Shown here one piece after another: positions 1 through 50,456 of a stretch of 50,456 nt of DNA. The notes under the pieces are model-generated. The model was not told the DNA's origin. It was given only the letters and a program-made list of their open reading frames with translations, and searched no databases. Numbering within the stretch: position 1 is the stretch's first letter; each line of letters starts with the position of its first letter. A program made the position numbers and the translations under genes. The stretch spans positions 1-50,456 of the forward strand of contig JAPULJ010000020.1 of NCBI GenBank assembly GCA_027295145.1, in the 5' to 3' direction. The stretch is from Alphaproteobacteria bacterium (GTDB lineage Bacteria > Pseudomonadota > Alphaproteobacteria > JAPULJ01).

Positions 1-519
1 AGCAACGGTATCGTTCTGGTCCCGGAAGATCGCAAGAAGCAGGGTTATATTCCGCTGCTGTCAGGTAGTCTTAACGTGGCGCTTACCGATCTCAATCGCG
101 TGAGCAGCGCCGGTGTCCTGAGGGCGGCAACATGTCGTAATCTCGCGGAGACCACGACAGAGCCGCTAGGGTTTTCACCGCAGCGACTTGACCAGCCGGT
201 ATTGAACCTCTCCGGAGGCAATCAGCAAAAATTGGTGGTTGGCAAGTGGTTGCACCGTCGTCCTCGTGTCCTGTTGTTGGATGAGCCTACTCGTGGTGTC
301 GATATTGGCGCCAAGGCGGAATTGTACGCCGCCATTCGCCGTCTTGCCGATCAGGGAATAGCCGTCATACTTGTTTCATCTGAATTGGAAGAAGTCGTCG
401 AACAATCAGACCGTATTCTCGTTCTTGCCAAGGGCAGGATCGTGGCTACGCTCGATCAGAAAACAGCGAGTATTGAACGCATATTGTCTCTCATTTTTGC
501 CGTGGAAGGTACGGCATGA
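1..519 (+). CDS. sugar-type ABC transporter ATP-binding protein, C-terminal part (5' end lies outside the window)
   Basis: Frame 1 is open from base 1 (SNGIVLVPEDRKKQGYIPLL...). It carries the ABC signature LSGGNQQKLVVGKWL and Walker B LLLDEPTRGVD, as in the second cassette of RbsA/MglA-like ATPases. ATGA overlap with the next gene. Confidence 0.85.
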   Translation, partial: SNGIVLVPEDRKKQGYIPLLSGSLNVALTDLNRVSSAGVLRAATCRNLAETTTEPLGFSPQRLDQPVLNLSGGNQQKLVVGKWLHRRPRVLLLDEPTRGVDIGAKAELYAAIRRLADQGIAVILVSSELEEVVEQSDRILVLAKGRIVATLDQKTASIERILSLIFAVEGTA

Positions 520-1478
520 TTTCCAATGAGAACATAAGACGAGAGCCCAATTACGCCTTGCGGTTTTTGAAGCGACATACGATTGGGGTTGTAGCCATTA
601 TCCTGGTCGTCATTGTAACAGCGAGCAATCCAGCGTTTCTGTCTTATTCAAATATCACGAATATTTTCTCTCAGTATGCGCCGGTTGGATTGATGGCAAT
701 CGGCATGACGTATGTCATTATTGCCGGTGGTTTCGACTTATCCATCGCAGCTATTTTCTCGCTAAGCGCGGTAGTGGCGGCGGTCGTAGCGCTACACATG
801 TCACCTGTATTGGCCTTCCTGGCGGCTGTGCTTGCCGGTAGTTTTGTCGGTTATGTGAATGCGGTACTCATAACGCGATTTGAAGTCAATCCATTCGTGA
901 CAACGGTCGGGACCGGATTCATCGTCACCGGAGTGACCTATGTCCTGACCGGCAATGAAGCCTTCGTTGTGGAAAATTCGGCGTTCGAAATCCTGGGTTC
1001 GGGTCGTTTATTAGGCTTCCCTTATTCGGGAATGGTTTTGGTGGTTATACTCGTAGCTGCAGGATTTGCGCTCTCGCGAACGATCTATGGGCATGTGATA
1101 TATGCCGTTGGCGGAAATCCTGAAGCCAGCCGTCTATCCGGCTTGCAAGTCAATGTCATCGTTGGCAGCACATACGTAATTCTTGGCTTATTGTCGGGAA
1201 TTGCCGGATATATCTCCGCCTCTCAATTGAGTTCCGCTCAAGCGAATATGGACCCGAATGTCCTATTTGACGTGCTCACAATCGTCATCGTTGGCGGGAC
1301 ACCCTTAGGGGGCGGGATTGGCTCCATCGGCAAAACGATACTCGGTCTTATCATCATCGTCACGATCAGTAACGGATTCGTGCTGCTCGATATCAATCCA
1401 TTCTACCAAAACATTATCAAGGGAACCCTGATCGTCGGGGCTCTTGTCCTTGATTCGGTTGTAAGACGAAAAGCGTAA
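516..1478 (+). CDS. ABC transporter permease (ribose/monosaccharide RbsC-like family)
   Basis: 320-aa polytopic hydrophobic ORF, translationally coupled to the upstream ATPase. The conserved stretch ...AVGGNPEASRLSGL... is typical of this permease family. Confidence 0.85.
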   Translation: MISNENIRREPNYALRFLKRHTIGVVAIILVVIVTASNPAFLSYSNITNIFSQYAPVGLMAIGMTYVIIAGGFDLSIAAIFSLSAVVAAVVALHMSPVLAFLAAVLAGSFVGYVNAVLITRFEVNPFVTTVGTGFIVTGVTYVLTGNEAFVVENSAFEILGSGRLLGFPYSGMVLVVILVAAGFALSRTIYGHVIYAVGGNPEASRLSGLQVNVIVGSTYVILGLLSGIAGYISASQLSSAQANMDPNVLFDVLTIVIVGGTPLGGGIGSIGKTILGLIIIVTISNGFVLLDINPFYQNIIKGTLIVGALVLDSVVRRKA

Positions 1479-1534
1479 ATCCTCTCGTAACCACAGCAAC
1501 TTAGGTGCGCCCGGTCTGAAAAGGAAGGCAGAAT

Positions 1535-3028
1535 ATGACAGAACAAGAATTTACACTCGAAGAAGCGACAATTGATGAAGTGCATGCCGCGTTCAAGTCG
1601 GGCGCTCTAACAGCGAAGGCGCTGGTGACGGACTACCTTGAGCGAATTGAGGCGGTGGATAAATCGGGTCCAGCTCTAAATTCCATTATCAATATAAGTC
1701 CAATCGCGTTGGAAGAGGCTGAGGCACTGGATGCCGAGTATAAGAATAGCGGCGAGTTTCGCGGCCCTCTGCACGGCATACCCATAGTCGTGAAAGACCA
1801 AGTCGAAACCAAAGACATCGTAACGACTTTCGGTTCAATCGCACAGGATGGCTATAGGCCAAAAGAGGATGCAACAATAATCAAGAAGCTGAAAATAGCC
1901 GGTGCGATAGTTCTGGCTAAGACCGCTCTGCCGGATTTTGCTACCTCGTGGTTCGGATTCTGCTCCCAGATAGGAGAGACCAAAAACCCATATGTTCTGG
2001 CACATGATCCCGGCGGCTCAAGTAGTGGTACGGCCGCAGCTGTTTCCGCTAACCTAGCGACGATTGGTATCGGTGAGGATACAGGCGGCTCAATCAGGCT
2101 GCCGGCGAGTTTCACGAATCTTGTCGGTGTCCGTGTAACGCCCGGCCTCATAAGCCGTAATGGATTGTCTCCACTCGTGGTTTTCCAGGATACGGCAGGC
2201 CCGATGACCCGCACCGTGAGGGATGCGGCGATTCTCTTGGACGCCCTTGTCGGCTACGATTCGGCCGACGAATACACAGCCGCGGCGCTTATTGCGGGCC
2301 ACAAAGGCAGTTATGTAGACGCGCTTGACGCCAAGAGTTTGAAAGGCGCCAGATTGGGCGTGATCAGTAACGCTTTTGGGTCCGATGATGACCCATCCTC
2401 AGCTGCGGTTAATCGTGTGATGAAGCAAGCGATGAACGCTGTAACGGCTGCCGGCGCCACATTGGTGGATATCGAGATACCCGATCTCATGGATCACATT
2501 CTCGAGACATCCTTGTACCTCACGCACTCCCGGCACGATATCAACAAGTTTTTCAAGTCCCGTCCTGACATGCCAACAGGGTCCCTTGAAGAGATACAGG
2601 CTGAAAATAAATTTCATCCCACTCTCGATCTTCTCGTCGACATATTCGGGGGGCCGGAGAAGCCGGAAGATGATCCGGACTATTACCGCAAACTCGCGGC
2701 GCGCGATGAGTTTCAACGCCTTGTCGTCGGTATATTCGGGAAGAACGAACTCGACGCCTTTGTATTCCCGTCTGTCCAGGTATTGCCGCCGACTAAGCAA
2801 GATGTGCGCGATGGAAAACATTTATGTTTGGAGTTCCCCACCAATACGTTGATTGCTTCGCAAACTTGGATGCCTTCAATTTGCCTTCCCGCCGGGTTTA
2901 GCGAAGAAGGATTGCCTGTCGGCATGGAGCTTGTCGTTCTGCCGTTCCACGAGCCTGACCTGTTCCGATTGGGATACGGGTTCGAACAAGCCACGAAGTT
3001 CCGCCGCGCACCGACGTTCAAAGAATAA
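1535..3028 (+). CDS. amidase (amidase-signature family)
   Basis: 497-aa ORF with the amidase signature GGSSSGTAAAVSA and a GIPIVVKD motif. AAGGAAGG Shine-Dalgarno-like sequence upstream. Confidence 0.9.
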   Translation: MTEQEFTLEEATIDEVHAAFKSGALTAKALVTDYLERIEAVDKSGPALNSIINISPIALEEAEALDAEYKNSGEFRGPLHGIPIVVKDQVETKDIVTTFGSIAQDGYRPKEDATIIKKLKIAGAIVLAKTALPDFATSWFGFCSQIGETKNPYVLAHDPGGSSSGTAAAVSANLATIGIGEDTGGSIRLPASFTNLVGVRVTPGLISRNGLSPLVVFQDTAGPMTRTVRDAAILLDALVGYDSADEYTAAALIAGHKGSYVDALDAKSLKGARLGVISNAFGSDDDPSSAAVNRVMKQAMNAVTAAGATLVDIEIPDLMDHILETSLYLTHSRHDINKFFKSRPDMPTGSLEEIQAENKFHPTLDLLVDIFGGPEKPEDDPDYYRKLAARDEFQRLVVGIFGKNELDAFVFPSVQVLPPTKQDVRDGKHLCLEFPTNTLIASQTWMPSICLPAGFSEEGLPVGMELVVLPFHEPDLFRLGYGFEQATKFRRAPTFKE

Positions 3029-3287
3029 GCTTGAGCAGGTTCGTTTGTCGGTAATGACCAACTCCGTCCTGCGTTACCATAGTCAATCCCGAAGCGGGAT
3101 CGGCAGGACGCATCCATGCCGCAAGCATCGTTTAGGACTCAGAACAGGCCGGGTGCGGCCCCCGGATAAACGGCCTCAACGGTTGTCTCGAAAGTCCAAT
3201 CGGCGCACACTGGCGGTCGGGTAGGACACGGGGCTCGGCCAACGGTGGCGAGCACGTCGCGCGGTGTCGGGTCCATGGGAGGCCAAT

Positions 3288-3614
3288 ATGAGAAATTGGA
3301 CCGTGGGACGCAGCAAGGATTGCGACATCATCATCGATTTCCCGACCGTATCGCGCCGCCATGCCAACTTCAAAGAAGCCGGCATGGACATCGAGGTTCG
3401 CGATCTCGGCAGCACTGGCGGCACGCACGTCCTGCAGGACGGGAGCTGGGCCCGGGTAGAGCGGGCCACGCTCGCGCCCGACGACTCGATCCGGCTCGGC
3501 GACTACAAGACCACGACGCGCGCGCTGCTGGCGACCGCCGGGATCGAATTTGGTGCCGGCGGTAACGAACGTACGACCGACACTACTAGGCGGCCGAGGG
3601 TGTACGAGCCCTAA
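3288..3614 (+). CDS. small FHA-domain protein
   Basis: WTVGRSKDCDIIIDFPTVSRRHANF...VRDLGSTGGTHV matches the FHA core (GR..x..D..SR.HA...D.gStNGt). Start placed at ATG 3288, which follows GGGAGG; the ORF track starts at 3264. Confidence 0.7.
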   Translation: MRNWTVGRSKDCDIIIDFPTVSRRHANFKEAGMDIEVRDLGSTGGTHVLQDGSWARVERATLAPDDSIRLGDYKTTTRALLATAGIEFGAGGNERTTDTTRRPRVYEP

Positions 3615-3649
3615 GCGTGGGGCCGGGCTTATAAAGGGAACTTCGATCG

Positions 3650-4240
3650 ATGGCGGTAATGTTGGAGTTTATCCGGCGCGAAGCGCTGGCGGTGGGGCTT
3701 GCGTTGGCGCTGTCGATGGTGACAGCATTGCCTGGCGCTTCCGTTTCGCGGGCGGCGGCGGACAAGGAGAATACAATCGTTCTGACCACCAAATATGGCC
3801 GAACGATTATTAAGCTCCGCCCCGACCTGGCGCCGGAGCATGTCGCGCGTATTAAAAAATTGACCCGCGAGAAATTCTACGATGGCCTCAAGTTCCACCG
3901 CGTGATGGAAGGCTTTATGGCCCAGACCGGCGATCCTCGGGGCAATGGCACCGGCGGTTCGAAATATCCCGACCTCCCGGCGGAATTTACCCAAACGCCC
4001 TTCAAGCGCGGCACCCTCGGCATGGCTCGCTCGTCGGACCCCAACAGCGCCAATTCACAGTTTTTCATTGTCTTTGCGCGGGCCGAGCATCTCGATGGTC
4101 AGTACACGGTCTTCGGCGAGATTGTCTCGGGCATGGAATTCATCGACGCGCTCCGCACAGGACCGGCTTCGCGCGACGGCGTGGTCGACGAACCGGACGT
4201 GATCGAAACCATGCGTCTCGCCAATAGCGCCAAAAAGTAG
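3650..4240 (+). CDS. peptidyl-prolyl cis-trans isomerase, cyclophilin type, with N-terminal signal peptide
   Basis: FHRVMEGFMAQTGDP, SANSQFFI and FGEIVSGME are cyclophilin motifs. Hydrophobic leader ALAVGLALALSMVTALPGASV. Confidence 0.9.
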   Translation: MAVMLEFIRREALAVGLALALSMVTALPGASVSRAAADKENTIVLTTKYGRTIIKLRPDLAPEHVARIKKLTREKFYDGLKFHRVMEGFMAQTGDPRGNGTGGSKYPDLPAEFTQTPFKRGTLGMARSSDPNSANSQFFIVFARAEHLDGQYTVFGEIVSGMEFIDALRTGPASRDGVVDEPDVIETMRLANSAKK

Positions 4241-4305
4241 GCGCGCTGCGTCTTCCGACGATCTATGCTTCTACGCGGGTTTGGACAGACGGAGAAGCGA
4301 TCACC

Positions 4306-4761
4306 ATGCCGCCGGCGAGCAAGCAGAGCACAATCGACGGAGATGCCCCAACTTACCGGCTGGAGCATCAAATCGGGCACTTGTTGCGGCGGTCCCACCA
4401 GCGTGCCTCGGCGATCTTCATGGCCCGGTTTGCTGTCCACGGATTGACCCCAACCCAATTCGCGGCGCTGGCCAAGATCAGCGACGAGAATGAAGTCTCG
4501 CAGAACCAACTCGGACGCCTGACAGCGATGGATCCGGCGACCATGAAGGGGGTCATCGACCGCCTGCGCGGGCGCTCGTTGATCGTCAGCAAACCGGACC
4601 TGACAGACCGGCGGCGAACATTATGGAGGCTCACCGATTCCGGCAAGCAAACCCTTACCCAAGCCTTGCCGGCGGGCTTGGAAACGACCGAAGCAACCTT
4701 GGCGCCGCTCGACGCCAAGGAGCGGCGGGTATTTTTGGAGTTGCTTTCCCGCTTGATTTAA
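4306..4761 (+). CDS. MarR-family transcriptional regulator
   Basis: 151-aa ORF with a winged-HTH pattern (LTPTQFAALAKI...SQNQLGRLTAMDPATMKGVIDRLRGRSLI...DRRR). Confidence 0.85.
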   Translation: MPPASKQSTIDGDAPTYRLEHQIGHLLRRSHQRASAIFMARFAVHGLTPTQFAALAKISDENEVSQNQLGRLTAMDPATMKGVIDRLRGRSLIVSKPDLTDRRRTLWRLTDSGKQTLTQALPAGLETTEATLAPLDAKERRVFLELLSRLI

Positions 4762-4805
4762 GATGGCGCTTGCGCAAATCGGACGTCGGGATTAGTATGA
4801 ATTAA

Positions 4806-4823
4806 TTGTTCGTATACAAACAA
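4806..4823. promoter_or_regulatory. imperfect 18-bp palindrome TTGTTCGTATACAAACAA, candidate MarR-type operator
   Basis: 8 of 9 arm positions pair. It lies in the only AT-rich gap (4762-4826) between the MarR gene and the hydroxylase genes. Confidence 0.4.
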
Positions 4824-4826
4824 TAA

Positions 4827-5735
4827 ATGAGCCCGAGTGAACGGGCCGGCAGGGAGGACAAAAAGCCTACAATGGGCGTCTATTTGCGACCCGAACGACT
4901 TGATCAGGCGCTCGATGCGTTAAGCGCCCAACCGTTGACGATCCTTGCCGGCGGCACTGATTTCTACCCTGGCCGGGTCGGCCGGCCCCTCGACGACGAT
5001 GTTCTCGACATAACCGCCCTGGGCGCCCTGCGCGGCATCGAGGATCGCGGCGATCACTGGCGCATTGGCGCGCTGGCCACCTGGAGCGATCTTGTCCGCG
5101 CCGATACGCCGCCCGCCTTCGACGGGCTGAAGGATGCGGCGCGCGAGATCGGCGGCCTGCAAATCCAGAATACCGGCACGCTTGCCGGCAATCTCTGCAA
5201 CGCATCGCCAGCCGGCGACGGCGCCCCCGTCCTACTCGCCCTCGACGCAAATGTCGCCCTGGCCAGCGCCATGGGGAAGCGCGCGCTGCCGGTGGCCGAT
5301 TTCATCAGCGGCAACCGGAAGACCGCGCTGGAACCGGGAGAGCTGGTGGTCGGGATCACGGTGCCCAAACCGGCACCAGGCGCGGCGGGCAACTTCCTGA
5401 AGCTGGGCGCGCGAAAGTACCTCGTCATCTCGATCGCCATGGTGGCCATCGTCATAGAACCGGAGGAAGCACCGGCAGGCGCAGTGGTTGGGAATGCACG
5501 GGTTGCGGTCGGAGCCTGCGCGCCGGTATCAAAACGCCTCGGCCTCCTTGAAGACGCATTGGCTGGCCAAAAATTGGACCAGGCGCTAGGGGAGATCGCA
5601 ACCGAAAGCCACCTGCGGGGTGAGCTTTCGCCGATCGACGATATTCCCGGCTCAGCAGATTACCGGTGGTCCGCGGCGCTGACATTGCTGCAGCGCGGCC
5701 TGTCCGCCCTCGGCGAAAAGCTCGGAAGCGCGTGA
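4827..5735 (+). CDS. molybdenum hydroxylase FAD-binding (medium, CoxM/XdhB-like) subunit
   Basis: ILAGGTDFYPG and GTLAGNLCNASPAGD motifs of the FAD_binding_5 family. An alternative start at ATG 4872 (MGVYLRPERL...) is possible. Confidence 0.85.
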   Translation: MSPSERAGREDKKPTMGVYLRPERLDQALDALSAQPLTILAGGTDFYPGRVGRPLDDDVLDITALGALRGIEDRGDHWRIGALATWSDLVRADTPPAFDGLKDAAREIGGLQIQNTGTLAGNLCNASPAGDGAPVLLALDANVALASAMGKRALPVADFISGNRKTALEPGELVVGITVPKPAPGAAGNFLKLGARKYLVISIAMVAIVIEPEEAPAGAVVGNARVAVGACAPVSKRLGLLEDALAGQKLDQALGEIATESHLRGELSPIDDIPGSADYRWSAALTLLQRGLSALGEKLGSA

Positions 5736-8500
5736 TGAACGTCGCGAAAAACCTGACCCGGTTCACCCTCAACGGGGCTGCGGCCGAACTGCGTTCGCCG
5801 CCGCTGACGAGGCTGGCTCATGGTTTACGCGACGAGCTTGGGCTGACCGGCACCAAGATCGGCTGCGACGCCGGCGATTGCGGGGCCTGCACGGTGCTGC
5901 TCGATGGCGAGCAAGTGTGCGCCTGTCTGGTCGCAGTCGGGCAAGTCGCCGGACTAGAAGTGACAACGGTCGAGGGCTTGGCCACCGACGGTGCGCTTTC
6001 GGCCCTCCAGGCAGCCTTCCAGCGCCACGGTGCGGCCCAATGCGGCATCTGCTCGCCGGGCATGCTGATGGCCGCCACCGGCTTGCTCGCCAGCAACAAA
6101 CAACCGGACGAGGGCGCGGTGATGGACGCCATCGGCGGGGTGCTGTGCCGCTGCACCGGCTATCGCAAGATAATCGCGGCAATCCTCGATCATGCGGGAA
6201 GCGGTTTGGGCGAAACCCCTGCTTCGGGCGAGGCGGTCGGCGCGCGCATGGCCAAGCTCGACGGTGTCGCGAAACTCAACGGCACGGAGAAATTTGGCGA
6301 CGACAGCGCACCGGAAGACGCCCTATGGCTGCGCGCGGTCCGCTCTCCCCATGCACGAGCGCGCTTTTCTCTTGGTGATTTCTCTGGCGTTCGCGCCCGC
6401 TATCCAGGGCTGGTCGAGATTTTTACCGGTCGCGACGTACCGGGCAGCAATTCATTCGGCGTCTATCCGCTGGGCAAGGACCAGCCGGTGCTCGCCATCG
6501 GCGAGACACGATATCGCGGCGAGGCCATCCTCGCACTGGTCGGCGACAAGGCCAGCATCGAGGCGATCGGCGACGAGGAATTGCCGATCGATTGGCATCC
6601 GCTTGAACCGGTCCTCGGCATCGAAGCCGGGCTAGCCGACGGCGCGACTCTGGTCCAGGACGCCAAGGCGGGAAACATCCTGGCAAGCGGGCATTTGCGA
6701 AAGGGTGATATCAAGGCGGGTTTCGCCGAAGCAGACTTCATAGCCGAGGGGCGCTGGCGGACCTCTTTCGTCGAACACGCCTATATCGAACCCGAAGCCG
6801 GCTGGGCCGAGCGTAAGGGCGAGCGGATCGAGATCTGGGTATCGACCCAGACCCCCTACATGGACCGTGACGAGGTCGCCCATGTCTTGGGCATAGAACG
6901 CGACCAGGTGCGGATCGTGCCCAGCGCATGCGGCGGCGGATTCGGAGGCAAGCTCGATCTGTCGGTTCAGCCCCTGGTGGCGATTGCCGCCTGGAAGCTC
7001 GGCCGGCCGGTGCGCTGCGCCTATTCGAGACCCGAAAGCATGGCCTCGTCGACCAAGCGCCATCCGGCGCGGATCACCGCGCGCGCCGGCTGCACCACAG
7101 ACGGCAAGCTGACTGCTTTCGCCTTCCACGGCGATTTCGATACCGGCGCCTACGCCTCCTGGGGGCCGACCGTCGCCGACCGGGTACCGATCCACGCGAC
7201 CGGGCCCTTCGTCGTGCCCAATGTGGAGAATACCTCCGTCGCGGTTCACACCAACGCACCGCCCTCGGGCGCTTTCCGCGGCTTCGGCGTGCCCCAGGCG
7301 GCGCTGGCTCACGAGGCGCTCTACGACGAATTGGCCGAGAAATGCGGGATCGATCCCTTGGAATTCCGCCTCATCAACGCCATCGGCGCAGGACAGGAAA
7401 CCGCGACGGGGCAGGTGCTCGAAGCCAGCGCCGGGCTCGGCGCCTGTCTCCAAGCGCTGAAGCCCCACTGGGACGAAGCCCGCAAAGTTGCCGAAGCGGG
7501 CAATCACAGAAGTACCAACGGCACCGTCCGCGGGGTTGGGATTGGCTGCATGTGGTATGGCTGCGGCAACACCTCGATGTCGAACCCCTCGACAATGCGG
7601 GTGGGGATCGACGCTTCGGGAGGACTGACGCTCTATAACGGCGCGGTCGACATGGGTCAGGGGCCGAACACCATCATGGTGCAAATCTGCGCCGACGCAC
7701 TCGGCCTGCCGGCTTCGCTTTTCACCACGATCATGGGCGACACCGACCTCACCGCCGACGCTGGCAAGTCGTCAGCTTCGCGGCAGACTTTTGTTTCCGG
7801 CAAGGCGGCCCAACTAGCAGGCGAAGATTTGCGACAGCAGATCCTGCGCCTGGCCAATGTCAGCGGCGATGCGCTCATCGATATTGCAAAGAGCGTGATC
7901 ACTGTCCACGAAGGTTACGGGGTGCGCCATATCGAATTGTCAGCGATGAAGGCCAATGCGCACGGCGATGTGCTGACTGGCGAAGGCAGTTTCGATCCGC
8001 CGACCACACCGCTCGACGAATACATGCAAGGGGCGCCTTACGCGACCTATGGCTTCGGCGTCCAGATGGCCGAGGTTGAGGTCGATGAGGCGCTCGGCAC
8101 GGTCAAGGTTTCGCGCATCCTTGCCGTCCACGATGTCGGCCGGGCGATCAACCCGATCCAGGTCGAAGGCCAGATTGAGGGCGGCATTGCACAAGGGTTG
8201 GGGCTGGCGCTGATGGAGGAATTCCTCCCCGGCGTTACCGAGAACCTGCACGACTACCTAATCCCCACCGCCGGCGACCTGCCGCCGATTGAGAGCATCC
8301 TCATCGAAGACCCCGAACCACTTGGGCCTTACGGCGCCAAGGGCATCGGCGAGCAGTCGCTGATCCCGACGGCGCCGGCGATATTCGGCGCTATCCATCA
8401 CGCGACTGGCGTGCGCATGCGCTTTGCGCCGGCCACCCCACACCGGGTTCGAGCGGCGATCCTGGCGGCGCGCGGGCCAGGGGGACACGACGATGCCTGA
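5735..8500 (+). CDS. molybdenum hydroxylase, fused [2Fe-2S] small subunit + molybdopterin-binding large subunit (xanthine dehydrogenase/aldehyde oxidase family)
   Basis: N-terminal part has GCDAGDCGACTV, QCGICSPGM and CRCTGYRKI (two 2Fe-2S sites). It is followed by a roughly 750-aa Moco domain with GGGFGGKLD. Start placed at ATG 5735, which overlaps the upstream stop (ATGA); the track's 5666 start would overlap the previous gene by 70 nt. Confidence 0.9.
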   Translation: MNVAKNLTRFTLNGAAAELRSPPLTRLAHGLRDELGLTGTKIGCDAGDCGACTVLLDGEQVCACLVAVGQVAGLEVTTVEGLATDGALSALQAAFQRHGAAQCGICSPGMLMAATGLLASNKQPDEGAVMDAIGGVLCRCTGYRKIIAAILDHAGSGLGETPASGEAVGARMAKLDGVAKLNGTEKFGDDSAPEDALWLRAVRSPHARARFSLGDFSGVRARYPGLVEIFTGRDVPGSNSFGVYPLGKDQPVLAIGETRYRGEAILALVGDKASIEAIGDEELPIDWHPLEPVLGIEAGLADGATLVQDAKAGNILASGHLRKGDIKAGFAEADFIAEGRWRTSFVEHAYIEPEAGWAERKGERIEIWVSTQTPYMDRDEVAHVLGIERDQVRIVPSACGGGFGGKLDLSVQPLVAIAAWKLGRPVRCAYSRPESMASSTKRHPARITARAGCTTDGKLTAFAFHGDFDTGAYASWGPTVADRVPIHATGPFVVPNVENTSVAVHTNAPPSGAFRGFGVPQAALAHEALYDELAEKCGIDPLEFRLINAIGAGQETATGQVLEASAGLGACLQALKPHWDEARKVAEAGNHRSTNGTVRGVGIGCMWYGCGNTSMSNPSTMRVGIDASGGLTLYNGAVDMGQGPNTIMVQICADALGLPASLFTTIMGDTDLTADAGKSSASRQTFVSGKAAQLAGEDLRQQILRLANVSGDALIDIAKSVITVHEGYGVRHIELSAMKANAHGDVLTGEGSFDPPTTPLDEYMQGAPYATYGFGVQMAEVEVDEALGTVKVSRILAVHDVGRAINPIQVEGQIEGGIAQGLGLALMEEFLPGVTENLHDYLIPTAGDLPPIESILIEDPEPLGPYGAKGIGEQSLIPTAPAIFGAIHHATGVRMRFAPATPHRVRAAILAARGPGGHDDA

Positions 8501-9974
8501 CGATGGCACTAACGCAGCGGTCGATATCATCACCTGCGACGCCTGTCCGGTCCTATGCCGAATACGCGAGGGGCGGACCGGCGCTTGCGACCGATATGGA
8601 AATGTAAAAGGTGCGCTAACCCGGATGGACCCATTCGTCGTGACCCAGAAGGTAGCTGAAAAAGACGGCCAACTGGTGGCCTTCGGCAGCGAGCAGTGGG
8701 ACGGCTCGATGATCAAGGGTGCGCCGGTCTTCGTCACCGGCATCGGATCGGGCACGACCTATCCGGACTACAAACCTGCGCCGTTCATCATCGCCTCGGA
8801 GCACGAGGGGATCGACATGATAACGGTCGTCTCCGAGGGCATCTTTAGTTATTGCGGTTTCAAGGTGAAGATCGACACCGACCGTTTCATCGGCCCTGAA
8901 ACCGCTTCGGTGCGCGTCGATGGCGAGAAGATCGGCCACGTTACCACCATCGAGTACGGCTCGCAGATGCTATCCCTCGGCGGCGTTCACCACCTGACCG
9001 GCGGTTCCAAGCGCGAGGGCAAGGTGACCTGCGATACGATGCTCAGGCTGGGCGATGGCAATCCGGTCGAGATGAGCGTCGATGGCGGCGTGACGCTGAC
9101 TGTCGAGGCCGGCAAGCCGCCGATCATCGATGGGAACTTAGAGGAGCGCATGCGGGTCGGCTGCGGCTCGGCGACGATCGGTATCTTCGCAAAGCAATGG
9201 TATGGGCACGCCGACGAGGTGATCGTTGTCGACGACCACATCACCGGGGTATTGAGCGAGCACCAGGCCGGCCGATTTCTCGGGCTCGAACCCGCGGGGA
9301 TCCGCGTGCGCGGGCGAAAATCGACTCCGGGTCGTTATTTTCGGGTGGCCGAGCCGGGGACCGGCTGGGGCGGTACCGACATCACCGACCCGCTTCGCAT
9401 CATCGAGAGCATCGATCCCAAGACCGCTTGGTCGGGCCTGCGTCTGATGATGGTCAGCACGACGGGCGAGGACGCAGCCTATTTCGTTCTCGACAATAAT
9501 CTCAAGCCTGTCGCCGTGGACATGCCGGCGCCCCTGCAGGTTGTTGTCGACCGGATCGGCGAGAATTGCGAGCCGTCGCTGTCGACCGTCCTCTTCATGG
9601 CCGGTGCCGGGGGCAGCCTGCGCGCCGGGGTTACGGAGAACCCCGTCCGCCTGACCCATTCGGTCAAGGCCGCCCTGACCCGCGTCACCTGCGGCGGCGC
9701 GCCGGTTTATGTCTGGCCCGGCGGAGGCATCACCTTCATGGTCGACGTCACCACTCTGCCGCAAGGCGCGTTCGGCTCCGTGCCGACCCCGGCGATCGTG
9801 GCGCCCATCGAATTCACGCTGCGGCTGGAGGATTACGGCGCCATGGGCGGGCACTTGGACGCCGTGCGCCGGGTCGAGGAGATTGCCGACACCGACCGGT
9901 TGAAGTCGATCCGCTGGCACGATACCGCGCCCTGGCCCGGTGCGCCGCTGGCCGGTGTGGGGGAGGGGTCATGA
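8493..9974 (+). CDS. Cys-rich protein of the family annotated as 6-hydroxynicotinate reductase (Hnr-like); function here unproven
   Basis: 493-aa ORF. The N-terminus is MPDDGTNAAVDIITCDACPVLCRIREGRTGACDRYGN (C-x2-C-x3-C ... C). The family assignment is from memory of RefSeq-annotated homologues. Start at ATG 8493, an 8-nt overlap with the upstream gene. Confidence 0.6.
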   Translation: MPDDGTNAAVDIITCDACPVLCRIREGRTGACDRYGNVKGALTRMDPFVVTQKVAEKDGQLVAFGSEQWDGSMIKGAPVFVTGIGSGTTYPDYKPAPFIIASEHEGIDMITVVSEGIFSYCGFKVKIDTDRFIGPETASVRVDGEKIGHVTTIEYGSQMLSLGGVHHLTGGSKREGKVTCDTMLRLGDGNPVEMSVDGGVTLTVEAGKPPIIDGNLEERMRVGCGSATIGIFAKQWYGHADEVIVVDDHITGVLSEHQAGRFLGLEPAGIRVRGRKSTPGRYFRVAEPGTGWGGTDITDPLRIIESIDPKTAWSGLRLMMVSTTGEDAAYFVLDNNLKPVAVDMPAPLQVVVDRIGENCEPSLSTVLFMAGAGGSLRAGVTENPVRLTHSVKAALTRVTCGGAPVYVWPGGGITFMVDVTTLPQGAFGSVPTPAIVAPIEFTLRLEDYGAMGGHLDAVRRVEEIADTDRLKSIRWHDTAPWPGAPLAGVGEGS

Positions 9975-10891
9975 CCGGCCCAGCGCCTGTGCAAGCCGTG
10001 CTGCCCGGTGGACGCCGGCATTTCCAGCACGGGCCCATCGACTTGGTGATAGAGGTTTTCGGCGCGCCGGAGGAGGTAGCAGCTGCCTACACGCAGGCCT
10101 GGGCGCGCTTTAAAACCGTGCTCGCCGAGCTTGTTCAGGAGCTACCGGCCCTACGACGGCCCGTGTCGGACGCGGGAGCAATGCGGGGATCGATCGCAAT
10201 CGCCATGCGCGAAGTCTGCTTGGCCCACGGGGCCGTATTCCTGACCTCGATGGCGGCGGTCGCGGGCGCGGTCGCCGATGCGGTACTGGCGGCGCTGACG
10301 CCGGGCCGGCGGCTCGATAAAGCCTATGTCAACAACGGCGGCGATATCGCGCTCTATCTGGCGCCAGGGCAGGCCTTGCGCGCCGGCATCGTCACAATGG
10401 GAGCGACGCCGGGCCTCGATGGCGCGGCGCTGATCGACAGCCGAACAAGCGTGCGCGGCATTGCCACCAGCGGCTGGCGCGGGCGTAGCCAATCCCTCGG
10501 CATTGCCGATTCGGTCACGGTGCTGGCCGGTAACGCCGCGATGGCCGACGTGTGCGCCACGCTTATTGCCAACGCGGTCGATATCGAAGACAAGGCGATC
10601 CGGCGCGTGCCTGCATATTCTCTCGACCCTGACAGCGATCTAGGAACGCGGTTTGTAACCATCGGGGTCGGCCGATTGCCGCCGGAACGTATCGAGCGCG
10701 CTCTCGCGAGCGGCGTGAACGCGGCCCGGGACATGCACGGGCGCGGCCTCATCGCCGGGGCGCTTCTCAGTCTTCAGGGACGTTTCCAGAATGTGGGCGA
10801 TGATGAAGTACGCCTTGGCACTGAAGAAAAATTCATAATCCCCGGCTTTGCCGGGTTGTCCTCAATAGGCAGGATCGAAGCAAGGATTTGA
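9971..10891 (+). CDS. UPF0280 family protein (ApbE-like fold by recollection)
   Basis: 306-aa ORF starting at an ATGA overlap with the upstream gene (MTGPAPVQAVLPGGRRHFQHGPIDLVIEVFG...). The 9566 start given in the track lies inside the previous gene. Confidence 0.65.
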   Translation: MTGPAPVQAVLPGGRRHFQHGPIDLVIEVFGAPEEVAAAYTQAWARFKTVLAELVQELPALRRPVSDAGAMRGSIAIAMREVCLAHGAVFLTSMAAVAGAVADAVLAALTPGRRLDKAYVNNGGDIALYLAPGQALRAGIVTMGATPGLDGAALIDSRTSVRGIATSGWRGRSQSLGIADSVTVLAGNAAMADVCATLIANAVDIEDKAIRRVPAYSLDPDSDLGTRFVTIGVGRLPPERIERALASGVNAARDMHGRGLIAGALLSLQGRFQNVGDDEVRLGTEEKFIIPGFAGLSSIGRIEARI

Positions 10892-10946
10892 ATGAAGTGA
10901 GCCGCGCGGATATGGCCCCGCGCAATTTACAAACGGAGGGAGTGAG

Positions 10947-12176
10947 ATGAATATCAAGATGACGCGCAGGATTGTTATGGCCGGCGTCGCGGCGGCGGCG
11001 GCAAGCATGGCGCTTAACGCGCCTGGTGCATTGGCCGAAGGGTCGATCAAAATCGGCGAAATCAATTCCTACAGCCGATTGCCGGCCTTCACGCTGCCCT
11101 ACCGCAACGGCTGGCAGTTGGCGTTGCAGGAGATCAACGCTGGCGGCGGCATCAACGGCAAGACGCTGATCGTGATCAGCCGCGACGATGCCGGCAAACC
11201 CGGCAATGCGGTCAAGATTGCCGCAGAACTGGTCGCCAAGGACAAGGTCAACATGCTGATGGGTACGTTCTTCTCCCATATCGGGCTAGCGGTCACCGAC
11301 TTCGCCGGCAAGTCCAAGACCTTCTTTCTCGCTGCCGAGCCGCTGACCGACGCGATCGTCTGGAAGAAGGGCAATCGTTATACCTTCCGCTTGCGCCCCT
11401 CGACCCACATGCAGTCGGCGATGCTGGCCGAGCAGGCGGCCAAGTTGGGGCTCAAGCGCTGGGCCACCATTGCGCCGAACTACGCTTACGGCAAGGACGC
11501 GGTGGCGGCCTTCGTCAGCGAGCTCAAGCGGCGCCAGCCGGGCGTCGAGATCGTCGTCCAACAATGGCCGAAACTGTTCAAGATCGACGCCGGCGCCGAG
11601 GTCCAGGCGCTGATCAGGGCCAAGCCGCAAGGCATCTACAACGTCACTTTTGGCGGCGACCTTGCCAAGTTTGTCCGAGAGGGCAACATCCGCGGGCTGT
11701 TCAAGGGCCGCAAGGTGGCCAGCCTGTTGACCGGCGAGCCAGAATATCTCGACGGACTCAAGAAGGAAGCGCCCAGCGGCTGGATCGTCACCGGCTATCC
11801 TTGGTACGCCATCAAGACTGCGGCGCACACCAAGTTCCTGAAAGCGTACCGGGCCCGCTTCAAGGACTATCCGCGCACCGGATCGCTGGTCGGCTACAAC
11901 GTCATGCTGGCGGCGGCGGCCATCTTGCGCAAAGCCAAATCGCACGACGCCGAGGGGCTGATCGCCGCGGCGCGCGGCATTACCGTCGACTCGCCGTCCG
12001 GGCCCTTCACCTTCCGCGCGATCGACCATCAGTCGACCATGGGCGCATGGGTCGGCCTGACTGCGGTGCGCAAGGGCAAGGGCATCATGGTGAATTGGCA
12101 CTACGCAAACGGCGCCGACTATCTGCCGAGTGACGCGGTGGTCAAGAAGCTGCGCCCGGCGGCGGCGATGAAATAG
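10947..12176 (+). CDS. ABC transporter periplasmic substrate-binding protein (LivK / branched-chain amino acid-amide type)
   Basis: Signal peptide MNIKMTRRIVMAGVAAAAASMALNAPGALA followed by IKIGEINSYS..., typical of the Peripla_BP_6 family. GGAGGGAG Shine-Dalgarno sequence. Confidence 0.9.
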   Translation: MNIKMTRRIVMAGVAAAAASMALNAPGALAEGSIKIGEINSYSRLPAFTLPYRNGWQLALQEINAGGGINGKTLIVISRDDAGKPGNAVKIAAELVAKDKVNMLMGTFFSHIGLAVTDFAGKSKTFFLAAEPLTDAIVWKKGNRYTFRLRPSTHMQSAMLAEQAAKLGLKRWATIAPNYAYGKDAVAAFVSELKRRQPGVEIVVQQWPKLFKIDAGAEVQALIRAKPQGIYNVTFGGDLAKFVREGNIRGLFKGRKVASLLTGEPEYLDGLKKEAPSGWIVTGYPWYAIKTAAHTKFLKAYRARFKDYPRTGSLVGYNVMLAAAAILRKAKSHDAEGLIAAARGITVDSPSGPFTFRAIDHQSTMGAWVGLTAVRKGKGIMVNWHYANGADYLPSDAVVKKLRPAAAMK

Positions 12177-12215
12177 GCGGCGGTCAAGAAGACCACGCCC
12201 AGATAGACGCCGGCC

Positions 12216-14078
12216 ATGGCGTACGACCAGCAGATCGTTCTGCTGCTGACCGGTCTCGCCAACGCGGCGTCGCTGTTCCTGGTGGCATCGGGTCTCTCGT
12301 TGATCTTCGGGGTCACCAGGATCGTCAACTTCGCCCACGGCTCGTTCTACATGCTGGGAGCTTATATTGCCTTTTCGCTGATCGAGGCGATTGGCGGCAG
12401 CGTGGTAGGTTTCTGGGGCAGCGTGCTGTTGGCGGCGCTGGCGGTCGGGGTCATCGGGGTCATCGTCGAGCTGCTCATTCTGCGCTGGATTTACCGGGCG
12501 CCGGAGCTGTTCCAGCTGATTGCCACATTCGGCGTGATCCTGATCATCAAGGATGCAGTGCAGTGGGGCTGGGGGGTCGAGGAAGCGCTTGGCCCCCGCG
12601 CCCCCGGCCTCGATGGCGCGGTTATCATCGGCAGCCAACGAATATCCGAATACGACCTAGTATTGATTGCCGTGGCGATTGCCGTGCTCGTGGCCGTATG
12701 GACGGTGCTGCACCGGACGCGCTGGGGGGTGCTGGTGCGCGCCGCCACCCTCGACCGGGCGATGGCCAGCGCCCTCGGCGTCAATCAGAAATTGCTGTTT
12801 ACCAGCGTCTTCTTTCTTGGCTCGTTCCTGGCCGGGCTCGGCGGCGCGCTCCAGGTACCCAAAGAGACGATCCAACTTCAAATGGATTTCAATATCATCG
12901 CCGAGGTCTTCGTCGTCGTCGTGGTCGGCGGCATGGGCTCGCTCGGCGGCGCCTTCCTGGCCGCCCTCTTGATCGGCGTGCTCAAGAGCTTCGCCACCGT
13001 CTACGTGCCCGAACTGACCCTGGTTCTCACCTTCCTCATCATGGCAGTGGTGCTGGTGGTGCGGCCGTGGGGCTTGCTCGGCCGCAAGGAAAGTGCCCAG
13101 CGGCTTGGCGAAGCCGCCATCGATAAGCCCCTGCGCCCACCCGAGCGCCGGATGTTATGGCTCTACGCGGCGGTTGGTCTGTTCCTGCTGGCGCTGCCGA
13201 TGATCGGCGGCGAGTTTGCCAAGATCCTCGGCGTCGAGATATTAATCTTCACGCTTTTGGCCGCCAGTCTCCATTTCATCATGGGCTCGGGCGGCATGGC
13301 CAGCTTTGGCCACGCCGCCTATTTCGGTCTCGGCGCCTACAGCGCCGCCCTGTTGGTCCAGTACTTGGCATTGCGCATGGAACCCGCGCTGATCGCCGCC
13401 CCGGTCGCCGGCGCGGCGGCCGCCCTCCTGTTCGGCTGGTTCTGCGTGCGCCTGTCGGGGGTCTACATGGCCATGCTGACAATGGCCTTTGCCCAGATCG
13501 CGTGGTCGGTGGTGTTCGGCTGGGATGCGCTGACCGGCGGCGATGACGGGGTCATCGGCATCAGGCGGCCGGATTGGGCCAGGAACGCCACCGCCTTTTA
13601 TTATTTCACACTTGTGATCTGCCTTGCCGGGGTGGCGGCGATGCGGCGGATCCTTTATGCGCCTTTCGGTTACACCATGCGGGCGGGACGCGATTCGCCG
13701 CTGCGGGCCGACGCCATCGGCATCAATCTGCGTCGCCACCAATGGTTCGCTTTCACGCTCTCAGGCGCCTTCGCCGGGGTCGCCGGCGGGCTCTACCTGT
13801 TCTCCAAGGGCAACACTCACCCCGACGTGCTGGCCATCCCGCAATCGATCGATGCGTTGCTGATGGTGCTGATGGGCGGGGTCAATTCGCTCGCCGGCCC
13901 GCTGGTCGGCGGCGCTGTCTTCACTTGGCTGCACGATGAAATCTCGCGCTTCGAGTATTGGCGCTGGATCCTCGGCCTGATCATCGTTGCCATTGTCATC
14001 CTGTTCCCCAAGGGCATCTCGGGCTCGCTCCGCGATCTTCTCGGCGAGCGCCTCGGCTTCGTGCGGCGGGAGGAATAA
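12216..14078 (+). CDS. fused LivH-LivM type ABC permease
   Basis: A single 620-aa ORF. The first ~290 aa are LivH-like (SLIFGVTRIVNFAHGSFYMLGAY). After a linker (RKESAQRLGEAAIDKPLRPPE) comes a LivM-like half (GGMASFGHAAYFGLGAY). Confidence 0.9.
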   Translation: MAYDQQIVLLLTGLANAASLFLVASGLSLIFGVTRIVNFAHGSFYMLGAYIAFSLIEAIGGSVVGFWGSVLLAALAVGVIGVIVELLILRWIYRAPELFQLIATFGVILIIKDAVQWGWGVEEALGPRAPGLDGAVIIGSQRISEYDLVLIAVAIAVLVAVWTVLHRTRWGVLVRAATLDRAMASALGVNQKLLFTSVFFLGSFLAGLGGALQVPKETIQLQMDFNIIAEVFVVVVVGGMGSLGGAFLAALLIGVLKSFATVYVPELTLVLTFLIMAVVLVVRPWGLLGRKESAQRLGEAAIDKPLRPPERRMLWLYAAVGLFLLALPMIGGEFAKILGVEILIFTLLAASLHFIMGSGGMASFGHAAYFGLGAYSAALLVQYLALRMEPALIAAPVAGAAAALLFGWFCVRLSGVYMAMLTMAFAQIAWSVVFGWDALTGGDDGVIGIRRPDWARNATAFYYFTLVICLAGVAAMRRILYAPFGYTMRAGRDSPLRADAIGINLRRHQWFAFTLSGAFAGVAGGLYLFSKGNTHPDVLAIPQSIDALLMVLMGGVNSLAGPLVGGAVFTWLHDEISRFEYWRWILGLIIVAIVILFPKGISGSLRDLLGERLGFVRREE

Positions 14079-14842
14079 TGAGCGTCCTCGAAGTCACCAA
14101 TTTGTCCAAGAGTTTCGGCGGCGTGCGGGCGGTCGACAACGTCTCGTTTACCCTCGATGCCGGCCAGCTCCTGGCGTTGATCGGCCCGAACGGGGCCGGC
14201 AAGACGACCTGCTTCAATATGTTGAATGGGCAGCTCCGCCCCGACGCCGGGGAGATTCGGCTGGACGGGACCTCGATCTTCGGCCTGCCGCCCCGCCGGA
14301 TCTGGCGCCTCGGCGTCGGCCGCACTTTTCAGATCACCGCGACATTTGCCTCGATGACGGTGCGCGAGAATGTGCAGGTTGCGCTTCTGAGCCACCATCG
14401 ACAGCACCGCGCGCTTTTCCGGCCGGCGGCAAGCCGTCATGTGGAGGAGGCGATGACGTTGCTCGCCCGCGTCGGCATGGCGGAGCAACACGACCGCGCC
14501 TGCGGCATACTCGCCTATGGCGACATCAAGCGGGTCGAGCTGGCGGTGGCCCTGGCCAACCAGCCAAAGCTGTTGCTGATGGACGAGCCGACCGCCGGCA
14601 TGGCCCCCAAAGAACGCGTCGAACTGATGGCGCTGGCCGCCGAGATCGTGCGCGAACGCAACATCTGCGTGCTATTCACCGAGCACGACATGGATGTCGT
14701 CTTCGCCCATGCCGACCGCATCATGGTTCTCGACCGGGGCAAATTGATAGCGGAAGGCCCCCCGAAGGAAGTGCGGGCGAACAGTCAGGTCCAGGAAATT
14801 TATCTGGGCAGCGGCGTGGTCCACGGGGTGAAGACGTCATGA
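14078..14842 (+). CDS. ABC transporter ATP-binding protein (LivG-like)
   Basis: Walker A GPNGAGKTT, signature-like LAYGDIKRVELAVALA, Walker B LLLMDEPTAG. Start at a TAATG overlap with the permease stop. Confidence 0.9.
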   Translation: MSVLEVTNLSKSFGGVRAVDNVSFTLDAGQLLALIGPNGAGKTTCFNMLNGQLRPDAGEIRLDGTSIFGLPPRRIWRLGVGRTFQITATFASMTVRENVQVALLSHHRQHRALFRPAASRHVEEAMTLLARVGMAEQHDRACGILAYGDIKRVELAVALANQPKLLLMDEPTAGMAPKERVELMALAAEIVRERNICVLFTEHDMDVVFAHADRIMVLDRGKLIAEGPPKEVRANSQVQEIYLGSGVVHGVKTS

Positions 14843-15564
14843 GCGCCAACGATACTCTCGATATCCTCTCGGTGCGGGGCCTGCACGCTTATTACGGCCG
14901 CGCGCATATTCTATCCGATGTCGGCCTCGAACTAAGGCGCGGCGAAGTCGTCGCCCTGCTCGGCCGCAATGGCGCCGGCAAATCGACGACACTGAAATCG
15001 ATCATGGGGCTGGTCCGCCCGGCGAAGGGCGAAATCAACTTTCTGGGCACATCTATCCACGGCTACGAGCCCTACCGCATCGCCCGGCTGGGGCTCGGCT
15101 ATGTGCCCGAGGACAGGCGCGTCTTCGCCGACCTGACGGTGATGGAGAACCTCGAAACCGGCCGACAGAAGCCGCGACCGGACGCCCCCGAATGGACGCC
15201 CGAGCGGCTATTCGCAATGTTCCCCAAATTGGCCGAGATGCGCAACCGTCAGGCCGGGCGGATGAGCGGCGGTGAGCAGCAAATGCTGACCATCGTGCGT
15301 ACTCTGATGGGCAATCCACGCGCATTATTGCTCGACGAGCCCTCCGAAGGGCTGGCCCCGGTAATCGTCGAGCAGATGGCCAACACCATAATCGACCTCA
15401 AACAGCAGGGACTTTCGATCCTGCTTTCGGAGCAAAACCTCTACTTCTCAACCCTGGTCTCCGATAGAGCCTACATCATCGAGAAAGGCCGCATTCGTTA
15501 CGAAGGAACAATGGAGGAACTGGGCAAGAACGAGGAGGTTCGTGCAGCCTACCTGACCGTTTAG
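14839..15564 (+). CDS. ABC transporter ATP-binding protein (LivF-like)
   Basis: GRNGAGKSTT, MSGGEQQML, LLLDEPSEGLAP. ATGA overlap with the upstream gene. Confidence 0.9.
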   Translation: MSANDTLDILSVRGLHAYYGRAHILSDVGLELRRGEVVALLGRNGAGKSTTLKSIMGLVRPAKGEINFLGTSIHGYEPYRIARLGLGYVPEDRRVFADLTVMENLETGRQKPRPDAPEWTPERLFAMFPKLAEMRNRQAGRMSGGEQQMLTIVRTLMGNPRALLLDEPSEGLAPVIVEQMANTIIDLKQQGLSILLSEQNLYFSTLVSDRAYIIEKGRIRYEGTMEELGKNEEVRAAYLTV

Positions 15565-15597
15565 GATAGAATATAACAATCGAAAGGAAGGGAGGGG

Positions 15598-16182
15598 ATG
15601 AAAGCAACAATTCGCAAGTTCGTCGTCCTGGTCGAAGAAACAAGGCTTGAAATTGGCCAGGCAATCGATCCCCCGACCCGCAAGGCGGCGGCGCTGGCGG
15701 TGATCGAAAACCCCTTCGCCGGCAAGTTCACCGAAGATCTCGAAGGGCTGATGGAGATCGGCGCCGAGCTTGGCGAGGTCCTGGGGCGCAAGGCGGTGGC
15801 GGCGTTGGGAGTCGAGCCGGGCGCCATCGAGAGCTATGGCAAGGCAGCCATCGTCGGCGAAAATGGCGAGCTCGAACACGCCGCCGCGATCCTGCATCCT
15901 CGCCTCGGCAAACCCTTGAGGGCAGCGGTGGAAAAGGGCGCGGCGCTGGTGCCCTCGGCCAAGAAGATGGGCGGCATGGGCACGCCGCTGGACGTACCAT
16001 TGGGGCACAAGGACGCGGCCTACGTGCGGAGCCATTTCGACGCCATCGAGGTGCGCCTCGGCGATGCGCCGCGGGCCAACGAAATCCTTGTCGCCGTGGC
16101 CGTGACCGACAGCGGCCGGCCGTTACCGCGTGTCGGCGGGCTGACCCATGCGGAGGCAGAAGGCAAGGACGGTTTGAGATAG
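15598..16182 (+). CDS. DUF1185 / 'amino acid synthesis' (AA_synth) family protein, function unknown
   Basis: 194-aa ORF beginning MKATIRKFVVLVEETRLEIGQAIDPPTRKAAALAVIENPFAGKF..., which matches my memory of this family's N-terminus. GGAAGGGAGGGG Shine-Dalgarno sequence. Confidence 0.7.
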   Translation: MKATIRKFVVLVEETRLEIGQAIDPPTRKAAALAVIENPFAGKFTEDLEGLMEIGAELGEVLGRKAVAALGVEPGAIESYGKAAIVGENGELEHAAAILHPRLGKPLRAAVEKGAALVPSAKKMGGMGTPLDVPLGHKDAAYVRSHFDAIEVRLGDAPRANEILVAVAVTDSGRPLPRVGGLTHAEAEGKDGLR

Positions 16183-16203
16183 CCGCAAAATAAGGAGCGT
16201 GAC

Positions 16204-17403
16204 ATGGCTTTAGTCGCTACCAATCAGGCCCCGAAGGGCAAACTGGTGGTCAAGAATATCGGCCTGATGCTGTCAGGCGATTTGCAGGCGCCGATCCTCG
16301 ATGCCGACTGCATTATCGCCATCGACGGGCGCATCGATTCCATCGGCAAGGAATCGAGCCTCGACACCAAGGGTGCCGATACGCTTGTTGACGCCAAACA
16401 GACAGCGCTCGCGCCGGGGCTCATCGACAGCCACGTCCATCCCGTGTTTGGCGACTGGACGCCGCGCCAGATTCAGATCAACTGGATCGACAGTTTCCTG
16501 CACGGCGGGGTGACGACGATGATCTCGGCCGGCGAGGTCCATTTGCCGGGCCGGCCCAAGGACATCGTCGGATTAAAAGCGGCGGCAATCACGGCGCAAC
16601 GCTCGTTCGACAATCTGCGCCCCGGCGGCATCAAGTTGCACGCCGGCGCGCCAGTCATCGAAAAGGGCATGGTCGAAGAAGACTTCAAGGATCTCGCCGA
16701 AGCCGGCGTAAAGCTCCTGGGCGAGGTCGGGTTGGGCGGGGTCAAAGAAGGCGAGGAGGCCAAAAAGATGGTCGCCTGGGCGCGCAAATATGGCCTCCAG
16801 AGCACAATACATACCGGCGGCCCCTCAATCCCCGGCTCGGGCCTGATCGATTCCGACGTCGTGCTCGAGGCCGATGCCGACGTGATCGGCCATATCAATG
16901 GCGGCCACACCGCGCTGCCGCTAAAAGAAATCCGGTGCCTGTGCGAGCGCTGCACCCGGGCCATCGAGATCGTTCATAACGGCAATGAAGCGGCGGCGCT
17001 CTACGCCATGCGCACGGCGTTCGAACTAGGCCAGAGCGAGCGTATCATCCTGGGCACCGATTCGCCGGCCGGCTCGGGCGTCCAGCCGCTCGGTATCCTG
17101 CGCATGATCGCCATGCTGAGCGCTATCGGCGATGTGCCGGCCGAGATTGCCTTCTGCTTCGCCACCGGCAATACGGCGCGCATCCGCGAGCTCGATTGCG
17201 GCCTCCTCGAGCCCGGCCGGGCGGCCGATTTCGTCATCCTCGATCGCGCCCAGCACACCGCCGGCAAGACGTTGTTGGAGAGTGTCGGGCTCGGCGATCT
17301 GCCGGGCGTCGGTATGGTCATCATCGATGGTGTTCCCCGCAGCGGCCGCTCGCGCAACACCCCGCCGGCAACGACGCTGCCCGAGATAGTTGGGGCGGGG
17401 TAG
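16204..17403 (+). CDS. metal-dependent amidohydrolase, enamidase-like
   Basis: 399-aa ORF with the amidohydrolase-superfamily HxH motif (GLIDSHVHPVFGDW) and later His/Asp ligand candidates (STIHTGG, GHINGGH, LGTDSP). Confidence 0.75.
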   Translation: MALVATNQAPKGKLVVKNIGLMLSGDLQAPILDADCIIAIDGRIDSIGKESSLDTKGADTLVDAKQTALAPGLIDSHVHPVFGDWTPRQIQINWIDSFLHGGVTTMISAGEVHLPGRPKDIVGLKAAAITAQRSFDNLRPGGIKLHAGAPVIEKGMVEEDFKDLAEAGVKLLGEVGLGGVKEGEEAKKMVAWARKYGLQSTIHTGGPSIPGSGLIDSDVVLEADADVIGHINGGHTALPLKEIRCLCERCTRAIEIVHNGNEAAALYAMRTAFELGQSERIILGTDSPAGSGVQPLGILRMIAMLSAIGDVPAEIAFCFATGNTARIRELDCGLLEPGRAADFVILDRAQHTAGKTLLESVGLGDLPGVGMVIIDGVPRSGRSRNTPPATTLPEIVGAG

Positions 17404-17415
17404 CGGGACCGGCAC

Positions 17416-17919
17416 CTACCGTTCGAGCAGGATGTCCTCGTCCTCGCCGAATTGAAGCTCATCGCAATTGGTGTCATCGCCGCCGCGGTCGATGACGAGG
17501 AAGCGGGTTTCGTGGCCGAGGGCGATGACAGGATGGTGCCAGACGCCGGGAGCGTAGTTCACGCCCTGGCCCTTGCGCGCAAGGAAGGCCCTCAGATCGC
17601 CGGATTTCGGGTCATCGCCGGGAGCCGCCACGACGACGAGAAAATCGGCCTCATCGAGCGGCACGAAGGCCTGGCTGCCCAGCGGGTGGCGCTCGATCAT
17701 TGTAATCCGCAAGGGCAGGGGCTGGGGCTGGGTAACGAAGACACTGAGCAGGGGGCGACCCTCGTCCTGGCCCACATCTATGCGGGCGAGGTCATCATAC
17801 CGCTGGGTCGTGCCCTGGTTGATCGATCGCGGCGTGTTCCCCGTTGTCTCGATGACATCGCCGTAAGGGGAGAAGGCGACGGCGGTAAGGGGCATGGGTT
17901 CGAGCCGAAGCTTGCTCAT
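17416..17919 (-). CDS. allA: ureidoglycolate lyase
   Basis: 167-aa ORF beginning [24 protein letters not shown]. It sits in a purine-catabolic operon with a 4-nt overlap to alc. Confidence 0.88.
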
Positions 17920-18917
17920 CGAATTATGGTTCCGAACAGGCGCAACCGGCTGACCCCGCCGTCGGGGAAGATGTTGAAGCGGATATGAGTGATCGGGCCG
18001 CTACCGGCGAGCTCGGAATCAAAGATATGTTCGCGGTCCATCTGCAGCTTCTGTTCGGGAAGGAGGGATCGCCACTTGACGCTGTCATCGAGCGCGCCTG
18101 CGTCATCCATGCCGTCCAGATCGGCCCCTTCGATCGAGCACCGGTCGGGAAAGTTGCCCTTGAAATTGGCAGTGTCGACGGTGATCCGCCTGATCTCACC
18201 GCGATGTCCAAGGGCGATGATGGCCCAGTCGTTGCCGGGCTCACGCCGGCGCCTGGTTTCCCAGCCATCACCCATATCGACCCCGCGCCCGGGCGCCAGC
18301 AGATTTTCAGGCGAGCCGAAATGCATATCGTTGCAGTCCACGACACGCCCTCCGTGGCGCAGCGCGACGAGGTCAATTAGCTCGGCTGGATCATGGCGCT
18401 CCCAATCGGCACGGACCCTCCCATAGACCCTTAATCGCGCGATCCCGCCATCGGGAAAGATATGCAGGCGCACATGGGTCCAGGCCTCGCCGCTGTCGAC
18501 GGCGAATAGGTGATGGGCATCAGGGCCCAGTCCCATGCGCGGCACGATTTCGGTCCAGGCCGTTTCGTCGCCGGGATCGTCCTGACAGGCGCAGGCTTCG
18601 ATCGAAGCTTCGGGTGGGTAGTTGCCGGTAAAATGACTGGTATCGATATCGACGCCCTTGATGATGCCGGGCAGGCCCAGGCGGACGATGCAGAAATCGT
18701 GCCCGTCATCGCGCCGTCGGCGGCTCTCCCATCCGTCCATCCACTTGCCGTGATCGTCATATTTGCCGGCGATGAAGACCGGCGGTGCGGGGCTGAGCAT
18801 TCGTTCCTTCGGAGCGAAGAAATCGTCGGTCGCGAAGATCGCCTTGGCACCCAGGCGCGGCTGCGCCAGGTTTACCCATTTTCGGACGAAGTCTGCGGTT
18901 TCGTGCGGCGCTGTCAT
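17916..18917 (-). CDS. alc: allantoicase
   Basis: 333-aa ORF with two internal allantoicase repeats (DGWE(S/T)RRRR.. occurs twice). Confidence 0.9.
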
Positions 18918-19420
18918 TTGCCGACCGTCTCCTGCAAGCGCAGCCAGACAATGCGGGCGACCTGTTCCAATGCGGTGTTGAATTCGCTGTCGGCATCGTT
19001 AGCAAGGCGCGTTTCGAAGGCCTTCAGGATGGCCGCCCGGCTATTGTCCTTGACGGCAATGATGAAGGGGAAATCGAACTTGGCCTTATAGGCGTCGTTG
19101 AGGCTCCCGAAGCGTTCGAGTTCCTCGGCGCTACAACAATCGAGACCAGCGGCGGCCTGCTCCTCCCTCGAAGATCGGGTCAATTCACCGGCGAGGGCCA
19201 GCTTGCCGGCAAGCTCGGGATGCTCACGCAGCAGGTCAAGCTGCCGCTCGCGCGGGGCGGCGCGCACGGCGCCGACCATGGCTTCGTGCAGCGCATCGAG
19301 CGTCTCGAAGGGACGCGCTTTCATAGCGCTTTCGGCGACCCAGGGCGAATGCTCGAAGACCTCCCCGAGACTGGCAAGAAATGTCGGCAAATCCATCTTG
19401 TTGAGCGCTTGGAGGTTCAT
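18914..19420 (-). CDS. uraD: 2-oxo-4-hydroxy-4-carboxy-5-ureidoimidazoline (OHCU) decarboxylase
   Basis: 168-aa ORF with FEHSPWVAE and [11 protein letters not shown] motifs, in operon context. Confidence 0.88.
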
Positions 19421-20370
19421 CGGCCGGCGTTTCTAGATTTTTGATTACGCGGCAGGTGGTGCTTGTGCCAGTGCCGGGCAATCTGCGCGCGGTGGCATAG
19501 CCAAACCTTATCGTGCCCCTGAACGTAGTCAAGGAAGCGGGCCAGCGCCTGCGCCCGCCCTGGACGCCCTGCCAGCCGGCAGTGCAGCCCGACCGACATC
19601 ATCTTGGGCGCTGTCTCTCCCTCGCGGTAGAGCTGATCGAAGCTGGCTTTGAGATAGGCAAAGAACTGCTCGCCTGAATTGAAACCCTGCGCGGTGGCGA
19701 ACCGCATGTCATTGGCATCGAGAGTATAGGGAACCATGAGCAGGCGCTTGCCGGAGAGTTGCGTCCAGTAGGGCAGATCGTCGGCATAGCTATCCGCGCA
19801 ATAAAGAAATCCACCATACTCGGCAACCAACCGCAGCGTATTGGGGCTCGTCCGGCCGGTGTACCAGCCGACCGGACGCTTACCCGTCAGGCGCTTGATA
19901 GCCTCGATTGCGCGGCCCATATGGGCGCGCTCGATATCCTCGGGGACATACTGGTAATCGATCCAGCGCCAGCCGTGGCTCGCCACCTCATGCCCGGCCT
20001 CGATCATTGCCGACGCCACATCCGGGTTGCGTTCGAGAGCCATGCCGACGGCGAAAACCGTCAGCGGCAAGCGGCGCTCGGCGAATATCCGCATGAGTCG
20101 CCAGAATCCGGCCCGACTGCCATACTCATAGAGCGACTCCATGTTCATATGGCGCACTCCATGGAGCGGCTGGGCGCCAACCATCTCCGAGAGAAAAGCC
20201 TCGGAAGCCGCATCGCCGTGGAGGATTGAATTCTCGGCCCCCTCTTCGTAGTTGAGGACAAACTGTATAGCCAACCGCGCCTTGCCCGGCCATTTGGGGT
20301 CGGGCGGCATGCGGCCGTAGCCTTTCATGTCGCGGGGATAGCGGGATTGATTGAGCATCGAGCTACTCAA
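19417..20370 (-). CDS. puuE: allantoinase PuuE (polysaccharide-deacetylase fold)
   Basis: 317-aa ORF. It begins YPRDMKGYG..PPDPKWPG.ARLAIQFVLNYEEG, as PuuE-type allantoinases do. Confidence 0.88.
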   Translation of the reverse strand: MSSSMLNQSRYPRDMKGYGRMPPDPKWPGKARLAIQFVLNYEEGAENSILHGDAASEAFLSEMVGAQPLHGVRHMNMESLYEYGSRAGFWRLMRIFAERRLPLTVFAVGMALERNPDVASAMIEAGHEVASHGWRWIDYQYVPEDIERAHMGRAIEAIKRLTGKRPVGWYTGRTSPNTLRLVAEYGGFLYCADSYADDLPYWTQLSGKRLLMVPYTLDANDMRFATAQGFNSGEQFFAYLKASFDQLYREGETAPKMMSVGLHCRLAGRPGRAQALARFLDYVQGHDKVWLCHRAQIARHWHKHHLPRNQKSRNAGR

Positions 20371-21562
20371 TCTTCGCCCCTTGTGCGATCCAGCGGCCGA
20401 GAAGGGCGCGCTCGGCCATCGTCATCTTGGTTTCATTGCCTAGCGGCATGACTTTGGTATCGACGGACTGTTTCCTGATCTTAACCGCCCATTGGCGGAT
20501 TTGCGCCGGGGTTTCAAGCATCACGCCTTTCGGTGCTTCCTCGAAATCCTCGCGGTTTGGTTTTTTTGCGTGGCACGAGACGCAATGTTTGGCGACAATA
20601 TTGTTCACAGCGGCGAAGGCGACTGGTCCGTTTTGCGCATCACCAGCGCCGGTTTTCGGTAGGCTGGCGGTAACAATCAGGACAATGAAACCCACCAGCG
20701 AAGCGCCGATGGCGACCCAGCCGGTCCCTTTGCGGCCCTTGTTGCGCAGGTTGAAGCTGTGGCGGACCACGGCGCCGATCGCAAACAGCGCCAACAGAAT
20801 CACCCAATTAATGTTGTGTCCAAAGGTCATTGGATAATGCGCACTAATCATTGTAAAAATGACTGGTAGCGTTAGGTAGTTATTGTGGACCGAACGCTGC
20901 TTGGCCCTGATCCCAAGTTGGGCGTCGGGCGTGGTTCCAGCCTTGGCCGCAGCGACCAGCCCCTGCTGCGATGGGATAATCCGCCGCCACACATTGGCCG
21001 CCATGATGGTACCCATCAGCGCGCCGGTATGGATAAACGCGGCGCGGCCGCTGAAGAATTGGGAGAAACCGAAGGCGAAGCCGGCCAAGGCCAAAAGCGA
21101 GACAATATTGGCCAGACCCTGCCGGTTCTTGGCCAGCGGCGAGGCCCACAGGGCGTCGTAGGCGAACCAGGCGACGGCGATCGCCCCGATGCCGATGGCT
21201 ACCGCTACTCCCGGCGCGATTTCAGCGATCTCTGGGTCGATCATGAAGACCCGCGCCCCGAGATAGTAGACCAGCGCCAAAAGCAGCGCCCCGGTTATCC
21301 AGGTAAACGTCGCTTCCCAGATGAACCAGTGGAGGGTTTTGGGCATTTTCTTGGGCGCAACATCAATCTTGTGGATCTGGTAGAAACCGCCCGAATGGAC
21401 CATCCATATCTCGCCTTCGACGCCTTCCCTTGGTTCCGCCGGTTTCTCCAGATGGGCGTCCAGCCACATGAAATAGAAGGACGAGCCGATCCAGGCGATG
21501 CCGGTGACGATATGCGCCCAGCGCAGCGCCAGATTGAGCCAGTCACCGAAGGCGATATCCAT
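20363..21562 (-). CDS. puuD: urate hydroxylase PuuD (integral-membrane cytochrome c urate oxidase)
   Basis: 399-aa ORF with multiple TM helices and a C-terminal haem-c motif CVSCH. It occupies the position a uricase normally holds in this operon. Confidence 0.85.
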   Translation of the reverse strand: MDIAFGDWLNLALRWAHIVTGIAWIGSSFYFMWLDAHLEKPAEPREGVEGEIWMVHSGGFYQIHKIDVAPKKMPKTLHWFIWEATFTWITGALLLALVYYLGARVFMIDPEIAEIAPGVAVAIGIGAIAVAWFAYDALWASPLAKNRQGLANIVSLLALAGFAFGFSQFFSGRAAFIHTGALMGTIMAANVWRRIIPSQQGLVAAAKAGTTPDAQLGIRAKQRSVHNNYLTLPVIFTMISAHYPMTFGHNINWVILLALFAIGAVVRHSFNLRNKGRKGTGWVAIGASLVGFIVLIVTASLPKTGAGDAQNGPVAFAAVNNIVAKHCVSCHAKKPNREDFEEAPKGVMLETPAQIRQWAVKIRKQSVDTKVMPLGNETKMTMAERALLGRWIAQGAKIE

Positions 21563-21567
21563 CGGTG

Positions 21568-22293
21568 TTAGCTTCCTGCCTGACCGGCGGCCAGGGCCGG
21601 GCGGGCGAAAATCTCGGCCAGCCCGCGTTCGGTGTCGGGAATGTCGATAGTGAGTTTTTGCTCGCAGGCCTGAAGGTGGGCATCCATCAGCGCCCGGGCG
21701 CGGGGGGCGTCTTTAGCCGCCAGAGCGTCGATGATACCGGCGTGCTCCTCGTGGGAACAGGCGGAGTTTCCCGGACGCTCGTAAAGCGAGATGATCAGCG
21801 AGGTGCGCGAGACCAGCTCCTTGAGGTACTCGCTGAGGACGCTGTTACCGGCGGATTCGGCTAGGCAAAGATGGAAGGCGCCGGAAAGCCGGATCAGATC
21901 GGCGCGATTGCCCGCACCGTGCGCGGCATGCTCCTCGCTGACCAAGGCACCGAGCTGCTCGATCTGCGTTTTGGCGATGGCGGGGAGCATCTTGTCGATA
22001 AGCGCGCCTTCGATGACGCGGCGGGCCTCGAAGACCTCAGCCGCTTCCTCTATCGTGGGGCTGGCGACGACGGCGCCGCGGTTGGGGCGCACCTCGACGA
22101 GGTTCTCGTGGGCAAGGCGGAGGAGGGCTTTGCGAACGATTGTGCGGCTGACCCCGAAGATCTCGCCCAACCCGTCTTCTGGTAGCTTGGTACCCGGCGC
22201 CAGTCGCTGTTCGAGGATGGCGTTGTGAAGCTCGCGATAGATTTCTTCGTCGCCCAGCGCGGCTTTGGCTATTGGTGGATTGGTACTCAGCAT
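21568..22293 (-). CDS. GntR-family (FadR/FCD-type) transcriptional regulator
   Basis: HTH segment LPEDGLGEIFGVSRTIVRKALLRLAHENLVEVRPNRGAVV followed by an FCD-like C-terminal domain. Start placed at ATG 22293 (MLSTNPP...); the track begins at GTG 22329. There are 5 bp between its stop and the puuD start. Confidence 0.85.
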   Translation of the reverse strand: MLSTNPPIAKAALGDEEIYRELHNAILEQRLAPGTKLPEDGLGEIFGVSRTIVRKALLRLAHENLVEVRPNRGAVVASPTIEEAAEVFEARRVIEGALIDKMLPAIAKTQIEQLGALVSEEHAAHGAGNRADLIRLSGAFHLCLAESAGNSVLSEYLKELVSRTSLIISLYERPGNSACSHEEHAGIIDALAAKDAPRARALMDAHLQACEQKLTIDIPDTERGLAEIFARPALAAGQAGS

Positions 22294-22362
22294 GCGTTCT
22301 GTCCCGCAGGTCCGGCATATCGTATACACATTGTGATCTGATTATACAAAAAAAGACGATAT

Positions 22363-22379
22363 ATTGGATACAATCCAAT
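22363..22379. promoter_or_regulatory. perfect 17-bp palindrome ATTGGATACAATCCAAT in the divergent gntR/uraH promoter region, candidate operator
   Basis: 7-bp arms with a 3-bp centre, read directly from the sequence. It lies in the roughly 200-bp AT-richer gap between the divergent operons. Confidence 0.45.
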
Positions 22380-22495
22380 GGACAATCTCCCGCGGAACAT
22401 CGACAATGGCCAGAAGACGCTGGCATCGAGGTAAGGGAGGCTCTCCTTGGTGATTGTAAATGGCGCATCGTGGCAATCGGTGCGGGCTCGTTAGG

Positions 22496-22849
22496 ATGGG
22501 CCGGCTGACGACCCACGTGCTCGACACGGCGCGCGGAGTGCCCGGCGCCGGCATCGCCATCGAACTTTACCGGCATGATGGCGATACAACAGCGCGCATT
22601 AAAAGCGTCACCACCAACGATGATGGGCGGTGCGATACGCCGTTGCTGGAAGGCCCCGCTATGACCGCTGGGATCTACGAGCTGGTCTTCCAAGCCGGCG
22701 CATATTTCCGCGGCCTTGGTTTGGCGCTGCCCGATCCGCCGTTCCTCGATGTGATCCCGATCCGCTTCTCGGTTGCCGACGAGAATGCCCACTATCACGT
22801 CCCGCTGCTGCTCTCGCCGTGGAGCTATTCGACCTACAGGGGCAGTTGA
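22496..22849 (+). CDS. uraH: 5-hydroxyisourate hydrolase (transthyretin-like)
   Basis: [19 protein letters not shown]... and the C-terminal YSTYRGS tetrapeptide-type ending. The track ORF starts earlier, at 22460. Confidence 0.9.
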
Positions 22850-24330
22850 TGGCTGGCTCTGACGCCATACGCTTCGTATTCGGAGGCATTCTACGCGAGC
22901 TTCGCGGGGTCGATCCCAACACTACGATCCTTAACTGGCTGCGCGAAAACGAACGTAAAACCGGCACCAAGGAGGGCTGCGCCGAGGGCGATTGCGGTGC
23001 CTGCACCGTCGTTCTGGGCGAGTTGGTGGGGAGCAGGATCCGCTACAGCGCGCTCAATGCGTGTCTTCTGTTCGTTCCCGTCCTCGACGGCAAGGAACTC
23101 GTCGTTGTCGAGGATTTGCGGGGTCAGGACGGCAAACTGCACCCAGTTCAGCAAGCGCTGGTCGATCACCACGGCTCGCAATGCGGTTTCTGCACGCCGG
23201 GCTTCGTGATGTCGCTGTTTGCGCTCTACAAGGCCGAGGCGAAGCCAGAGCGGGCCCGTATCAACGACGCCATCGCCGGGAACCTCTGCCGCTGCACCGG
23301 CTATCGGCCGATCATCGATGCGGGCTTAGTCATGGGCAAGTACGGCGAAAGCGATCAGTTCTCGGCGCGCGAGAAGCAAACCGCTCGGCTGCTGCGCTCG
23401 ATCCGGCGTAAGGAGACCTTTGCCTACCAGGCCAACAACCGCCAATATTTCGCCCCGACAAGCGAGGACGAACTGGCGGCGCTCACCAAGAAATACCCTG
23501 ATGCAAACTTACTCGCTGGCGGCACCGACCTTGGCCTGTTGGTGACCAAGCAGCATCGCGATCTCGACACGTTAATTGCCCTCGGCGGGATCGCCGGCAT
23601 GCGTTACGCAAGGCGCAGTGGCGAAACCATCGAGATCGGTGCGGCTACGTCCTACAGCGAGGCCAGCGCGATTATCGGTGAGGCTTATCCCGATTTCGGC
23701 GAGATATTCCGGCGGCTCGGCTCGGTGCAGATCCGCAATGCCGGGACTATCGGCGGCAACATCGCAAATGCCTCGCCGATAGGCGATTCGATGCCCGGGC
23801 TGATTGCCCTCGGCGCGTCGCTACTCTTGCGCCGGGGCAAAACCATCCGCCAAGTGCCGCTCGACGAATTCTACACCGGCTATCGCCAAACCGTGCTCGA
23901 ACCCGGCGAGTTCATCACTGAGATTCGCCTGCCGGCGCCGCGTAAGGATCGCCACTTTCACACCGCCAAGGTTTGCAAGCGCTTCGATCAGGATATCTCG
24001 GCCGTGTGCGGCGCCTTCGCGATCACCGTCACCGGCGGGCGTATCAGCGAGGCGCGCGTCTGTTATGGCGGCATGGCGTCAACCCCGCAGCGGGCCGCGC
24101 GATGCGAGGCGGCGCTGGTAGGCAAACCGTGGGGTGAAGGGGCGATCGAGGATGCGGCCCGTGCCCTCGAACGGGATTTTACGCCGCTCAGCGACGTGCG
24201 GGCCAGCGCCGGCTACCGAATGTCGGTGGCCAGGAACCTCCTGCACCGCATGCTTTTCGACACCGCCGGCGGACCTGGGCTCAGCCACGTGCTAGCCTAT
24301 GAAGGTTCCCAGGCGGGGAGTGGAGCTTAA
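22849..24330 (+). CDS. xdhA: xanthine dehydrogenase small subunit ([2Fe-2S] + FAD domains)
   Basis: GCAEGDCGACTV, QCGFCTPGF and CRCTGYRPI, then the FAD domain LLAGGTDLGL. Start at ATG 22849, sharing one base with the uraH stop (TGATG). Confidence 0.9.
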   Translation: MAGSDAIRFVFGGILRELRGVDPNTTILNWLRENERKTGTKEGCAEGDCGACTVVLGELVGSRIRYSALNACLLFVPVLDGKELVVVEDLRGQDGKLHPVQQALVDHHGSQCGFCTPGFVMSLFALYKAEAKPERARINDAIAGNLCRCTGYRPIIDAGLVMGKYGESDQFSAREKQTARLLRSIRRKETFAYQANNRQYFAPTSEDELAALTKKYPDANLLAGGTDLGLLVTKQHRDLDTLIALGGIAGMRYARRSGETIEIGAATSYSEASAIIGEAYPDFGEIFRRLGSVQIRNAGTIGGNIANASPIGDSMPGLIALGASLLLRRGKTIRQVPLDEFYTGYRQTVLEPGEFITEIRLPAPRKDRHFHTAKVCKRFDQDISAVCGAFAITVTGGRISEARVCYGGMASTPQRAARCEAALVGKPWGEGAIEDAARALERDFTPLSDVRASAGYRMSVARNLLHRMLFDTAGGPGLSHVLAYEGSQAGSGA

Positions 24331-24334
24331 GGCC

Positions 24335-26674
24335 ATGGCAGGGCGCTCTGAGATCACCACCGGCGTCTACCGCGCACTGCCCCATGACAGTGCCGAGAAG
24401 CATGTCAGCGGGGAGGCCCACTACATCGACGATTTGCCCGAGCCGCCGGGGCTGCTGCACGCCGCATTCGGCCTCAGCGAGCGGCCCCACGCGCGCCTCA
24501 AAAGCATCGATCTGGGCCCCGTCCGCACCGCTCCGGGCGTGTTCGCGGTGATGACTGCCGACGACGTGCCGGGCCAGAACAACTGCGCGCCGGTTATGCA
24601 CGACGATCCCATTTTCGCCGACGGCCTTGTCGAATATGTCGGCCAGTCGATATTCGCCGTCGCCGCGCAGAGCGTCGAGGAGGCCCGCCGCGCTGCGCTT
24701 ATGGCGGTGATTGAGTACGAGGATCTGCCGCCGATCCTCACCATAGAGGCAGCGATGGCGGCCAAGTCCTTCGTTTTACCGCCCTATAAGATGAACCGGG
24801 GCGATGCCAGGAAGGCGATCGCCGGCGCGCGACATCGCCTTTCCGGCCAGTTTACCAGCGGTGGCCAGGACCAGTTCTACCTTGAGGGCCAGATTGCCTT
24901 AGCGGTGCCGGGCGAGGACCGCGACATGTTAGTTCACAGCTCTACCCAAAACCCCAACGAGGTCCAGCACCTGGTCGCCGAAGCCCTAGCCGTGGAGAGC
25001 AACGCTGTCACTGTTGAGGTCCGGCGAATGGGCGGCGCATTCGGCGGCAAGGAGACCCAGCCGGCCCTGTTCGCCTGCATCGCCGCTCTTCTGGCGCGCG
25101 CGACGGGCCGCCCGGTGAAGGCCCGCGCCGACCGCGACGACGACATGGTGATGACCGGCAAGCGCCATGATTTTTCGTCTTCCTACAAGGTCGGATTCGG
25201 TGATAACGGACGGATCGAGGGGATAACCATCGAGTTGGCCGCACGCTGCGGGATGTCGGCGGACTTATCGGCGGCGATCTGCGACCGCGCCATGTTCCAC
25301 GCCGATAATGGCTACTACCTCGGTAATGTCTCGATTGTCTCCCATCGCTGTAAAACCAACACTGTGTCCAACACCGCTTTCCGCGGCTTCGGTGGGCCGC
25401 AGGGGATGCTGGTGATCGAGCAGGTGATCGAGCGCATCGCCGGCGCACTAGACCTCGATCCGCTCGATGTGCGCCGAATCAATCTGTACGGAGGTAGGGG
25501 CCGGGACGTGACTCCCTACCACATGAAGGTTGAAGACAATATTCTTCCGCAACTCCTTGATAAATTGGAAAAATCTTCAAACTATCGCGCCCGTCGCCGG
25601 GAGATCGACGGCTTCAACCGCACCAATCCTGTGCTCAAACGCGGGATCGCGCTGACCCCGGTAAAGTTCGGAATTTCATTTACCACTACTCACCTCAATC
25701 AGGCCGGCGCCCTGGTCCACATCTATACCGACGGCAGCATCCATCTCAACCACGGCGGCACCGAGATGGGGCAGGGGCTGTTCGTCAAAATCGCCCAGAT
25801 CGTGGCCGAGGAATTCCAGGTGGATCTGGACCGTATCAAGATCACCGCGACAAGGACCGACAAAGTCCCCAACGCCTCAGCGACCGCGGCTTCCTCGGGG
25901 ACCGACATAAACGGCATGGCGGCGCTCAACGCCGCACGGAGCATCAAACGGCGTCTGATCACGTTCGCTGCCGAGGCCTATCGCTGCACCAAGTCCGAAG
26001 TGCGCTTCGCCAACAACCGGGTGGTGGCGGGTAAGAAAAAAATAACCTTCAACGAACTGGTCCGGGCTGCCTACATGGCGCGCGTATCATTGTCGGCGAC
26101 CGGGTTCTACCGAACGCCCAAGATCCACTTCGACCGCAAAACCGCCCGCGGCCGGCCGTTTTACTACTTTGCCTACGGGGCGGCGGTCTCCGAGGTCGTT
26201 ATCGACACGCTGACCGGCGAATACCGCCTGGTCCGCGTTGATATCCTCCACGATGTCGGCAAATCGATCAATCCGGCGATGGATATCGGTCAGATCGAGG
26301 GCGGTTTCTTGCAGGGCATGGGTTGGCTGACCATGGAGGAGCTATGCTGGAACGAAGGCGGCGCGCTGACCACCCACGCCCCCTCGACCTATAAGATCCC
26401 GGCGGCGAGCGACTGGCCCGAAGATGTCCGCATCGATATCTACCGGCACGGCCGCAATCGCGAGCCGACGATCCACCGCTCCAAAGCCGTCGGCGAACCC
26501 CCCTTGATGCTGGCGATCTCGGTGTTCCAGGCAATCGGCGATGCAGTGGCGGCAACTTGCGAGCACCGGATCGTCCCCCGGCTCGATGCGCCGGCGACGC
26601 CCGAACGGGTGTTGTTGGCGCTAGAGGACATGCGGGCAATGCTGGCAAATGAAAAAGCGGAGGCAGCCGAATGA
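24335..26674 (+). CDS. xdhB: xanthine dehydrogenase molybdopterin-binding large subunit
   Basis: About 780 aa with GGAFGGKETQ and FRGFGGPQG motifs. Start placed at ATG 24335, just after the xdhA stop; the track's 24299 start overlaps xdhA. Confidence 0.9.
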   Translation: MAGRSEITTGVYRALPHDSAEKHVSGEAHYIDDLPEPPGLLHAAFGLSERPHARLKSIDLGPVRTAPGVFAVMTADDVPGQNNCAPVMHDDPIFADGLVEYVGQSIFAVAAQSVEEARRAALMAVIEYEDLPPILTIEAAMAAKSFVLPPYKMNRGDARKAIAGARHRLSGQFTSGGQDQFYLEGQIALAVPGEDRDMLVHSSTQNPNEVQHLVAEALAVESNAVTVEVRRMGGAFGGKETQPALFACIAALLARATGRPVKARADRDDDMVMTGKRHDFSSSYKVGFGDNGRIEGITIELAARCGMSADLSAAICDRAMFHADNGYYLGNVSIVSHRCKTNTVSNTAFRGFGGPQGMLVIEQVIERIAGALDLDPLDVRRINLYGGRGRDVTPYHMKVEDNILPQLLDKLEKSSNYRARRREIDGFNRTNPVLKRGIALTPVKFGISFTTTHLNQAGALVHIYTDGSIHLNHGGTEMGQGLFVKIAQIVAEEFQVDLDRIKITATRTDKVPNASATAASSGTDINGMAALNAARSIKRRLITFAAEAYRCTKSEVRFANNRVVAGKKKITFNELVRAAYMARVSLSATGFYRTPKIHFDRKTARGRPFYYFAYGAAVSEVVIDTLTGEYRLVRVDILHDVGKSINPAMDIGQIEGGFLQGMGWLTMEELCWNEGGALTTHAPSTYKIPAASDWPEDVRIDIYRHGRNREPTIHRSKAVGEPPLMLAISVFQAIGDAVAATCEHRIVPRLDAPATPERVLLALEDMRAMLANEKAEAAE

Positions 26675-27705
26675 CCGACTGGCTCGAGCATTTCGCCGCC
26701 TTCGAGCGTTGGGCGGAACCGGTCGTCGTGGTGACGGTGGCGCGGGTCGAGGGCTCGGCCCCGCGCGAGGTCGGCGCGCGCATCCTGATTGGTCTCGACC
26801 GGATCAGGGGCACGATCGGCGGCGGCACCCTCGAATACAAGGCCATCGCCTCGGCGCGCGATATGCTGGCCAGCGATGATCCACCGGCGCGGCTCAAGAG
26901 CACTCCGCTGGGCCCGGCGCTCGGCCAGTGCTGCGGGGGAAACGTGGCGCTCCATTTCGAACGGTTCAAGCCGCGCGCCGCGCCAAGCTGGATCAAAGCC
27001 TTGCGCGCGGCCCAGGCGGCCGGCCAGCCGGCAGTCCTGGTGAGCGCTATCGAAGCCCCGACAGCGCGGCATCTTGTCGTGACGGCGACCACCGAGACGG
27101 GCGAGCTCATGCCGGCTGGCAAAGCGGTCCTGCGTCGGGCCCGTGAATGTCTTGCCGGCGGCAATCTCCCGGCCGCCAAAGGCAGGCTACTCTATGAGCT
27201 GACCGGGCAGCATCCCTGGCACATCGTGCTGTTCGGCGCCGGCCATGTCGGGCGGGCGCTGATCTCGGTGCTCAACAGGGTCTCCGGCCGTATCACCTGG
27301 ATCGACGGGCGCCCAGATCAATTCCCCGAGGAAATTCCGGGCAACGTTACGAAGATGATCACGAATGATGCCGAAACGGCGGTCGATGAGGCGCCGACGG
27401 GGGCTTACTATTTGATCATGACCCACAGCCACGCAATCGATCTCGAACTGGTCGAAGCGGTGCTGCGACGGGGCGATTTCGCCTATCTCGGCCTCATCGG
27501 TTCAGCCACTAAGCGGACCCGCTTCGAGCGCCGCCTGCGCTCGCGCGGCATCAGCGACAAGGAGCTTCGCCGGCTCACCTGCCCGATCGGCATCGGCGGG
27601 ATCACCGGCAAGAGCCCGACCGCTATCGCCATTTCGGTGGCGGCGGAACTCCTGCAGCTTCACGAGTTGCGCGCGGCGGTCTCGCCGGCGGAGCGCATCG
27701 CATGA
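26671..27705 (+). CDS. xdhC: xanthine dehydrogenase accessory (Moco insertion/sulfuration) protein
   Basis: 344-aa ORF with ATGA coupling to xdhB. XdhC/CoxI pattern (GSAPREVGARILI...GTIGGG..E) and a Rossmann-like FGAGHVG. Confidence 0.85.
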   Translation: MTDWLEHFAAFERWAEPVVVVTVARVEGSAPREVGARILIGLDRIRGTIGGGTLEYKAIASARDMLASDDPPARLKSTPLGPALGQCCGGNVALHFERFKPRAAPSWIKALRAAQAAGQPAVLVSAIEAPTARHLVVTATTETGELMPAGKAVLRRARECLAGGNLPAAKGRLLYELTGQHPWHIVLFGAGHVGRALISVLNRVSGRITWIDGRPDQFPEEIPGNVTKMITNDAETAVDEAPTGAYYLIMTHSHAIDLELVEAVLRRGDFAYLGLIGSATKRTRFERRLRSRGISDKELRRLTCPIGIGGITGKSPTAIAISVAAELLQLHELRAAVSPAERIA

Positions 27706-28172
27706 GCCGGACAAAGTTCATGAAGCGCGCCATCGCCCTGTCCTTCGAGATGATGGATAAAAACGCTGGCGGCCCCTTTGGCGCGGTGATCGTGCGGGAT
27801 GGGACGATCATCGCCGAGGGCCGCAATCAGGTCACTTCGGCCAATGATCCGACGGCCCATGCCGAGATCATGGCGATCCGCGAGGCGGCGCGCGTACTGG
27901 GCAGTTTTAAGCTCGAAGGATGCGAAATTTACACCAGCTGCGAGCCCTGCCCGATGTGCCTGGCGGCGATCTACTGGGCGCGGATCGAGCGCATTTTCTT
28001 CGCCAACGCGCGCAGCGATGCAGCCCGGATCGGCTTCGACGACGACCATATCTATCGCGAGGTCAGCCTGCCGCTGACCGAACGGGAGATCCCCACCGAA
28101 CAGCTCTTGCCTATCGAGGGGCGGGCCGCCTTCGATGCCTGGGACGCCAAACCCGACAAGATCGCCTACTGA
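27702..28172 (+). CDS. CMP/dCMP-type zinc deaminase, probably guanine deaminase
   Basis: HAEIMAIREA and SCEPCPMC zinc motifs; 156 aa. ATGA coupled to xdhC within the purine operon. The guanine substrate is inferred from context only. Confidence 0.75.
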   Translation: MSRTKFMKRAIALSFEMMDKNAGGPFGAVIVRDGTIIAEGRNQVTSANDPTAHAEIMAIREAARVLGSFKLEGCEIYTSCEPCPMCLAAIYWARIERIFFANARSDAARIGFDDDHIYREVSLPLTEREIPTEQLLPIEGRAAFDAWDAKPDKIAY

Positions 28173-28183
28173 GCGGAACTTGC

Positions 28184-29764
28184 ATGCCAGACAAGACAGT
28201 AAATACCGCCAAAACATCTGCGTCCGGCGCAGCTCCGCAACTCGAACTGCGCGGCATCACCAAGCGCTATCCCGGTGTACTTGCCAACGATGATATCAGC
28301 CTCGCCGTGGCAAGCGGCGGCGTCCATGCGCTGCTCGGCGAGAACGGTGCTGGAAAGAGCACGCTGGTCAAGATCATTTACGGGGTCGTCAAGCCCGATG
28401 CCGGCGAAATCCTCTGGGACGGCGCGCCAACGCAAATCCACAACCCGGCCCATGCGCGCCGACTGGGCGTCGGCATGGTGTTCCAGCATTTCAACCTCTT
28501 CGATACGTTGACGGTGGCCGAAAATATCTCGCTGGGGATGGATGATGCGGGCGATCTGAAGACCTTATCGGGGCGGGTCTCGGAAGTCTCGGAACGTTAT
28601 GGCCTGCCCATCGATCCGCGACGCCACGTCCATGCTCTATCGGTGGGCGAGCGTCAGCGGGTCGAGATCGTTCGCTGTCTCTTGCAAAGCCCCAGGCTGC
28701 TGATCATGGACGAGCCGACCTCCGTGCTCACTCCGCAGGAAGTCGACAAGCTGTTCGCCACCCTGCGGCGGCTCAGCGAGGAGGGGCGCAGCATCCTCTA
28801 TATCAGCCATAAACTTGAGGAAATCCGTGAGCTTTGCGACGACGCCACGGTGTTGCGCGGTGGCCGAGTCGCGGCCGTCTGCGATCCGCGCAAGGAAACC
28901 GCCAAGACCCTCGCCGAAATGATGATCGGAAGCGAAATTCCGGTGGTCGAGCGGCCCGGCGGGACCAAAGCTGGCAAACCCCGGCTCGAAGTCAAAGGCC
29001 TCAATCTGCCGTCAAACGATCCCTTCGGAACCTCGCTCAAGGATATCCAAATAAACGTACACGCCGGCGAAATCGTCGGCATCGCCGGTGTCGCCGGCAA
29101 CGGGCAGCGCGAGTTCCTGATGGCGCTTTCTGGTGAAGAAGTTGTCCGCGACAACGATGCGGTCCGCATCGACGGCCACCCTGTGGGCCGAATGAAGCCG
29201 GCGGGCCGGCGCGCCCGGGGCCTTGCATTCGTGCCCGAGGAGCGCCTGGGTCGCGGCGCAGTGCCGGAGATGAGCCTGGCCAATAATGCGCTGCTGACCG
29301 GCCACCGCACCGGTCTGGTCAAGCGCGGGCTGATCAAGTTCGAGCAGACCGACGAATTCGCGGGAAAAGTTCGTAGCGATTTCGATGTCAAAGCCGCCGG
29401 AGTCGAGGCCGAGGCGCGCAGCTTGTCCGGCGGCAATCTGCAGAAATTCATCATAGGCCGCGAGATTGGGCTGGAGCCGGGCCTGCTGATCCTCGCCTAC
29501 CCGACCTGGGGGGTCGATGTCGGGGCGGCGACGACGATCCACCGTGCCATCATTGCGCTGAAGGCTGTCAACACGGCCGTGCTGATCGTCTCCGAGGACC
29601 TCGATGAGCTGTTCGAAATCTGCGATCGCATTGCGGTGATCGCCGGAGGTCGGCTTTCACCTTTGCGCAACAACGGCGAGGCCAGCGCGCAAGAGCTGGG
29701 CCTGTGGATGAGCGGAGAGTTCGGCGACGCGCCGGACACGCAGCGAGCGTCCGGTGCGCATTAA
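28184..29764 (+). CDS. nucleoside/purine-type ABC transporter ATP-binding protein (two cassettes)
   Basis: GENGAGKST / LSVGERQRVEI / LLIMDEPTS, and a second cassette with LSGGNLQKFIIGRE. Start at ATG 28184 (MPDKTVNTAK...). Confidence 0.9.
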   Translation: MPDKTVNTAKTSASGAAPQLELRGITKRYPGVLANDDISLAVASGGVHALLGENGAGKSTLVKIIYGVVKPDAGEILWDGAPTQIHNPAHARRLGVGMVFQHFNLFDTLTVAENISLGMDDAGDLKTLSGRVSEVSERYGLPIDPRRHVHALSVGERQRVEIVRCLLQSPRLLIMDEPTSVLTPQEVDKLFATLRRLSEEGRSILYISHKLEEIRELCDDATVLRGGRVAAVCDPRKETAKTLAEMMIGSEIPVVERPGGTKAGKPRLEVKGLNLPSNDPFGTSLKDIQINVHAGEIVGIAGVAGNGQREFLMALSGEEVVRDNDAVRIDGHPVGRMKPAGRRARGLAFVPEERLGRGAVPEMSLANNALLTGHRTGLVKRGLIKFEQTDEFAGKVRSDFDVKAAGVEAEARSLSGGNLQKFIIGREIGLEPGLLILAYPTWGVDVGAATTIHRAIIALKAVNTAVLIVSEDLDELFEICDRIAVIAGGRLSPLRNNGEASAQELGLWMSGEFGDAPDTQRASGAH

Positions 29765-30851
29765 GCTCGAACCGCGCATCGCATCATCCCGGACAATGCG
29801 CTTCGCCGCGCCCGTACTGGCTGCAGGCGCGACGGTGATCCTTGGTGCGGTGCTTTTTGCGGCGCTCGGCACCAACCCGCTAACCGGGCTCTATGCTTTC
29901 TTCATCCAGCCGATCAGCGACCTCGACGGGGTGGCCGAGTTGGGGCTCAAGGCGGCGCCGCTGATCATCATCGGCATCGGACTGTCGGTCGGCTTTCGCG
30001 GCAATGTCTGGAACATCGGCGCCGAGGGCCAGCTTCTCATGGGCGCCATCTGCGGCGGCGGGGTGGCGCTGGCCTTCCATGGCGAGGGCGGCTTGTGGGT
30101 AATGCCGATCATGATCCTCGCCGGCGCCCTCGGTGGTATGGCATGGGCGGCGATCCCGGCGTTGCTGCGAACGCGCTTTAACGTCAACGAGATCCTCACC
30201 AGTCTGCTGCTGACCTACGTCGCGCTGCATGTCCTGAACTACATGGTGCGTGGGCCATGGACGGACCCCGACGGGCAGAACTTTCCCGAGACCCGCCTGT
30301 TCGAGGATTGGGGGCTGTTGCCAATCTTGATCGAAGGAACCCGCCTCAATGTCAGCGCGATATTCGCCATTCTGGTGGTCATAGCCGGTTGGGCATTCAT
30401 GCTTCGCAGCTTCGAGGGGTTCAAGGTCAACGTTGTTGGCCAGGCGCTCGACGCCGCGCGCTATGCCGGCTTTAGTCAGCGGCGCACGGTGTGGATCAGT
30501 TTCATGGTCAGCGGCGGGCTGGCCGGCCTGGCCGGGCTGGCCGAGGTCGCCGGCCCGGTTGGCCAACTCAACGCCACCTTCGCGCCGGGCTATGGGTTCG
30601 CGGCCATCATTATCGCCTTCCTTGGCCGCCTGCACCCGGTCGGCGTGACCGTCGCCTCGCTGCTCATGGCGCTGATGTTTCTGGGCGGCGAATCGTTGCA
30701 AATGAACCTCCACCTGCCCAAGGCGGTGACCGGCGTTTTCCAGGGCATGCTGCTGTTCCTGGTTCTCGCCTCCGACGTCCTGATCCGCTACCGGATCCGT
30801 ATCGTTCGGCCGCTCCCGGCGATATCCGATCCTACGGAGGCGTCGGGCTGA
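29754..30851 (+). CDS. ABC transporter permease (BMP/nucleoside system)
   Basis: Polytopic 365-aa ORF. The start is uncertain: GTG 29754, or ATG 29796 (MRFAAPVLAAG...). Confidence 0.85.
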   Translation: MRIKLEPRIASSRTMRFAAPVLAAGATVILGAVLFAALGTNPLTGLYAFFIQPISDLDGVAELGLKAAPLIIIGIGLSVGFRGNVWNIGAEGQLLMGAICGGGVALAFHGEGGLWVMPIMILAGALGGMAWAAIPALLRTRFNVNEILTSLLLTYVALHVLNYMVRGPWTDPDGQNFPETRLFEDWGLLPILIEGTRLNVSAIFAILVVIAGWAFMLRSFEGFKVNVVGQALDAARYAGFSQRRTVWISFMVSGGLAGLAGLAEVAGPVGQLNATFAPGYGFAAIIIAFLGRLHPVGVTVASLLMALMFLGGESLQMNLHLPKAVTGVFQGMLLFLVLASDVLIRYRIRIVRPLPAISDPTEASG

Positions 30852-31777
30852 TGGCGGAAGCCGAAATCCTGGCCCTACTGATCCTCACGCTGAAGGGGGC
30901 GGTGCCGCTGATATTTGCCGCCCTGGGCGAGCTCATCGTCGAGAAATCCGGCGTCCTCAATCTCGGCATTGAGGGGATGATGCTGATGGGCGCGGTGTTC
31001 GGCTTCATCGGTGCGGTAAGCACTGGCAGCCTGTTCGTCGGCGTTCTCGCGGGGACGGCGGCGGCCATCGTCGTTTCGCTGATTTTCGGCTTTCTGACCC
31101 TCTCGCTGATGGCCAATCAGGTGGCCACGGGGCTGGCTCTGACGATCTTCGGGATCGGGCTCAGCGCCTTCATCGGCAAGCCTTTCGAGAGCGCCACGCT
31201 GATCGGGATCAAGGATTTCGCAATCCCCGGGCTGAGTGCCATCCCCTTTGTCGGGCCGCTATTGTTCGAGCGCGACCCATTGTTCTATCTCTCACTTGTG
31301 ATGTTCGCGGCGGTTACCTGGTTCCTCTATCGCAGCCGCGCCGGGCTGATCCTGCGCGCCGTCGGCGAATCCCATGAGTCGGCGCACGGGCTCGGCTACC
31401 CGGTCATTCGCATCCGCTATTTGGCGGTGATGTTCGGCGCCGGCATGGCGGGGCTGGGCGGGGCTTATCTTTCGCTCGTCCTGACTCCCCAGTGGCAGGA
31501 GGATATGACCGCCCAGCGAGGTTGGATCGCCCTCGCCCTGGTGGTCTTCGCGACATGGCGGCCCGAACGCGTCCTGATCGGCGCCTGGCTGTTCGGTGGC
31601 TTGACCATTCTTAATTTCGCGGCCCAGGGGCGGGGGATCAGTATTCCGTCTGAATTTCTCGCCATTATCCCGTATATTGCCACCATCCTCGTCCTGGTCC
31701 TGATTTCGCGGGACGCAACCAAGATACGACTGAATGCCCCCGCCTCGCTCGGCAAAGCGTTCCATCCAAGCGATTAG
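30851..31777 (+). CDS. ABC transporter permease (BMP/nucleoside system)
   Basis: 308-aa polytopic ORF starting MAEAEILALLILTLKG at a TGATG overlap. The track's 30491 start lies inside the previous gene. Confidence 0.88.
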   Translation: MAEAEILALLILTLKGAVPLIFAALGELIVEKSGVLNLGIEGMMLMGAVFGFIGAVSTGSLFVGVLAGTAAAIVVSLIFGFLTLSLMANQVATGLALTIFGIGLSAFIGKPFESATLIGIKDFAIPGLSAIPFVGPLLFERDPLFYLSLVMFAAVTWFLYRSRAGLILRAVGESHESAHGLGYPVIRIRYLAVMFGAGMAGLGGAYLSLVLTPQWQEDMTAQRGWIALALVVFATWRPERVLIGAWLFGGLTILNFAAQGRGISIPSEFLAIIPYIATILVLVLISRDATKIRLNAPASLGKAFHPSD

Positions 31778-31856
31778 GGGGAAAGCAACAATGACTAATG
31801 CGTTACATTAGAAAATAGCAATAACCACCTTAACCGGAAGGATAACGGAGGGTAAT

Positions 31857-32945
31857 ATGAAACTCATCAAGACACTGAAAACCATTGCCGCCGGCACCGT
31901 GACGGCTGCGGCACTAACCGGCTTCGCGGCCGGTGCAAGCGCCGAGCAAACTAAGATCGGCTTCGTCTATGTCAGCCCGATCGGCGATGCCGGCTGGACC
32001 TACCAGCACGAGTTGGGCCGGCGCGCCATGGTCAAGGCTCTCGGCAGCAAGGTCAAAACGACTTTCGTCGAAGCGGTGAAGGAAGGCGCCGACGCCGAGC
32101 GGGTCATCCGCAAGCTGGCGGCCAGCGGCAACAAGATCATCTTCACGACATCGTTCGGCTATATGAACCCGACGATCAAAGTGGCCAAGCGCTTCAAAAA
32201 TGTGACGTTCATGCACGCCACCGGCTACAAACGCGCGAAGAACGTCGGCACTTATCTGGCGCGTTTTTACGAAGGCCGCTATCTGACCGGCATCGTCGCC
32301 GGCAAGATGAGCAAGTCTAACATCATCGGTTACGTCGCCGCCTTCCCGATCCCCGAAGTCGTCCGCGGCATCAATGCCTTCACGATCGGCGCGCGCAGCG
32401 TCAATCCTAAGGCGCAGATCCGGGTCATCTGGACCAGCAGCTGGTACGATCCCGGCAAGGAGCGTCAGGCGGCGGACACATTGATCGCGCAGGGCGCCGA
32501 TGTCATCACCCAGCACACCGATTCGACCGCGCCCGTTCAGGCGGCCGAGGCCAAGGGCGTTTACGCCATCGGTTACCATTCGGACATGTCCAAATACGGC
32601 AAGAAAGCCCATCTGACCGCGGCAACCCACGTCTGGGGCAATTACTACACCACGGTCGTCAAGGCGGTGTTGTCCGGGACATGGAAGTCCGGCGCGGTCT
32701 GGGGCGGCATCAAGGAGGGCATGATCAAGCTGGCGCCCTTCGGCCCCGCTGTTCCGGCGAGCCTCAAACAGCTCGTCGGCGAACGTGAGAAGGCGATCGC
32801 CGCGGGCACGCTGCACCCCTTCCAGGGCCCGGTCAAAGACCAGTCCGGCAAGGTCCGCATCGCCAAGGGCAAGACTATGTCCGACGGCGACCTGCTGGGC
32901 ATGAAGTGGTACGTCGAAGGCATCGTCGGCAAACTGCCCAAGTAG
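31857..32945 (+). CDS. BMP-family ABC transporter substrate-binding protein (purine nucleoside/base binding)
   Basis: Signal peptide, then KIGFVYVSPIGDAGWTYQHE... and ...ADVITQHTDS, typical of the Bmp/PnrA family. GGAGGG Shine-Dalgarno sequence. Confidence 0.9.
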   Translation: MKLIKTLKTIAAGTVTAAALTGFAAGASAEQTKIGFVYVSPIGDAGWTYQHELGRRAMVKALGSKVKTTFVEAVKEGADAERVIRKLAASGNKIIFTTSFGYMNPTIKVAKRFKNVTFMHATGYKRAKNVGTYLARFYEGRYLTGIVAGKMSKSNIIGYVAAFPIPEVVRGINAFTIGARSVNPKAQIRVIWTSSWYDPGKERQAADTLIAQGADVITQHTDSTAPVQAAEAKGVYAIGYHSDMSKYGKKAHLTAATHVWGNYYTTVVKAVLSGTWKSGAVWGGIKEGMIKLAPFGPAVPASLKQLVGEREKAIAAGTLHPFQGPVKDQSGKVRIAKGKTMSDGDLLGMKWYVEGIVGKLPK

Positions 32946-32978
32946 CAGTAATATCGGGCATTCGCGCTCGCTAAATAT

Positions 32979-33013
32979 GGGGCGGCTCACTGAACGGTGG
33001 GCCGCCTCTTTCT
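32979..33013 (+). terminator. candidate rho-independent terminator after the BMP gene
   Basis: GGCGGCTCAC / TGAAC / GGTGGGCCGCC forms a 10-bp stem with one mismatch, followed by TCTTTCT. Confidence 0.5.
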
Positions 33014-33025
33014 ATTAGCTTCGGT

Positions 33026-33646
33026 CTAAGCCAAGCGTGCCGCCATATTTTCGTCGGGGTAGGCGGTCAGGAGTGCTTGGACATCATCCATCGGGGTCGC
33101 CGGGTCCAGCCAGCTGCTGAACATATTGCGATCGAGGATCGCCGGCATGCGGGCCTTGGGGTGGTATTTCGTGACCAGATCGTTGGCGGCGACGGTGACG
33201 ATGGTGAAGCTCTCGAGGGGGCCGCCCGGCAGTTGCTCGGCGCGCTCCCACAGGCCGGCTATGGCGAACAGCCCGCCATCCTTCATGCCCAGCCAATGTT
33301 TGCGCTTCTCGCCGTCGATGACCGGCCATTCGTAGAAGCCGTCGGCCGGCACCAGACAGCGGCGGGACTTGAAAGGCTCGCGGTAGGACGGCCGTTCGGC
33401 CAGAGTCTCGCCGGCTGCGTTGAACATCGCATAGCGGCTCTTGACCTCTTTGGCCCAGCGCGGCACCAGCCACCAGCGCAGGCTAACCAGCTCGCGCGTG
33501 CCGGCAGCATCGAGACGCACTACCGGCGCCTGATCGGTCGGCCTGATATCGGGGCGAGGCTCGAGGTTGGTTGATGGCGGGCCGACGAGATCGAAGAGAT
33601 GCCGCATCGCCTCGAACGGGCTTGTTACGCTGTAGCGCGAGCAGAT
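33026..33646 (-). CDS. SOS-response-associated peptidase (SRAP/YedK, abasic-site crosslinking) with a non-canonical ATC in the initiator position
   Basis: The track ORF (33026-33607) lacks the family's obligatory N-terminal Cys2. The same frame stays open upstream and reads A-I-C-S-R-Y-S-V-T-S-P-F-E-A-M-R-H..., so the MCGR(Y/F)-type N-terminus is present but ATC (33646-33644) replaces ATG. Confidence 0.65.
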   Translation of the reverse strand: MCSRYSVTSPFEAMRHLFDLVGPPSTNLEPRPDIRPTDQAPVVRLDAAGTRELVSLRWWLVPRWAKEVKSRYAMFNAAGETLAERPSYREPFKSRRCLVPADGFYEWPVIDGEKRKHWLGMKDGGLFAIAGLWERAEQLPGGPLESFTIVTVAANDLVTKYHPKARMPAILDRNMFSSWLDPATPMDDVQALLTAYPDENMAARLA

Positions 33647-33663
33647 GGCAGGGACTCCCCAGC

Positions 33664-33760
33664 GCGGCGCACCTTCAAGTATGGTGCGCCTTATAAGTGC
33701 GGCGCATCTTCAAGTCTGGTGCGCCTTATAAGTGCGGCGCACGATCAAGTATGGTGCGCG
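33664..33760. repeat. 35-bp tandem repeat, 2.8 copies, each unit containing a GGCGCAC(C)/(G)GTGCGCC hairpin
   Basis: Unit 1 (33664-33698) is GCGGCGCACCTTCAAGTATGGTGCGCCTTATAAGT. Unit 2 (33699-33733) differs from it at 2 positions. Unit 3 (33734-33760) is partial and has 3 differences. Confidence 0.9.
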
Positions 33761-33996
33761 ATGACCCCAAGGGTCGGCCAATTCGGCCGTGCGTGCAAGT
33801 CGTGCGAGCCGCAGCCCGAACATCGCATACGCGCGGCAAGGCTGGGGACCGGGTAGCTGGGGCCCAAGCGGGCGAGCAGTTCCGCCGTCGGCACGACTGC
33901 GTGATGGTTGCACGATTCGCACCAACACCACACATCGATGCCCTCGCGGACGAGGTCGGCGAGGACGGCTGGTCTGGTTTCAGGTCGGCGGCGCAT
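33745..33996 (-). CDS. small conserved hypothetical zinc-ribbon-like protein (CxxC ... CxxC)
   Basis: 83-aa ORF from ATG 33996 with high GC3. WCWCESCNHHAVV...RMRCSGCGSHDLHARPNW resembles a small-protein family that is multi-copy in Rhizobiales (from memory). The track's 149-aa version adds an AT-rich, implausible N-terminus. Confidence 0.55.
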   Translation of the reverse strand: MRRRPETRPAVLADLVREGIDVWCWCESCNHHAVVPTAELLARLGPSYPVPSLAARMRCSGCGSHDLHARPNWPTLGVIAHHT

Positions 33997-34256
33997 GATG
34001 TGAGTATAGAACAAAATGGAAACATATACATGGAATTGACTTAGAATAATCGGGGTCAAAGCTAGGTTAACGGCAACCGGCTGGGTATTAAAACCAGCTG
34101 CGCCCCGCGCATGGGCATGGCGAGAAATCCCACATTGCATTGCCGGCCGGCCACCGCCAAAATCGTTCGACAGCGCGGATTCCGAGCTCGACACTGATCG
34201 GCGAATTCCAGAAAATTCCTAACGTCGCCCTACTGGGCAGAAAGCGAGTAAAAGAT

Positions 34257-35066
34257 ATGAGTGATCGATACGATGCTTACAAACGCCTGAAATTCGACCG
34301 CCCGGGGGAACGCATCCTGCGCATCACCCTCGATACGCCGGGTCGGCTCAATGCCGTTGATGAGGTCATGCACGACGAATTAGGCGCCGTATGGCGCGAC
34401 ATCGACGCCGACCCTGAGGTCTCGTGCGCCATCATCACCGGCGCGGGAGACGCTTTCTCTGCCGGCGGCGATCTCGAAATGGTCGAGAAAATTATCGACG
34501 GGTTCGAGGACCGGGCCCGCGCCTGGAAGGAAGCCCGCGACCTCGTCTACAATATCATCAACTGCTCCAAGCCGATTGTCTCGGCAATGACCGGACCGGC
34601 GGTGGGGGCGGGGCTTGTCGCCGGGCTGCTGGCCGACATTTCGATCGTCGGCAAGTCGGCGAAAATCATCGACGGGCACACGCGGCTGGGCGTTGCTGCG
34701 GGGGATCATTCGGTGATCATCTGGCCGCTGTTATGCGGCATGGCCAAGGCCAAGTACTACCTCTTGACCTGTGATGCACTGTCCGGTGAGGAAGCCGAAC
34801 GCATCGGTCTCGTATCCCTGTGCGTCGAGGACGACGTACTCCAGGAAACCGCCCTGAAAGTGGCTCAGAAGCTCGCCAACGGCGCGCCCTCGGCGATCCG
34901 CTGGACAAAATACGCACTCAACAACTGGCTGCGAATGATGGGGCCCAGTTTCGATGCCTCCTTGGCCCTCGAATTCATGGGCTTCTCGGGACCGGAGGTT
35001 AAAGAAGGCGTTGCCTCGCTGAAGGAAAAACGCAAACCCGATTTCCCGAAGGATGTGCCGCTGTAA
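34257..35066 (+). CDS. enoyl-CoA hydratase/isomerase (crotonase) family protein
   Basis: [14 protein letters not shown] oxyanion-hole motif; 269 aa from ATG 34257 ([17 protein letters not shown]...). Confidence 0.88.
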
Positions 35067-35101
35067 AAATTGTCGCGCCGTTGTCGCTCACTAAATTTGG
35101 C

Positions 35102-35311
35102 TTAACGCGCGCGCTGGGACTGGCGATAGAGCGCGTAGACAGTGATCGCAGCGAATATCGCCAGCGCCGGGAACAGTACAAAGTCGAGGTAACCGACGAT
35201 CGAAGATAGGCCGACACCGACGACGAGGATCACCAGGATCGGGGTCACACAACACACCGCGGCGACAACGGTCCCGACTACGCCGACCTTGAGCAATGTT
35301 TTGTCTTTCAT
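35102..35311 (-). CDS. merF: MerF-like mercury transporter (two TM helices, a single vicinal Cys pair)
   Basis: MKDKTLLKVGVVGTVVAAVCCVTPILVILVVGVGLSSIVGYLDFVLFPALAIF... aligns by eye with MerF. The canonical C-terminal CC pair is absent. Confidence 0.75.
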   Translation of the reverse strand: MKDKTLLKVGVVGTVVAAVCCVTPILVILVVGVGLSSIVGYLDFVLFPALAIFAAITVYALYRQSQRAR

Positions 35312-35369
35312 TGTGATCTTTCCTTCACGTGTGTTGCCCGTTCTCTATTTAGGTATCCAAGCTGCGATG

Positions 35370-36803
35370 TCAGCCGGCGCAGCAGGACAGTTTGGTGACA
35401 TCCTTGTCAAATGTCTGCGCCGCCAGCTTGAGCCCCTCGACCGTCGTCAGGTAGGGGAAGATGGTTTGGGCCAACGCCGTGGTCGTCATCCCGCATTTGA
35501 TGGCAATGGCGGCTGTCTGGATGCTGTCCGCGCCTTCGGGGGCAATGATATGGGCGCCGAGGAGCCGGTCGCTCGCAGCATCCGCGACCAGCTTGATGAG
35601 CCCTCGCGTGTCGCGGGCCGCCAGCGCACGGGGAACATGCTCAAGTGGCAGAACAGAGGTTTTGACATTAAAACCCTGCGTCGTCGCCTCGGCTTCGGTC
35701 AGCCCGACGCTGGCTACCTGCGGATCGGTGAATATCACCGCCGGCATGGCGCTGGCATCGTAGGCGCGGCCGTCGCCGTTGAGTGCGTTTTCAACGGCAA
35801 TACGCGCGCCGTAAGCGGCCATGTAGACGAATTCGTCGCGGCCGGTGACGTCGCCGGCAGCGTAGATACCGGGGACCGATGTCCGCATCCGGTCGTCGAT
35901 CTTGATGCCGTTGTTGGCAGTGGTCTCAACGCCGGCCTCTCCAAGCCCGAGCCCCTTAATGTTGGGATGCCGCCCAGCGGTGACGAGCAGGGTCGACGCC
36001 TCGATTGTCGCGCGCGCGCCGTGATCTTCGACATCAAGGGCGATGCCCTTGTCGGATTTGCGGGCTGAGCGGTAGGCGATGCTCTCGCGCACGTCGATGC
36101 CTTCCGCGCGCAGGAACCCGGCGAGTGCTTCGCCGATTTCCGGCTCACTGCCGGGCAGGACGCGGCTACGGCACAGAAGCGTCACCTGGACCCCAACGCG
36201 GGCGAACATCTGGGCGAGCTCGCAGCCAATGTAACCGGCGCCGATGATAATCATCGATCGGGGCAGGGTCTTGAGTTCCAGCGCGGTAGTGCTGATCAGA
36301 TAGGGGACGTTCTCGATACCCACGATCGGCGGGATGCTCGGCGAGGATCCGGTGGTAATTATGACCTTGTTTGCGGCGATCTTGGTCCCGTTGATCGCCA
36401 CACCGCCTTCGATTAAGCGTGCGCCGCCTGCGAGATAGGCCACGTTGTTGTATTCGGGCAAGACGTCGATGTATTTGGCCTGGCGCAAATCGCCAACCAA
36501 TGCGTCCTTCTGCGCAACGAGTTCGCTCCAATCGTTGAGTTTCGCGTCACCGGCGATGCCGGCGAAGCGCGAGGCGGCACGGCTGTGGTGGAGAGCCTCG
36601 GCCGCCCGGATCAGAGTCTTCGAGGGCACGCAGCCGACATTGACGCACGTCCCGCCGATCGTCCCCTCGCCGATCAGCGCAACCTGAACACCAAGTTCGG
36701 CTGCCGTGATGGCGGCGGAGAATCCCGCCGATCCGGCTCCGATCACCGCAAGATCGTAGTCTTTGCGGTCACCTGCGCCTGTCGGCGCGTAAGTGTTGCT
36801 CAT
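35370..36803 (-). CDS. merA: mercuric reductase (core enzyme, no N-terminal NmerA/HMA domain)
   Basis: Redox-active GGTCVNVGCVPSK, FAD/NAD Rossmann motifs, and the diagnostic C-terminal ...KLSCCAG. Confidence 0.92.
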   Translation of the reverse strand: MSNTYAPTGAGDRKDYDLAVIGAGSAGFSAAITAAELGVQVALIGEGTIGGTCVNVGCVPSKTLIRAAEALHHSRAASRFAGIAGDAKLNDWSELVAQKDALVGDLRQAKYIDVLPEYNNVAYLAGGARLIEGGVAINGTKIAANKVIITTGSSPSIPPIVGIENVPYLISTTALELKTLPRSMIIIGAGYIGCELAQMFARVGVQVTLLCRSRVLPGSEPEIGEALAGFLRAEGIDVRESIAYRSARKSDKGIALDVEDHGARATIEASTLLVTAGRHPNIKGLGLGEAGVETTANNGIKIDDRMRTSVPGIYAAGDVTGRDEFVYMAAYGARIAVENALNGDGRAYDASAMPAVIFTDPQVASVGLTEAEATTQGFNVKTSVLPLEHVPRALAARDTRGLIKLVADAASDRLLGAHIIAPEGADSIQTAAIAIKCGMTTTALAQTIFPYLTTVEGLKLAAQTFDKDVTKLSCCAG

Positions 36804-36897
36804 GGAACTCTCTCCTCGGATATTCGTCAGCGTCCTGGCGGGCCTACTTCGTTCCCTTCGCCGGGGTCAGCAGTTTCGTATTACCTTCCATCATCTT

Positions 36898-37200
36898 TTA
36901 TGATGAACCTTCCTTCTTCACGATCTTGGAGGGGAAGCCGACGCTCGCGGTGGCAGCGCTCAGCGCGCCGGGGTTGGTCCTGGCATCGTCATAAATGACG
37001 ATGGCGGTTTTGTCCTCGTAGGACACCACCACCTTGCGGACACCCTCGACCCTGGAGAGGGTTTGCCGGATGATGTATGGGCACGTCGGGCAGTTCATGC
37101 TGAATACATCGAGCGTGACCGTTTTCTCCGCTGCCTGGACCGCGCCGGCGCTAAATGCGCTTAAGGCAGAGAACACGATCGCGGCGAGAAGATGCTTCAT
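36898..37200 (-). CDS. merP: periplasmic mercury-binding protein MerP (HMA fold)
   Basis: Signal peptide MKHLLAAIVFSALSAFSAGAVQA and the metal site SMNCPTCP. GGAGGA Shine-Dalgarno sequence. The track ORF is extended at the N-terminus to 37356. Confidence 0.85.
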   Translation of the reverse strand: MKHLLAAIVFSALSAFSAGAVQAAEKTVTLDVFSMNCPTCPYIIRQTLSRVEGVRKVVVSYEDKTAIVIYDDARTNPGALSAATASVGFPSKIVKKEGSS

Positions 37201-37216
37201 GGATTGTTTCCTCCAG

Positions 37217-37642
37217 CTAGATGCCGAGCAGGGCCGGCGCGACGTAGGGAAATGCGATGGCTGCAGCGACCAGCACAGTCGACGACCATAACCCCACCTT
37301 GACGATTCGCCGTGAGCGCGTACTGCCGCAGGCCTCGCCATCGGCGCACGCCGCATTCGGCTTGCGGTAGGTCAGATAAAAGCCACCGGCGAGGAAAGCG
37401 AGCGTCAGGACAATGAATATCCACTGATAGGGCGCCAGGGCAGTCAGGTTGCCGATCCAGGCCCCCCCGGCGCCGGCGCTGAACAGCGCCAGCGGCAGGA
37501 TGCAGCACGACGACGCGCCGATTGCGCCGACCACGCTGCCCGCTGCAAGATAGCTGCCCCCGCGGCCCACGTCCGAACCATCGCTTCGCCTTTCGGCGCG
37601 TAAGTGGCGCAGAGATGTCCCGACCTGTTCCTTTGCCCTCAT
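37217..37642 (-). CDS. merT: mercuric ion transport protein MerT-like
   Basis: TM1 vicinal pair SSCCILPLA and a second pair CADGEAC. Start at ATG 37642, preceded by AGGAG. Confidence 0.8.
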   Translation of the reverse strand: MRAKEQVGTSLRHLRAERRSDGSDVGRGGSYLAAGSVVGAIGASSCCILPLALFSAGAGGAWIGNLTALAPYQWIFIVLTLAFLAGGFYLTYRKPNAACADGEACGSTRSRRIVKVGLWSSTVLVAAAIAFPYVAPALLGI

Positions 37643-37680
37643 ATTCACTCCTGACCGAACTTCGCTCAAAGCCATATACC

Positions 37681-37699
37681 ACCTGTACAAGCTACAGGT
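37681..37699 (-). promoter_or_regulatory. MerR-type operator/promoter upstream of merT (dyad ACCTGTA-N5-TACAGGT)
   Basis: On the minus strand the sequence reads TTGAAC-19 nt-TATATG, with the dyad inside the 19-nt spacer. This is the signature architecture of MerR-activated promoters. Confidence 0.7.
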
Positions 37700-37706
37700 T
37701 CAAGAA

Positions 37707-38393
37707 CTAAATAACATGAACGCGCAGATCGATATCGGGGTAGCGTTCACGGTTGCGCATGCGGGCAAGATCGAAAGCCTCGACGAGGGGAATGTATGCG
37801 ACACCGGGTCGAGCCTTCGCCCAATCGTCAAAAATATTGGCGCCAGCAAATAGATTGACGTGGCTGCAAAATGCGCCGCGCAGGTTCTCGCGGCAGGATT
37901 GGGCGTCGGGGGCGACGACCGACATGACGACACCCGCCGGGCGTTCGGCGACGATCCGGGTGGGAGTGAGTTCAAGGTTGATCGCCTGTCCGCTCGCCGG
38001 ACATATCGTCGCCACGCTCGCGCGTTCGCCAAGAATCTCCGGCAGGAACAGAGCGTCGAGGACGCACCAAGTATACAGCTTTTGCGCGCCGATGGTGAAA
38101 CTGTGAGCGGTCGGTGCGAGGCTGAGCCCGATGAAGGCGGTAATCCGGCCATCCGCGTCGCGGTCGAGCACCGAAGGCGGCAAAAGATCGAGCAGGGTGG
38201 ACACGTGCGCTTCCGCCTTCGTCAAGGCTTTAGCTAGGTCCGCCGTCGACACCGCCGAGCCGCGGGCTAGGAGGCGGTAGGCGGCCACCGACAGGCGTTG
38301 ATTGCCGGCCGTGTTTTCGGCCAGGTATTCTTCGCTAAGGAAGGCACCAATGGAATTTCGGCTGATTTCGTGCGGTACTGGCATCGTTTTCAA
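37707..38393 (-). CDS. merB: organomercurial lyase
   Basis: Catalytic triad context is present: LYTWCVLDALFLP (Cys/Asp) and GAFCSHVNLF (second Cys). 228 aa. Confidence 0.88.
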   Translation of the reverse strand: MKTMPVPHEISRNSIGAFLSEEYLAENTAGNQRLSVAAYRLLARGSAVSTADLAKALTKAEAHVSTLLDLLPPSVLDRDADGRITAFIGLSLAPTAHSFTIGAQKLYTWCVLDALFLPEILGERASVATICPASGQAINLELTPTRIVAERPAGVVMSVVAPDAQSCRENLRGAFCSHVNLFAGANIFDDWAKARPGVAYIPLVEAFDLARMRNRERYPDIDLRVHVI

Positions 38394-38420
38394 TTTCCGG
38401 TTGGCCGGCGCTCGCTCGGG

Positions 38421-38834
38421 TCACCCCGCCGGCATGTATATGCGATAGTTGTGGATATAGGATCTCGTATCGAACGAGCCTTCGACAAGCCCCGTCCGGT
38501 TGACCGCCGCATCGCCGCCCTCGGCCGGCTCGTTAAACCTGATTGCCGAGGCCATCCGCCAAACCGGCGCGCCTTCATCTCTGGTGAAAAATCCGAGGAT
38601 ATCGAAACCGATCTCACGCTCGCTGTCGGTTCGAATGGTGCCGAGCATATTCACCTCGCAGGCGGTCGCGCTCTGGTTCTCGTAAAGATCCCACGTCACG
38701 GCGCCGGAAATCAGGGAGCCGGCGATCTCGCCGTCGCCCTGGCCGAGATAGTTGCCGAAAACGGCCGGCGGCGGTCGCTCGTTCTTGCCGCGATAGCGCA
38801 GCTCCATGGTGGCGACTTCCTTCATGCCTGTCAT
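38421..38834 (-). CDS. hypothetical protein, first gene of the merB transcription unit
   Basis: 137-aa ORF with GGGAGG 5 nt upstream of ATG 38834 and a 27-bp gap to merB. I recognise no motif, apart from a faint resemblance to small beta-barrel DUF3237-type proteins (very tentative). Confidence 0.55.
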   Translation of the reverse strand: MTGMKEVATMELRYRGKNERPPPAVFGNYLGQGDGEIAGSLISGAVTWDLYENQSATACEVNMLGTIRTDSEREIGFDILGFFTRDEGAPVWRMASAIRFNEPAEGGDAAVNRTGLVEGSFDTRSYIHNYRIYMPAG

Positions 38835-38876
38835 ACCCGCCTCCCACTCGCCTGGTATTCGTGAGTGTAATGTGGT

Positions 38877-38895
38877 ACCTGTAGTAACTACAGGT
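38877..38895. promoter_or_regulatory. MerR operator in the divergent merR / mer promoter region (ACCTGTA-GTAAC-TACAGGT; extended perfect dyad GTACCTGTAGT-A-ACTACAGGTAC at 38875-38897)
   Basis: A perfect inverted repeat read directly from the sequence. The half-sites and 5-bp spacer are the same as in the 37681-37699 site. Confidence 0.75.
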
Positions 38896-38911
38896 ACAAG
38901 GATTGAGTCTC

Positions 38912-39328
38912 ATGCAAAACATCACATCTTCGCGATCAATGGTAAGCATCGGCGAGTTGGCCAAGGCAACCGGCTGCAAAATCGAAACTATTCGGTTTTA
39001 CGAGCGCATCGGTATCCTGCCGCTGGCGCCAAGAAGTGAAGGTGGGCACCGGATTTACGATCAAGTTCAGATGAAGCGGCTGAACTTCGTTTGTCGCAGC
39101 CGTGCGCTCGGCTTCTCGCTCAAGCAGGTCCGCGATCTGTTGTCCCTGGTCGATGGCGGGAATGATAGTTGCGCCGAGATCAAGGCGCTGACCCTCGATC
39201 ATCTTGCAAATGTCAGGCGTAAAATCATCGACCTGCAGCGCATGGAATCGGTGCTGGCTGAGACGGCGGCAAAATGCGTGGGTAACGATCTACCCGACTG
39301 CCCGATCGCCGAAGTGCTCTACCACTAA
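38912..39328 (+). CDS. merR: Hg(II)-responsive MerR transcriptional regulator
   Basis: HTH IGELAKATGCKIETIRFYERIGIL. Hg-ligand cysteines are in canonical spacing (NDSC..., then C-x8-C in KCVGNDLPDCPIAE). ATG 38912 follows AAGGA; the track uses TTG 38903. Confidence 0.88.
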   Translation: MQNITSSRSMVSIGELAKATGCKIETIRFYERIGILPLAPRSEGGHRIYDQVQMKRLNFVCRSRALGFSLKQVRDLLSLVDGGNDSCAEIKALTLDHLANVRRKIIDLQRMESVLAETAAKCVGNDLPDCPIAEVLYH

Positions 39329-39392
39329 ACTTCCCTGGAACATTCCCTCCCTCTATAAAAAGGGAGGAAATATTCAGCGCACCAAGCTCCCG

Positions 39393-39860
39393 TCATTCAC
39401 GGCGGGGTCGGCGGCGGTAGCGGTGGCGGAACCGGCGATTAAAATATTCCCGGCGCTGTTCGGCATTAAGAGTACCGGATATTTTGGTGAGCACTTCCTG
39501 CATGGTTTCCTGCGCCGCCAGTTTGCGTTTACTCAGATCGCCATAGGCCGCCTCAAGAGCCTTTAGATCGAGGGGGTCGGCGCGTAATTGTTGCCGCACT
39601 TCGCGGCGCGCCTTTCTGATAGCGCGCACGCGCTCCCGCAATCCCGGGCGCGCAGTACGCCAAATCTCTTTGACCCTGCGGCGGGCATCGCTATCGAGCG
39701 AACGTTTAGCCGCCCAATGGGGAAACGGCTGCCCCGAATGGGCGTGGTGTCCGGGCCAGTGGAAGAGAAATCCGACGACGATTGCGCCGACCACGAACAG
39801 GTTTATCGCCAGCGATACGATCAGAGCGATGCCCAACGTGCGGGGCGATAGTTTCTTCAT
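39393..39860 (-). CDS. periplasmic heavy-metal sensor / Spy-CpxP-ZraP-like protein
   Basis: N-terminal TM/signal anchor and a helical Arg/Glu-rich body with an L-x-x-Q type motif (LNAEQRREY). ATGA overlap with the upstream gene. Confidence 0.6.
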   Translation of the reverse strand: MKKLSPRTLGIALIVSLAINLFVVGAIVVGFLFHWPGHHAHSGQPFPHWAAKRSLDSDARRRVKEIWRTARPGLRERVRAIRKARREVRQQLRADPLDLKALEAAYGDLSKRKLAAQETMQEVLTKISGTLNAEQRREYFNRRFRHRYRRRPRRE

Positions 39861-40303
39861 TGTTCACCTTCCGGGTCGAAGACCACCATGCTGGCAATTT
39901 CGCTGATCTCGCCTTCGATCGCCTGTTCGCCGGAGGCAAATGGTTCTGGCGCCTGGCTGCCGGCGATGATGCCGAGAATTGCCGCGGCGGCGAGCGTCGA
40001 GATCGGTTTCCAGGCCGGCCCGAAGGGCCAGATGGGCGCTGCCCAGAAACGCGGACGCGGCGCCGTAGCGGCGGACAGAATGGCTACCATCAATTCGGGC
40101 GCCGGCGCCGGCGCGGCTGCCTGATCGAGCGCTGTATCGAGATCAGCGGCCTCCTCACAAAGAGCGCGCGCCTCGGCGGAAGCCTCGAGATATTGCAACG
40201 CAGCTTGCCGCCGGTCGGCGGGCCAGCGCTCTGGATTGGCGCCGTAGCTTTCGAGCAATCGGCGCAATAGGGTCAGATCGTCAGACATTCTGCCCTTCAT
40301 CAC
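39857..40303 (-). CDS. putative anti-sigma factor (single-pass membrane protein)
   Basis: 148-aa ORF overlapping the sigma-factor stop, with one predicted TM segment (ISTLAAAAILGIIAG). The assignment is by position only. Confidence 0.5.
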   Translation of the reverse strand: MMKGRMSDDLTLLRRLLESYGANPERWPADRRQAALQYLEASAEARALCEEAADLDTALDQAAAPAPAPELMVAILSAATAPRPRFWAAPIWPFGPAWKPISTLAAAAILGIIAGSQAPEPFASGEQAIEGEISEIASMVVFDPEGEQ

Positions 40304-40869
40304 GGTTCTCCCAACAGGTCTGTACGTTGATCGGCCAACGCGCCACGTAAACTGCGACGGCCACGGGCGAGGAGCGATTCCAAGGCATCGATACTGACGC
40401 CCAAGGTATCGGCGGCCTCGATATTGCTGAATTCCTGATAGTGGACGAGAGCGATGGCGGCGCGCTGGCGCTCGGGCAACTGGGCGATCGCCGTCTCGAC
40501 GATAGTCGCCACCTGATCACGCTGGAGGGCCGAAGACGGCCCACCGCCAGGGGCGGCAATAGCGGATTCGTCGATTGGATAGGTCGGTTTGCGCACCCGT
40601 AATCGGTCGATGCTGAGATTGTAGGCAACCCGCGTTAGCCATGTCCGCACTTTTGCCTTTGGCTGCCAACGGCGCGCCATCCGCCACAAGCGAAGGAAGC
40701 TCTCCTGGGCCACATCCTCCGATTCGGCGCGATTGCTGAGGATTCGGTAAGCGAGGGCGATCAGCGGCCCAAGCTCACGGTTGACCAGAATGCGGCTCGC
40801 GCCGGCGTCGCCCGCCGCCACAAGCCGCATCAAATCGGCATCCGCCGTCCGCGCGTCCGTCCCGTTCAT
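40300..40869 (-). CDS. ECF-type RNA polymerase sigma-70 factor
   Basis: Region 2 is ESEDVAQESFLRLWR. Region 4 is LPERQRAAIALVHYQEFSNIEAADTLGVSIDALESLLARGRRSLR. Start at ATG 40869 (MNGTDAR...); the track's 41022 start would overlap the next gene. Confidence 0.85.
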   Translation of the reverse strand: MNGTDARTADADLMRLVAAGDAGASRILVNRELGPLIALAYRILSNRAESEDVAQESFLRLWRMARRWQPKAKVRTWLTRVAYNLSIDRLRVRKPTYPIDESAIAAPGGGPSSALQRDQVATIVETAIAQLPERQRAAIALVHYQEFSNIEAADTLGVSIDALESLLARGRRSLRGALADQRTDLLGEP

Positions 40870-40987
40870 GCCGGGGATTATAGCTTGAACCAAGGCGGGC
40901 GCGCTCAACACATTTCCTTTACGACCAATGCCTCCATGGACAAACAAGTCAAAGCAGGCCGATCCTTCGGCAACGGCCCCGGACGAT

Positions 40988-41737
40988 CTAGTTGCCGCGA
41001 CGAAATTCACCACGACCTTCACCCGGCCCCTTGCTCCAGCGCGAGCCCATATGGTGCCTCATCATGCCGCGATAGCCGTGGCCGCGTTGGCTCCACTTTC
41101 CGCCATGACGCCAACTGCGCTTCATGCCACGCCGCCCGCCACGTTTGCCACCCGCGGCGAACTTCGCGGCAACTTCTTCGCGGGACACCACCCCATCGCG
41201 ATTGCGATCGAAATGGCGGAACAGGCGGCCGGTACCGGCGACATATTCAGCCCGCGAGAGCTTACCGTCGCCGTCGAGATCGAGCCGGGAGATGCCAAAT
41301 GCCAGGCGGCGCGGCAGCCGCTTTTCGGCGTGTTTCTTCATCTCTTCGATTGTGATGGCGCCGTCGATGTTGGCATCCATGCGCCACATCCGGTATTTGC
41401 GCCGGCCTGGCATCTCATCGAGTGTAAGCTTGCCGTTTTTGTCTTTGTCGAAAGCGGCAAAGCGTACCGCCAGCCGCTTCTCCATGCGGGCTCTGGCATT
41501 GGCAGCAACCTCGATGCTGTCGAGCGATCCGTCGCCATTCTTATCGGCCGCCTTGAACAGGCCTCCGCGGTATTTGGCGATTTCCTCAGCGGTGATCTTG
41601 CCGTCCTTGTTGGCATCGAGGCGGCCGAAGATCAAATCGATGCGCGGATCCTTGGCCGGGGCCTTGGCCTCGGCGAGCGCCAAACCAGGGAGGGCAACCG
41701 CCGCCGCTGCGGCAATGGCGATGATTCTGAGTTTCAT
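40988..41737 (-). CDS. secreted protein with six EF-hand Ca-binding loops and a basic Gly/Arg/His-rich tail
   Basis: Signal peptide MKLRIIAIAAAAAVALPGLALA. Loops: DANKDGKITAEE, DKNGDGSLDSIE, DKDKNGKLTLDE, DANIDGAITIEE, DLDGDGKLSRAE, DRNRDGVVSREE. Tail: ...GKRGGRRGMKRSWRHGGKWSQRGHGYRGMMRHHMGSRW... Confidence 0.85.
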   Translation of the reverse strand: MKLRIIAIAAAAAVALPGLALAEAKAPAKDPRIDLIFGRLDANKDGKITAEEIAKYRGGLFKAADKNGDGSLDSIEVAANARARMEKRLAVRFAAFDKDKNGKLTLDEMPGRRKYRMWRMDANIDGAITIEEMKKHAEKRLPRRLAFGISRLDLDGDGKLSRAEYVAGTGRLFRHFDRNRDGVVSREEVAAKFAAGGKRGGRRGMKRSWRHGGKWSQRGHGYRGMMRHHMGSRWSKGPGEGRGEFRRGN

Positions 41738-41868
41738 TCGGGAGTTCCTTTCGCTTGTCGGAGTGAAGTAATTCCGGCCCCTTGTTCGAGCCGTTCTGAT
41801 CCCTTCAACGAACCCCGATCAGCATTCCGTCGCCATACGATTGCTCTATGGAATAACGAGCACCATAA

Positions 41869-43395
41869 TTGGGACCCATGACGACCCTCGGCCAAGCCCT
41901 TGCATCGACTGCGCGACACAATACCGAGCGCATTGCCATTCTTGACGGCGATAGCCGGATTACCTGGTCCCAATTCGCCGAGCGGGTAGCGCGGACAGCC
42001 GGTGCACTGGCGCAACGCGATGTTCGGCGCGGCGAGCGGTTCGCCATCTACGCCCGCAATAGCCGCCGGTTCGACGAGCTGAAATGGGCCGGGTTCTGGC
42101 TCGGCGCTGTTCCGGTGCCGATAAACTGGCGCCTGGCGCCGCCCGAGGTCGCGCATATCCTGAACGACAGCGCGGTCGGCTTGATTGTCGTCGAGGAAGA
42201 GTTCGCGCCTGTATTCGAAGTGGGCGCCCTGGCCGAATGGTCGGATCGATTGCTCGGTTTGCCGGACGCTTACGAGGCGGCATTGGCCGAAGCCACGCCG
42301 GCACCGATGGGCGAGGCGAGCGAGGACGACGATGCGATCCTGCTCTATACCGGCGGCACCACGGGCCGCAGCAAAGGTGTGCGCCTGACTCACCGCAACA
42401 TCGTCTCCAATGCTCTCGCATTCGGCCTCGGCACTGGTGCCCGGCGCGATGACATCTACCTTCACGTCGCGCCGATGTTCCACTCCGCCGACCTTCTCGG
42501 CACCGCCTGGTTCCTCATCGGCGCCAGCCACGCCTACTTGCCTGATTTCTCTCCGGGTGCATTTCTCGAAGCGATCGAGCGTTACAAGGCGAGTGCGACG
42601 GTCGTAGTTCCGGCGATCCTAATGGCGACGGTTAGCGATCCTAATTTCGGCAAATACGATGTCTCGAGCCTGCGCCTGCTCGGCTATGGCGCCGCACCGA
42701 TGGCCTACGAGTGGATCGAGCGGACGGCGAGGGCGTTCCCGCGCGGCTGCCTTTCCAACTCCTACGGCCTGACGGAAACCGCGCCCGATCTCACGATATT
42801 CGATCCGGCTGAGTTCATCGCCGCCATCGAGAGCGGCGATCGTAGCGGCATCGTCACCTCGGCCGGCAAACCCAACGTCCTCGTCGAGCTGCGCGTCGTC
42901 GGGCCGGACGGCAAGGATGTACCGGATGGCGAGGCGGGCGAGCTGTGGGCGCGCGGGCCGAACATCATGAAGGGCTACCTCAACCTGCCCAAGGAGACAA
43001 AGGCGGCACTGGCCGGCGGGTGGCTGCACACCGGCGACATCGCCCGCATCGACCAGGGCGGCTACGTCTATCTGCTCGACCGCAAGAAGGATATGGTGAT
43101 TACCGGCGGTGAGAACGTCTATTCATCGGAGGTCGAGGCAGCGCTCCACCGCCACCCTGGCGTCAGGGAAGCGGCGGTTGTCGGACTGCCCGACGAGCGG
43201 CTGGGCGAGGCGCTGTTCGCGGCCATCGTGCCGGCACCCGGCGCCAAGCCGAGCGTCGAGGACATCATCCAGCATTGCCGGCCGTTGATTGCAGGTTATA
43301 AAATTCCGCGCCGGATCGACTTCGTCGAGGCGATGCCCAAAAGCGCGCTGGGCAAGATACTCAAGGCCGAGTTACGCAAGACGTACGGTGGTTGA
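41869..43395 (+). CDS. AMP-dependent acyl-CoA synthetase/ligase
   Basis: AMP-binding motif LLYTGGTTGRSKGV, then GELWARGPNIMKGY, TGD and a C-terminal GKILK. Confidence 0.9.
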   Translation: MGPMTTLGQALASTARHNTERIAILDGDSRITWSQFAERVARTAGALAQRDVRRGERFAIYARNSRRFDELKWAGFWLGAVPVPINWRLAPPEVAHILNDSAVGLIVVEEEFAPVFEVGALAEWSDRLLGLPDAYEAALAEATPAPMGEASEDDDAILLYTGGTTGRSKGVRLTHRNIVSNALAFGLGTGARRDDIYLHVAPMFHSADLLGTAWFLIGASHAYLPDFSPGAFLEAIERYKASATVVVPAILMATVSDPNFGKYDVSSLRLLGYGAAPMAYEWIERTARAFPRGCLSNSYGLTETAPDLTIFDPAEFIAAIESGDRSGIVTSAGKPNVLVELRVVGPDGKDVPDGEAGELWARGPNIMKGYLNLPKETKAALAGGWLHTGDIARIDQGGYVYLLDRKKDMVITGGENVYSSEVEAALHRHPGVREAAVVGLPDERLGEALFAAIVPAPGAKPSVEDIIQHCRPLIAGYKIPRRIDFVEAMPKSALGKILKAELRKTYGG

Positions 43396-43448
43396 CCTGT
43401 CAAGCGATCAAGCCAATTCTATCAAGTATTAGAATTTAGGAGAGAGTG

Positions 43449-44711
43449 ATGGCTAAGCCGCGCGGACGCAACATGCCGCAGCCCTTGTCGACGAATAATC
43501 AGCCGACATTGGAAGACCAGTTCGATGGTCCTAAGCGCCGGGCCTATGACGAGGATTGCGGCTTCGTCATCGAAGAGAATTTCCAGCGCTTCAACGCCTG
43601 CAACGACGTCTTCTCCCGCGTGCAATGGGACGAAGGGGTGCGCAGCGAGAAGGGCATCAATTGGTTCAAGTCCATGTTTACGCACGGTCTCGGCGTGCGA
43701 AATACGGAAGGCTACCGGGCAAAGGATTTTGCGCTTCGTAACGCTGCCTGGGTCGGCTCAAATCTATTGATTGAGCGCAACCTAGCGAACGGGCGTCATG
43801 ACGGCTTCCTCGACGACCTTACCGGCTACGCGCCGCCCGCGCCGGTAAAGATCGAGATCGAGGACCCGGCGGAAATGGCTGCGGAGTTGAAGCAAGTAGC
43901 TCGGATCTTCGGCGCCGATCTCATCGGCATTACGTCAACCGACCTGCGTTGGCATTACAATCGGCGTTTCAGCGCCAAATCCCGGTCTGAAAAGGAGAAT
44001 GCCGATTGCTCGGAATTGCCCAACTGCATCGTCATCGGCACCGAAATGCCTGGTAAGGTGATCCAGACCTTCCCGTCTGCCCTGGCCGGCACGGCGGCTG
44101 GCTTCGGCTATTCGAAGGACGGGCTCGCCCTGATGTCGATCGCGCAGTTCATTCGCAACATGGGCTATCGGGCAATCGCCAGCCTCAACGACACCGCGCA
44201 GTGCATTCCATACGCCATTCAGGCGGGGCTCGGCGAATATGGCCGGCACGGGCTGGTGATCACCAAGCAATACGGTCCGCGCTTGCGTTTCGGGAAGATA
44301 TTTACCGATATGCCGCTGGCGCACGATCAGCCAGTGAAATTCGGGGTCAAGGAATTCTGCGACATCTGCCGCCGCTGCGCCGATGCCTGCCCTCCCAAGG
44401 CGATTCCCCACGGTGAGCCGGACGGCGCGCTCCACAACCAATCGAATTTCGTCGGCATTAAAAAATGGAACGTCGACGGCGAGAAATGTTTTAAGTTCTG
44501 GGCTAATCAGGGCACCGAATGCGGCATCTGCATCCGCGTCTGCCCTTACAATAAGCTGCCGGAAACCAAACTTGGCAAGATGTACTTCAGAAACTGGAAA
44601 TGGTTAGCCGGTACACGGCTGCGTCGCCTCGCCCTCTGGCTCGACATTAAGCTTCGATTTGGCGAGCGTTTTAAGCCCGATTGGTGGTGGAAGAACCGCC
44701 CAGGCTGGTAG
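43449..44711 (+). CDS. reductive-dehalogenase-family (RdhA/QueG-like) Fe-S protein, no Tat signal
   Basis: ARIFGADLIGITS motif and two cluster motifs: CDICRRCADACPPKAIP and C-x10-CGICIRVCPYNK. The N-terminus has no RRxFLK twin-arginine motif. AGGAGAG Shine-Dalgarno sequence. Confidence 0.65.
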   Translation: MAKPRGRNMPQPLSTNNQPTLEDQFDGPKRRAYDEDCGFVIEENFQRFNACNDVFSRVQWDEGVRSEKGINWFKSMFTHGLGVRNTEGYRAKDFALRNAAWVGSNLLIERNLANGRHDGFLDDLTGYAPPAPVKIEIEDPAEMAAELKQVARIFGADLIGITSTDLRWHYNRRFSAKSRSEKENADCSELPNCIVIGTEMPGKVIQTFPSALAGTAAGFGYSKDGLALMSIAQFIRNMGYRAIASLNDTAQCIPYAIQAGLGEYGRHGLVITKQYGPRLRFGKIFTDMPLAHDQPVKFGVKEFCDICRRCADACPPKAIPHGEPDGALHNQSNFVGIKKWNVDGEKCFKFWANQGTECGICIRVCPYNKLPETKLGKMYFRNWKWLAGTRLRRLALWLDIKLRFGERFKPDWWWKNRPGW

Positions 44712-44738
44712 ACGAATAAAAAAGGAATGGCATGAATT

Positions 44739-45200
44739 ATGGCAAGCAACGGAACTTGGAACGTTTATCTTTCGGGAGAAATCCATACCGACTGGCGCGA
44801 TCAGATCAAGACCGGCGTCGCGGCCCGAAATTTACCGGTCGACCTCGTCTCGCCGGTCACCGACCACGCGGTGAGCGACGATGTCGGGGTCGAAATATTG
44901 GGGCCCGAGGATGATCCTTTTTGGAAGGATCATAAGGGCGCGCGGGTAAACGCGATCCGCACCCGCACGCTGATCGCCAGCGCCGATGTCGTCGTCGTGC
45001 GCTTCGGTGACAAATACCGCCAGTGGAACGCCGCCTTCGACGCCGGATACGCCACCGCCCTCGGTAAACCGATTATCGTTCTGCACGATCCCTCGCTCAC
45101 CCATGCGTTGAAGGAGGTCGACGGCGCGGCGCTGGCCGTCGCCGAAACTCCCGAGCAGGTAGTTCGTCTCCTCGACTACACGATTAACGGACGGCTGTAA
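44739..45200 (+). CDS. YtoQ-family protein (nucleoside 2-deoxyribosyltransferase-like fold)
   Basis: WNVYLSGEIHTDWRDQIK... matches the YtoQ N-terminal pattern from memory; 153 aa. Confidence 0.65.
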   Translation: MASNGTWNVYLSGEIHTDWRDQIKTGVAARNLPVDLVSPVTDHAVSDDVGVEILGPEDDPFWKDHKGARVNAIRTRTLIASADVVVVRFGDKYRQWNAAFDAGYATALGKPIIVLHDPSLTHALKEVDGAALAVAETPEQVVRLLDYTINGRL

Positions 45201-45224
45201 GATTCTGTTTCGACAGCAGTAACG

Positions 45225-46151
45225 CTAATCGCGTTCCGATCGAACAGCCGGCAACCCCATCTGCCGGCAAACCGCATTGGTCAGAGGATTGGCGGGGTGG
45301 CGCATTTCAAGCAGGATCGAATAGTGGTCGACATCCTCGACTTCCATATGCGCTACCTGTTTGCCGGCGCCGTGGCAGAACTCGGCGTAGAGACGTGACT
45401 GGCGGATCCATTCGGGCGATTCGCCGAGGCCGACGGCGACAAAAATCGGCGCCTGCCCGATGGGCGCGTGCAGGAGCGGGCTAAAGGGCTCTATATCTTC
45501 GGGCCGCAGGCCGATCTCGGCGTTGACCAGGATCCATTGCACCGGTTCGAGATCGTAGATCCCGCTGATCAGACTGGCGCCCTTTATGGCTTCAATCGGC
45601 ACAGTTCCGCTTTCATCCGCCAGCGCCAACGCGGCGAGGTGGGCGCCGGCCGAGTGGCCGAGCAGGTGGAGGCGGTCAGGATCGCCCCCGTACTCGCCGG
45701 CATGGCCAGCGATCCAGGCGAGGGCGCGCCCAACCTGGGCGACGATCTCGCCGAGCCCGACGGCGGGGCAGAGATCGGTGTTGAGCGCAATGACGCAAGC
45801 CCCGGCGGCAACGAAGGGCTCGGCGATGAAGCCGTTGGCCCGGGCCGAGCCCGCGCGCCAATAGCCACCATGCAGAAAAACCAGGACAGGTGCATCGGCT
45901 TGGCTGGCCGGGTAGATATCGAGCGTCTCGCGCGGCCTCTCGCCGTAGGGAACGCCGAGCCGGCAGGTCAATCTCTCCCGCGCCTCGTCGCTGAGCTTCT
46001 CTCGGCGGGCCTGGATTTCCTCGACGTCCTCGATGATGGCGCGCGGGTCGAACTGGCGCTCGAACTCAGCCGCCGAATAGCGCGCGCCCCGGTATTCGAT
46101 CCGCCCGCCATGGTTCATGTCACTAACCTTTTGTCTATCGCCTACCGCCAA
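45225..46151 (-). CDS. alpha/beta hydrolase (arylformamidase/esterase-like)
   Basis: HGGYW oxyanion motif and nucleophile elbow GHSAGAHL. An alternative start at 46118 (MNHGGRIEY) is possible. Confidence 0.8.
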   Translation of the reverse strand: MAVGDRQKVSDMNHGGRIEYRGARYSAAEFERQFDPRAIIEDVEEIQARREKLSDEARERLTCRLGVPYGERPRETLDIYPASQADAPVLVFLHGGYWRAGSARANGFIAEPFVAAGACVIALNTDLCPAVGLGEIVAQVGRALAWIAGHAGEYGGDPDRLHLLGHSAGAHLAALALADESGTVPIEAIKGASLISGIYDLEPVQWILVNAEIGLRPEDIEPFSPLLHAPIGQAPIFVAVGLGESPEWIRQSRLYAEFCHGAGKQVAHMEVEDVDHYSILLEMRHPANPLTNAVCRQMGLPAVRSERD

Positions 46152-47077
46152 TCGTCGATGGCGAACTTCTCGGGGCGATTATAGCCTTCTGCAGCCGGGC
46201 GCATCATTGCGATTCCGTTCATTTCGGTGATGTAGCCGGCATCCTGCATGATCCGATATGTTTCCGAGCGGCCAACATTGGTTCCGACGATCACCTTGGC
46301 GAGATTGCGTTGCTCGGCATGGCTCTCGATCGCCGCAAGAAGGCGAGCGAAGCGGTCCGGCGCCTGTGCACCCGAGGCCGCACCGGCGAACTTGACCAGC
46401 ATCTGGCCTTCGCTGGCCTCGGAGTCCGGCCCGTGATGACAGACCGCGAAACCGGCGAGCCCGCGATCGTCGCGTAAAATGAGCGTTTCGCCCAAGCCCC
46501 CTGCAGCAATGGAACGGACTTCGCGCCGCAGATCGAGCCCCGGCTCGATTCCATGGGTGAGTGCCTGCATGGAATCCAACTCGCCCTCGGGGTCCGCGGC
46601 CTCGGAAAAGAGCGCCAGACCGACCGGTGCTTTTTCCGCCATGGGTGGCTTCGCCATGACCGCGATAATCCTCTGCATGACGAAGCCGTAATCTTCGTAG
46701 AGCCTGATGTGGGTCGGACTCTGGGGATGGGTGAAGAGGCCGGTAAAAGCGAAGTCCTCGTGCTCGATCACCTCGACCAGCGCCGTCATGATCCGGCGTG
46801 CGAGGCCGGTGTTCCAATATTTGGGCAGCACCGTCAGGGGCCCCAAAATGCACACGCTGCCCCAATGCATCATCAAACCGACCGCTGCCAGGGACCCATC
46901 GACATCGACCGCCATCGCCCCTTCGGGCCAGACCCGCCAACGCGGGCCGATCACATCGGCGCCGCGGCGGAAGGCCGAGGGGTCGGGCATGCCGTAGAAG
47001 GTGGAGAAGGCGGTCCTGTTGCAGATCCGGGCAGCTGGAAGGTCGGCTTCGGTGAGGGGGCGTGTTTCGACTTTCAT
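46142..47077 (-). CDS. GNAT-family N-acetyltransferase (two-domain)
   Basis: MKVETRPLTEADL... with a Q/R-x-x-G-x-A type acetyl-CoA loop (YWNTGLARRIM). Start at ATG 47077; the track's 47164 start overlaps the FAH gene. Confidence 0.7.
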   Translation of the reverse strand: MKVETRPLTEADLPAARICNRTAFSTFYGMPDPSAFRRGADVIGPRWRVWPEGAMAVDVDGSLAAVGLMMHWGSVCILGPLTVLPKYWNTGLARRIMTALVEVIEHEDFAFTGLFTHPQSPTHIRLYEDYGFVMQRIIAVMAKPPMAEKAPVGLALFSEAADPEGELDSMQALTHGIEPGLDLRREVRSIAAGGLGETLILRDDRGLAGFAVCHHGPDSEASEGQMLVKFAGAASGAQAPDRFARLLAAIESHAEQRNLAKVIVGTNVGRSETYRIMQDAGYITEMNGIAMMRPAAEGYNRPEKFAIDDWR

Positions 47078-47109
47078 GGCCGTCCTTTTGGCATGGCGCT
47101 CCTCTTGGT

Positions 47110-47967
47110 TCAGCCGGCCGCGCGGACCGGCACTTCCATCTCGCCGATCCCCTCGAAGGTGCAAGTCATGGTATCGCCAGGCTTGACCGGGGCGACGCCT
47201 TCACAGGTCCCCGTCATGATGATGTCGCCGGGGTGAAGCGTATAGAAGCTCGAAGCCCAGGAAACCTGTTTAGCGACCGATAGGATCATCTGGTCGGTAT
47301 TTGATTTCTGCCGCACCTCTCCGACCACCGACAACTCAAAATCGAGTGCGTCCGGGTCGGCGATTTCGTCCGCCGTCACCAGCCACGGCCCCAACACGGC
47401 GTAGCTTTCAACCGATTTGCGAAAGCTGCGATCCTCCGATCCCCGCACCGTCATATCGAGAGCAATGGCATAACCTGCGACATAATCAAGCGCGTCTTTC
47501 TCGTCGATTCCATCGGCGGTCTTGCCGATAATAACGCCGAGCTCGCATTCGTGGTCGGTGCGGCGGTCAGGGAAACGAACCGCTACCCCTTGTGAGGGGC
47601 CGACGAGCGAGCTGGTTGCCTTGAGGAACAGGCCCTGATCGATGACCGAGCCGGCAAACCGGGTCATGTCGATATCAGGGTCCGCGTGGGCTTCTGCGAC
47701 ATGCTTCCTGTAATTGACCGGCGTGCCAATGATTTTCGAGGGATTTGCTACCGGGCTCAACAGCTTGACCTCGCTCAAAGGGCGTCCGTCAACTTCATCG
47801 GCCGCTGATTCCATCGCCGGGCGAAAGCGCCCCAGGTTGGCGATCAGCGGATCGCCCTCGGGGTAGGGATAGATCAGCGAAAGCGAGGAGAGAACGCTGC
47901 TCACATCGTGGACGAGAGACTTACGGACGACGCCGAGCCGGTTGTCGTCGAACCAGCATATCCTCAC
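47110..47967 (-). CDS. fumarylacetoacetate hydrolase (FAH) family protein
   Basis: 285 aa. FAH C-terminal domain pattern: NYRKH..E, ELGVIIGK, and LHPGDIIMTGTCEGV. Confidence 0.85.
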   Translation of the reverse strand: MRICWFDDNRLGVVRKSLVHDVSSVLSSLSLIYPYPEGDPLIANLGRFRPAMESAADEVDGRPLSEVKLLSPVANPSKIIGTPVNYRKHVAEAHADPDIDMTRFAGSVIDQGLFLKATSSLVGPSQGVAVRFPDRRTDHECELGVIIGKTADGIDEKDALDYVAGYAIALDMTVRGSEDRSFRKSVESYAVLGPWLVTADEIADPDALDFELSVVGEVRQKSNTDQMILSVAKQVSWASSFYTLHPGDIIMTGTCEGVAPVKPGDTMTCTFEGIGEMEVPVRAAG

Positions 47968-49076
47968 TTCGTGCCCCAGACGTCGTCAGCCACGCCGACC
48001 AGAAGTTCGAGCTTCCTCTTCTCGTCGTCTTCGCTCAGCGGATTGCCGGCAACGGTGCTGGCGAAGCCGCATTGCGGGCTGATCGACAGGCGGTCGAGCG
48101 GCACGAATTTGGCGGCTTCCTCGATGCGCGCCTTGAGCCGATCGCGGTCCTCGAGCTGGGGCACCTTCGAGCTGACCAATCCGAGGACGACCCTCTTGTC
48201 CTTGGGCACGAAGCGCAGGGGCTCGAAACCGCCGGCGCGCTCGGTATCGTATTCGAGAAAGAAAGCGTCAACCTCAACGCGGCCGAAGACCTGCTCGGCG
48301 ATGTCGTCGTAGCCGCCCTCGGTGAGCCATTTTCCCTTGAAATTGCCGCGGCACATGTGCATCCCCGCTGTCATGCCCTTTGGCCGGCCGCCCGCAGCAT
48401 CGTTCATCGCCGTGATGTAAAGATCGATCAATCGCTCGGGATCGCTGCCGAAACCCTTCACCTGATCGCGAATATCGGGGTTGCCGAGCATGATCAACGG
48501 CACTTCGTCGAGTTGCACGTAGCGGCAGCCGAGCGCGTGAAGATCGGCGATTTCCCTTGCAAAGATGGCACAGAGATCGGCGAAGAAAGCCTCGTCTGTG
48601 TCGTAGCCCGAACCCTCGATAGTCTGTGAAAGGCGCCAGAAATGAAGGGTCGAAGGCGAGGGCATGGTGATCTTCGGCGTCGCCGTGGCGACCGAGTTCA
48701 GGAAGCTGAATTCCCCGGTCGAGATCGGCTTGGCTTTTTTGAGCCTGCCGGTGCAAGTAGCGGCGATGAAGGTCTGCTCCTCGCCGCCCTCGTCGTGGAA
48801 TGTGAACAGCGCCGGCGCCGTCCCCAGCCCTTCGATGGCATCAACCCAATGTCCCCAGTACGACGCACGGCGATACTCGCCGTCGGTGACCATCGCGAGC
48901 CCCGCCGTCTCCTGGAGCGCCACTACCTGGCGGATCGCATCCTCCTGGATCTTGTGGAACGCCGCATCGTCGATATCGCCGCCAGCGTGGGCACGAAACG
49001 CTTGGGTCAGCTCCCTGGGCCGGAGCAGACTGCCGAGATGTTCGGCGTGAAACGGGGGAGAATGGGGAGCTGTCAT
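47964..49076 (-). CDS. cobalamin-independent methionine synthase family (MetE C-terminal-like, YxjG/H-type) methyltransferase
   Basis: 370 aa. HLGSLLRP at the N-terminus. Zn-ligand contexts HMCRGNF and SPQCGFAS. 4-nt overlap with the FAH gene. Confidence 0.8.
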   Translation of the reverse strand: MTAPHSPPFHAEHLGSLLRPRELTQAFRAHAGGDIDDAAFHKIQEDAIRQVVALQETAGLAMVTDGEYRRASYWGHWVDAIEGLGTAPALFTFHDEGGEEQTFIAATCTGRLKKAKPISTGEFSFLNSVATATPKITMPSPSTLHFWRLSQTIEGSGYDTDEAFFADLCAIFAREIADLHALGCRYVQLDEVPLIMLGNPDIRDQVKGFGSDPERLIDLYITAMNDAAGGRPKGMTAGMHMCRGNFKGKWLTEGGYDDIAEQVFGRVEVDAFFLEYDTERAGGFEPLRFVPKDKRVVLGLVSSKVPQLEDRDRLKARIEEAAKFVPLDRLSISPQCGFASTVAGNPLSEDDEKRKLELLVGVADDVWGTK

Positions 49077-49144
49077 GGGTGCGCTTTCAGTGAAGCTGAG
49101 GGGAAATCAAGAATATCAATAGATCTATAGAAAAACAACTGCCG

Positions 49145-49165
49145 AAAAACGAGCGGACCGCGCTC
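49145..49165 (-). terminator. weak candidate intrinsic terminator after the acyl-CoA synthetase gene
   Basis: The minus strand reads GAGCG-CGGTC-CGCTC followed by GTTTTTC. The stem is only 5 bp and overlaps the stop codon. Confidence 0.35.
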
Positions 49166-50456
49166 AATCCTCCGGCGGTTTCAGCTTCCCCTTGATGATC
49201 TTGCGGGTTGGGGTAAGGGGCATTTCGTCCACCACGACCAGCTTTTCGGGCAGCTTGTTCTTGGCGATCTTGTATTTGAGCAGGTGATCGCAGAGCGCCT
49301 TCAAAGTTACATTTTTAGCGCCCGGAGAGAGAGTGACAAAGGCGCAGGCCTTCTCGCCGAGCACTTCGTCTTTCATCGGCACGATCGCCGACAGGGCGAT
49401 CTTGGGGTGGGCGTCCAGCAAATCCTCGATGTCGCGGGGATTGTATTTTACCCCGCCGCGGTTGATCACGTCCTTGATGCGCCCGGTTATCGCGACGTTG
49501 CCGTCTTTATCCGCAGTCGCCAAATCGCCCGTGCGGAACCAGCCATCCTCGGCAAACGCGGCCTCGTTGGCGGACGGGTTATTGTAATAGCCGGGGAACA
49601 GCAGGCATCCCCTGATCTGCAATTCACCTTCCTCGCCGGGGGCCTTCGATGCCCCGGTTTCGGGGTCGAGGATGCGGATTTCGGTTCCCGGGCTCGGTCG
49701 GCCGGCGGAATGGGCCGAGACCGCGAGCGGATCGCCGGGGCGGGTGTAGAGGCCGCCTTGGGTCTCGGTCATGCCCCAGAGCTGGGTCACCGCGCCATCG
49801 GGGATTTGTTCCTGGAACCATTCGACAAGCTCGGTCGGGCAGGCGCTGCCCGACATGATGACCAGCTTCAGCGAGGAGAAATCGTGTTTATCGACTAGCC
49901 CCATGCCCCGGCAGGCAGCGATGTGGGCTGGCGCGGTCCACAAGCCGGTCGGACGATCCCGCTCGATCAGGCTCGCCAGATCGGGCGGAGTGAAGACCGG
50001 CAGGAGGATGTTGCACGCGCCGGTGGCCATAGCGATGTGAAAGCTGTAGAGCCCGAAGAGGTGCGTGAAGGGCGCCGCCGAGACGATCAGATCATCGCTG
50101 GTTATCCCGTGCTCGGGCGCGCCAAGGCGGGCGTTCGACAGCATGTTGTGGTAGCTGAGCGGCACGCCTTTGGGCGCTGAGGTGGTGCCTGAGGTATAGA
50201 GCAGCAGGAACGGATCGGAAGCGACCGGCGGCTCCGGCAACGTGGCGTCTGTCTGGCTTTCGATCATCTCTGACAGCCCATGCGCACCCTTAACCGGCGG
50301 ACCCAGCGCGATCACATGGGCCAGCTTGGGACACTTCGATTTCAGCCCCAGCATCTGCTTGGCTGCTGCGTAGTCCTTGGCCGTCGAAAGGCAGATCACC
50401 GCTTTTGCCGAGGCATGCCCAAGCAGCGTCTCGCACTCGGCCGCACGGTAGGTCAT
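49164..50456 (-). CDS. AMP-dependent acyl-CoA synthetase/ligase, partial (N-terminus outside the window)
   Basis: LLYTSGTTSAPKGV, GELQIRGCLLFPGYY, TGD and a C-terminal KIIKGKL. The frame is open to the window edge. Confidence 0.88.
   Translation of the reverse strand: MTYRAAECETLLGHASAKAVICLSTAKDYAAAKQMLGLKSKCPKLAHVIALGPPVKGAHGLSEMIESQTDATLPEPPVASDPFLLLYTSGTTSAPKGVPLSYHNMLSNARLGAPEHGITSDDLIVSAAPFTHLFGLYSFHIAMATGACNILLPVFTPPDLASLIERDRPTGLWTAPAHIAACRGMGLVDKHDFSSLKLVIMSGSACPTELVEWFQEQIPDGAVTQLWGMTETQGGLYTRPGDPLAVSAHSAGRPSPGTEIRILDPETGASKAPGEEGELQIRGCLLFPGYYNNPSANEAAFAEDGWFRTGDLATADKDGNVAITGRIKDVINRGGVKYNPRDIEDLLDAHPKIALSAIVPMKDEVLGEKACAFVTLSPGAKNVTLKALCDHLLKYKIAKNKLPEKLVVVDEMPLTPTRKIIKGKLKPPED

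Follow-up and report, generated by a model that had tools for sequence, protein, structure and literature searches.

A predicted MarR-controlled operon for nicotinate uptake and ring reduction in an uncultured alphaproteobacterium

Layout of the operon and its relatives

The window, i.e., the whole stretch of 50,456 nucleotides analyzed here, carries eleven open reading frames at 4306-17403, all on the forward strand and with the same boundaries as in an earlier, sequence-only reading of this DNA (Table 1). The intergenic gaps are, in order, 65, -4, -8, -4, 55, 39, -1, -4, 33, and 21 bp. These lengths show that all five start/stop overlaps proposed earlier (at 5735, 8493, 9971, 14078, and 14839) are real, while the proposed upper limit of 60 bp holds for nine gaps but not for the 65 bp between the MarR and FAD-subunit genes. 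The domains previously assigned are borne out (Pfam, NCBIfam), the 493-aa protein being without a Pfam match. Among curated NCBIfam models, none matched the Moco subunit at cutoff, the best being Se-dependent XDH (584 vs 830).

Table 1 Features of the nicotinate-type operon and the evidence for each
Feature	Coordinates	Strand	Evidence
MarR-family regulator, likely operon repressor; putative NicR-like role	4306..4761	+	PF01047 E 5e-10
18-bp AT-rich palindrome TTGTTCGTATACAAACAA, candidate MarR operator	4806..4823		Ends 3 bp before FAD-subunit start codon
FAD subunit of nicotinate dehydrogenase, NdhF-like	4827..5735	+	FAD_binding_5 + CO_deh_flav_C
Fused 2x[2Fe-2S] + molybdopterin subunit, 922 aa	5732..8500	+	Fer2, Fer2_2, Ald_Xan_dh_C, MoCoBD_1/2
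6-hydroxynicotinate reductase (Hnr), short form, 493 aa	8493..9974	+	41% identity to L081 Hnr
UPF0280 / ApbE-superfamily, predicted FAD:protein FMN transferase	9971..10891	+	NF003322, 357.6 bits (cutoff 290)
Periplasmic substrate-binding protein, Liv/Peripla_BP_6 type, putative nicotinate binder	10947..12176	+	PF13458 E 7.5e-60
Fused LivH/LivM-type ABC permease	12216..14078	+	Two BPD_transp_2 stretches; UrtB/UrtC-like halves
LivG-type ABC ATPase	14078..14842	+	ABC_tran + BCA_ABC_TP_C
LivF-type ABC ATPase	14839..15564	+	UrtE/LivF best matches
DUF1185 protein, conserved pathway accessory	15598..16182	+	PF06684, 246 bits
Enamidase (1,4,5,6-tetrahydro-6-oxonicotinate amidohydrolase)	16204..17403	+	2VUN match

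The synteny expected from the earlier reading was found, as most of 80 related loci retain the order FAD-Moco-Hnr-UPF0280. In the 43 related loci that extend 9 kb or more to either side of hnr, here called full-length, the Moco subunit is encoded in 39, the FAD subunit in 38, UPF0280 in 41, DUF1185 in 30, Ena in 16, and the ABC genes in 16-18; a MarR gene adjoins the cluster in 18. Since the gene set recurs across these 43 loci, a chance arrangement is excluded; the module is nevertheless not rigid, because Ena lies within 10 kb in only the 16 loci mentioned. UPF0280 and DUF1185, the two conserved unknowns noted earlier, are indeed embedded in the block, yet they are not peculiar to Proteobacteria. 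Both occur in four Firmicutes loci (L081-L084) in which six of the proteins cluster together, and they are therefore members of a six-protein core.

Enzymes of the predicted ring-reduction route

The nicotinate fermentation cluster of Eubacterium barkeri comprises ndhFSLM, hnr, ena, hgd, hmd, mgm, mii, dmdAB, and dml. An E. barkeri-type cluster (L081) served as the reference for pairwise identities, and this direct comparison backs the earlier proposal of hydroxylation, ring reduction, and ring hydrolysis. Six proteins are common to both, at 33-53% identity: NdhF, NdhS/L/M, Hnr, the ApbE-like protein, Ena, and DUF1185. The FAD subunit is 36% identical to NdhF. The Fe-S/Moco gene, which starts with GTG and overlaps the FAD gene by 4 bp, encodes a chain with 45, 39, and 41% identity to NdhS, NdhL, and NdhM, respectively, compared to 28% with the window's own XdhB, and it matches chains A and B of PDB 3HRD, the E. 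barkeri nicotinate dehydrogenase. Judged by these alignments, the single chain is the equivalent of NdhS, NdhL, and NdhM, which are fused here but separate in E. barkeri. Together, the two subunits would form a xanthine dehydrogenase-family enzyme converting nicotinate to 6-hydroxynicotinate, and substrate uptake would be provided by the Liv-type ABC importer. Its substrate-binding protein has a twin-arginine-like leader and matches PDB 3I45 (E 1.4e-153), and the corresponding transporter has been termed a putative nicotinate ABC transporter (PMC3511419).

The similarity of the 493-aa protein to Hnr, anticipated from its sequence, extends over 452 residues (E 2e-102 against L081 Hnr), and its database relatives bear the name 6-hydroxynicotinate reductase. 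The closest homologs are 81% identical (closest locus among species-representative genomes) and 87% identical (closest MAG protein). The alignment starts with residue 12 opposite residue 65 of L081 Hnr; the N-terminal 2x[4Fe-4S] ferredoxin domain is missing, and its eight cysteines are found only in the E. barkeri type. The sequence CDACPVLC...GACDRYGN is present with its C15-x2-C18-x3-C22-x9-C32 motif retained, and C15, C18, C22, C32, C224, and C359 are invariant across relatives. No electron donor gene for Hnr was found within the operon, and Hnr itself gave no Pfam or fold match. The enzyme would reduce 6-hydroxynicotinate to 1,4,5,6-tetrahydro-6-oxonicotinate (THON).

THON would then be opened by the enamidase to 2-formylglutarate and ammonia. 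The predicted relation to enamidase was borne out by a gap-free alignment of residues 13-393 to residues 3-383 of the E. barkeri enzyme (2VUN, E 1.5e-111); identity to Ena of L081 is 45%, and the HxH motif (DSHVHP) and other conserved blocks are retained. The preceding DUF1185 protein matches PDB 2QTP (E 9e-92), has a fold like that of Bacillus chorismate mutase, and is present in 16/16 Ena-containing full-length loci. It is 53% identical to the product of the gene after ena in L081; the DUF1185 gene also follows ena in L082, while in L083 and L084 it comes after the ApbE-like gene. Tentatively, the protein probably acts on or assists the enamidase product step, where it would help to process the labile enamine or the 2-formyl acid. 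However, purified E. barkeri enamidase is reportedly bifunctional by itself, and DUF1185 is thus not strictly required. The trigonelline pathway likewise reportedly (Perchat 2018) involves an aldehyde-acid, reached once the ring nitrogen has been released by hydrolysis. TgnF of Acinetobacter baylyi, likened to the window protein by Pfam family and description, sits in a pyridine-carboxylate catabolic cluster, albeit in a different pathway with different partner enzymes. A passage in PMC7913881 describes this DUF1185 homolog as stimulating the aldehyde-oxidation (aldehyde dehydrogenase) step of the trigonelline pathway.

UPF0280 and the flavin of Hnr

UPF0280 probably matures Hnr by attaching a covalent flavin, as suggested by its fold, its motifs, and its position after hnr. 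The protein is assigned to PF27030 (AbpE_bact) in precomputed annotation and is 33% identical (E 3e-24) to the product of the gene after hnr in L081. The E. barkeri-type ortholog scores above the Pfam ApbE threshold (27.9 vs 25.6 bits). In a Foldseek search with its AF2 model (pLDDT 85.7), the UPF0280 structure 2O34 came first, and the next 30 matches were all ApbE/Ftp/FmnB flavin-transferase chains. The motifs VNxGGD, TSG, and ADxxAT are invariant among relatives and correspond to the GG(D/E), TSG, and ADxxAT motifs of the ApbE/Ftp/FmnB FAD:protein FMN transferases. UPF0280 nevertheless forms a separate subfamily and is probably cytoplasmic, since no N-terminal hydrophobic signal-like segment was seen by eye. 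Its gene lies no more than 200 bp from the end of hnr in 69/73 proteobacterial loci, and in 4/4 Firmicutes loci it directly follows hnr. The pairing is common to the window and the E. barkeri type, and it is kept even where the ndh genes stand elsewhere or on the other strand. The abstract of Alhapel 2006 reportedly describes E. barkeri Hnr as carrying a covalent flavin, and the ApbE-like protein would be the enzyme that attaches it.

Alternatively, Hnr may acquire its flavin autocatalytically, e.g., on the invariant Cys224 or Cys359, in which case UPF0280 would have another role, such as hydrolyzing FAD or supplying FMN, maturing the Moco enzyme, or catalyzing a step. This is the less probable account, yet a serious one: a search with the window protein up to E 1 gives no match to Pfam ApbE (PF02424), and its Foldseek matches to ApbE have modest TM-scores (0.3-0.46). 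The presumed target also differs from those of known transferases: Hnr lacks an FMN_bind domain, and a search for an ApbE-type target motif whose Thr is invariant found none in it; in its GCGSAT motif, Thr228 is replaced by Ala in 8 loci in which UPF0280 is still present. Finally, Pfam detected no XdhC-type Moco chaperone among the operon genes, unlike for the window's purine Xdh. Against these points stand the persistent hnr-UPF0280 pairing, the invariant motifs, and the exclusively flavin-transferase matches after 2O34, which favor flavin attachment by UPF0280.

Substrate, regulation, and relation to known systems

The intact 11-gene operon likely represents a MarR-controlled system for nicotinate (vitamin B3) uptake and the "upper" ring-reduction route, as predicted from its sequence. 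By analogy to NicR, MarR would repress at the palindrome and be released by nicotinate or 6-hydroxynicotinate. The palindrome is unique within the window (1 match vs 0.04 expected), and its core GTTnGTATACnAAC recurs in 10 related loci, beside the MarR and/or FAD gene in 9/10 and ~200 bp upstream of hnr in the remaining one (L066).

That the same enzyme logic serves another N-heterocyclic acid, such as a different pyridine carboxylate, nicotinate bearing a substituent, or a compound derived from trigonelline, is unlikely. In its favor, the binding-protein ligand is putative, and the family is heterogeneous: DUF1185 falls into two classes, the Ala228 Hnr subgroup has metallo-beta-lactamase, enoyl-CoA hydratase, and AMP-ligase genes instead of Ena, and the operon of the closest relatives includes an additional Rieske/VanA-type oxygenase. 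Yet, the window falls into the Thr228, high-identity-DUF1185, Ena-containing class, its proteins correspond one by one to the E. barkeri set, its enamidase aligns without gaps to a THON-specific enzyme, and nicotinate supports growth of organisms with this cluster type (PMC3511419). A purine-derived ring, which the sequence-only reading held equally possible, is highly improbable: the block does adjoin a complete xanthine-to-ureidoglycolate gene set (17416-28172), with a convergent ureidoglycolate lyase gene only 12 bp away, but these genes lie on the other strand or form independent units that have a GntR regulator of their own, the window has a separate XdhABC, and a purine substrate is disfavored because, apart from a single PuuE-like match, purine genes stand beside the cluster in 0/80 related loci.

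Compared to E. barkeri, the nicotinate operon of the window has a MarR instead of a LysR regulator and a Liv-type ABC importer instead of a PTS_EIIC_2-type permease. As stated earlier, the later steps are absent: the B12-dependent lower pathway (Hgd, Hmd, Mgm, Mii, Dml, DmdAB) has no homolog anywhere in the 50-kb window. The later steps would be encoded elsewhere in the genome, most likely following the Azorhizobium route of decarboxylation, oxidation to glutarate, and then glutaryl-CoA. A CoA-transferase gene, counted for the glutarate route, is found in 9 related loci (best model succinate--glutarate CoA-transferase); the Rieske oxygenase, OFOR, and CoA-transferase genes accompanying the cluster in some relatives are missing from the window. 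The nic cluster of Pseudomonas putida KT2440 encodes NicAB, NicC, NicX, NicD, NicF, NicE, and NicR. There as in the predicted route of the window, a Moco enzyme hydroxylates nicotinate in the first step and the regulator is of the MarR type, but no NicC-type flavin monooxygenase or NicX-type ring-cleavage dioxygenase domain was found in the window's 11 genes, and the ring is predicted to be reduced and hydrolyzed rather than oxidatively cleaved.

The proposed proteobacterial ring-reduction block is thus supported but not new, as it was already described in PMC3511419 (2012), citing Alhapel et al. The same cluster has been described for A. caulinodans ORS571 (AZC_2790-2804), B. japonicum (blr3818-3830), R. 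palustris (RPB_1658-1671), and Bradyrhizobiaceae SG-6C (Alhapel 2006; Shettigar 2012, PMC3511419). Both nicotinate and 6-hydroxynicotinate support growth of SG-6C (PMC3511419), and the proteobacterial pathway is described as proceeding via THON and then glutarate. The published description fits the window, whose host differs in being an uncultured alphaproteobacterium. The window exemplifies a system that is already known, with proteobacterial descriptions dating from 2006 and 2012, and it adds a new member of this published cluster type from an uncultured alphaproteobacterium.

Operon layout and catalytic steps

Comparison with a known cluster supports the reading of the three catalytic steps as the upper nicotinate pathway, as the sequence-only reading had inferred: nicotinate would be converted to 6-hydroxynicotinate by nicotinate dehydrogenase (Ndh), to 1,4,5,6-tetrahydro-6-oxonicotinate (THON) by Hnr, and to 2-formylglutarate by enamidase (Ena). 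The Eubacterium barkeri-type cluster used for this purpose (L081) was found by a sequence search with PDB 2VUN, which led to a protein 97% identical to 2VUN and to its 20-kb contig. The gene content of L081 is that of a textbook E. barkeri cluster, comprising LysR, Hnr, an ApbE-like protein, Hgd, NdhF/S/L/M, a permease, Ena, DUF1185, Mgm, Mii, MutL, Dml, Hmd, and DmdAB. The proposed enamidase aligns with E. barkeri 2VUN at E 1.5e-111, residues 13-393 matching residues 3-383 (381 residues) gap-free and with the HxH block kept, and the similarity expected between the 493-aa Cys-rich protein and Hnr was recovered as well (see table); relatives of this protein bear the name 6-hydroxynicotinate reductase at NCBI and JGI. 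The Fe-S/Moco fusion matches chains A and B of PDB 3HRD, the solved E. barkeri nicotinate dehydrogenase, and its identity to the window's own XdhB (28%) is lower than to Ndh. Whereas NdhS, NdhL, and NdhM are separate proteins in E. barkeri, all three are found in one chain here. As claimed earlier, genes for the later steps have no counterpart in the 50 kb: when the L081 proteins were searched by tblastn over the entire window, the enzymes of the lower fermentation route (Hgd, Hmd, Mgm, Mii, DmdAB, and Dml) had no match at E ≤ 1e-5.

All eleven plus-strand open reading frames (ORFs) and the five start/stop overlaps described for them are present, with successive gaps of 65, -4, -8, -4, 55, 39, -1, -4, 33, and 21 bp, and the proposed gap limit of 60 bp or less holds except for the first. 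Every domain call was backed by Pfam and NCBIfam, and the earlier gene description is corrected in that the Fe-S/Moco gene has a GTG start codon. None of the NCBIfam MarR models reached its cutoff for the regulator.

Features of the operon and its downstream neighbors, with matches to the E. barkeri-type cluster L081
Feature	Position	Strand	Basis or remark	Match in L081
MarR-family regulator	4306-4761	+	PF01047, PF12802 winged-helix matches	
CoxM-like FAD subunit	4827-5735	+	Pfam/NCBIfam	NdhF: 36% identity, E 5e-27
Two [2Fe-2S] domains fused to molybdopterin domains (Fe-S/Moco fusion), 922 aa	5732-8500	+	Pfam/NCBIfam	NdhS / NdhL / NdhM: 45 / 39 / 41% identity; E 2e-36 / 1e-89 / 2e-63
Cys-rich protein (Hnr), 493 aa	8493-9974	+	Matches no Pfam family	Hnr: 41% identity over 452 aa, E 2e-102
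UPF0280	9971-10891	+	NF003322 above cutoff	Gene after hnr: 33% identity, E 3e-24
Liv-type ABC importer, complete, permease fused	10947-15564	+	Pfam/NCBIfam	
DUF1185	15598-16182	+	PF06684	Gene after ena: 53% identity, E 1e-70
Amidohydrolase (enamidase)	16204-17403	+	Pfam/NCBIfam; PDB 2VUN match	
Ureidoglycolate lyase, allantoicase, OHCU decarboxylase, PuuE, PuuD, GntR	Downstream of operon	-	Followed by XdhABC, deaminase, nucleoside ABC system	

The flanking purine and ureide genes were also found as the sequence-only reading had described them. Positions 17416-32945 hold a complete purine-to-ureidoglycolate set, including a PuuE-type allantoinase, a membrane PuuD urate oxidase, and a Bmp-type nucleoside ABC importer, which is convergent with the nicotinate operon across a 12-bp gap. 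At the other end, positions 1-3028 contain the tail of a further Liv-type ABC system plus an amidase gene (1535-3028), and the GC content is 0.50 over the first 2 kb compared to ~0.63 in the remainder. Mercury-resistance genes lie on the minus strand at 35370-38393, encoding a MerA-like pyridine-nucleotide disulphide oxidoreductase (35370-36803), an HMA-domain protein (36898-37356), and a MerB alkylmercury lyase (37707-38393). Finally, the plus strand at 41869-44711 encodes an AMP-dependent ligase followed by a 421-aa protein with reductive-dehalogenase and two [4Fe-4S] domains, possibly an RdhA-type enzyme of the cytoplasmic, non-respiratory kind. Searches of the window for Rfam families and tRNAs were negative.

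Related loci, regulation, and substrate

A scan of species-representative genomes yielded 574 Hnr relatives, the best 80 of which were examined as loci by tblastn with the eleven window proteins and by ORF calls made with a GC3 filter. These best 80 of 574 derive mostly from uncultured Alphaproteobacteria (Rhodospirillales, Kiloniellales-like), in addition to SAR324 and Betaproteobacteria, and are at most 82% identical to the window Hnr, so the genome from which the window comes is not part of this collection. Cultured carriers of the cluster include Thalassobaculum fulvum, Pelagibius marinus, Elioraea tepidiphila, and Desertibaculum subflavum. Among them, the expected conservation of gene order was seen as a near-invariant core of FAD subunit, Moco subunit, Hnr, and UPF0280, with Hnr starting less than 200 bp from the end of the Moco gene in 64 of 70 loci and UPF0280 less than 200 bp from the end of the Hnr gene in 69 of 73. 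Other genes are more mobile; of the 43 loci in this sample with at least 9 kb on both sides of hnr, DUF1185 occurs in 30, the ABC importer in 16-18, Ena in 16, and MarR in 18. Opposite the Moco gene, spurious antisense ORFs of up to 975 aa occur in this high-GC DNA, e.g., L008:7168-10095 (-), and are misleading for length-based gene calling. Three further Firmicutes clusters were found, in Acetobacterium bakii, Clostridium sp. DL-VIII, and an uncultured Clostridiales contig, all of which carry a PF27030 ApbE-like gene directly 3' of Hnr and DUF1185 within the cluster. UPF0280 and DUF1185, the two conserved unknowns, are thus present in Firmicutes clusters too and are therefore members of a six-protein module common across phyla.

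An 18-bp AT-rich palindrome, TTGTTCGTATACAAACAA, is found at 4806-4823, ending 3 bp upstream of the FAD start codon and occurring once in the window. Its core recurs in ten of the best 80 of 574 loci, nine times adjacent to MarR, the FAD gene, or both, and once ~200 bp upstream of hnr, making it a good candidate for the MarR operator. A promoter and terminator scan of 4100-17600 gave no excess over shuffled sequence, and no internal promoter or terminator stood out, in keeping with transcription as a single unit or a few units.

The published record describes a cluster of this kind. In the proteobacterial cluster of the Azorhizobium caulinodans type (PMC3511419, Fig. 4), the first three steps are encoded together with an ABC transporter and two conserved unknowns, and the gene content of 4827-17403 agrees with this account; the likeness is one of description, as the genomes with A. 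caulinodans AZC_2790-2804, blr3818-3830, and the other genes listed there are not among the best 80 of 574 loci. The earlier inference of a proteobacterial block for hydroxylation, ring reduction, and hydrolysis was thus correct but not new, having been published already (PMC3511419). Nicotinate and 6-hydroxynicotinate both support growth of strain SG-6C (PMC3511419, Shettigar et al. 2012), and Kitts 1992, as cited in PMC3511419, has THON converted onward via glutarate in Azorhizobium. A family-III CoA-transferase gene, absent from the window, lies beside MarR in L061 (3576-4799) and eight other loci among the best 80 of 574; of the NCBIfam models, succinate--glutarate CoA-transferase scores best for it (513 bits, under the cutoff of 750), and the presence of this gene in these relatives fits the Azorhizobium glutarate route. 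The Pseudomonas putida nic cluster differs in having NicC (6-hydroxynicotinate 3-monooxygenase) and NicX (2,5-dihydroxypyridine dioxygenase), whereas the window operon has neither, and none of its eleven genes encodes a flavin-monooxygenase or dioxygenase domain.

Judged by gene content, the substrate is likely nicotinate, entering as nicotinate or 6-hydroxynicotinate, and the window belongs to the class of loci with Ena, Thr228 in Hnr, and a high-identity DUF1185, mirroring E. barkeri. That another pyridine-type acid is used instead appears unlikely, and two kinds of variation are seen among the relatives. A 348-aa Rieske/VanA-type oxygenase is encoded between UPF0280 and the binding-protein gene in 14 of the best 80 of 574 loci (closest relatives L005-L011 and L080, e.g., L007:12500-13546), where the window has 55 bp; trigonelline or a similar pyridine could be its substrate, for demethylation or hydroxylation. 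The second is a sub-class of Hnr clusters with Ala228 (L021, L028, L032, L042, L048, L050, L054, and others), whose DUF1185 is 44-50% identical to the window's. Enamidase and the Liv importer are absent within 10 kb in this sub-class, which has metallo-beta-lactamase, enoyl-CoA hydratase, AMP-ligase, and NMT1-type genes instead and may represent a CoA-dependent or different-substrate variant. A purine-related heterocycle, held by the sequence-only reading to be equally possible on account of the adjoining purine genes, is extremely improbable, as that neighborhood is kept in no related locus among the best 80 of 574. In all, the feature is real, the evidence backs the pathway reading, and the cluster is of a type known before; the pathway call mainly confirms textbook-level knowledge.

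Hnr and its conserved partners

E. barkeri Hnr reportedly has a flavin bound covalently, along with one [2Fe-2S] and two [4Fe-4S] clusters. The window Hnr lacks the N-terminal domain with two [4Fe-4S] motifs, its alignment to the E. barkeri-type protein beginning at residue 65 of the latter; Fer4 families match the L081 Hnr but not the window Hnr, and the eight ferredoxin cysteines were found in none of the best 80 of 574 related loci. C15, C18, C22, and C32 (CxxCxxxC...C) are invariant in 81 sequences, as are C224 and C359. The fold gave no match: the AlphaFold2 model is weak (pLDDT 64.5), Foldseek returned nothing below E 0.3, and sequence and profile searches against PDB and Pfam were negative. 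The family is small, with 291 representatives at E ≤ 1e-30 in an all-protein representative search, and comprises three forms, namely ferredoxin-bearing proteins of ~510 aa, short proteins like that of the window, and two natural fusions (P0374 and P0365) of Fer4, DPD-type 4Fe-4S, GltD-like NAD(P)H flavoprotein, and Hnr. A GltD-like NAD(P)H flavoprotein and a 2-oxoacid:acceptor oxidoreductase, the alpha subunit of which scores above the TIGR03710 cutoff, are also encoded upstream of the cluster in 9-11 of the best 80 of 574 loci, e.g., L023 and L026; the window has neither gene. These genes and the fusions point to possible electron donors for Hnr, and in the window the electrons may come directly from the translationally overlapped Moco enzyme. 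An aerobe with such an Hnr, devoid of the ferredoxin domain, would somehow have to supply it with low-potential electrons.

Relatives of UPF0280 are named 'ApbE superfamily uncharacterized protein (UPF0280 family)' at JGI and all carry PF27030, which as AbpE_bact is also precomputed for the window protein; the literature searched assigned UPF0280 no function. A profile built from 28 UPF0280 sequences found the UPF0280 structure 2O34 (E 4e-12) as its sole PDB match. In a Foldseek search with the AlphaFold2 model (pLDDT 85.7, pTM 0.86), ranks 1-2 were 2O34 and ranks 3-32 were all ApbE/Ftp/FmnB flavin transferases (probability 0.82-1.0, TM 0.29-0.46), with no other significant match, and UPF0280 is accordingly modeled with an ApbE fold. 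Pfam ApbE (PF02424) did not match the window protein up to E 1, and the E. barkeri-type orthologue exceeded the cutoff of 25.6 bits with a score of 27.9. VNxGGD, TSG, and ADxxAT are invariant across the 28 sequences, among them that of the E. barkeri type (G123/G124/D125, T166/S167/G168, and A192/D193/A196/T197), and GGDI and ADxxAT align with the Vibrio cholerae ApbE motifs. The GG(D/E), TSG, and ADxxAT motifs are presumably involved in Mg and FAD binding. Because the pairing of hnr and UPF0280 is fixed, the most economical reading, and one somewhat favored here, is that UPF0280 serves as a dedicated flavin transferase for Hnr.

Two candidates were set aside. Thr228 of the Hnr motif GCGSAT was considered as the flavinylation site, but eight loci in which UPF0280 is retained as the neighbor have Ala there; possible FMN acceptors are Ser226 and some 12 further invariant Ser/Thr. 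P0119, a 792-aa apparent Hnr-UPF0280 fusion that might have served as Rosetta-stone evidence, loses its similarity to Hnr near residue 443 before continuing as UPF0280, and is thus probably no genuine fusion but an artefact of a frameshift, read-through, or gene calling.

DUF1185 matches PF06684 with 246 bits over model positions 1-175 of 175 and the solved members 2QTP (SPO0826, E 9e-92) and 3BYQ (E 9e-33). The 2QTP structure paper proposed that the protein functions in 'amino-acid metabolism' from the adjoining 'branched-chain amino-acid' ABC genes SPO0822-0825 (PMC2954203). The arrangement of SPO0822-0825 and SPO0826 in Ruegeria pomeroyi is the same as that of the importer and DUF1185 in the window, and SPO0822-0825 probably encode a nicotinate importer. 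The Pfam name 'AA_synth' is therefore probably misleading, since the adjoining Liv-type genes are a putative nicotinate importer in such clusters. PDB 3I45, a close homologue of the binding protein (E 1.4e-153), was not mentioned in the literature searched. In trigonelline breakdown, the ring nitrogen is released hydrolytically via an enamine or 2-formyl-dicarboxylate, and the nicotinate ring-reduction route resembles it in both respects. A passage of PMC7913881 describes the DUF1185 homologue TgnF of the trigonelline pathway as stimulating succinate-semialdehyde oxidation. As this enamine or 2-formyl stage is common to both routes, and DUF1185 is kept both where the product is reduced (E. barkeri) and where it is decarboxylated (Azorhizobium), it is tentatively suggested to act at the enamine or 2-formylglutarate stage.

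It could further be speculated, as a rather doubtful combination, that these proteins form an ancient six-protein module. Here, cytoplasmic ApbE-type UPF0280 would place a phosphoester-linked FMN on Hnr, a protein of no recognisable fold and without an FMN_bind domain; DUF1185 would be the enamine- or 2-formyl-acid-processing partner of enamidase, a role common to TgnF in trigonelline breakdown; and the ferredoxin-less Hnr, translationally coupled to the Moco subunit, would receive two electrons directly from nicotinate dehydrogenase. If true, the conversion of nicotinate to THON would be internally redox-balanced, and an external low-potential donor would not be needed. For both conserved families a testable function is proposed, flavinylation of Hnr in the case of UPF0280. 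For the organism, an uncultured marine or soil alphaproteobacterium, the genes predict vitamin B3 uptake and nitrogen removal by the ring-reduction route, from an operon adjoining a full purine-salvage and nitrogen-release gene set.

Follow-up and report, generated by a model that had tools for sequence, protein, structure and literature searches.

A UPF0280 protein strictly linked to 6-hydroxynicotinate reductase: a probable dedicated helper and a candidate flavin transferase

Whether the UPF0280 protein encoded directly behind a gene resembling 6-hydroxynicotinate reductase (Hnr) is a private maturation factor of that enzyme, and whether it acts by attaching a flavin, is the question raised by a stretch of 50,456 nucleotides (the window) from an alphaproteobacterium. 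The Hnr of E. barkeri reportedly carries a covalently bound flavin, and a sequence-only reading of the window had proposed that UPF0280, as a relative of the flavin transferase ApbE, is what attaches it. Both genes lie on the forward strand. An open reading frame and its translation define the hnr-like gene at 8493..9974 (493 aa, P0001), which is followed by the UPF0280/COG2122 gene, an Hnr-linked paralog of the ApbE superfamily, at 9971..10891 (306 aa, P0002). The junction reads ...GGGGAGGGGTCATGA..., with the ATG at 9971-9973 and the TGA at 9972-9974, and the ATGA overlap of 4 nt (9971..9974, +) described earlier is thus read directly in the sequence. A Shine-Dalgarno-like run of the GGAGG type, GGGGAGGGG, stands ahead of the UPF0280 start (9960..9968, +). 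At its other end the hnr gene overlaps by 8 nt (8493..8500, +) with a Mo-hydroxylase subunit gene, the ATG at 8493 preceding the TGA at 8498-8500 in the sequence and the ORF list. Stoichiometric co-expression had been derived from the ATGA overlap, which supports translational coupling but cannot show a 1:1 stoichiometry. Similar overlaps recur among 73 adjacent hnr/UPF0280 pairs from other proteobacterial loci (4 nt in 28, 1 nt in 9, a gap of 0 or less in 45), and the arrangement is therefore not a chance one. In the clade of ferredoxin-fused Hnr proteins the two genes mostly do not overlap. Read-through ORFs joining Hnr and UPF0280 are rare (P0393, 5 member sequences), and most of them look like frameshift artefacts.

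The pair is encoded together with a Mo hydroxylase (4827-8500) and an enamidase (16204-17403), and forms a conserved module in a nicotinate-degradation operon that hydroxylates, reduces and opens the ring. All genes of this cluster are on the forward strand. At its head lies a MarR-family regulator (4306..4761; PF01047, E 5e-10), followed by the FAD-binding subunit of the hydroxylase, a candidate nicotinate hydroxylase (4827..5735; PF00941, PF03450), and by a fused 2Fe-2S/molybdopterin subunit (5735..8500; Fer2_2, Ald_Xan_dh_C, MoCoBD_1/2) whose product matches, among other Mo hydroxylases, the E. barkeri nicotinate dehydrogenase subunits 3hrd A, B and D. Downstream of the pair are a Liv-type ABC importer with binding protein, fused permease and ATPases (10947..15564; Peripla_BP_6, BPD_transp_2, ABC_tran), a PF06684 'AA_synth' (DUF1185) protein, the other uncharacterised conserved protein of the cluster (15598..16182; PF06684, E 2e-73), and the enamidase (16204..17403), which matches E. 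barkeri enamidase 2vun over 381 residues (E 1.5e-111). With its Mo hydroxylase, Hnr, enamidase and ABC importer the cluster is of the type known from E. barkeri and, in a proteobacterial version, from Azorhizobium caulinodans and Bradyrhizobiaceae (PMC3511419). A Bradyrhizobium locus (L081) was among the close relatives, and in another locus (L088) a PF06684 family gene lies directly 3' of UPF0280.

P0001 is most probably the reductase Hnr in a short proteobacterial form, a homolog of 6-hydroxynicotinate reductase. Its close homologs carry that name in NCBI and JGI annotation, and no Pfam or NCBIfam family matched the protein itself. Identity to ferredoxin-fused Hnr members is 33-43%; for a Bradyrhizobiaceae ortholog, 42% identity to the E. 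barkeri enzyme has been reported (PMC3511419). Clostridial-type Hnr has an N-terminal 2x[4Fe-4S] ferredoxin (Fer4) domain, found here in the Hnr proteins P0246, P0250 and P0321, whereas P0001 lacks this domain and keeps the Cys4 site C15-x2-C18-x3-C22-x9-C32. This motif is invariant in 155 homologs, and C224, which brings the invariant cysteines to five, Y155, R377 and E440 do not vary in them either. The AF2 model of Hnr (pLDDT 87.5) showed no recognisable flavin-binding fold and no PDB fold match.

The linkage of Hnr and UPF0280 is close to absolute. Within 401 genomes of the same phylum each gene occurs in 29, the two sets of genomes are identical, the genes are always adjacent and UPF0280 is found only beside Hnr. 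UPF0280 was on the same strand in 78 of 80 proteobacterial loci, and 73 of these pairs were adjacent. In metagenome loci of the ferredoxin-fused clade it lay directly downstream in 69 of 80, the remainder being mostly truncated contigs. The 12 Hnr genomes of a second phylum are exactly the 12 that harbour a second, divergent COG2122 paralog, and where the Hnr and the DUF39 system are both present each paralog adjoins its own partner. The sequence-only reading had made its proposal depend on such linkage elsewhere, and this part of it has held well. Since the UPF0280 gene stands right behind the Hnr gene wherever Hnr occurs, it very probably encodes the private helper of Hnr, and we put the probability that it is a dedicated, partner-specific maturation factor at roughly 0.8. 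No canonical ApbE was detected in the window's own genome (93% complete), and at E <= 1e-10 none was present in 12 of the 29 pair-bearing genomes.

What kind of helper this is may be approached through its fold. P0002 matches the UPF0280 equivalog NF003322 with 357.6 bits against a cut-off of 290, and the family is synonymous with COG2122 and DUF375 (NF003321-4). With the AF2 model of P0002 (pLDDT 79), Foldseek returned DVU1097 first and then about 20 ApbE/Ftp/FmnB chains at a probability near 1. VIA-align gave Z 18.5 to DVU1097 (2o34; rmsd 3.5, 217 residues aligned; sequence match with the family profile at E 2.7e-7) and Z 13.9-16.1 to ApbE/Ftp/FmnB structures (1vrm, 7mgt, 6nxi, 7esa, 4xgv, 3pnd; rmsd 3.3-4.2 over 205-223 residues), while the next unrelated fold scored about 8. 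Placement in the ApbE-like structural superfamily, which the earlier reading had offered, is hereby confirmed. No Pfam family, ApbE included, was found for P0002 at E <= 0.01; a UPF0280 relative of the ferredoxin-type clade (L126:11554-12387) passes Pfam ApbE with 28.9 bits against a cut-off of 25.6. P0002 shares the two-T-fold architecture of ApbE/Ftp/FmnB proteins (PF02424; e.g. 6nxi, 4xdr, 7esa, 1vrm), but is some 60-100 residues shorter and, unlike these, has no signal peptide or lipobox, its N-terminus reading MTGPAPVQ. It is a trimmed cytoplasmic relative of ApbE belonging to an Hnr-specific branch of COG2122/UPF0280.

The active site of ApbE is only half kept in this branch. An hhalign comparison of UPF0280 with ApbE (E 2.8e-5) aligned GGD, TSG and A-D-x-x-x-T, all of them invariant in 94 Hnr-linked UPF0280 members, and placed S167, D193 and T197 (94/94) opposite S248, D291 and T295 of the ApbE alignment. 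The residues with which ApbE binds Mg2+ and the pyrophosphate/AMP portion of FAD are retained. The loop of ApbE that bears the invariant H-x-x-D-P-x-x-G (H264/P268/G271 in the alignment, corresponding to V. cholerae H257) is, on the other hand, deleted in the UPF0280 profile, and no histidine of UPF0280 is conserved among the 94 members. A review of ApbE names the loop histidine as the general base (PMC12052999). The expectation that UPF0280 would possess the ApbE active-site residues was consequently borne out for the Ser of TSG and for A-D-x-x-x-T, and failed for the catalytic His. On the side of the presumed target, the search for a Ser/Thr flavinylation motif had a negative outcome: Hnr shows no conserved Dxx(s/t)gA(T/S), the motif by which ApbE recognises its targets, its look-alike GSAT (225-228) is variable, with T/S/A among the 155 sequences and C/I/L/V in remoter homologs, and an FMN_bind domain is absent. 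Position 442 is Thr in 147 and Ser in 8 of the 155 sequences, lies within an invariant P-x-E-x-T motif, and is the sole invariant Ser/Thr in the most divergent Hnr alignment. By conservation, T442 would be the best and the only conserved candidate among possible hydroxyl acceptors.

From these observations a mechanism may be proposed. UPF0280 would bind FAD-Mg2+ in its conserved pocket (N122-G-G-D125, T166-S167-G, R172-S173, D193...T197, N201) and attach the FMN moiety through a phosphoester bond to an Hnr hydroxyl, T442 being the best candidate with Thr or Ser in every sequence examined, whereupon AMP would be released. A group other than the ApbE histidine would have to serve as general base, such as the invariant R172 of UPF0280 or one contributed by Hnr itself. 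Such a transfer would yield the covalent flavin that is said to occur in E. barkeri Hnr. No experiment on the Hnr/UPF0280 pair was found in the literature searched. It could also be argued that the invariant C224 or Y155 of Hnr holds the flavin by an 8-alpha or 6-S link formed autocatalytically, for which no helper would be required. With fold, linkage, the lack of a canonical ApbE in several host genomes and of a recognisable flavin-binding fold in the Hnr model in its favour, an active site only half kept and sulfur-related roles documented for COG2122, flavinylation of Hnr by UPF0280 is plausible and still the most specific hypothesis, to which we give somewhat less than even odds, and it has a serious rival.

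This rival originates in the other branch of the family. It had been stated that UPF0280 proteins lack an assigned activity, which is incomplete, as the family has known genetic roles. In D. vulgaris Miyazaki F, DvMF_0044 is required together with DUF39 and a NIL/ferredoxin protein for homocysteine synthesis, with a cofitness of r = 0.98 and with persulfide handling proposed by Rauch and colleagues (PMC5764234), and in M. acetivorans MA1715 is described as a sulfur-trafficking protein on which the efficient assimilation of sulfide depends (PMC12068725). DVU1097 (2o34), DvMF_0044 and MA1715 belong to the same family as P0002, and the core P-M-A-A-V-A-G, N-G-G-D, T-S-G, G-x-S and D193...T197...N201 is invariant in both branches. 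Each is the dedicated, often adjacent companion of one ferredoxin-dependent enzyme, the partner being DUF39 in one branch and Hnr in the other. The only COG2122 members with genetic data act with DUF39/L-ASST in sulfide assimilation, which counts against flavin transfer. DUF39 is not known as a flavoprotein.

By analogy, UPF0280 might deliver or activate sulfur for the Cys4 cluster of Hnr (C15/18/22/32) or for a persulfide at C224, with no flavin transfer at all. That 2x[4Fe-4S] ferredoxin modules drive both partner systems, that Hnr has its five invariant cysteines and that UPF0280 is devoid of the catalytic His would all suit such a role. Against it stands a difference between the two branches. 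The active-site Cys just before T-S-G, invariant in 12 DUF39-linked members, is A165 in P0002, Ala in 81 and Cys in only 11 of the 94 Hnr-linked members, and no cysteine is conserved in that branch. The replacement argues against a conserved sulfur relay via this residue there. R172 stands where the DUF39-linked branch usually has His, and P0002 is further set apart by an insertion of some 36 residues (208-243). No DUF39 (PF01837) was found in the window's own genome, and hhalign detected no homology between Hnr and DUF39 (probability 0.2%). Ordinary clusters in aerobic proteobacteria are, moreover, served by the general Isc/Suf systems. We consider a sulfur or Fe-S maturation role unlikely on this balance, at perhaps one chance in five or so.

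Similarly improbable, in our estimate, is a helper without catalysis: UPF0280 could be a stable subunit of Hnr, or a chaperone for folding or cofactor holding that stabilises apo-Hnr or presents non-covalent FAD or FMN to it, the ApbE pocket serving as a ligand site only. The frequent start/stop overlaps of proteobacterial loci, the strict co-occurrence, the lost histidine and the occasional fused ORF would fit this view. The overlaps are, however, usually missing in the ferredoxin-fused clade, and the fusions are mostly of artefactual appearance. Hnr purified from E. barkeri reportedly consists of one type of polypeptide. The metal- and phosphate-binding residues D125, S167, R172, S173, D193, T197 and N201 do not vary in two clades whose Hnr proteins are only about 40% identical, a constancy more in keeping with chemistry than with binding alone. 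Least convincing is a role of the AMP/Mg2+ site in splitting FAD to provide Hnr with FMN, or in the transfer of a group other than FMN: the same fold serves as an FAD pyrophosphatase in T. pallidum Ftp (PMC4767422) and the conserved pocket part binds AMP and pyrophosphate in ApbE (PMC12052999; hhalign), but one enzyme would hardly need a pyrophosphatase of its own where cytoplasmic FMN should be freely available, and nothing points to a non-FMN modification.

For UPF0280/COG2122, a widespread family of solved structure (2o34) and clear mutant phenotypes, the Hnr pair offers the easiest access to the biochemistry, because the partner is soluble with a reported covalent flavin, the helper is strictly co-inherited and many hosts are devoid of other ApbE-like proteins. 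A far more speculative extension, which we regard as quite improbable, is that COG2122/UPF0280 proteins overall are cytoplasmic His-less transferases of the ApbE type, each paralog covalently loading the ferredoxin-dependent reductase that it accompanies with FMN taken from FAD, at T442 in Hnr and likewise on DUF39, which serves methanogens and sulfate reducers as aspartate-semialdehyde sulfurtransferase; if DUF39 did need such a modification, the requirement for COG2122 in homocysteine synthesis would be explained. Should flavin transfer to Hnr prove false, the handling of sulfur or of a cofactor would come to the fore, and the DUF39 field would learn as much from that outcome. Should flavin attachment by UPF0280 prove true, it would add to the flavin transferases a new cytoplasmic branch that uses another catalytic base and modifies a new target site, give a lead on the COG2122 requirement in anaerobic homocysteine synthesis, and open a route to active recombinant Hnr, of relevance to the degradation of nicotinate and of the neonicotinoid metabolite 6-chloronicotinate.

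The 493 aa Hnr-like protein P0001 (8493-9974) and the 306 aa UPF0280 protein P0002 (9971-10891) are encoded by co-directional ORFs, and the ATGA start/stop overlap described in the sequence-only reading was confirmed at 9971-9974. At the junction, GGGGAGGGGTCATGA, the start ATG of UPF0280 (9971-9973) interlocks with the hnr stop TGA (9972-9974), and a Shine-Dalgarno-like run is found just 5' of it. The hnr start codon overlaps by 8 nt (8493-8500) with the stop of the preceding fused FeS/Moco hydroxylase subunit, and given both overlaps the hydroxylase, the reductase and UPF0280 thus form one translationally coupled string. The overlap of hnr and UPF0280 is recurrent and no accident: among 73 adjacent pairs from other proteobacterial loci, 28 displayed the 4-nt overlap and 45 a gap of 0 or less. 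Translational coupling is thereby supported, while the stoichiometric co-expression that had been read into the overlap is not. P0002 scored 357.6 bits against NF003322 (cut-off 290) and is thus a genuine UPF0280 protein. No curated family was found for P0001, whose close homologs number thousands and, where a name is given, are called 6-hydroxynicotinate reductase.

The pair is found near genes encoding a MarR regulator, a CoxM-like FAD subunit, a fused 2Fe-2S/Moco subunit, a Liv-type ABC importer, an enamidase (E 1.5e-111 to the E. barkeri enamidase 2vun) and a PF06684 'AA_synth' (DUF1185) protein (15598-16182), the cluster's second conserved protein of uncharacterised role. Together these genes represent the nicotinate pathway of E. 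barkeri in its proteobacterial version, and the cluster itself is therefore already known. In the ferredoxin-type locus L088 a PF06684 protein (12497-13096) directly follows UPF0280, and the long read-through ORFs P0402, P0407 and P0412 join PF06684 'AA_synth' to UPF0280. Downstream of the hnr cluster in L088, after a PadR regulator, lies a gene (14166-16004) for a 612-aa protein with FMN_red (NADPH-dependent FMN reductase) and SCP2 domains, which could serve to supply flavin or electrons.

Linkage of the two genes extends well beyond the window. A pattern scan with one genome per species yielded at least 593 Hnr-encoding loci, and the best 80 of these (65-79% identity) came from alpha-, beta- and gammaproteobacteria, with a few from elsewhere. 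UPF0280 was encoded on the same strand in 78 of these best 80 and was adjacent to hnr in 73; one of the two loci without it is a truncated contig. A second Hnr clade, about 40% identical to P0001, carries an N-terminal 2x[4Fe-4S] domain, and in a metagenome sample of such ferredoxin-fused loci UPF0280 was directly downstream of hnr in 69 of 80. In 7 of the remaining 11 the DNA ends within about 450 nt of hnr, and only the locus L138 clearly had no UPF0280. In an even sample of 401 genomes from the window's phylum, Hnr proper (E < 1e-90) and UPF0280 were each present in 29, these being the identical 29 genomes with the genes adjacent in all; the unpublished genome G362 has neither gene and counts toward the denominator only. 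The pair was also present in all five Hnr-carrying nearer relatives (family and class). Single loci depart from this arrangement. L138 and L048 have Hnr and no UPF0280 anywhere within 10 kb on each side, and in L019 and L053 UPF0280 is located about 5 kb downstream of hnr and is not adjacent. In a complete genome of the class (G063:C1:2969805-2971231) hnr is in two overlapping pieces, apparently by frameshift, with the downstream UPF0280 intact.

About 30 long ORFs harboured both Hnr and UPF0280 domains, mostly singletons on long contigs. In P0120, P0273 and P0391 the junction or its surroundings consist of out-of-frame junk, and P0393 (751 aa, 5 member sequences) is the only joined ORF that looks in frame. 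The P0391 linker resembles a frameshifted copy of the P0393 Hnr tail, both being apparent in-frame read-through. The majority of these ORFs probably arose through frameshifts or faulty assembly, and natural fusions were counted as weak Rosetta-stone evidence.

The UPF0280 family is COG2122, an identity missed in the sequence-only reading, and its statement that no activity had been assigned is incomplete in light of genetics on homocysteine synthesis. In D. vulgaris Miyazaki F the COG2122 protein is required for this synthesis, acting together with DUF39 and NIL/ferredoxin and showing a cofitness with DUF39 of r = 0.98 (Price et al. 2018, PMC5764234). When sulfide is low, M. acetivorans requires its MA1715 protein according to Rauch and Perona, as cited in PMC5764234; a 2025 paper termed MA1715 a sulfur-trafficking protein (PMC12068725). 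In a second phylum, covered by 61 genomes centred on that of the locus L009, DUF39 occurred in 40, and a high-scoring NF003323-type COG2122, often adjoining DUF39, was found in 38 of these 40 and in no other of the 61. A second, low-scoring COG2122 paralog was present in 12 of the 61 genomes, exactly the 12 with Hnr; it adjoins hnr in 10 and is on another contig in two fragmented assemblies. These distributions define two paralogous branches with one partner each, and both paralogs are present where the DUF39 and Hnr systems co-occur. One branch per partner is the hallmark of an accessory factor dedicated to a single partner.

The two branches have the nucleotide/metal core in common and differ in the active site. 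The residue directly before T-S-G is an invariant Cys in DUF39-linked members (12/12), whereas it is Ala in 81 of 94 Hnr-linked proteins; R172 is invariant in the Hnr-linked branch and is replaced by His in 8 of 12 DUF39-linked members. An insertion of 36 residues (208-243) is particular to the Hnr-linked branch. A segment overlapping this insertion, P0002 204-291 (window 10580-10843), matched the CoFeSP large subunit C-terminal domain (2h9a/4c1n, E 3e-4), probably by chance since the family profile gave no match. DUF39 was not found in the window's own genome. A common origin of Hnr and DUF39, by which the two partners would be unified, was rejected (hhalign probability 0.2-0.4%, the shared part being no more than a short VDVVT-like strand); an ESM Atlas feature search brought up Hnr-like and Fer4 clusters only.

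The ApbE-like fold attributed to UPF0280 was confirmed on a predicted structure by Foldseek and VIA-align. The AF2 model of P0002 (pLDDT 79) best matched DVU1097 (2o34; Foldseek E 6e-8, VIA-align Z 18.5), and Z values of 13.9-16.1 over 205-223 residues to every ApbE, Ftp and FmnB structure, against only about 8 for unrelated T-fold proteins, establish the assignment for this model. Profile-profile alignment with five proteobacterial ApbEs (E 2.8e-5) placed N-G-G-D125, T166-S167-G and A192-D193...T197 on the ApbE GGD, TSG and A-D-x-x-x-T motifs. In the ApbE alignment S248, H264 and D291 correspond by spacing to the conserved S241, H257 and D285 of a review (PMC12052999), and the invariant ApbE stretch H264-x3-P268-x2-G271 falls in a deletion with no UPF0280 counterpart. 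Of the ApbE active-site residues, S167, D193 and T197 are thus kept but the catalytic-His loop is deleted. The 94 Hnr-linked UPF0280 proteins of both clades have no conserved His, while G21, P22, M79, T92, A96-G99, N122-D125, T166-G168, G171-S173, G177, D193, T197, N201 and D223 are invariant. By alignment, UPF0280 retains the part of the pocket which in ApbE holds Mg2+ and the AMP/pyrophosphate moiety, and is devoid of ApbE's proposed general base.

The confident AF2 model of Hnr, the presumed target (m8e3b65d02956; pLDDT 87.5, pTM 0.85), had no Foldseek match in the PDB at E <= 1e-3, so that no known flavin-binding fold is assignable; a wide VIA-align search gave a best Z of 3.9, on a small Hnr barrel at 121-214 that is faintly like the GCV_T C-terminal barrel. 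From the model, the Hnr core is apparently an Fe-S flavoenzyme of undescribed structure. Invariant in Hnr are, among others, C15/18/22/32 (one cluster site), C224, Y155, R377 and E440. The ApbE target motif is absent from the Hnr alignments. The most divergent alignment leaves T442, at a strand end before a helix (P438-x-E440-x-T442), as the sole invariant Ser/Thr. Of 155 sequences, 147 have T at residue 442 and the other 8 have S, an alternation that may be likened to that at ApbE acceptor sites. The motif look-alike GSAT (225-228) was discarded as a flavinylation site, T228 being not conserved and replaced by Ala in P0120, a homolog with 79% identity. Proteobacterial Hnr itself lacks a ferredoxin domain. 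In the Hnr homologs P0245 (982 aa) and P0254 (969 aa) the Hnr core is preceded by an NAD(P)H-flavin module of GltD/DPD-like type (Fer4_20 + Pyr_redox_2), which suggests pyridine-nucleotide-driven reductase variants.

That UPF0280 is a dedicated Hnr helper is well supported, with a probability of roughly 80%. Attachment of FMN to Hnr by ApbE-type chemistry, the mechanism originally proposed, is the most specific form of this help and the one most open to testing, and is held tentatively, at somewhat less than even odds; counted against it were the absence of the His and of the target motif, and the sister branch's phenotype, which relates to sulfur. Among the rivals, a sulfur or Fe-S role of UPF0280 is unlikely, and the same applies to a non-catalytic partnership with Hnr. 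Another nucleotide-dependent activity is quite improbable.

In the searchable literature no test of the Hnr-UPF0280 pair and nothing on 'UPF0280' by name was found, and the mentions of Hnr there are not biochemical. The present analysis adds the exact phyletic matches in both phyla, a two-paralog picture tied to COG2122 genetics, the active-site Cys-to-Ala difference, the His-loop deletion and the T/S-only residue 442. No canonical ApbE was found in the window's own genome (93% complete), and at E <= 1e-10 none was present in 12 of the 29 pair-bearing genomes of the phylum sample, including 5 of 7 complete genomes from a genus in which the pair is always present. If the Hnr flavin is attached enzymatically in such hosts, UPF0280 is the only candidate from the ApbE superfamily.
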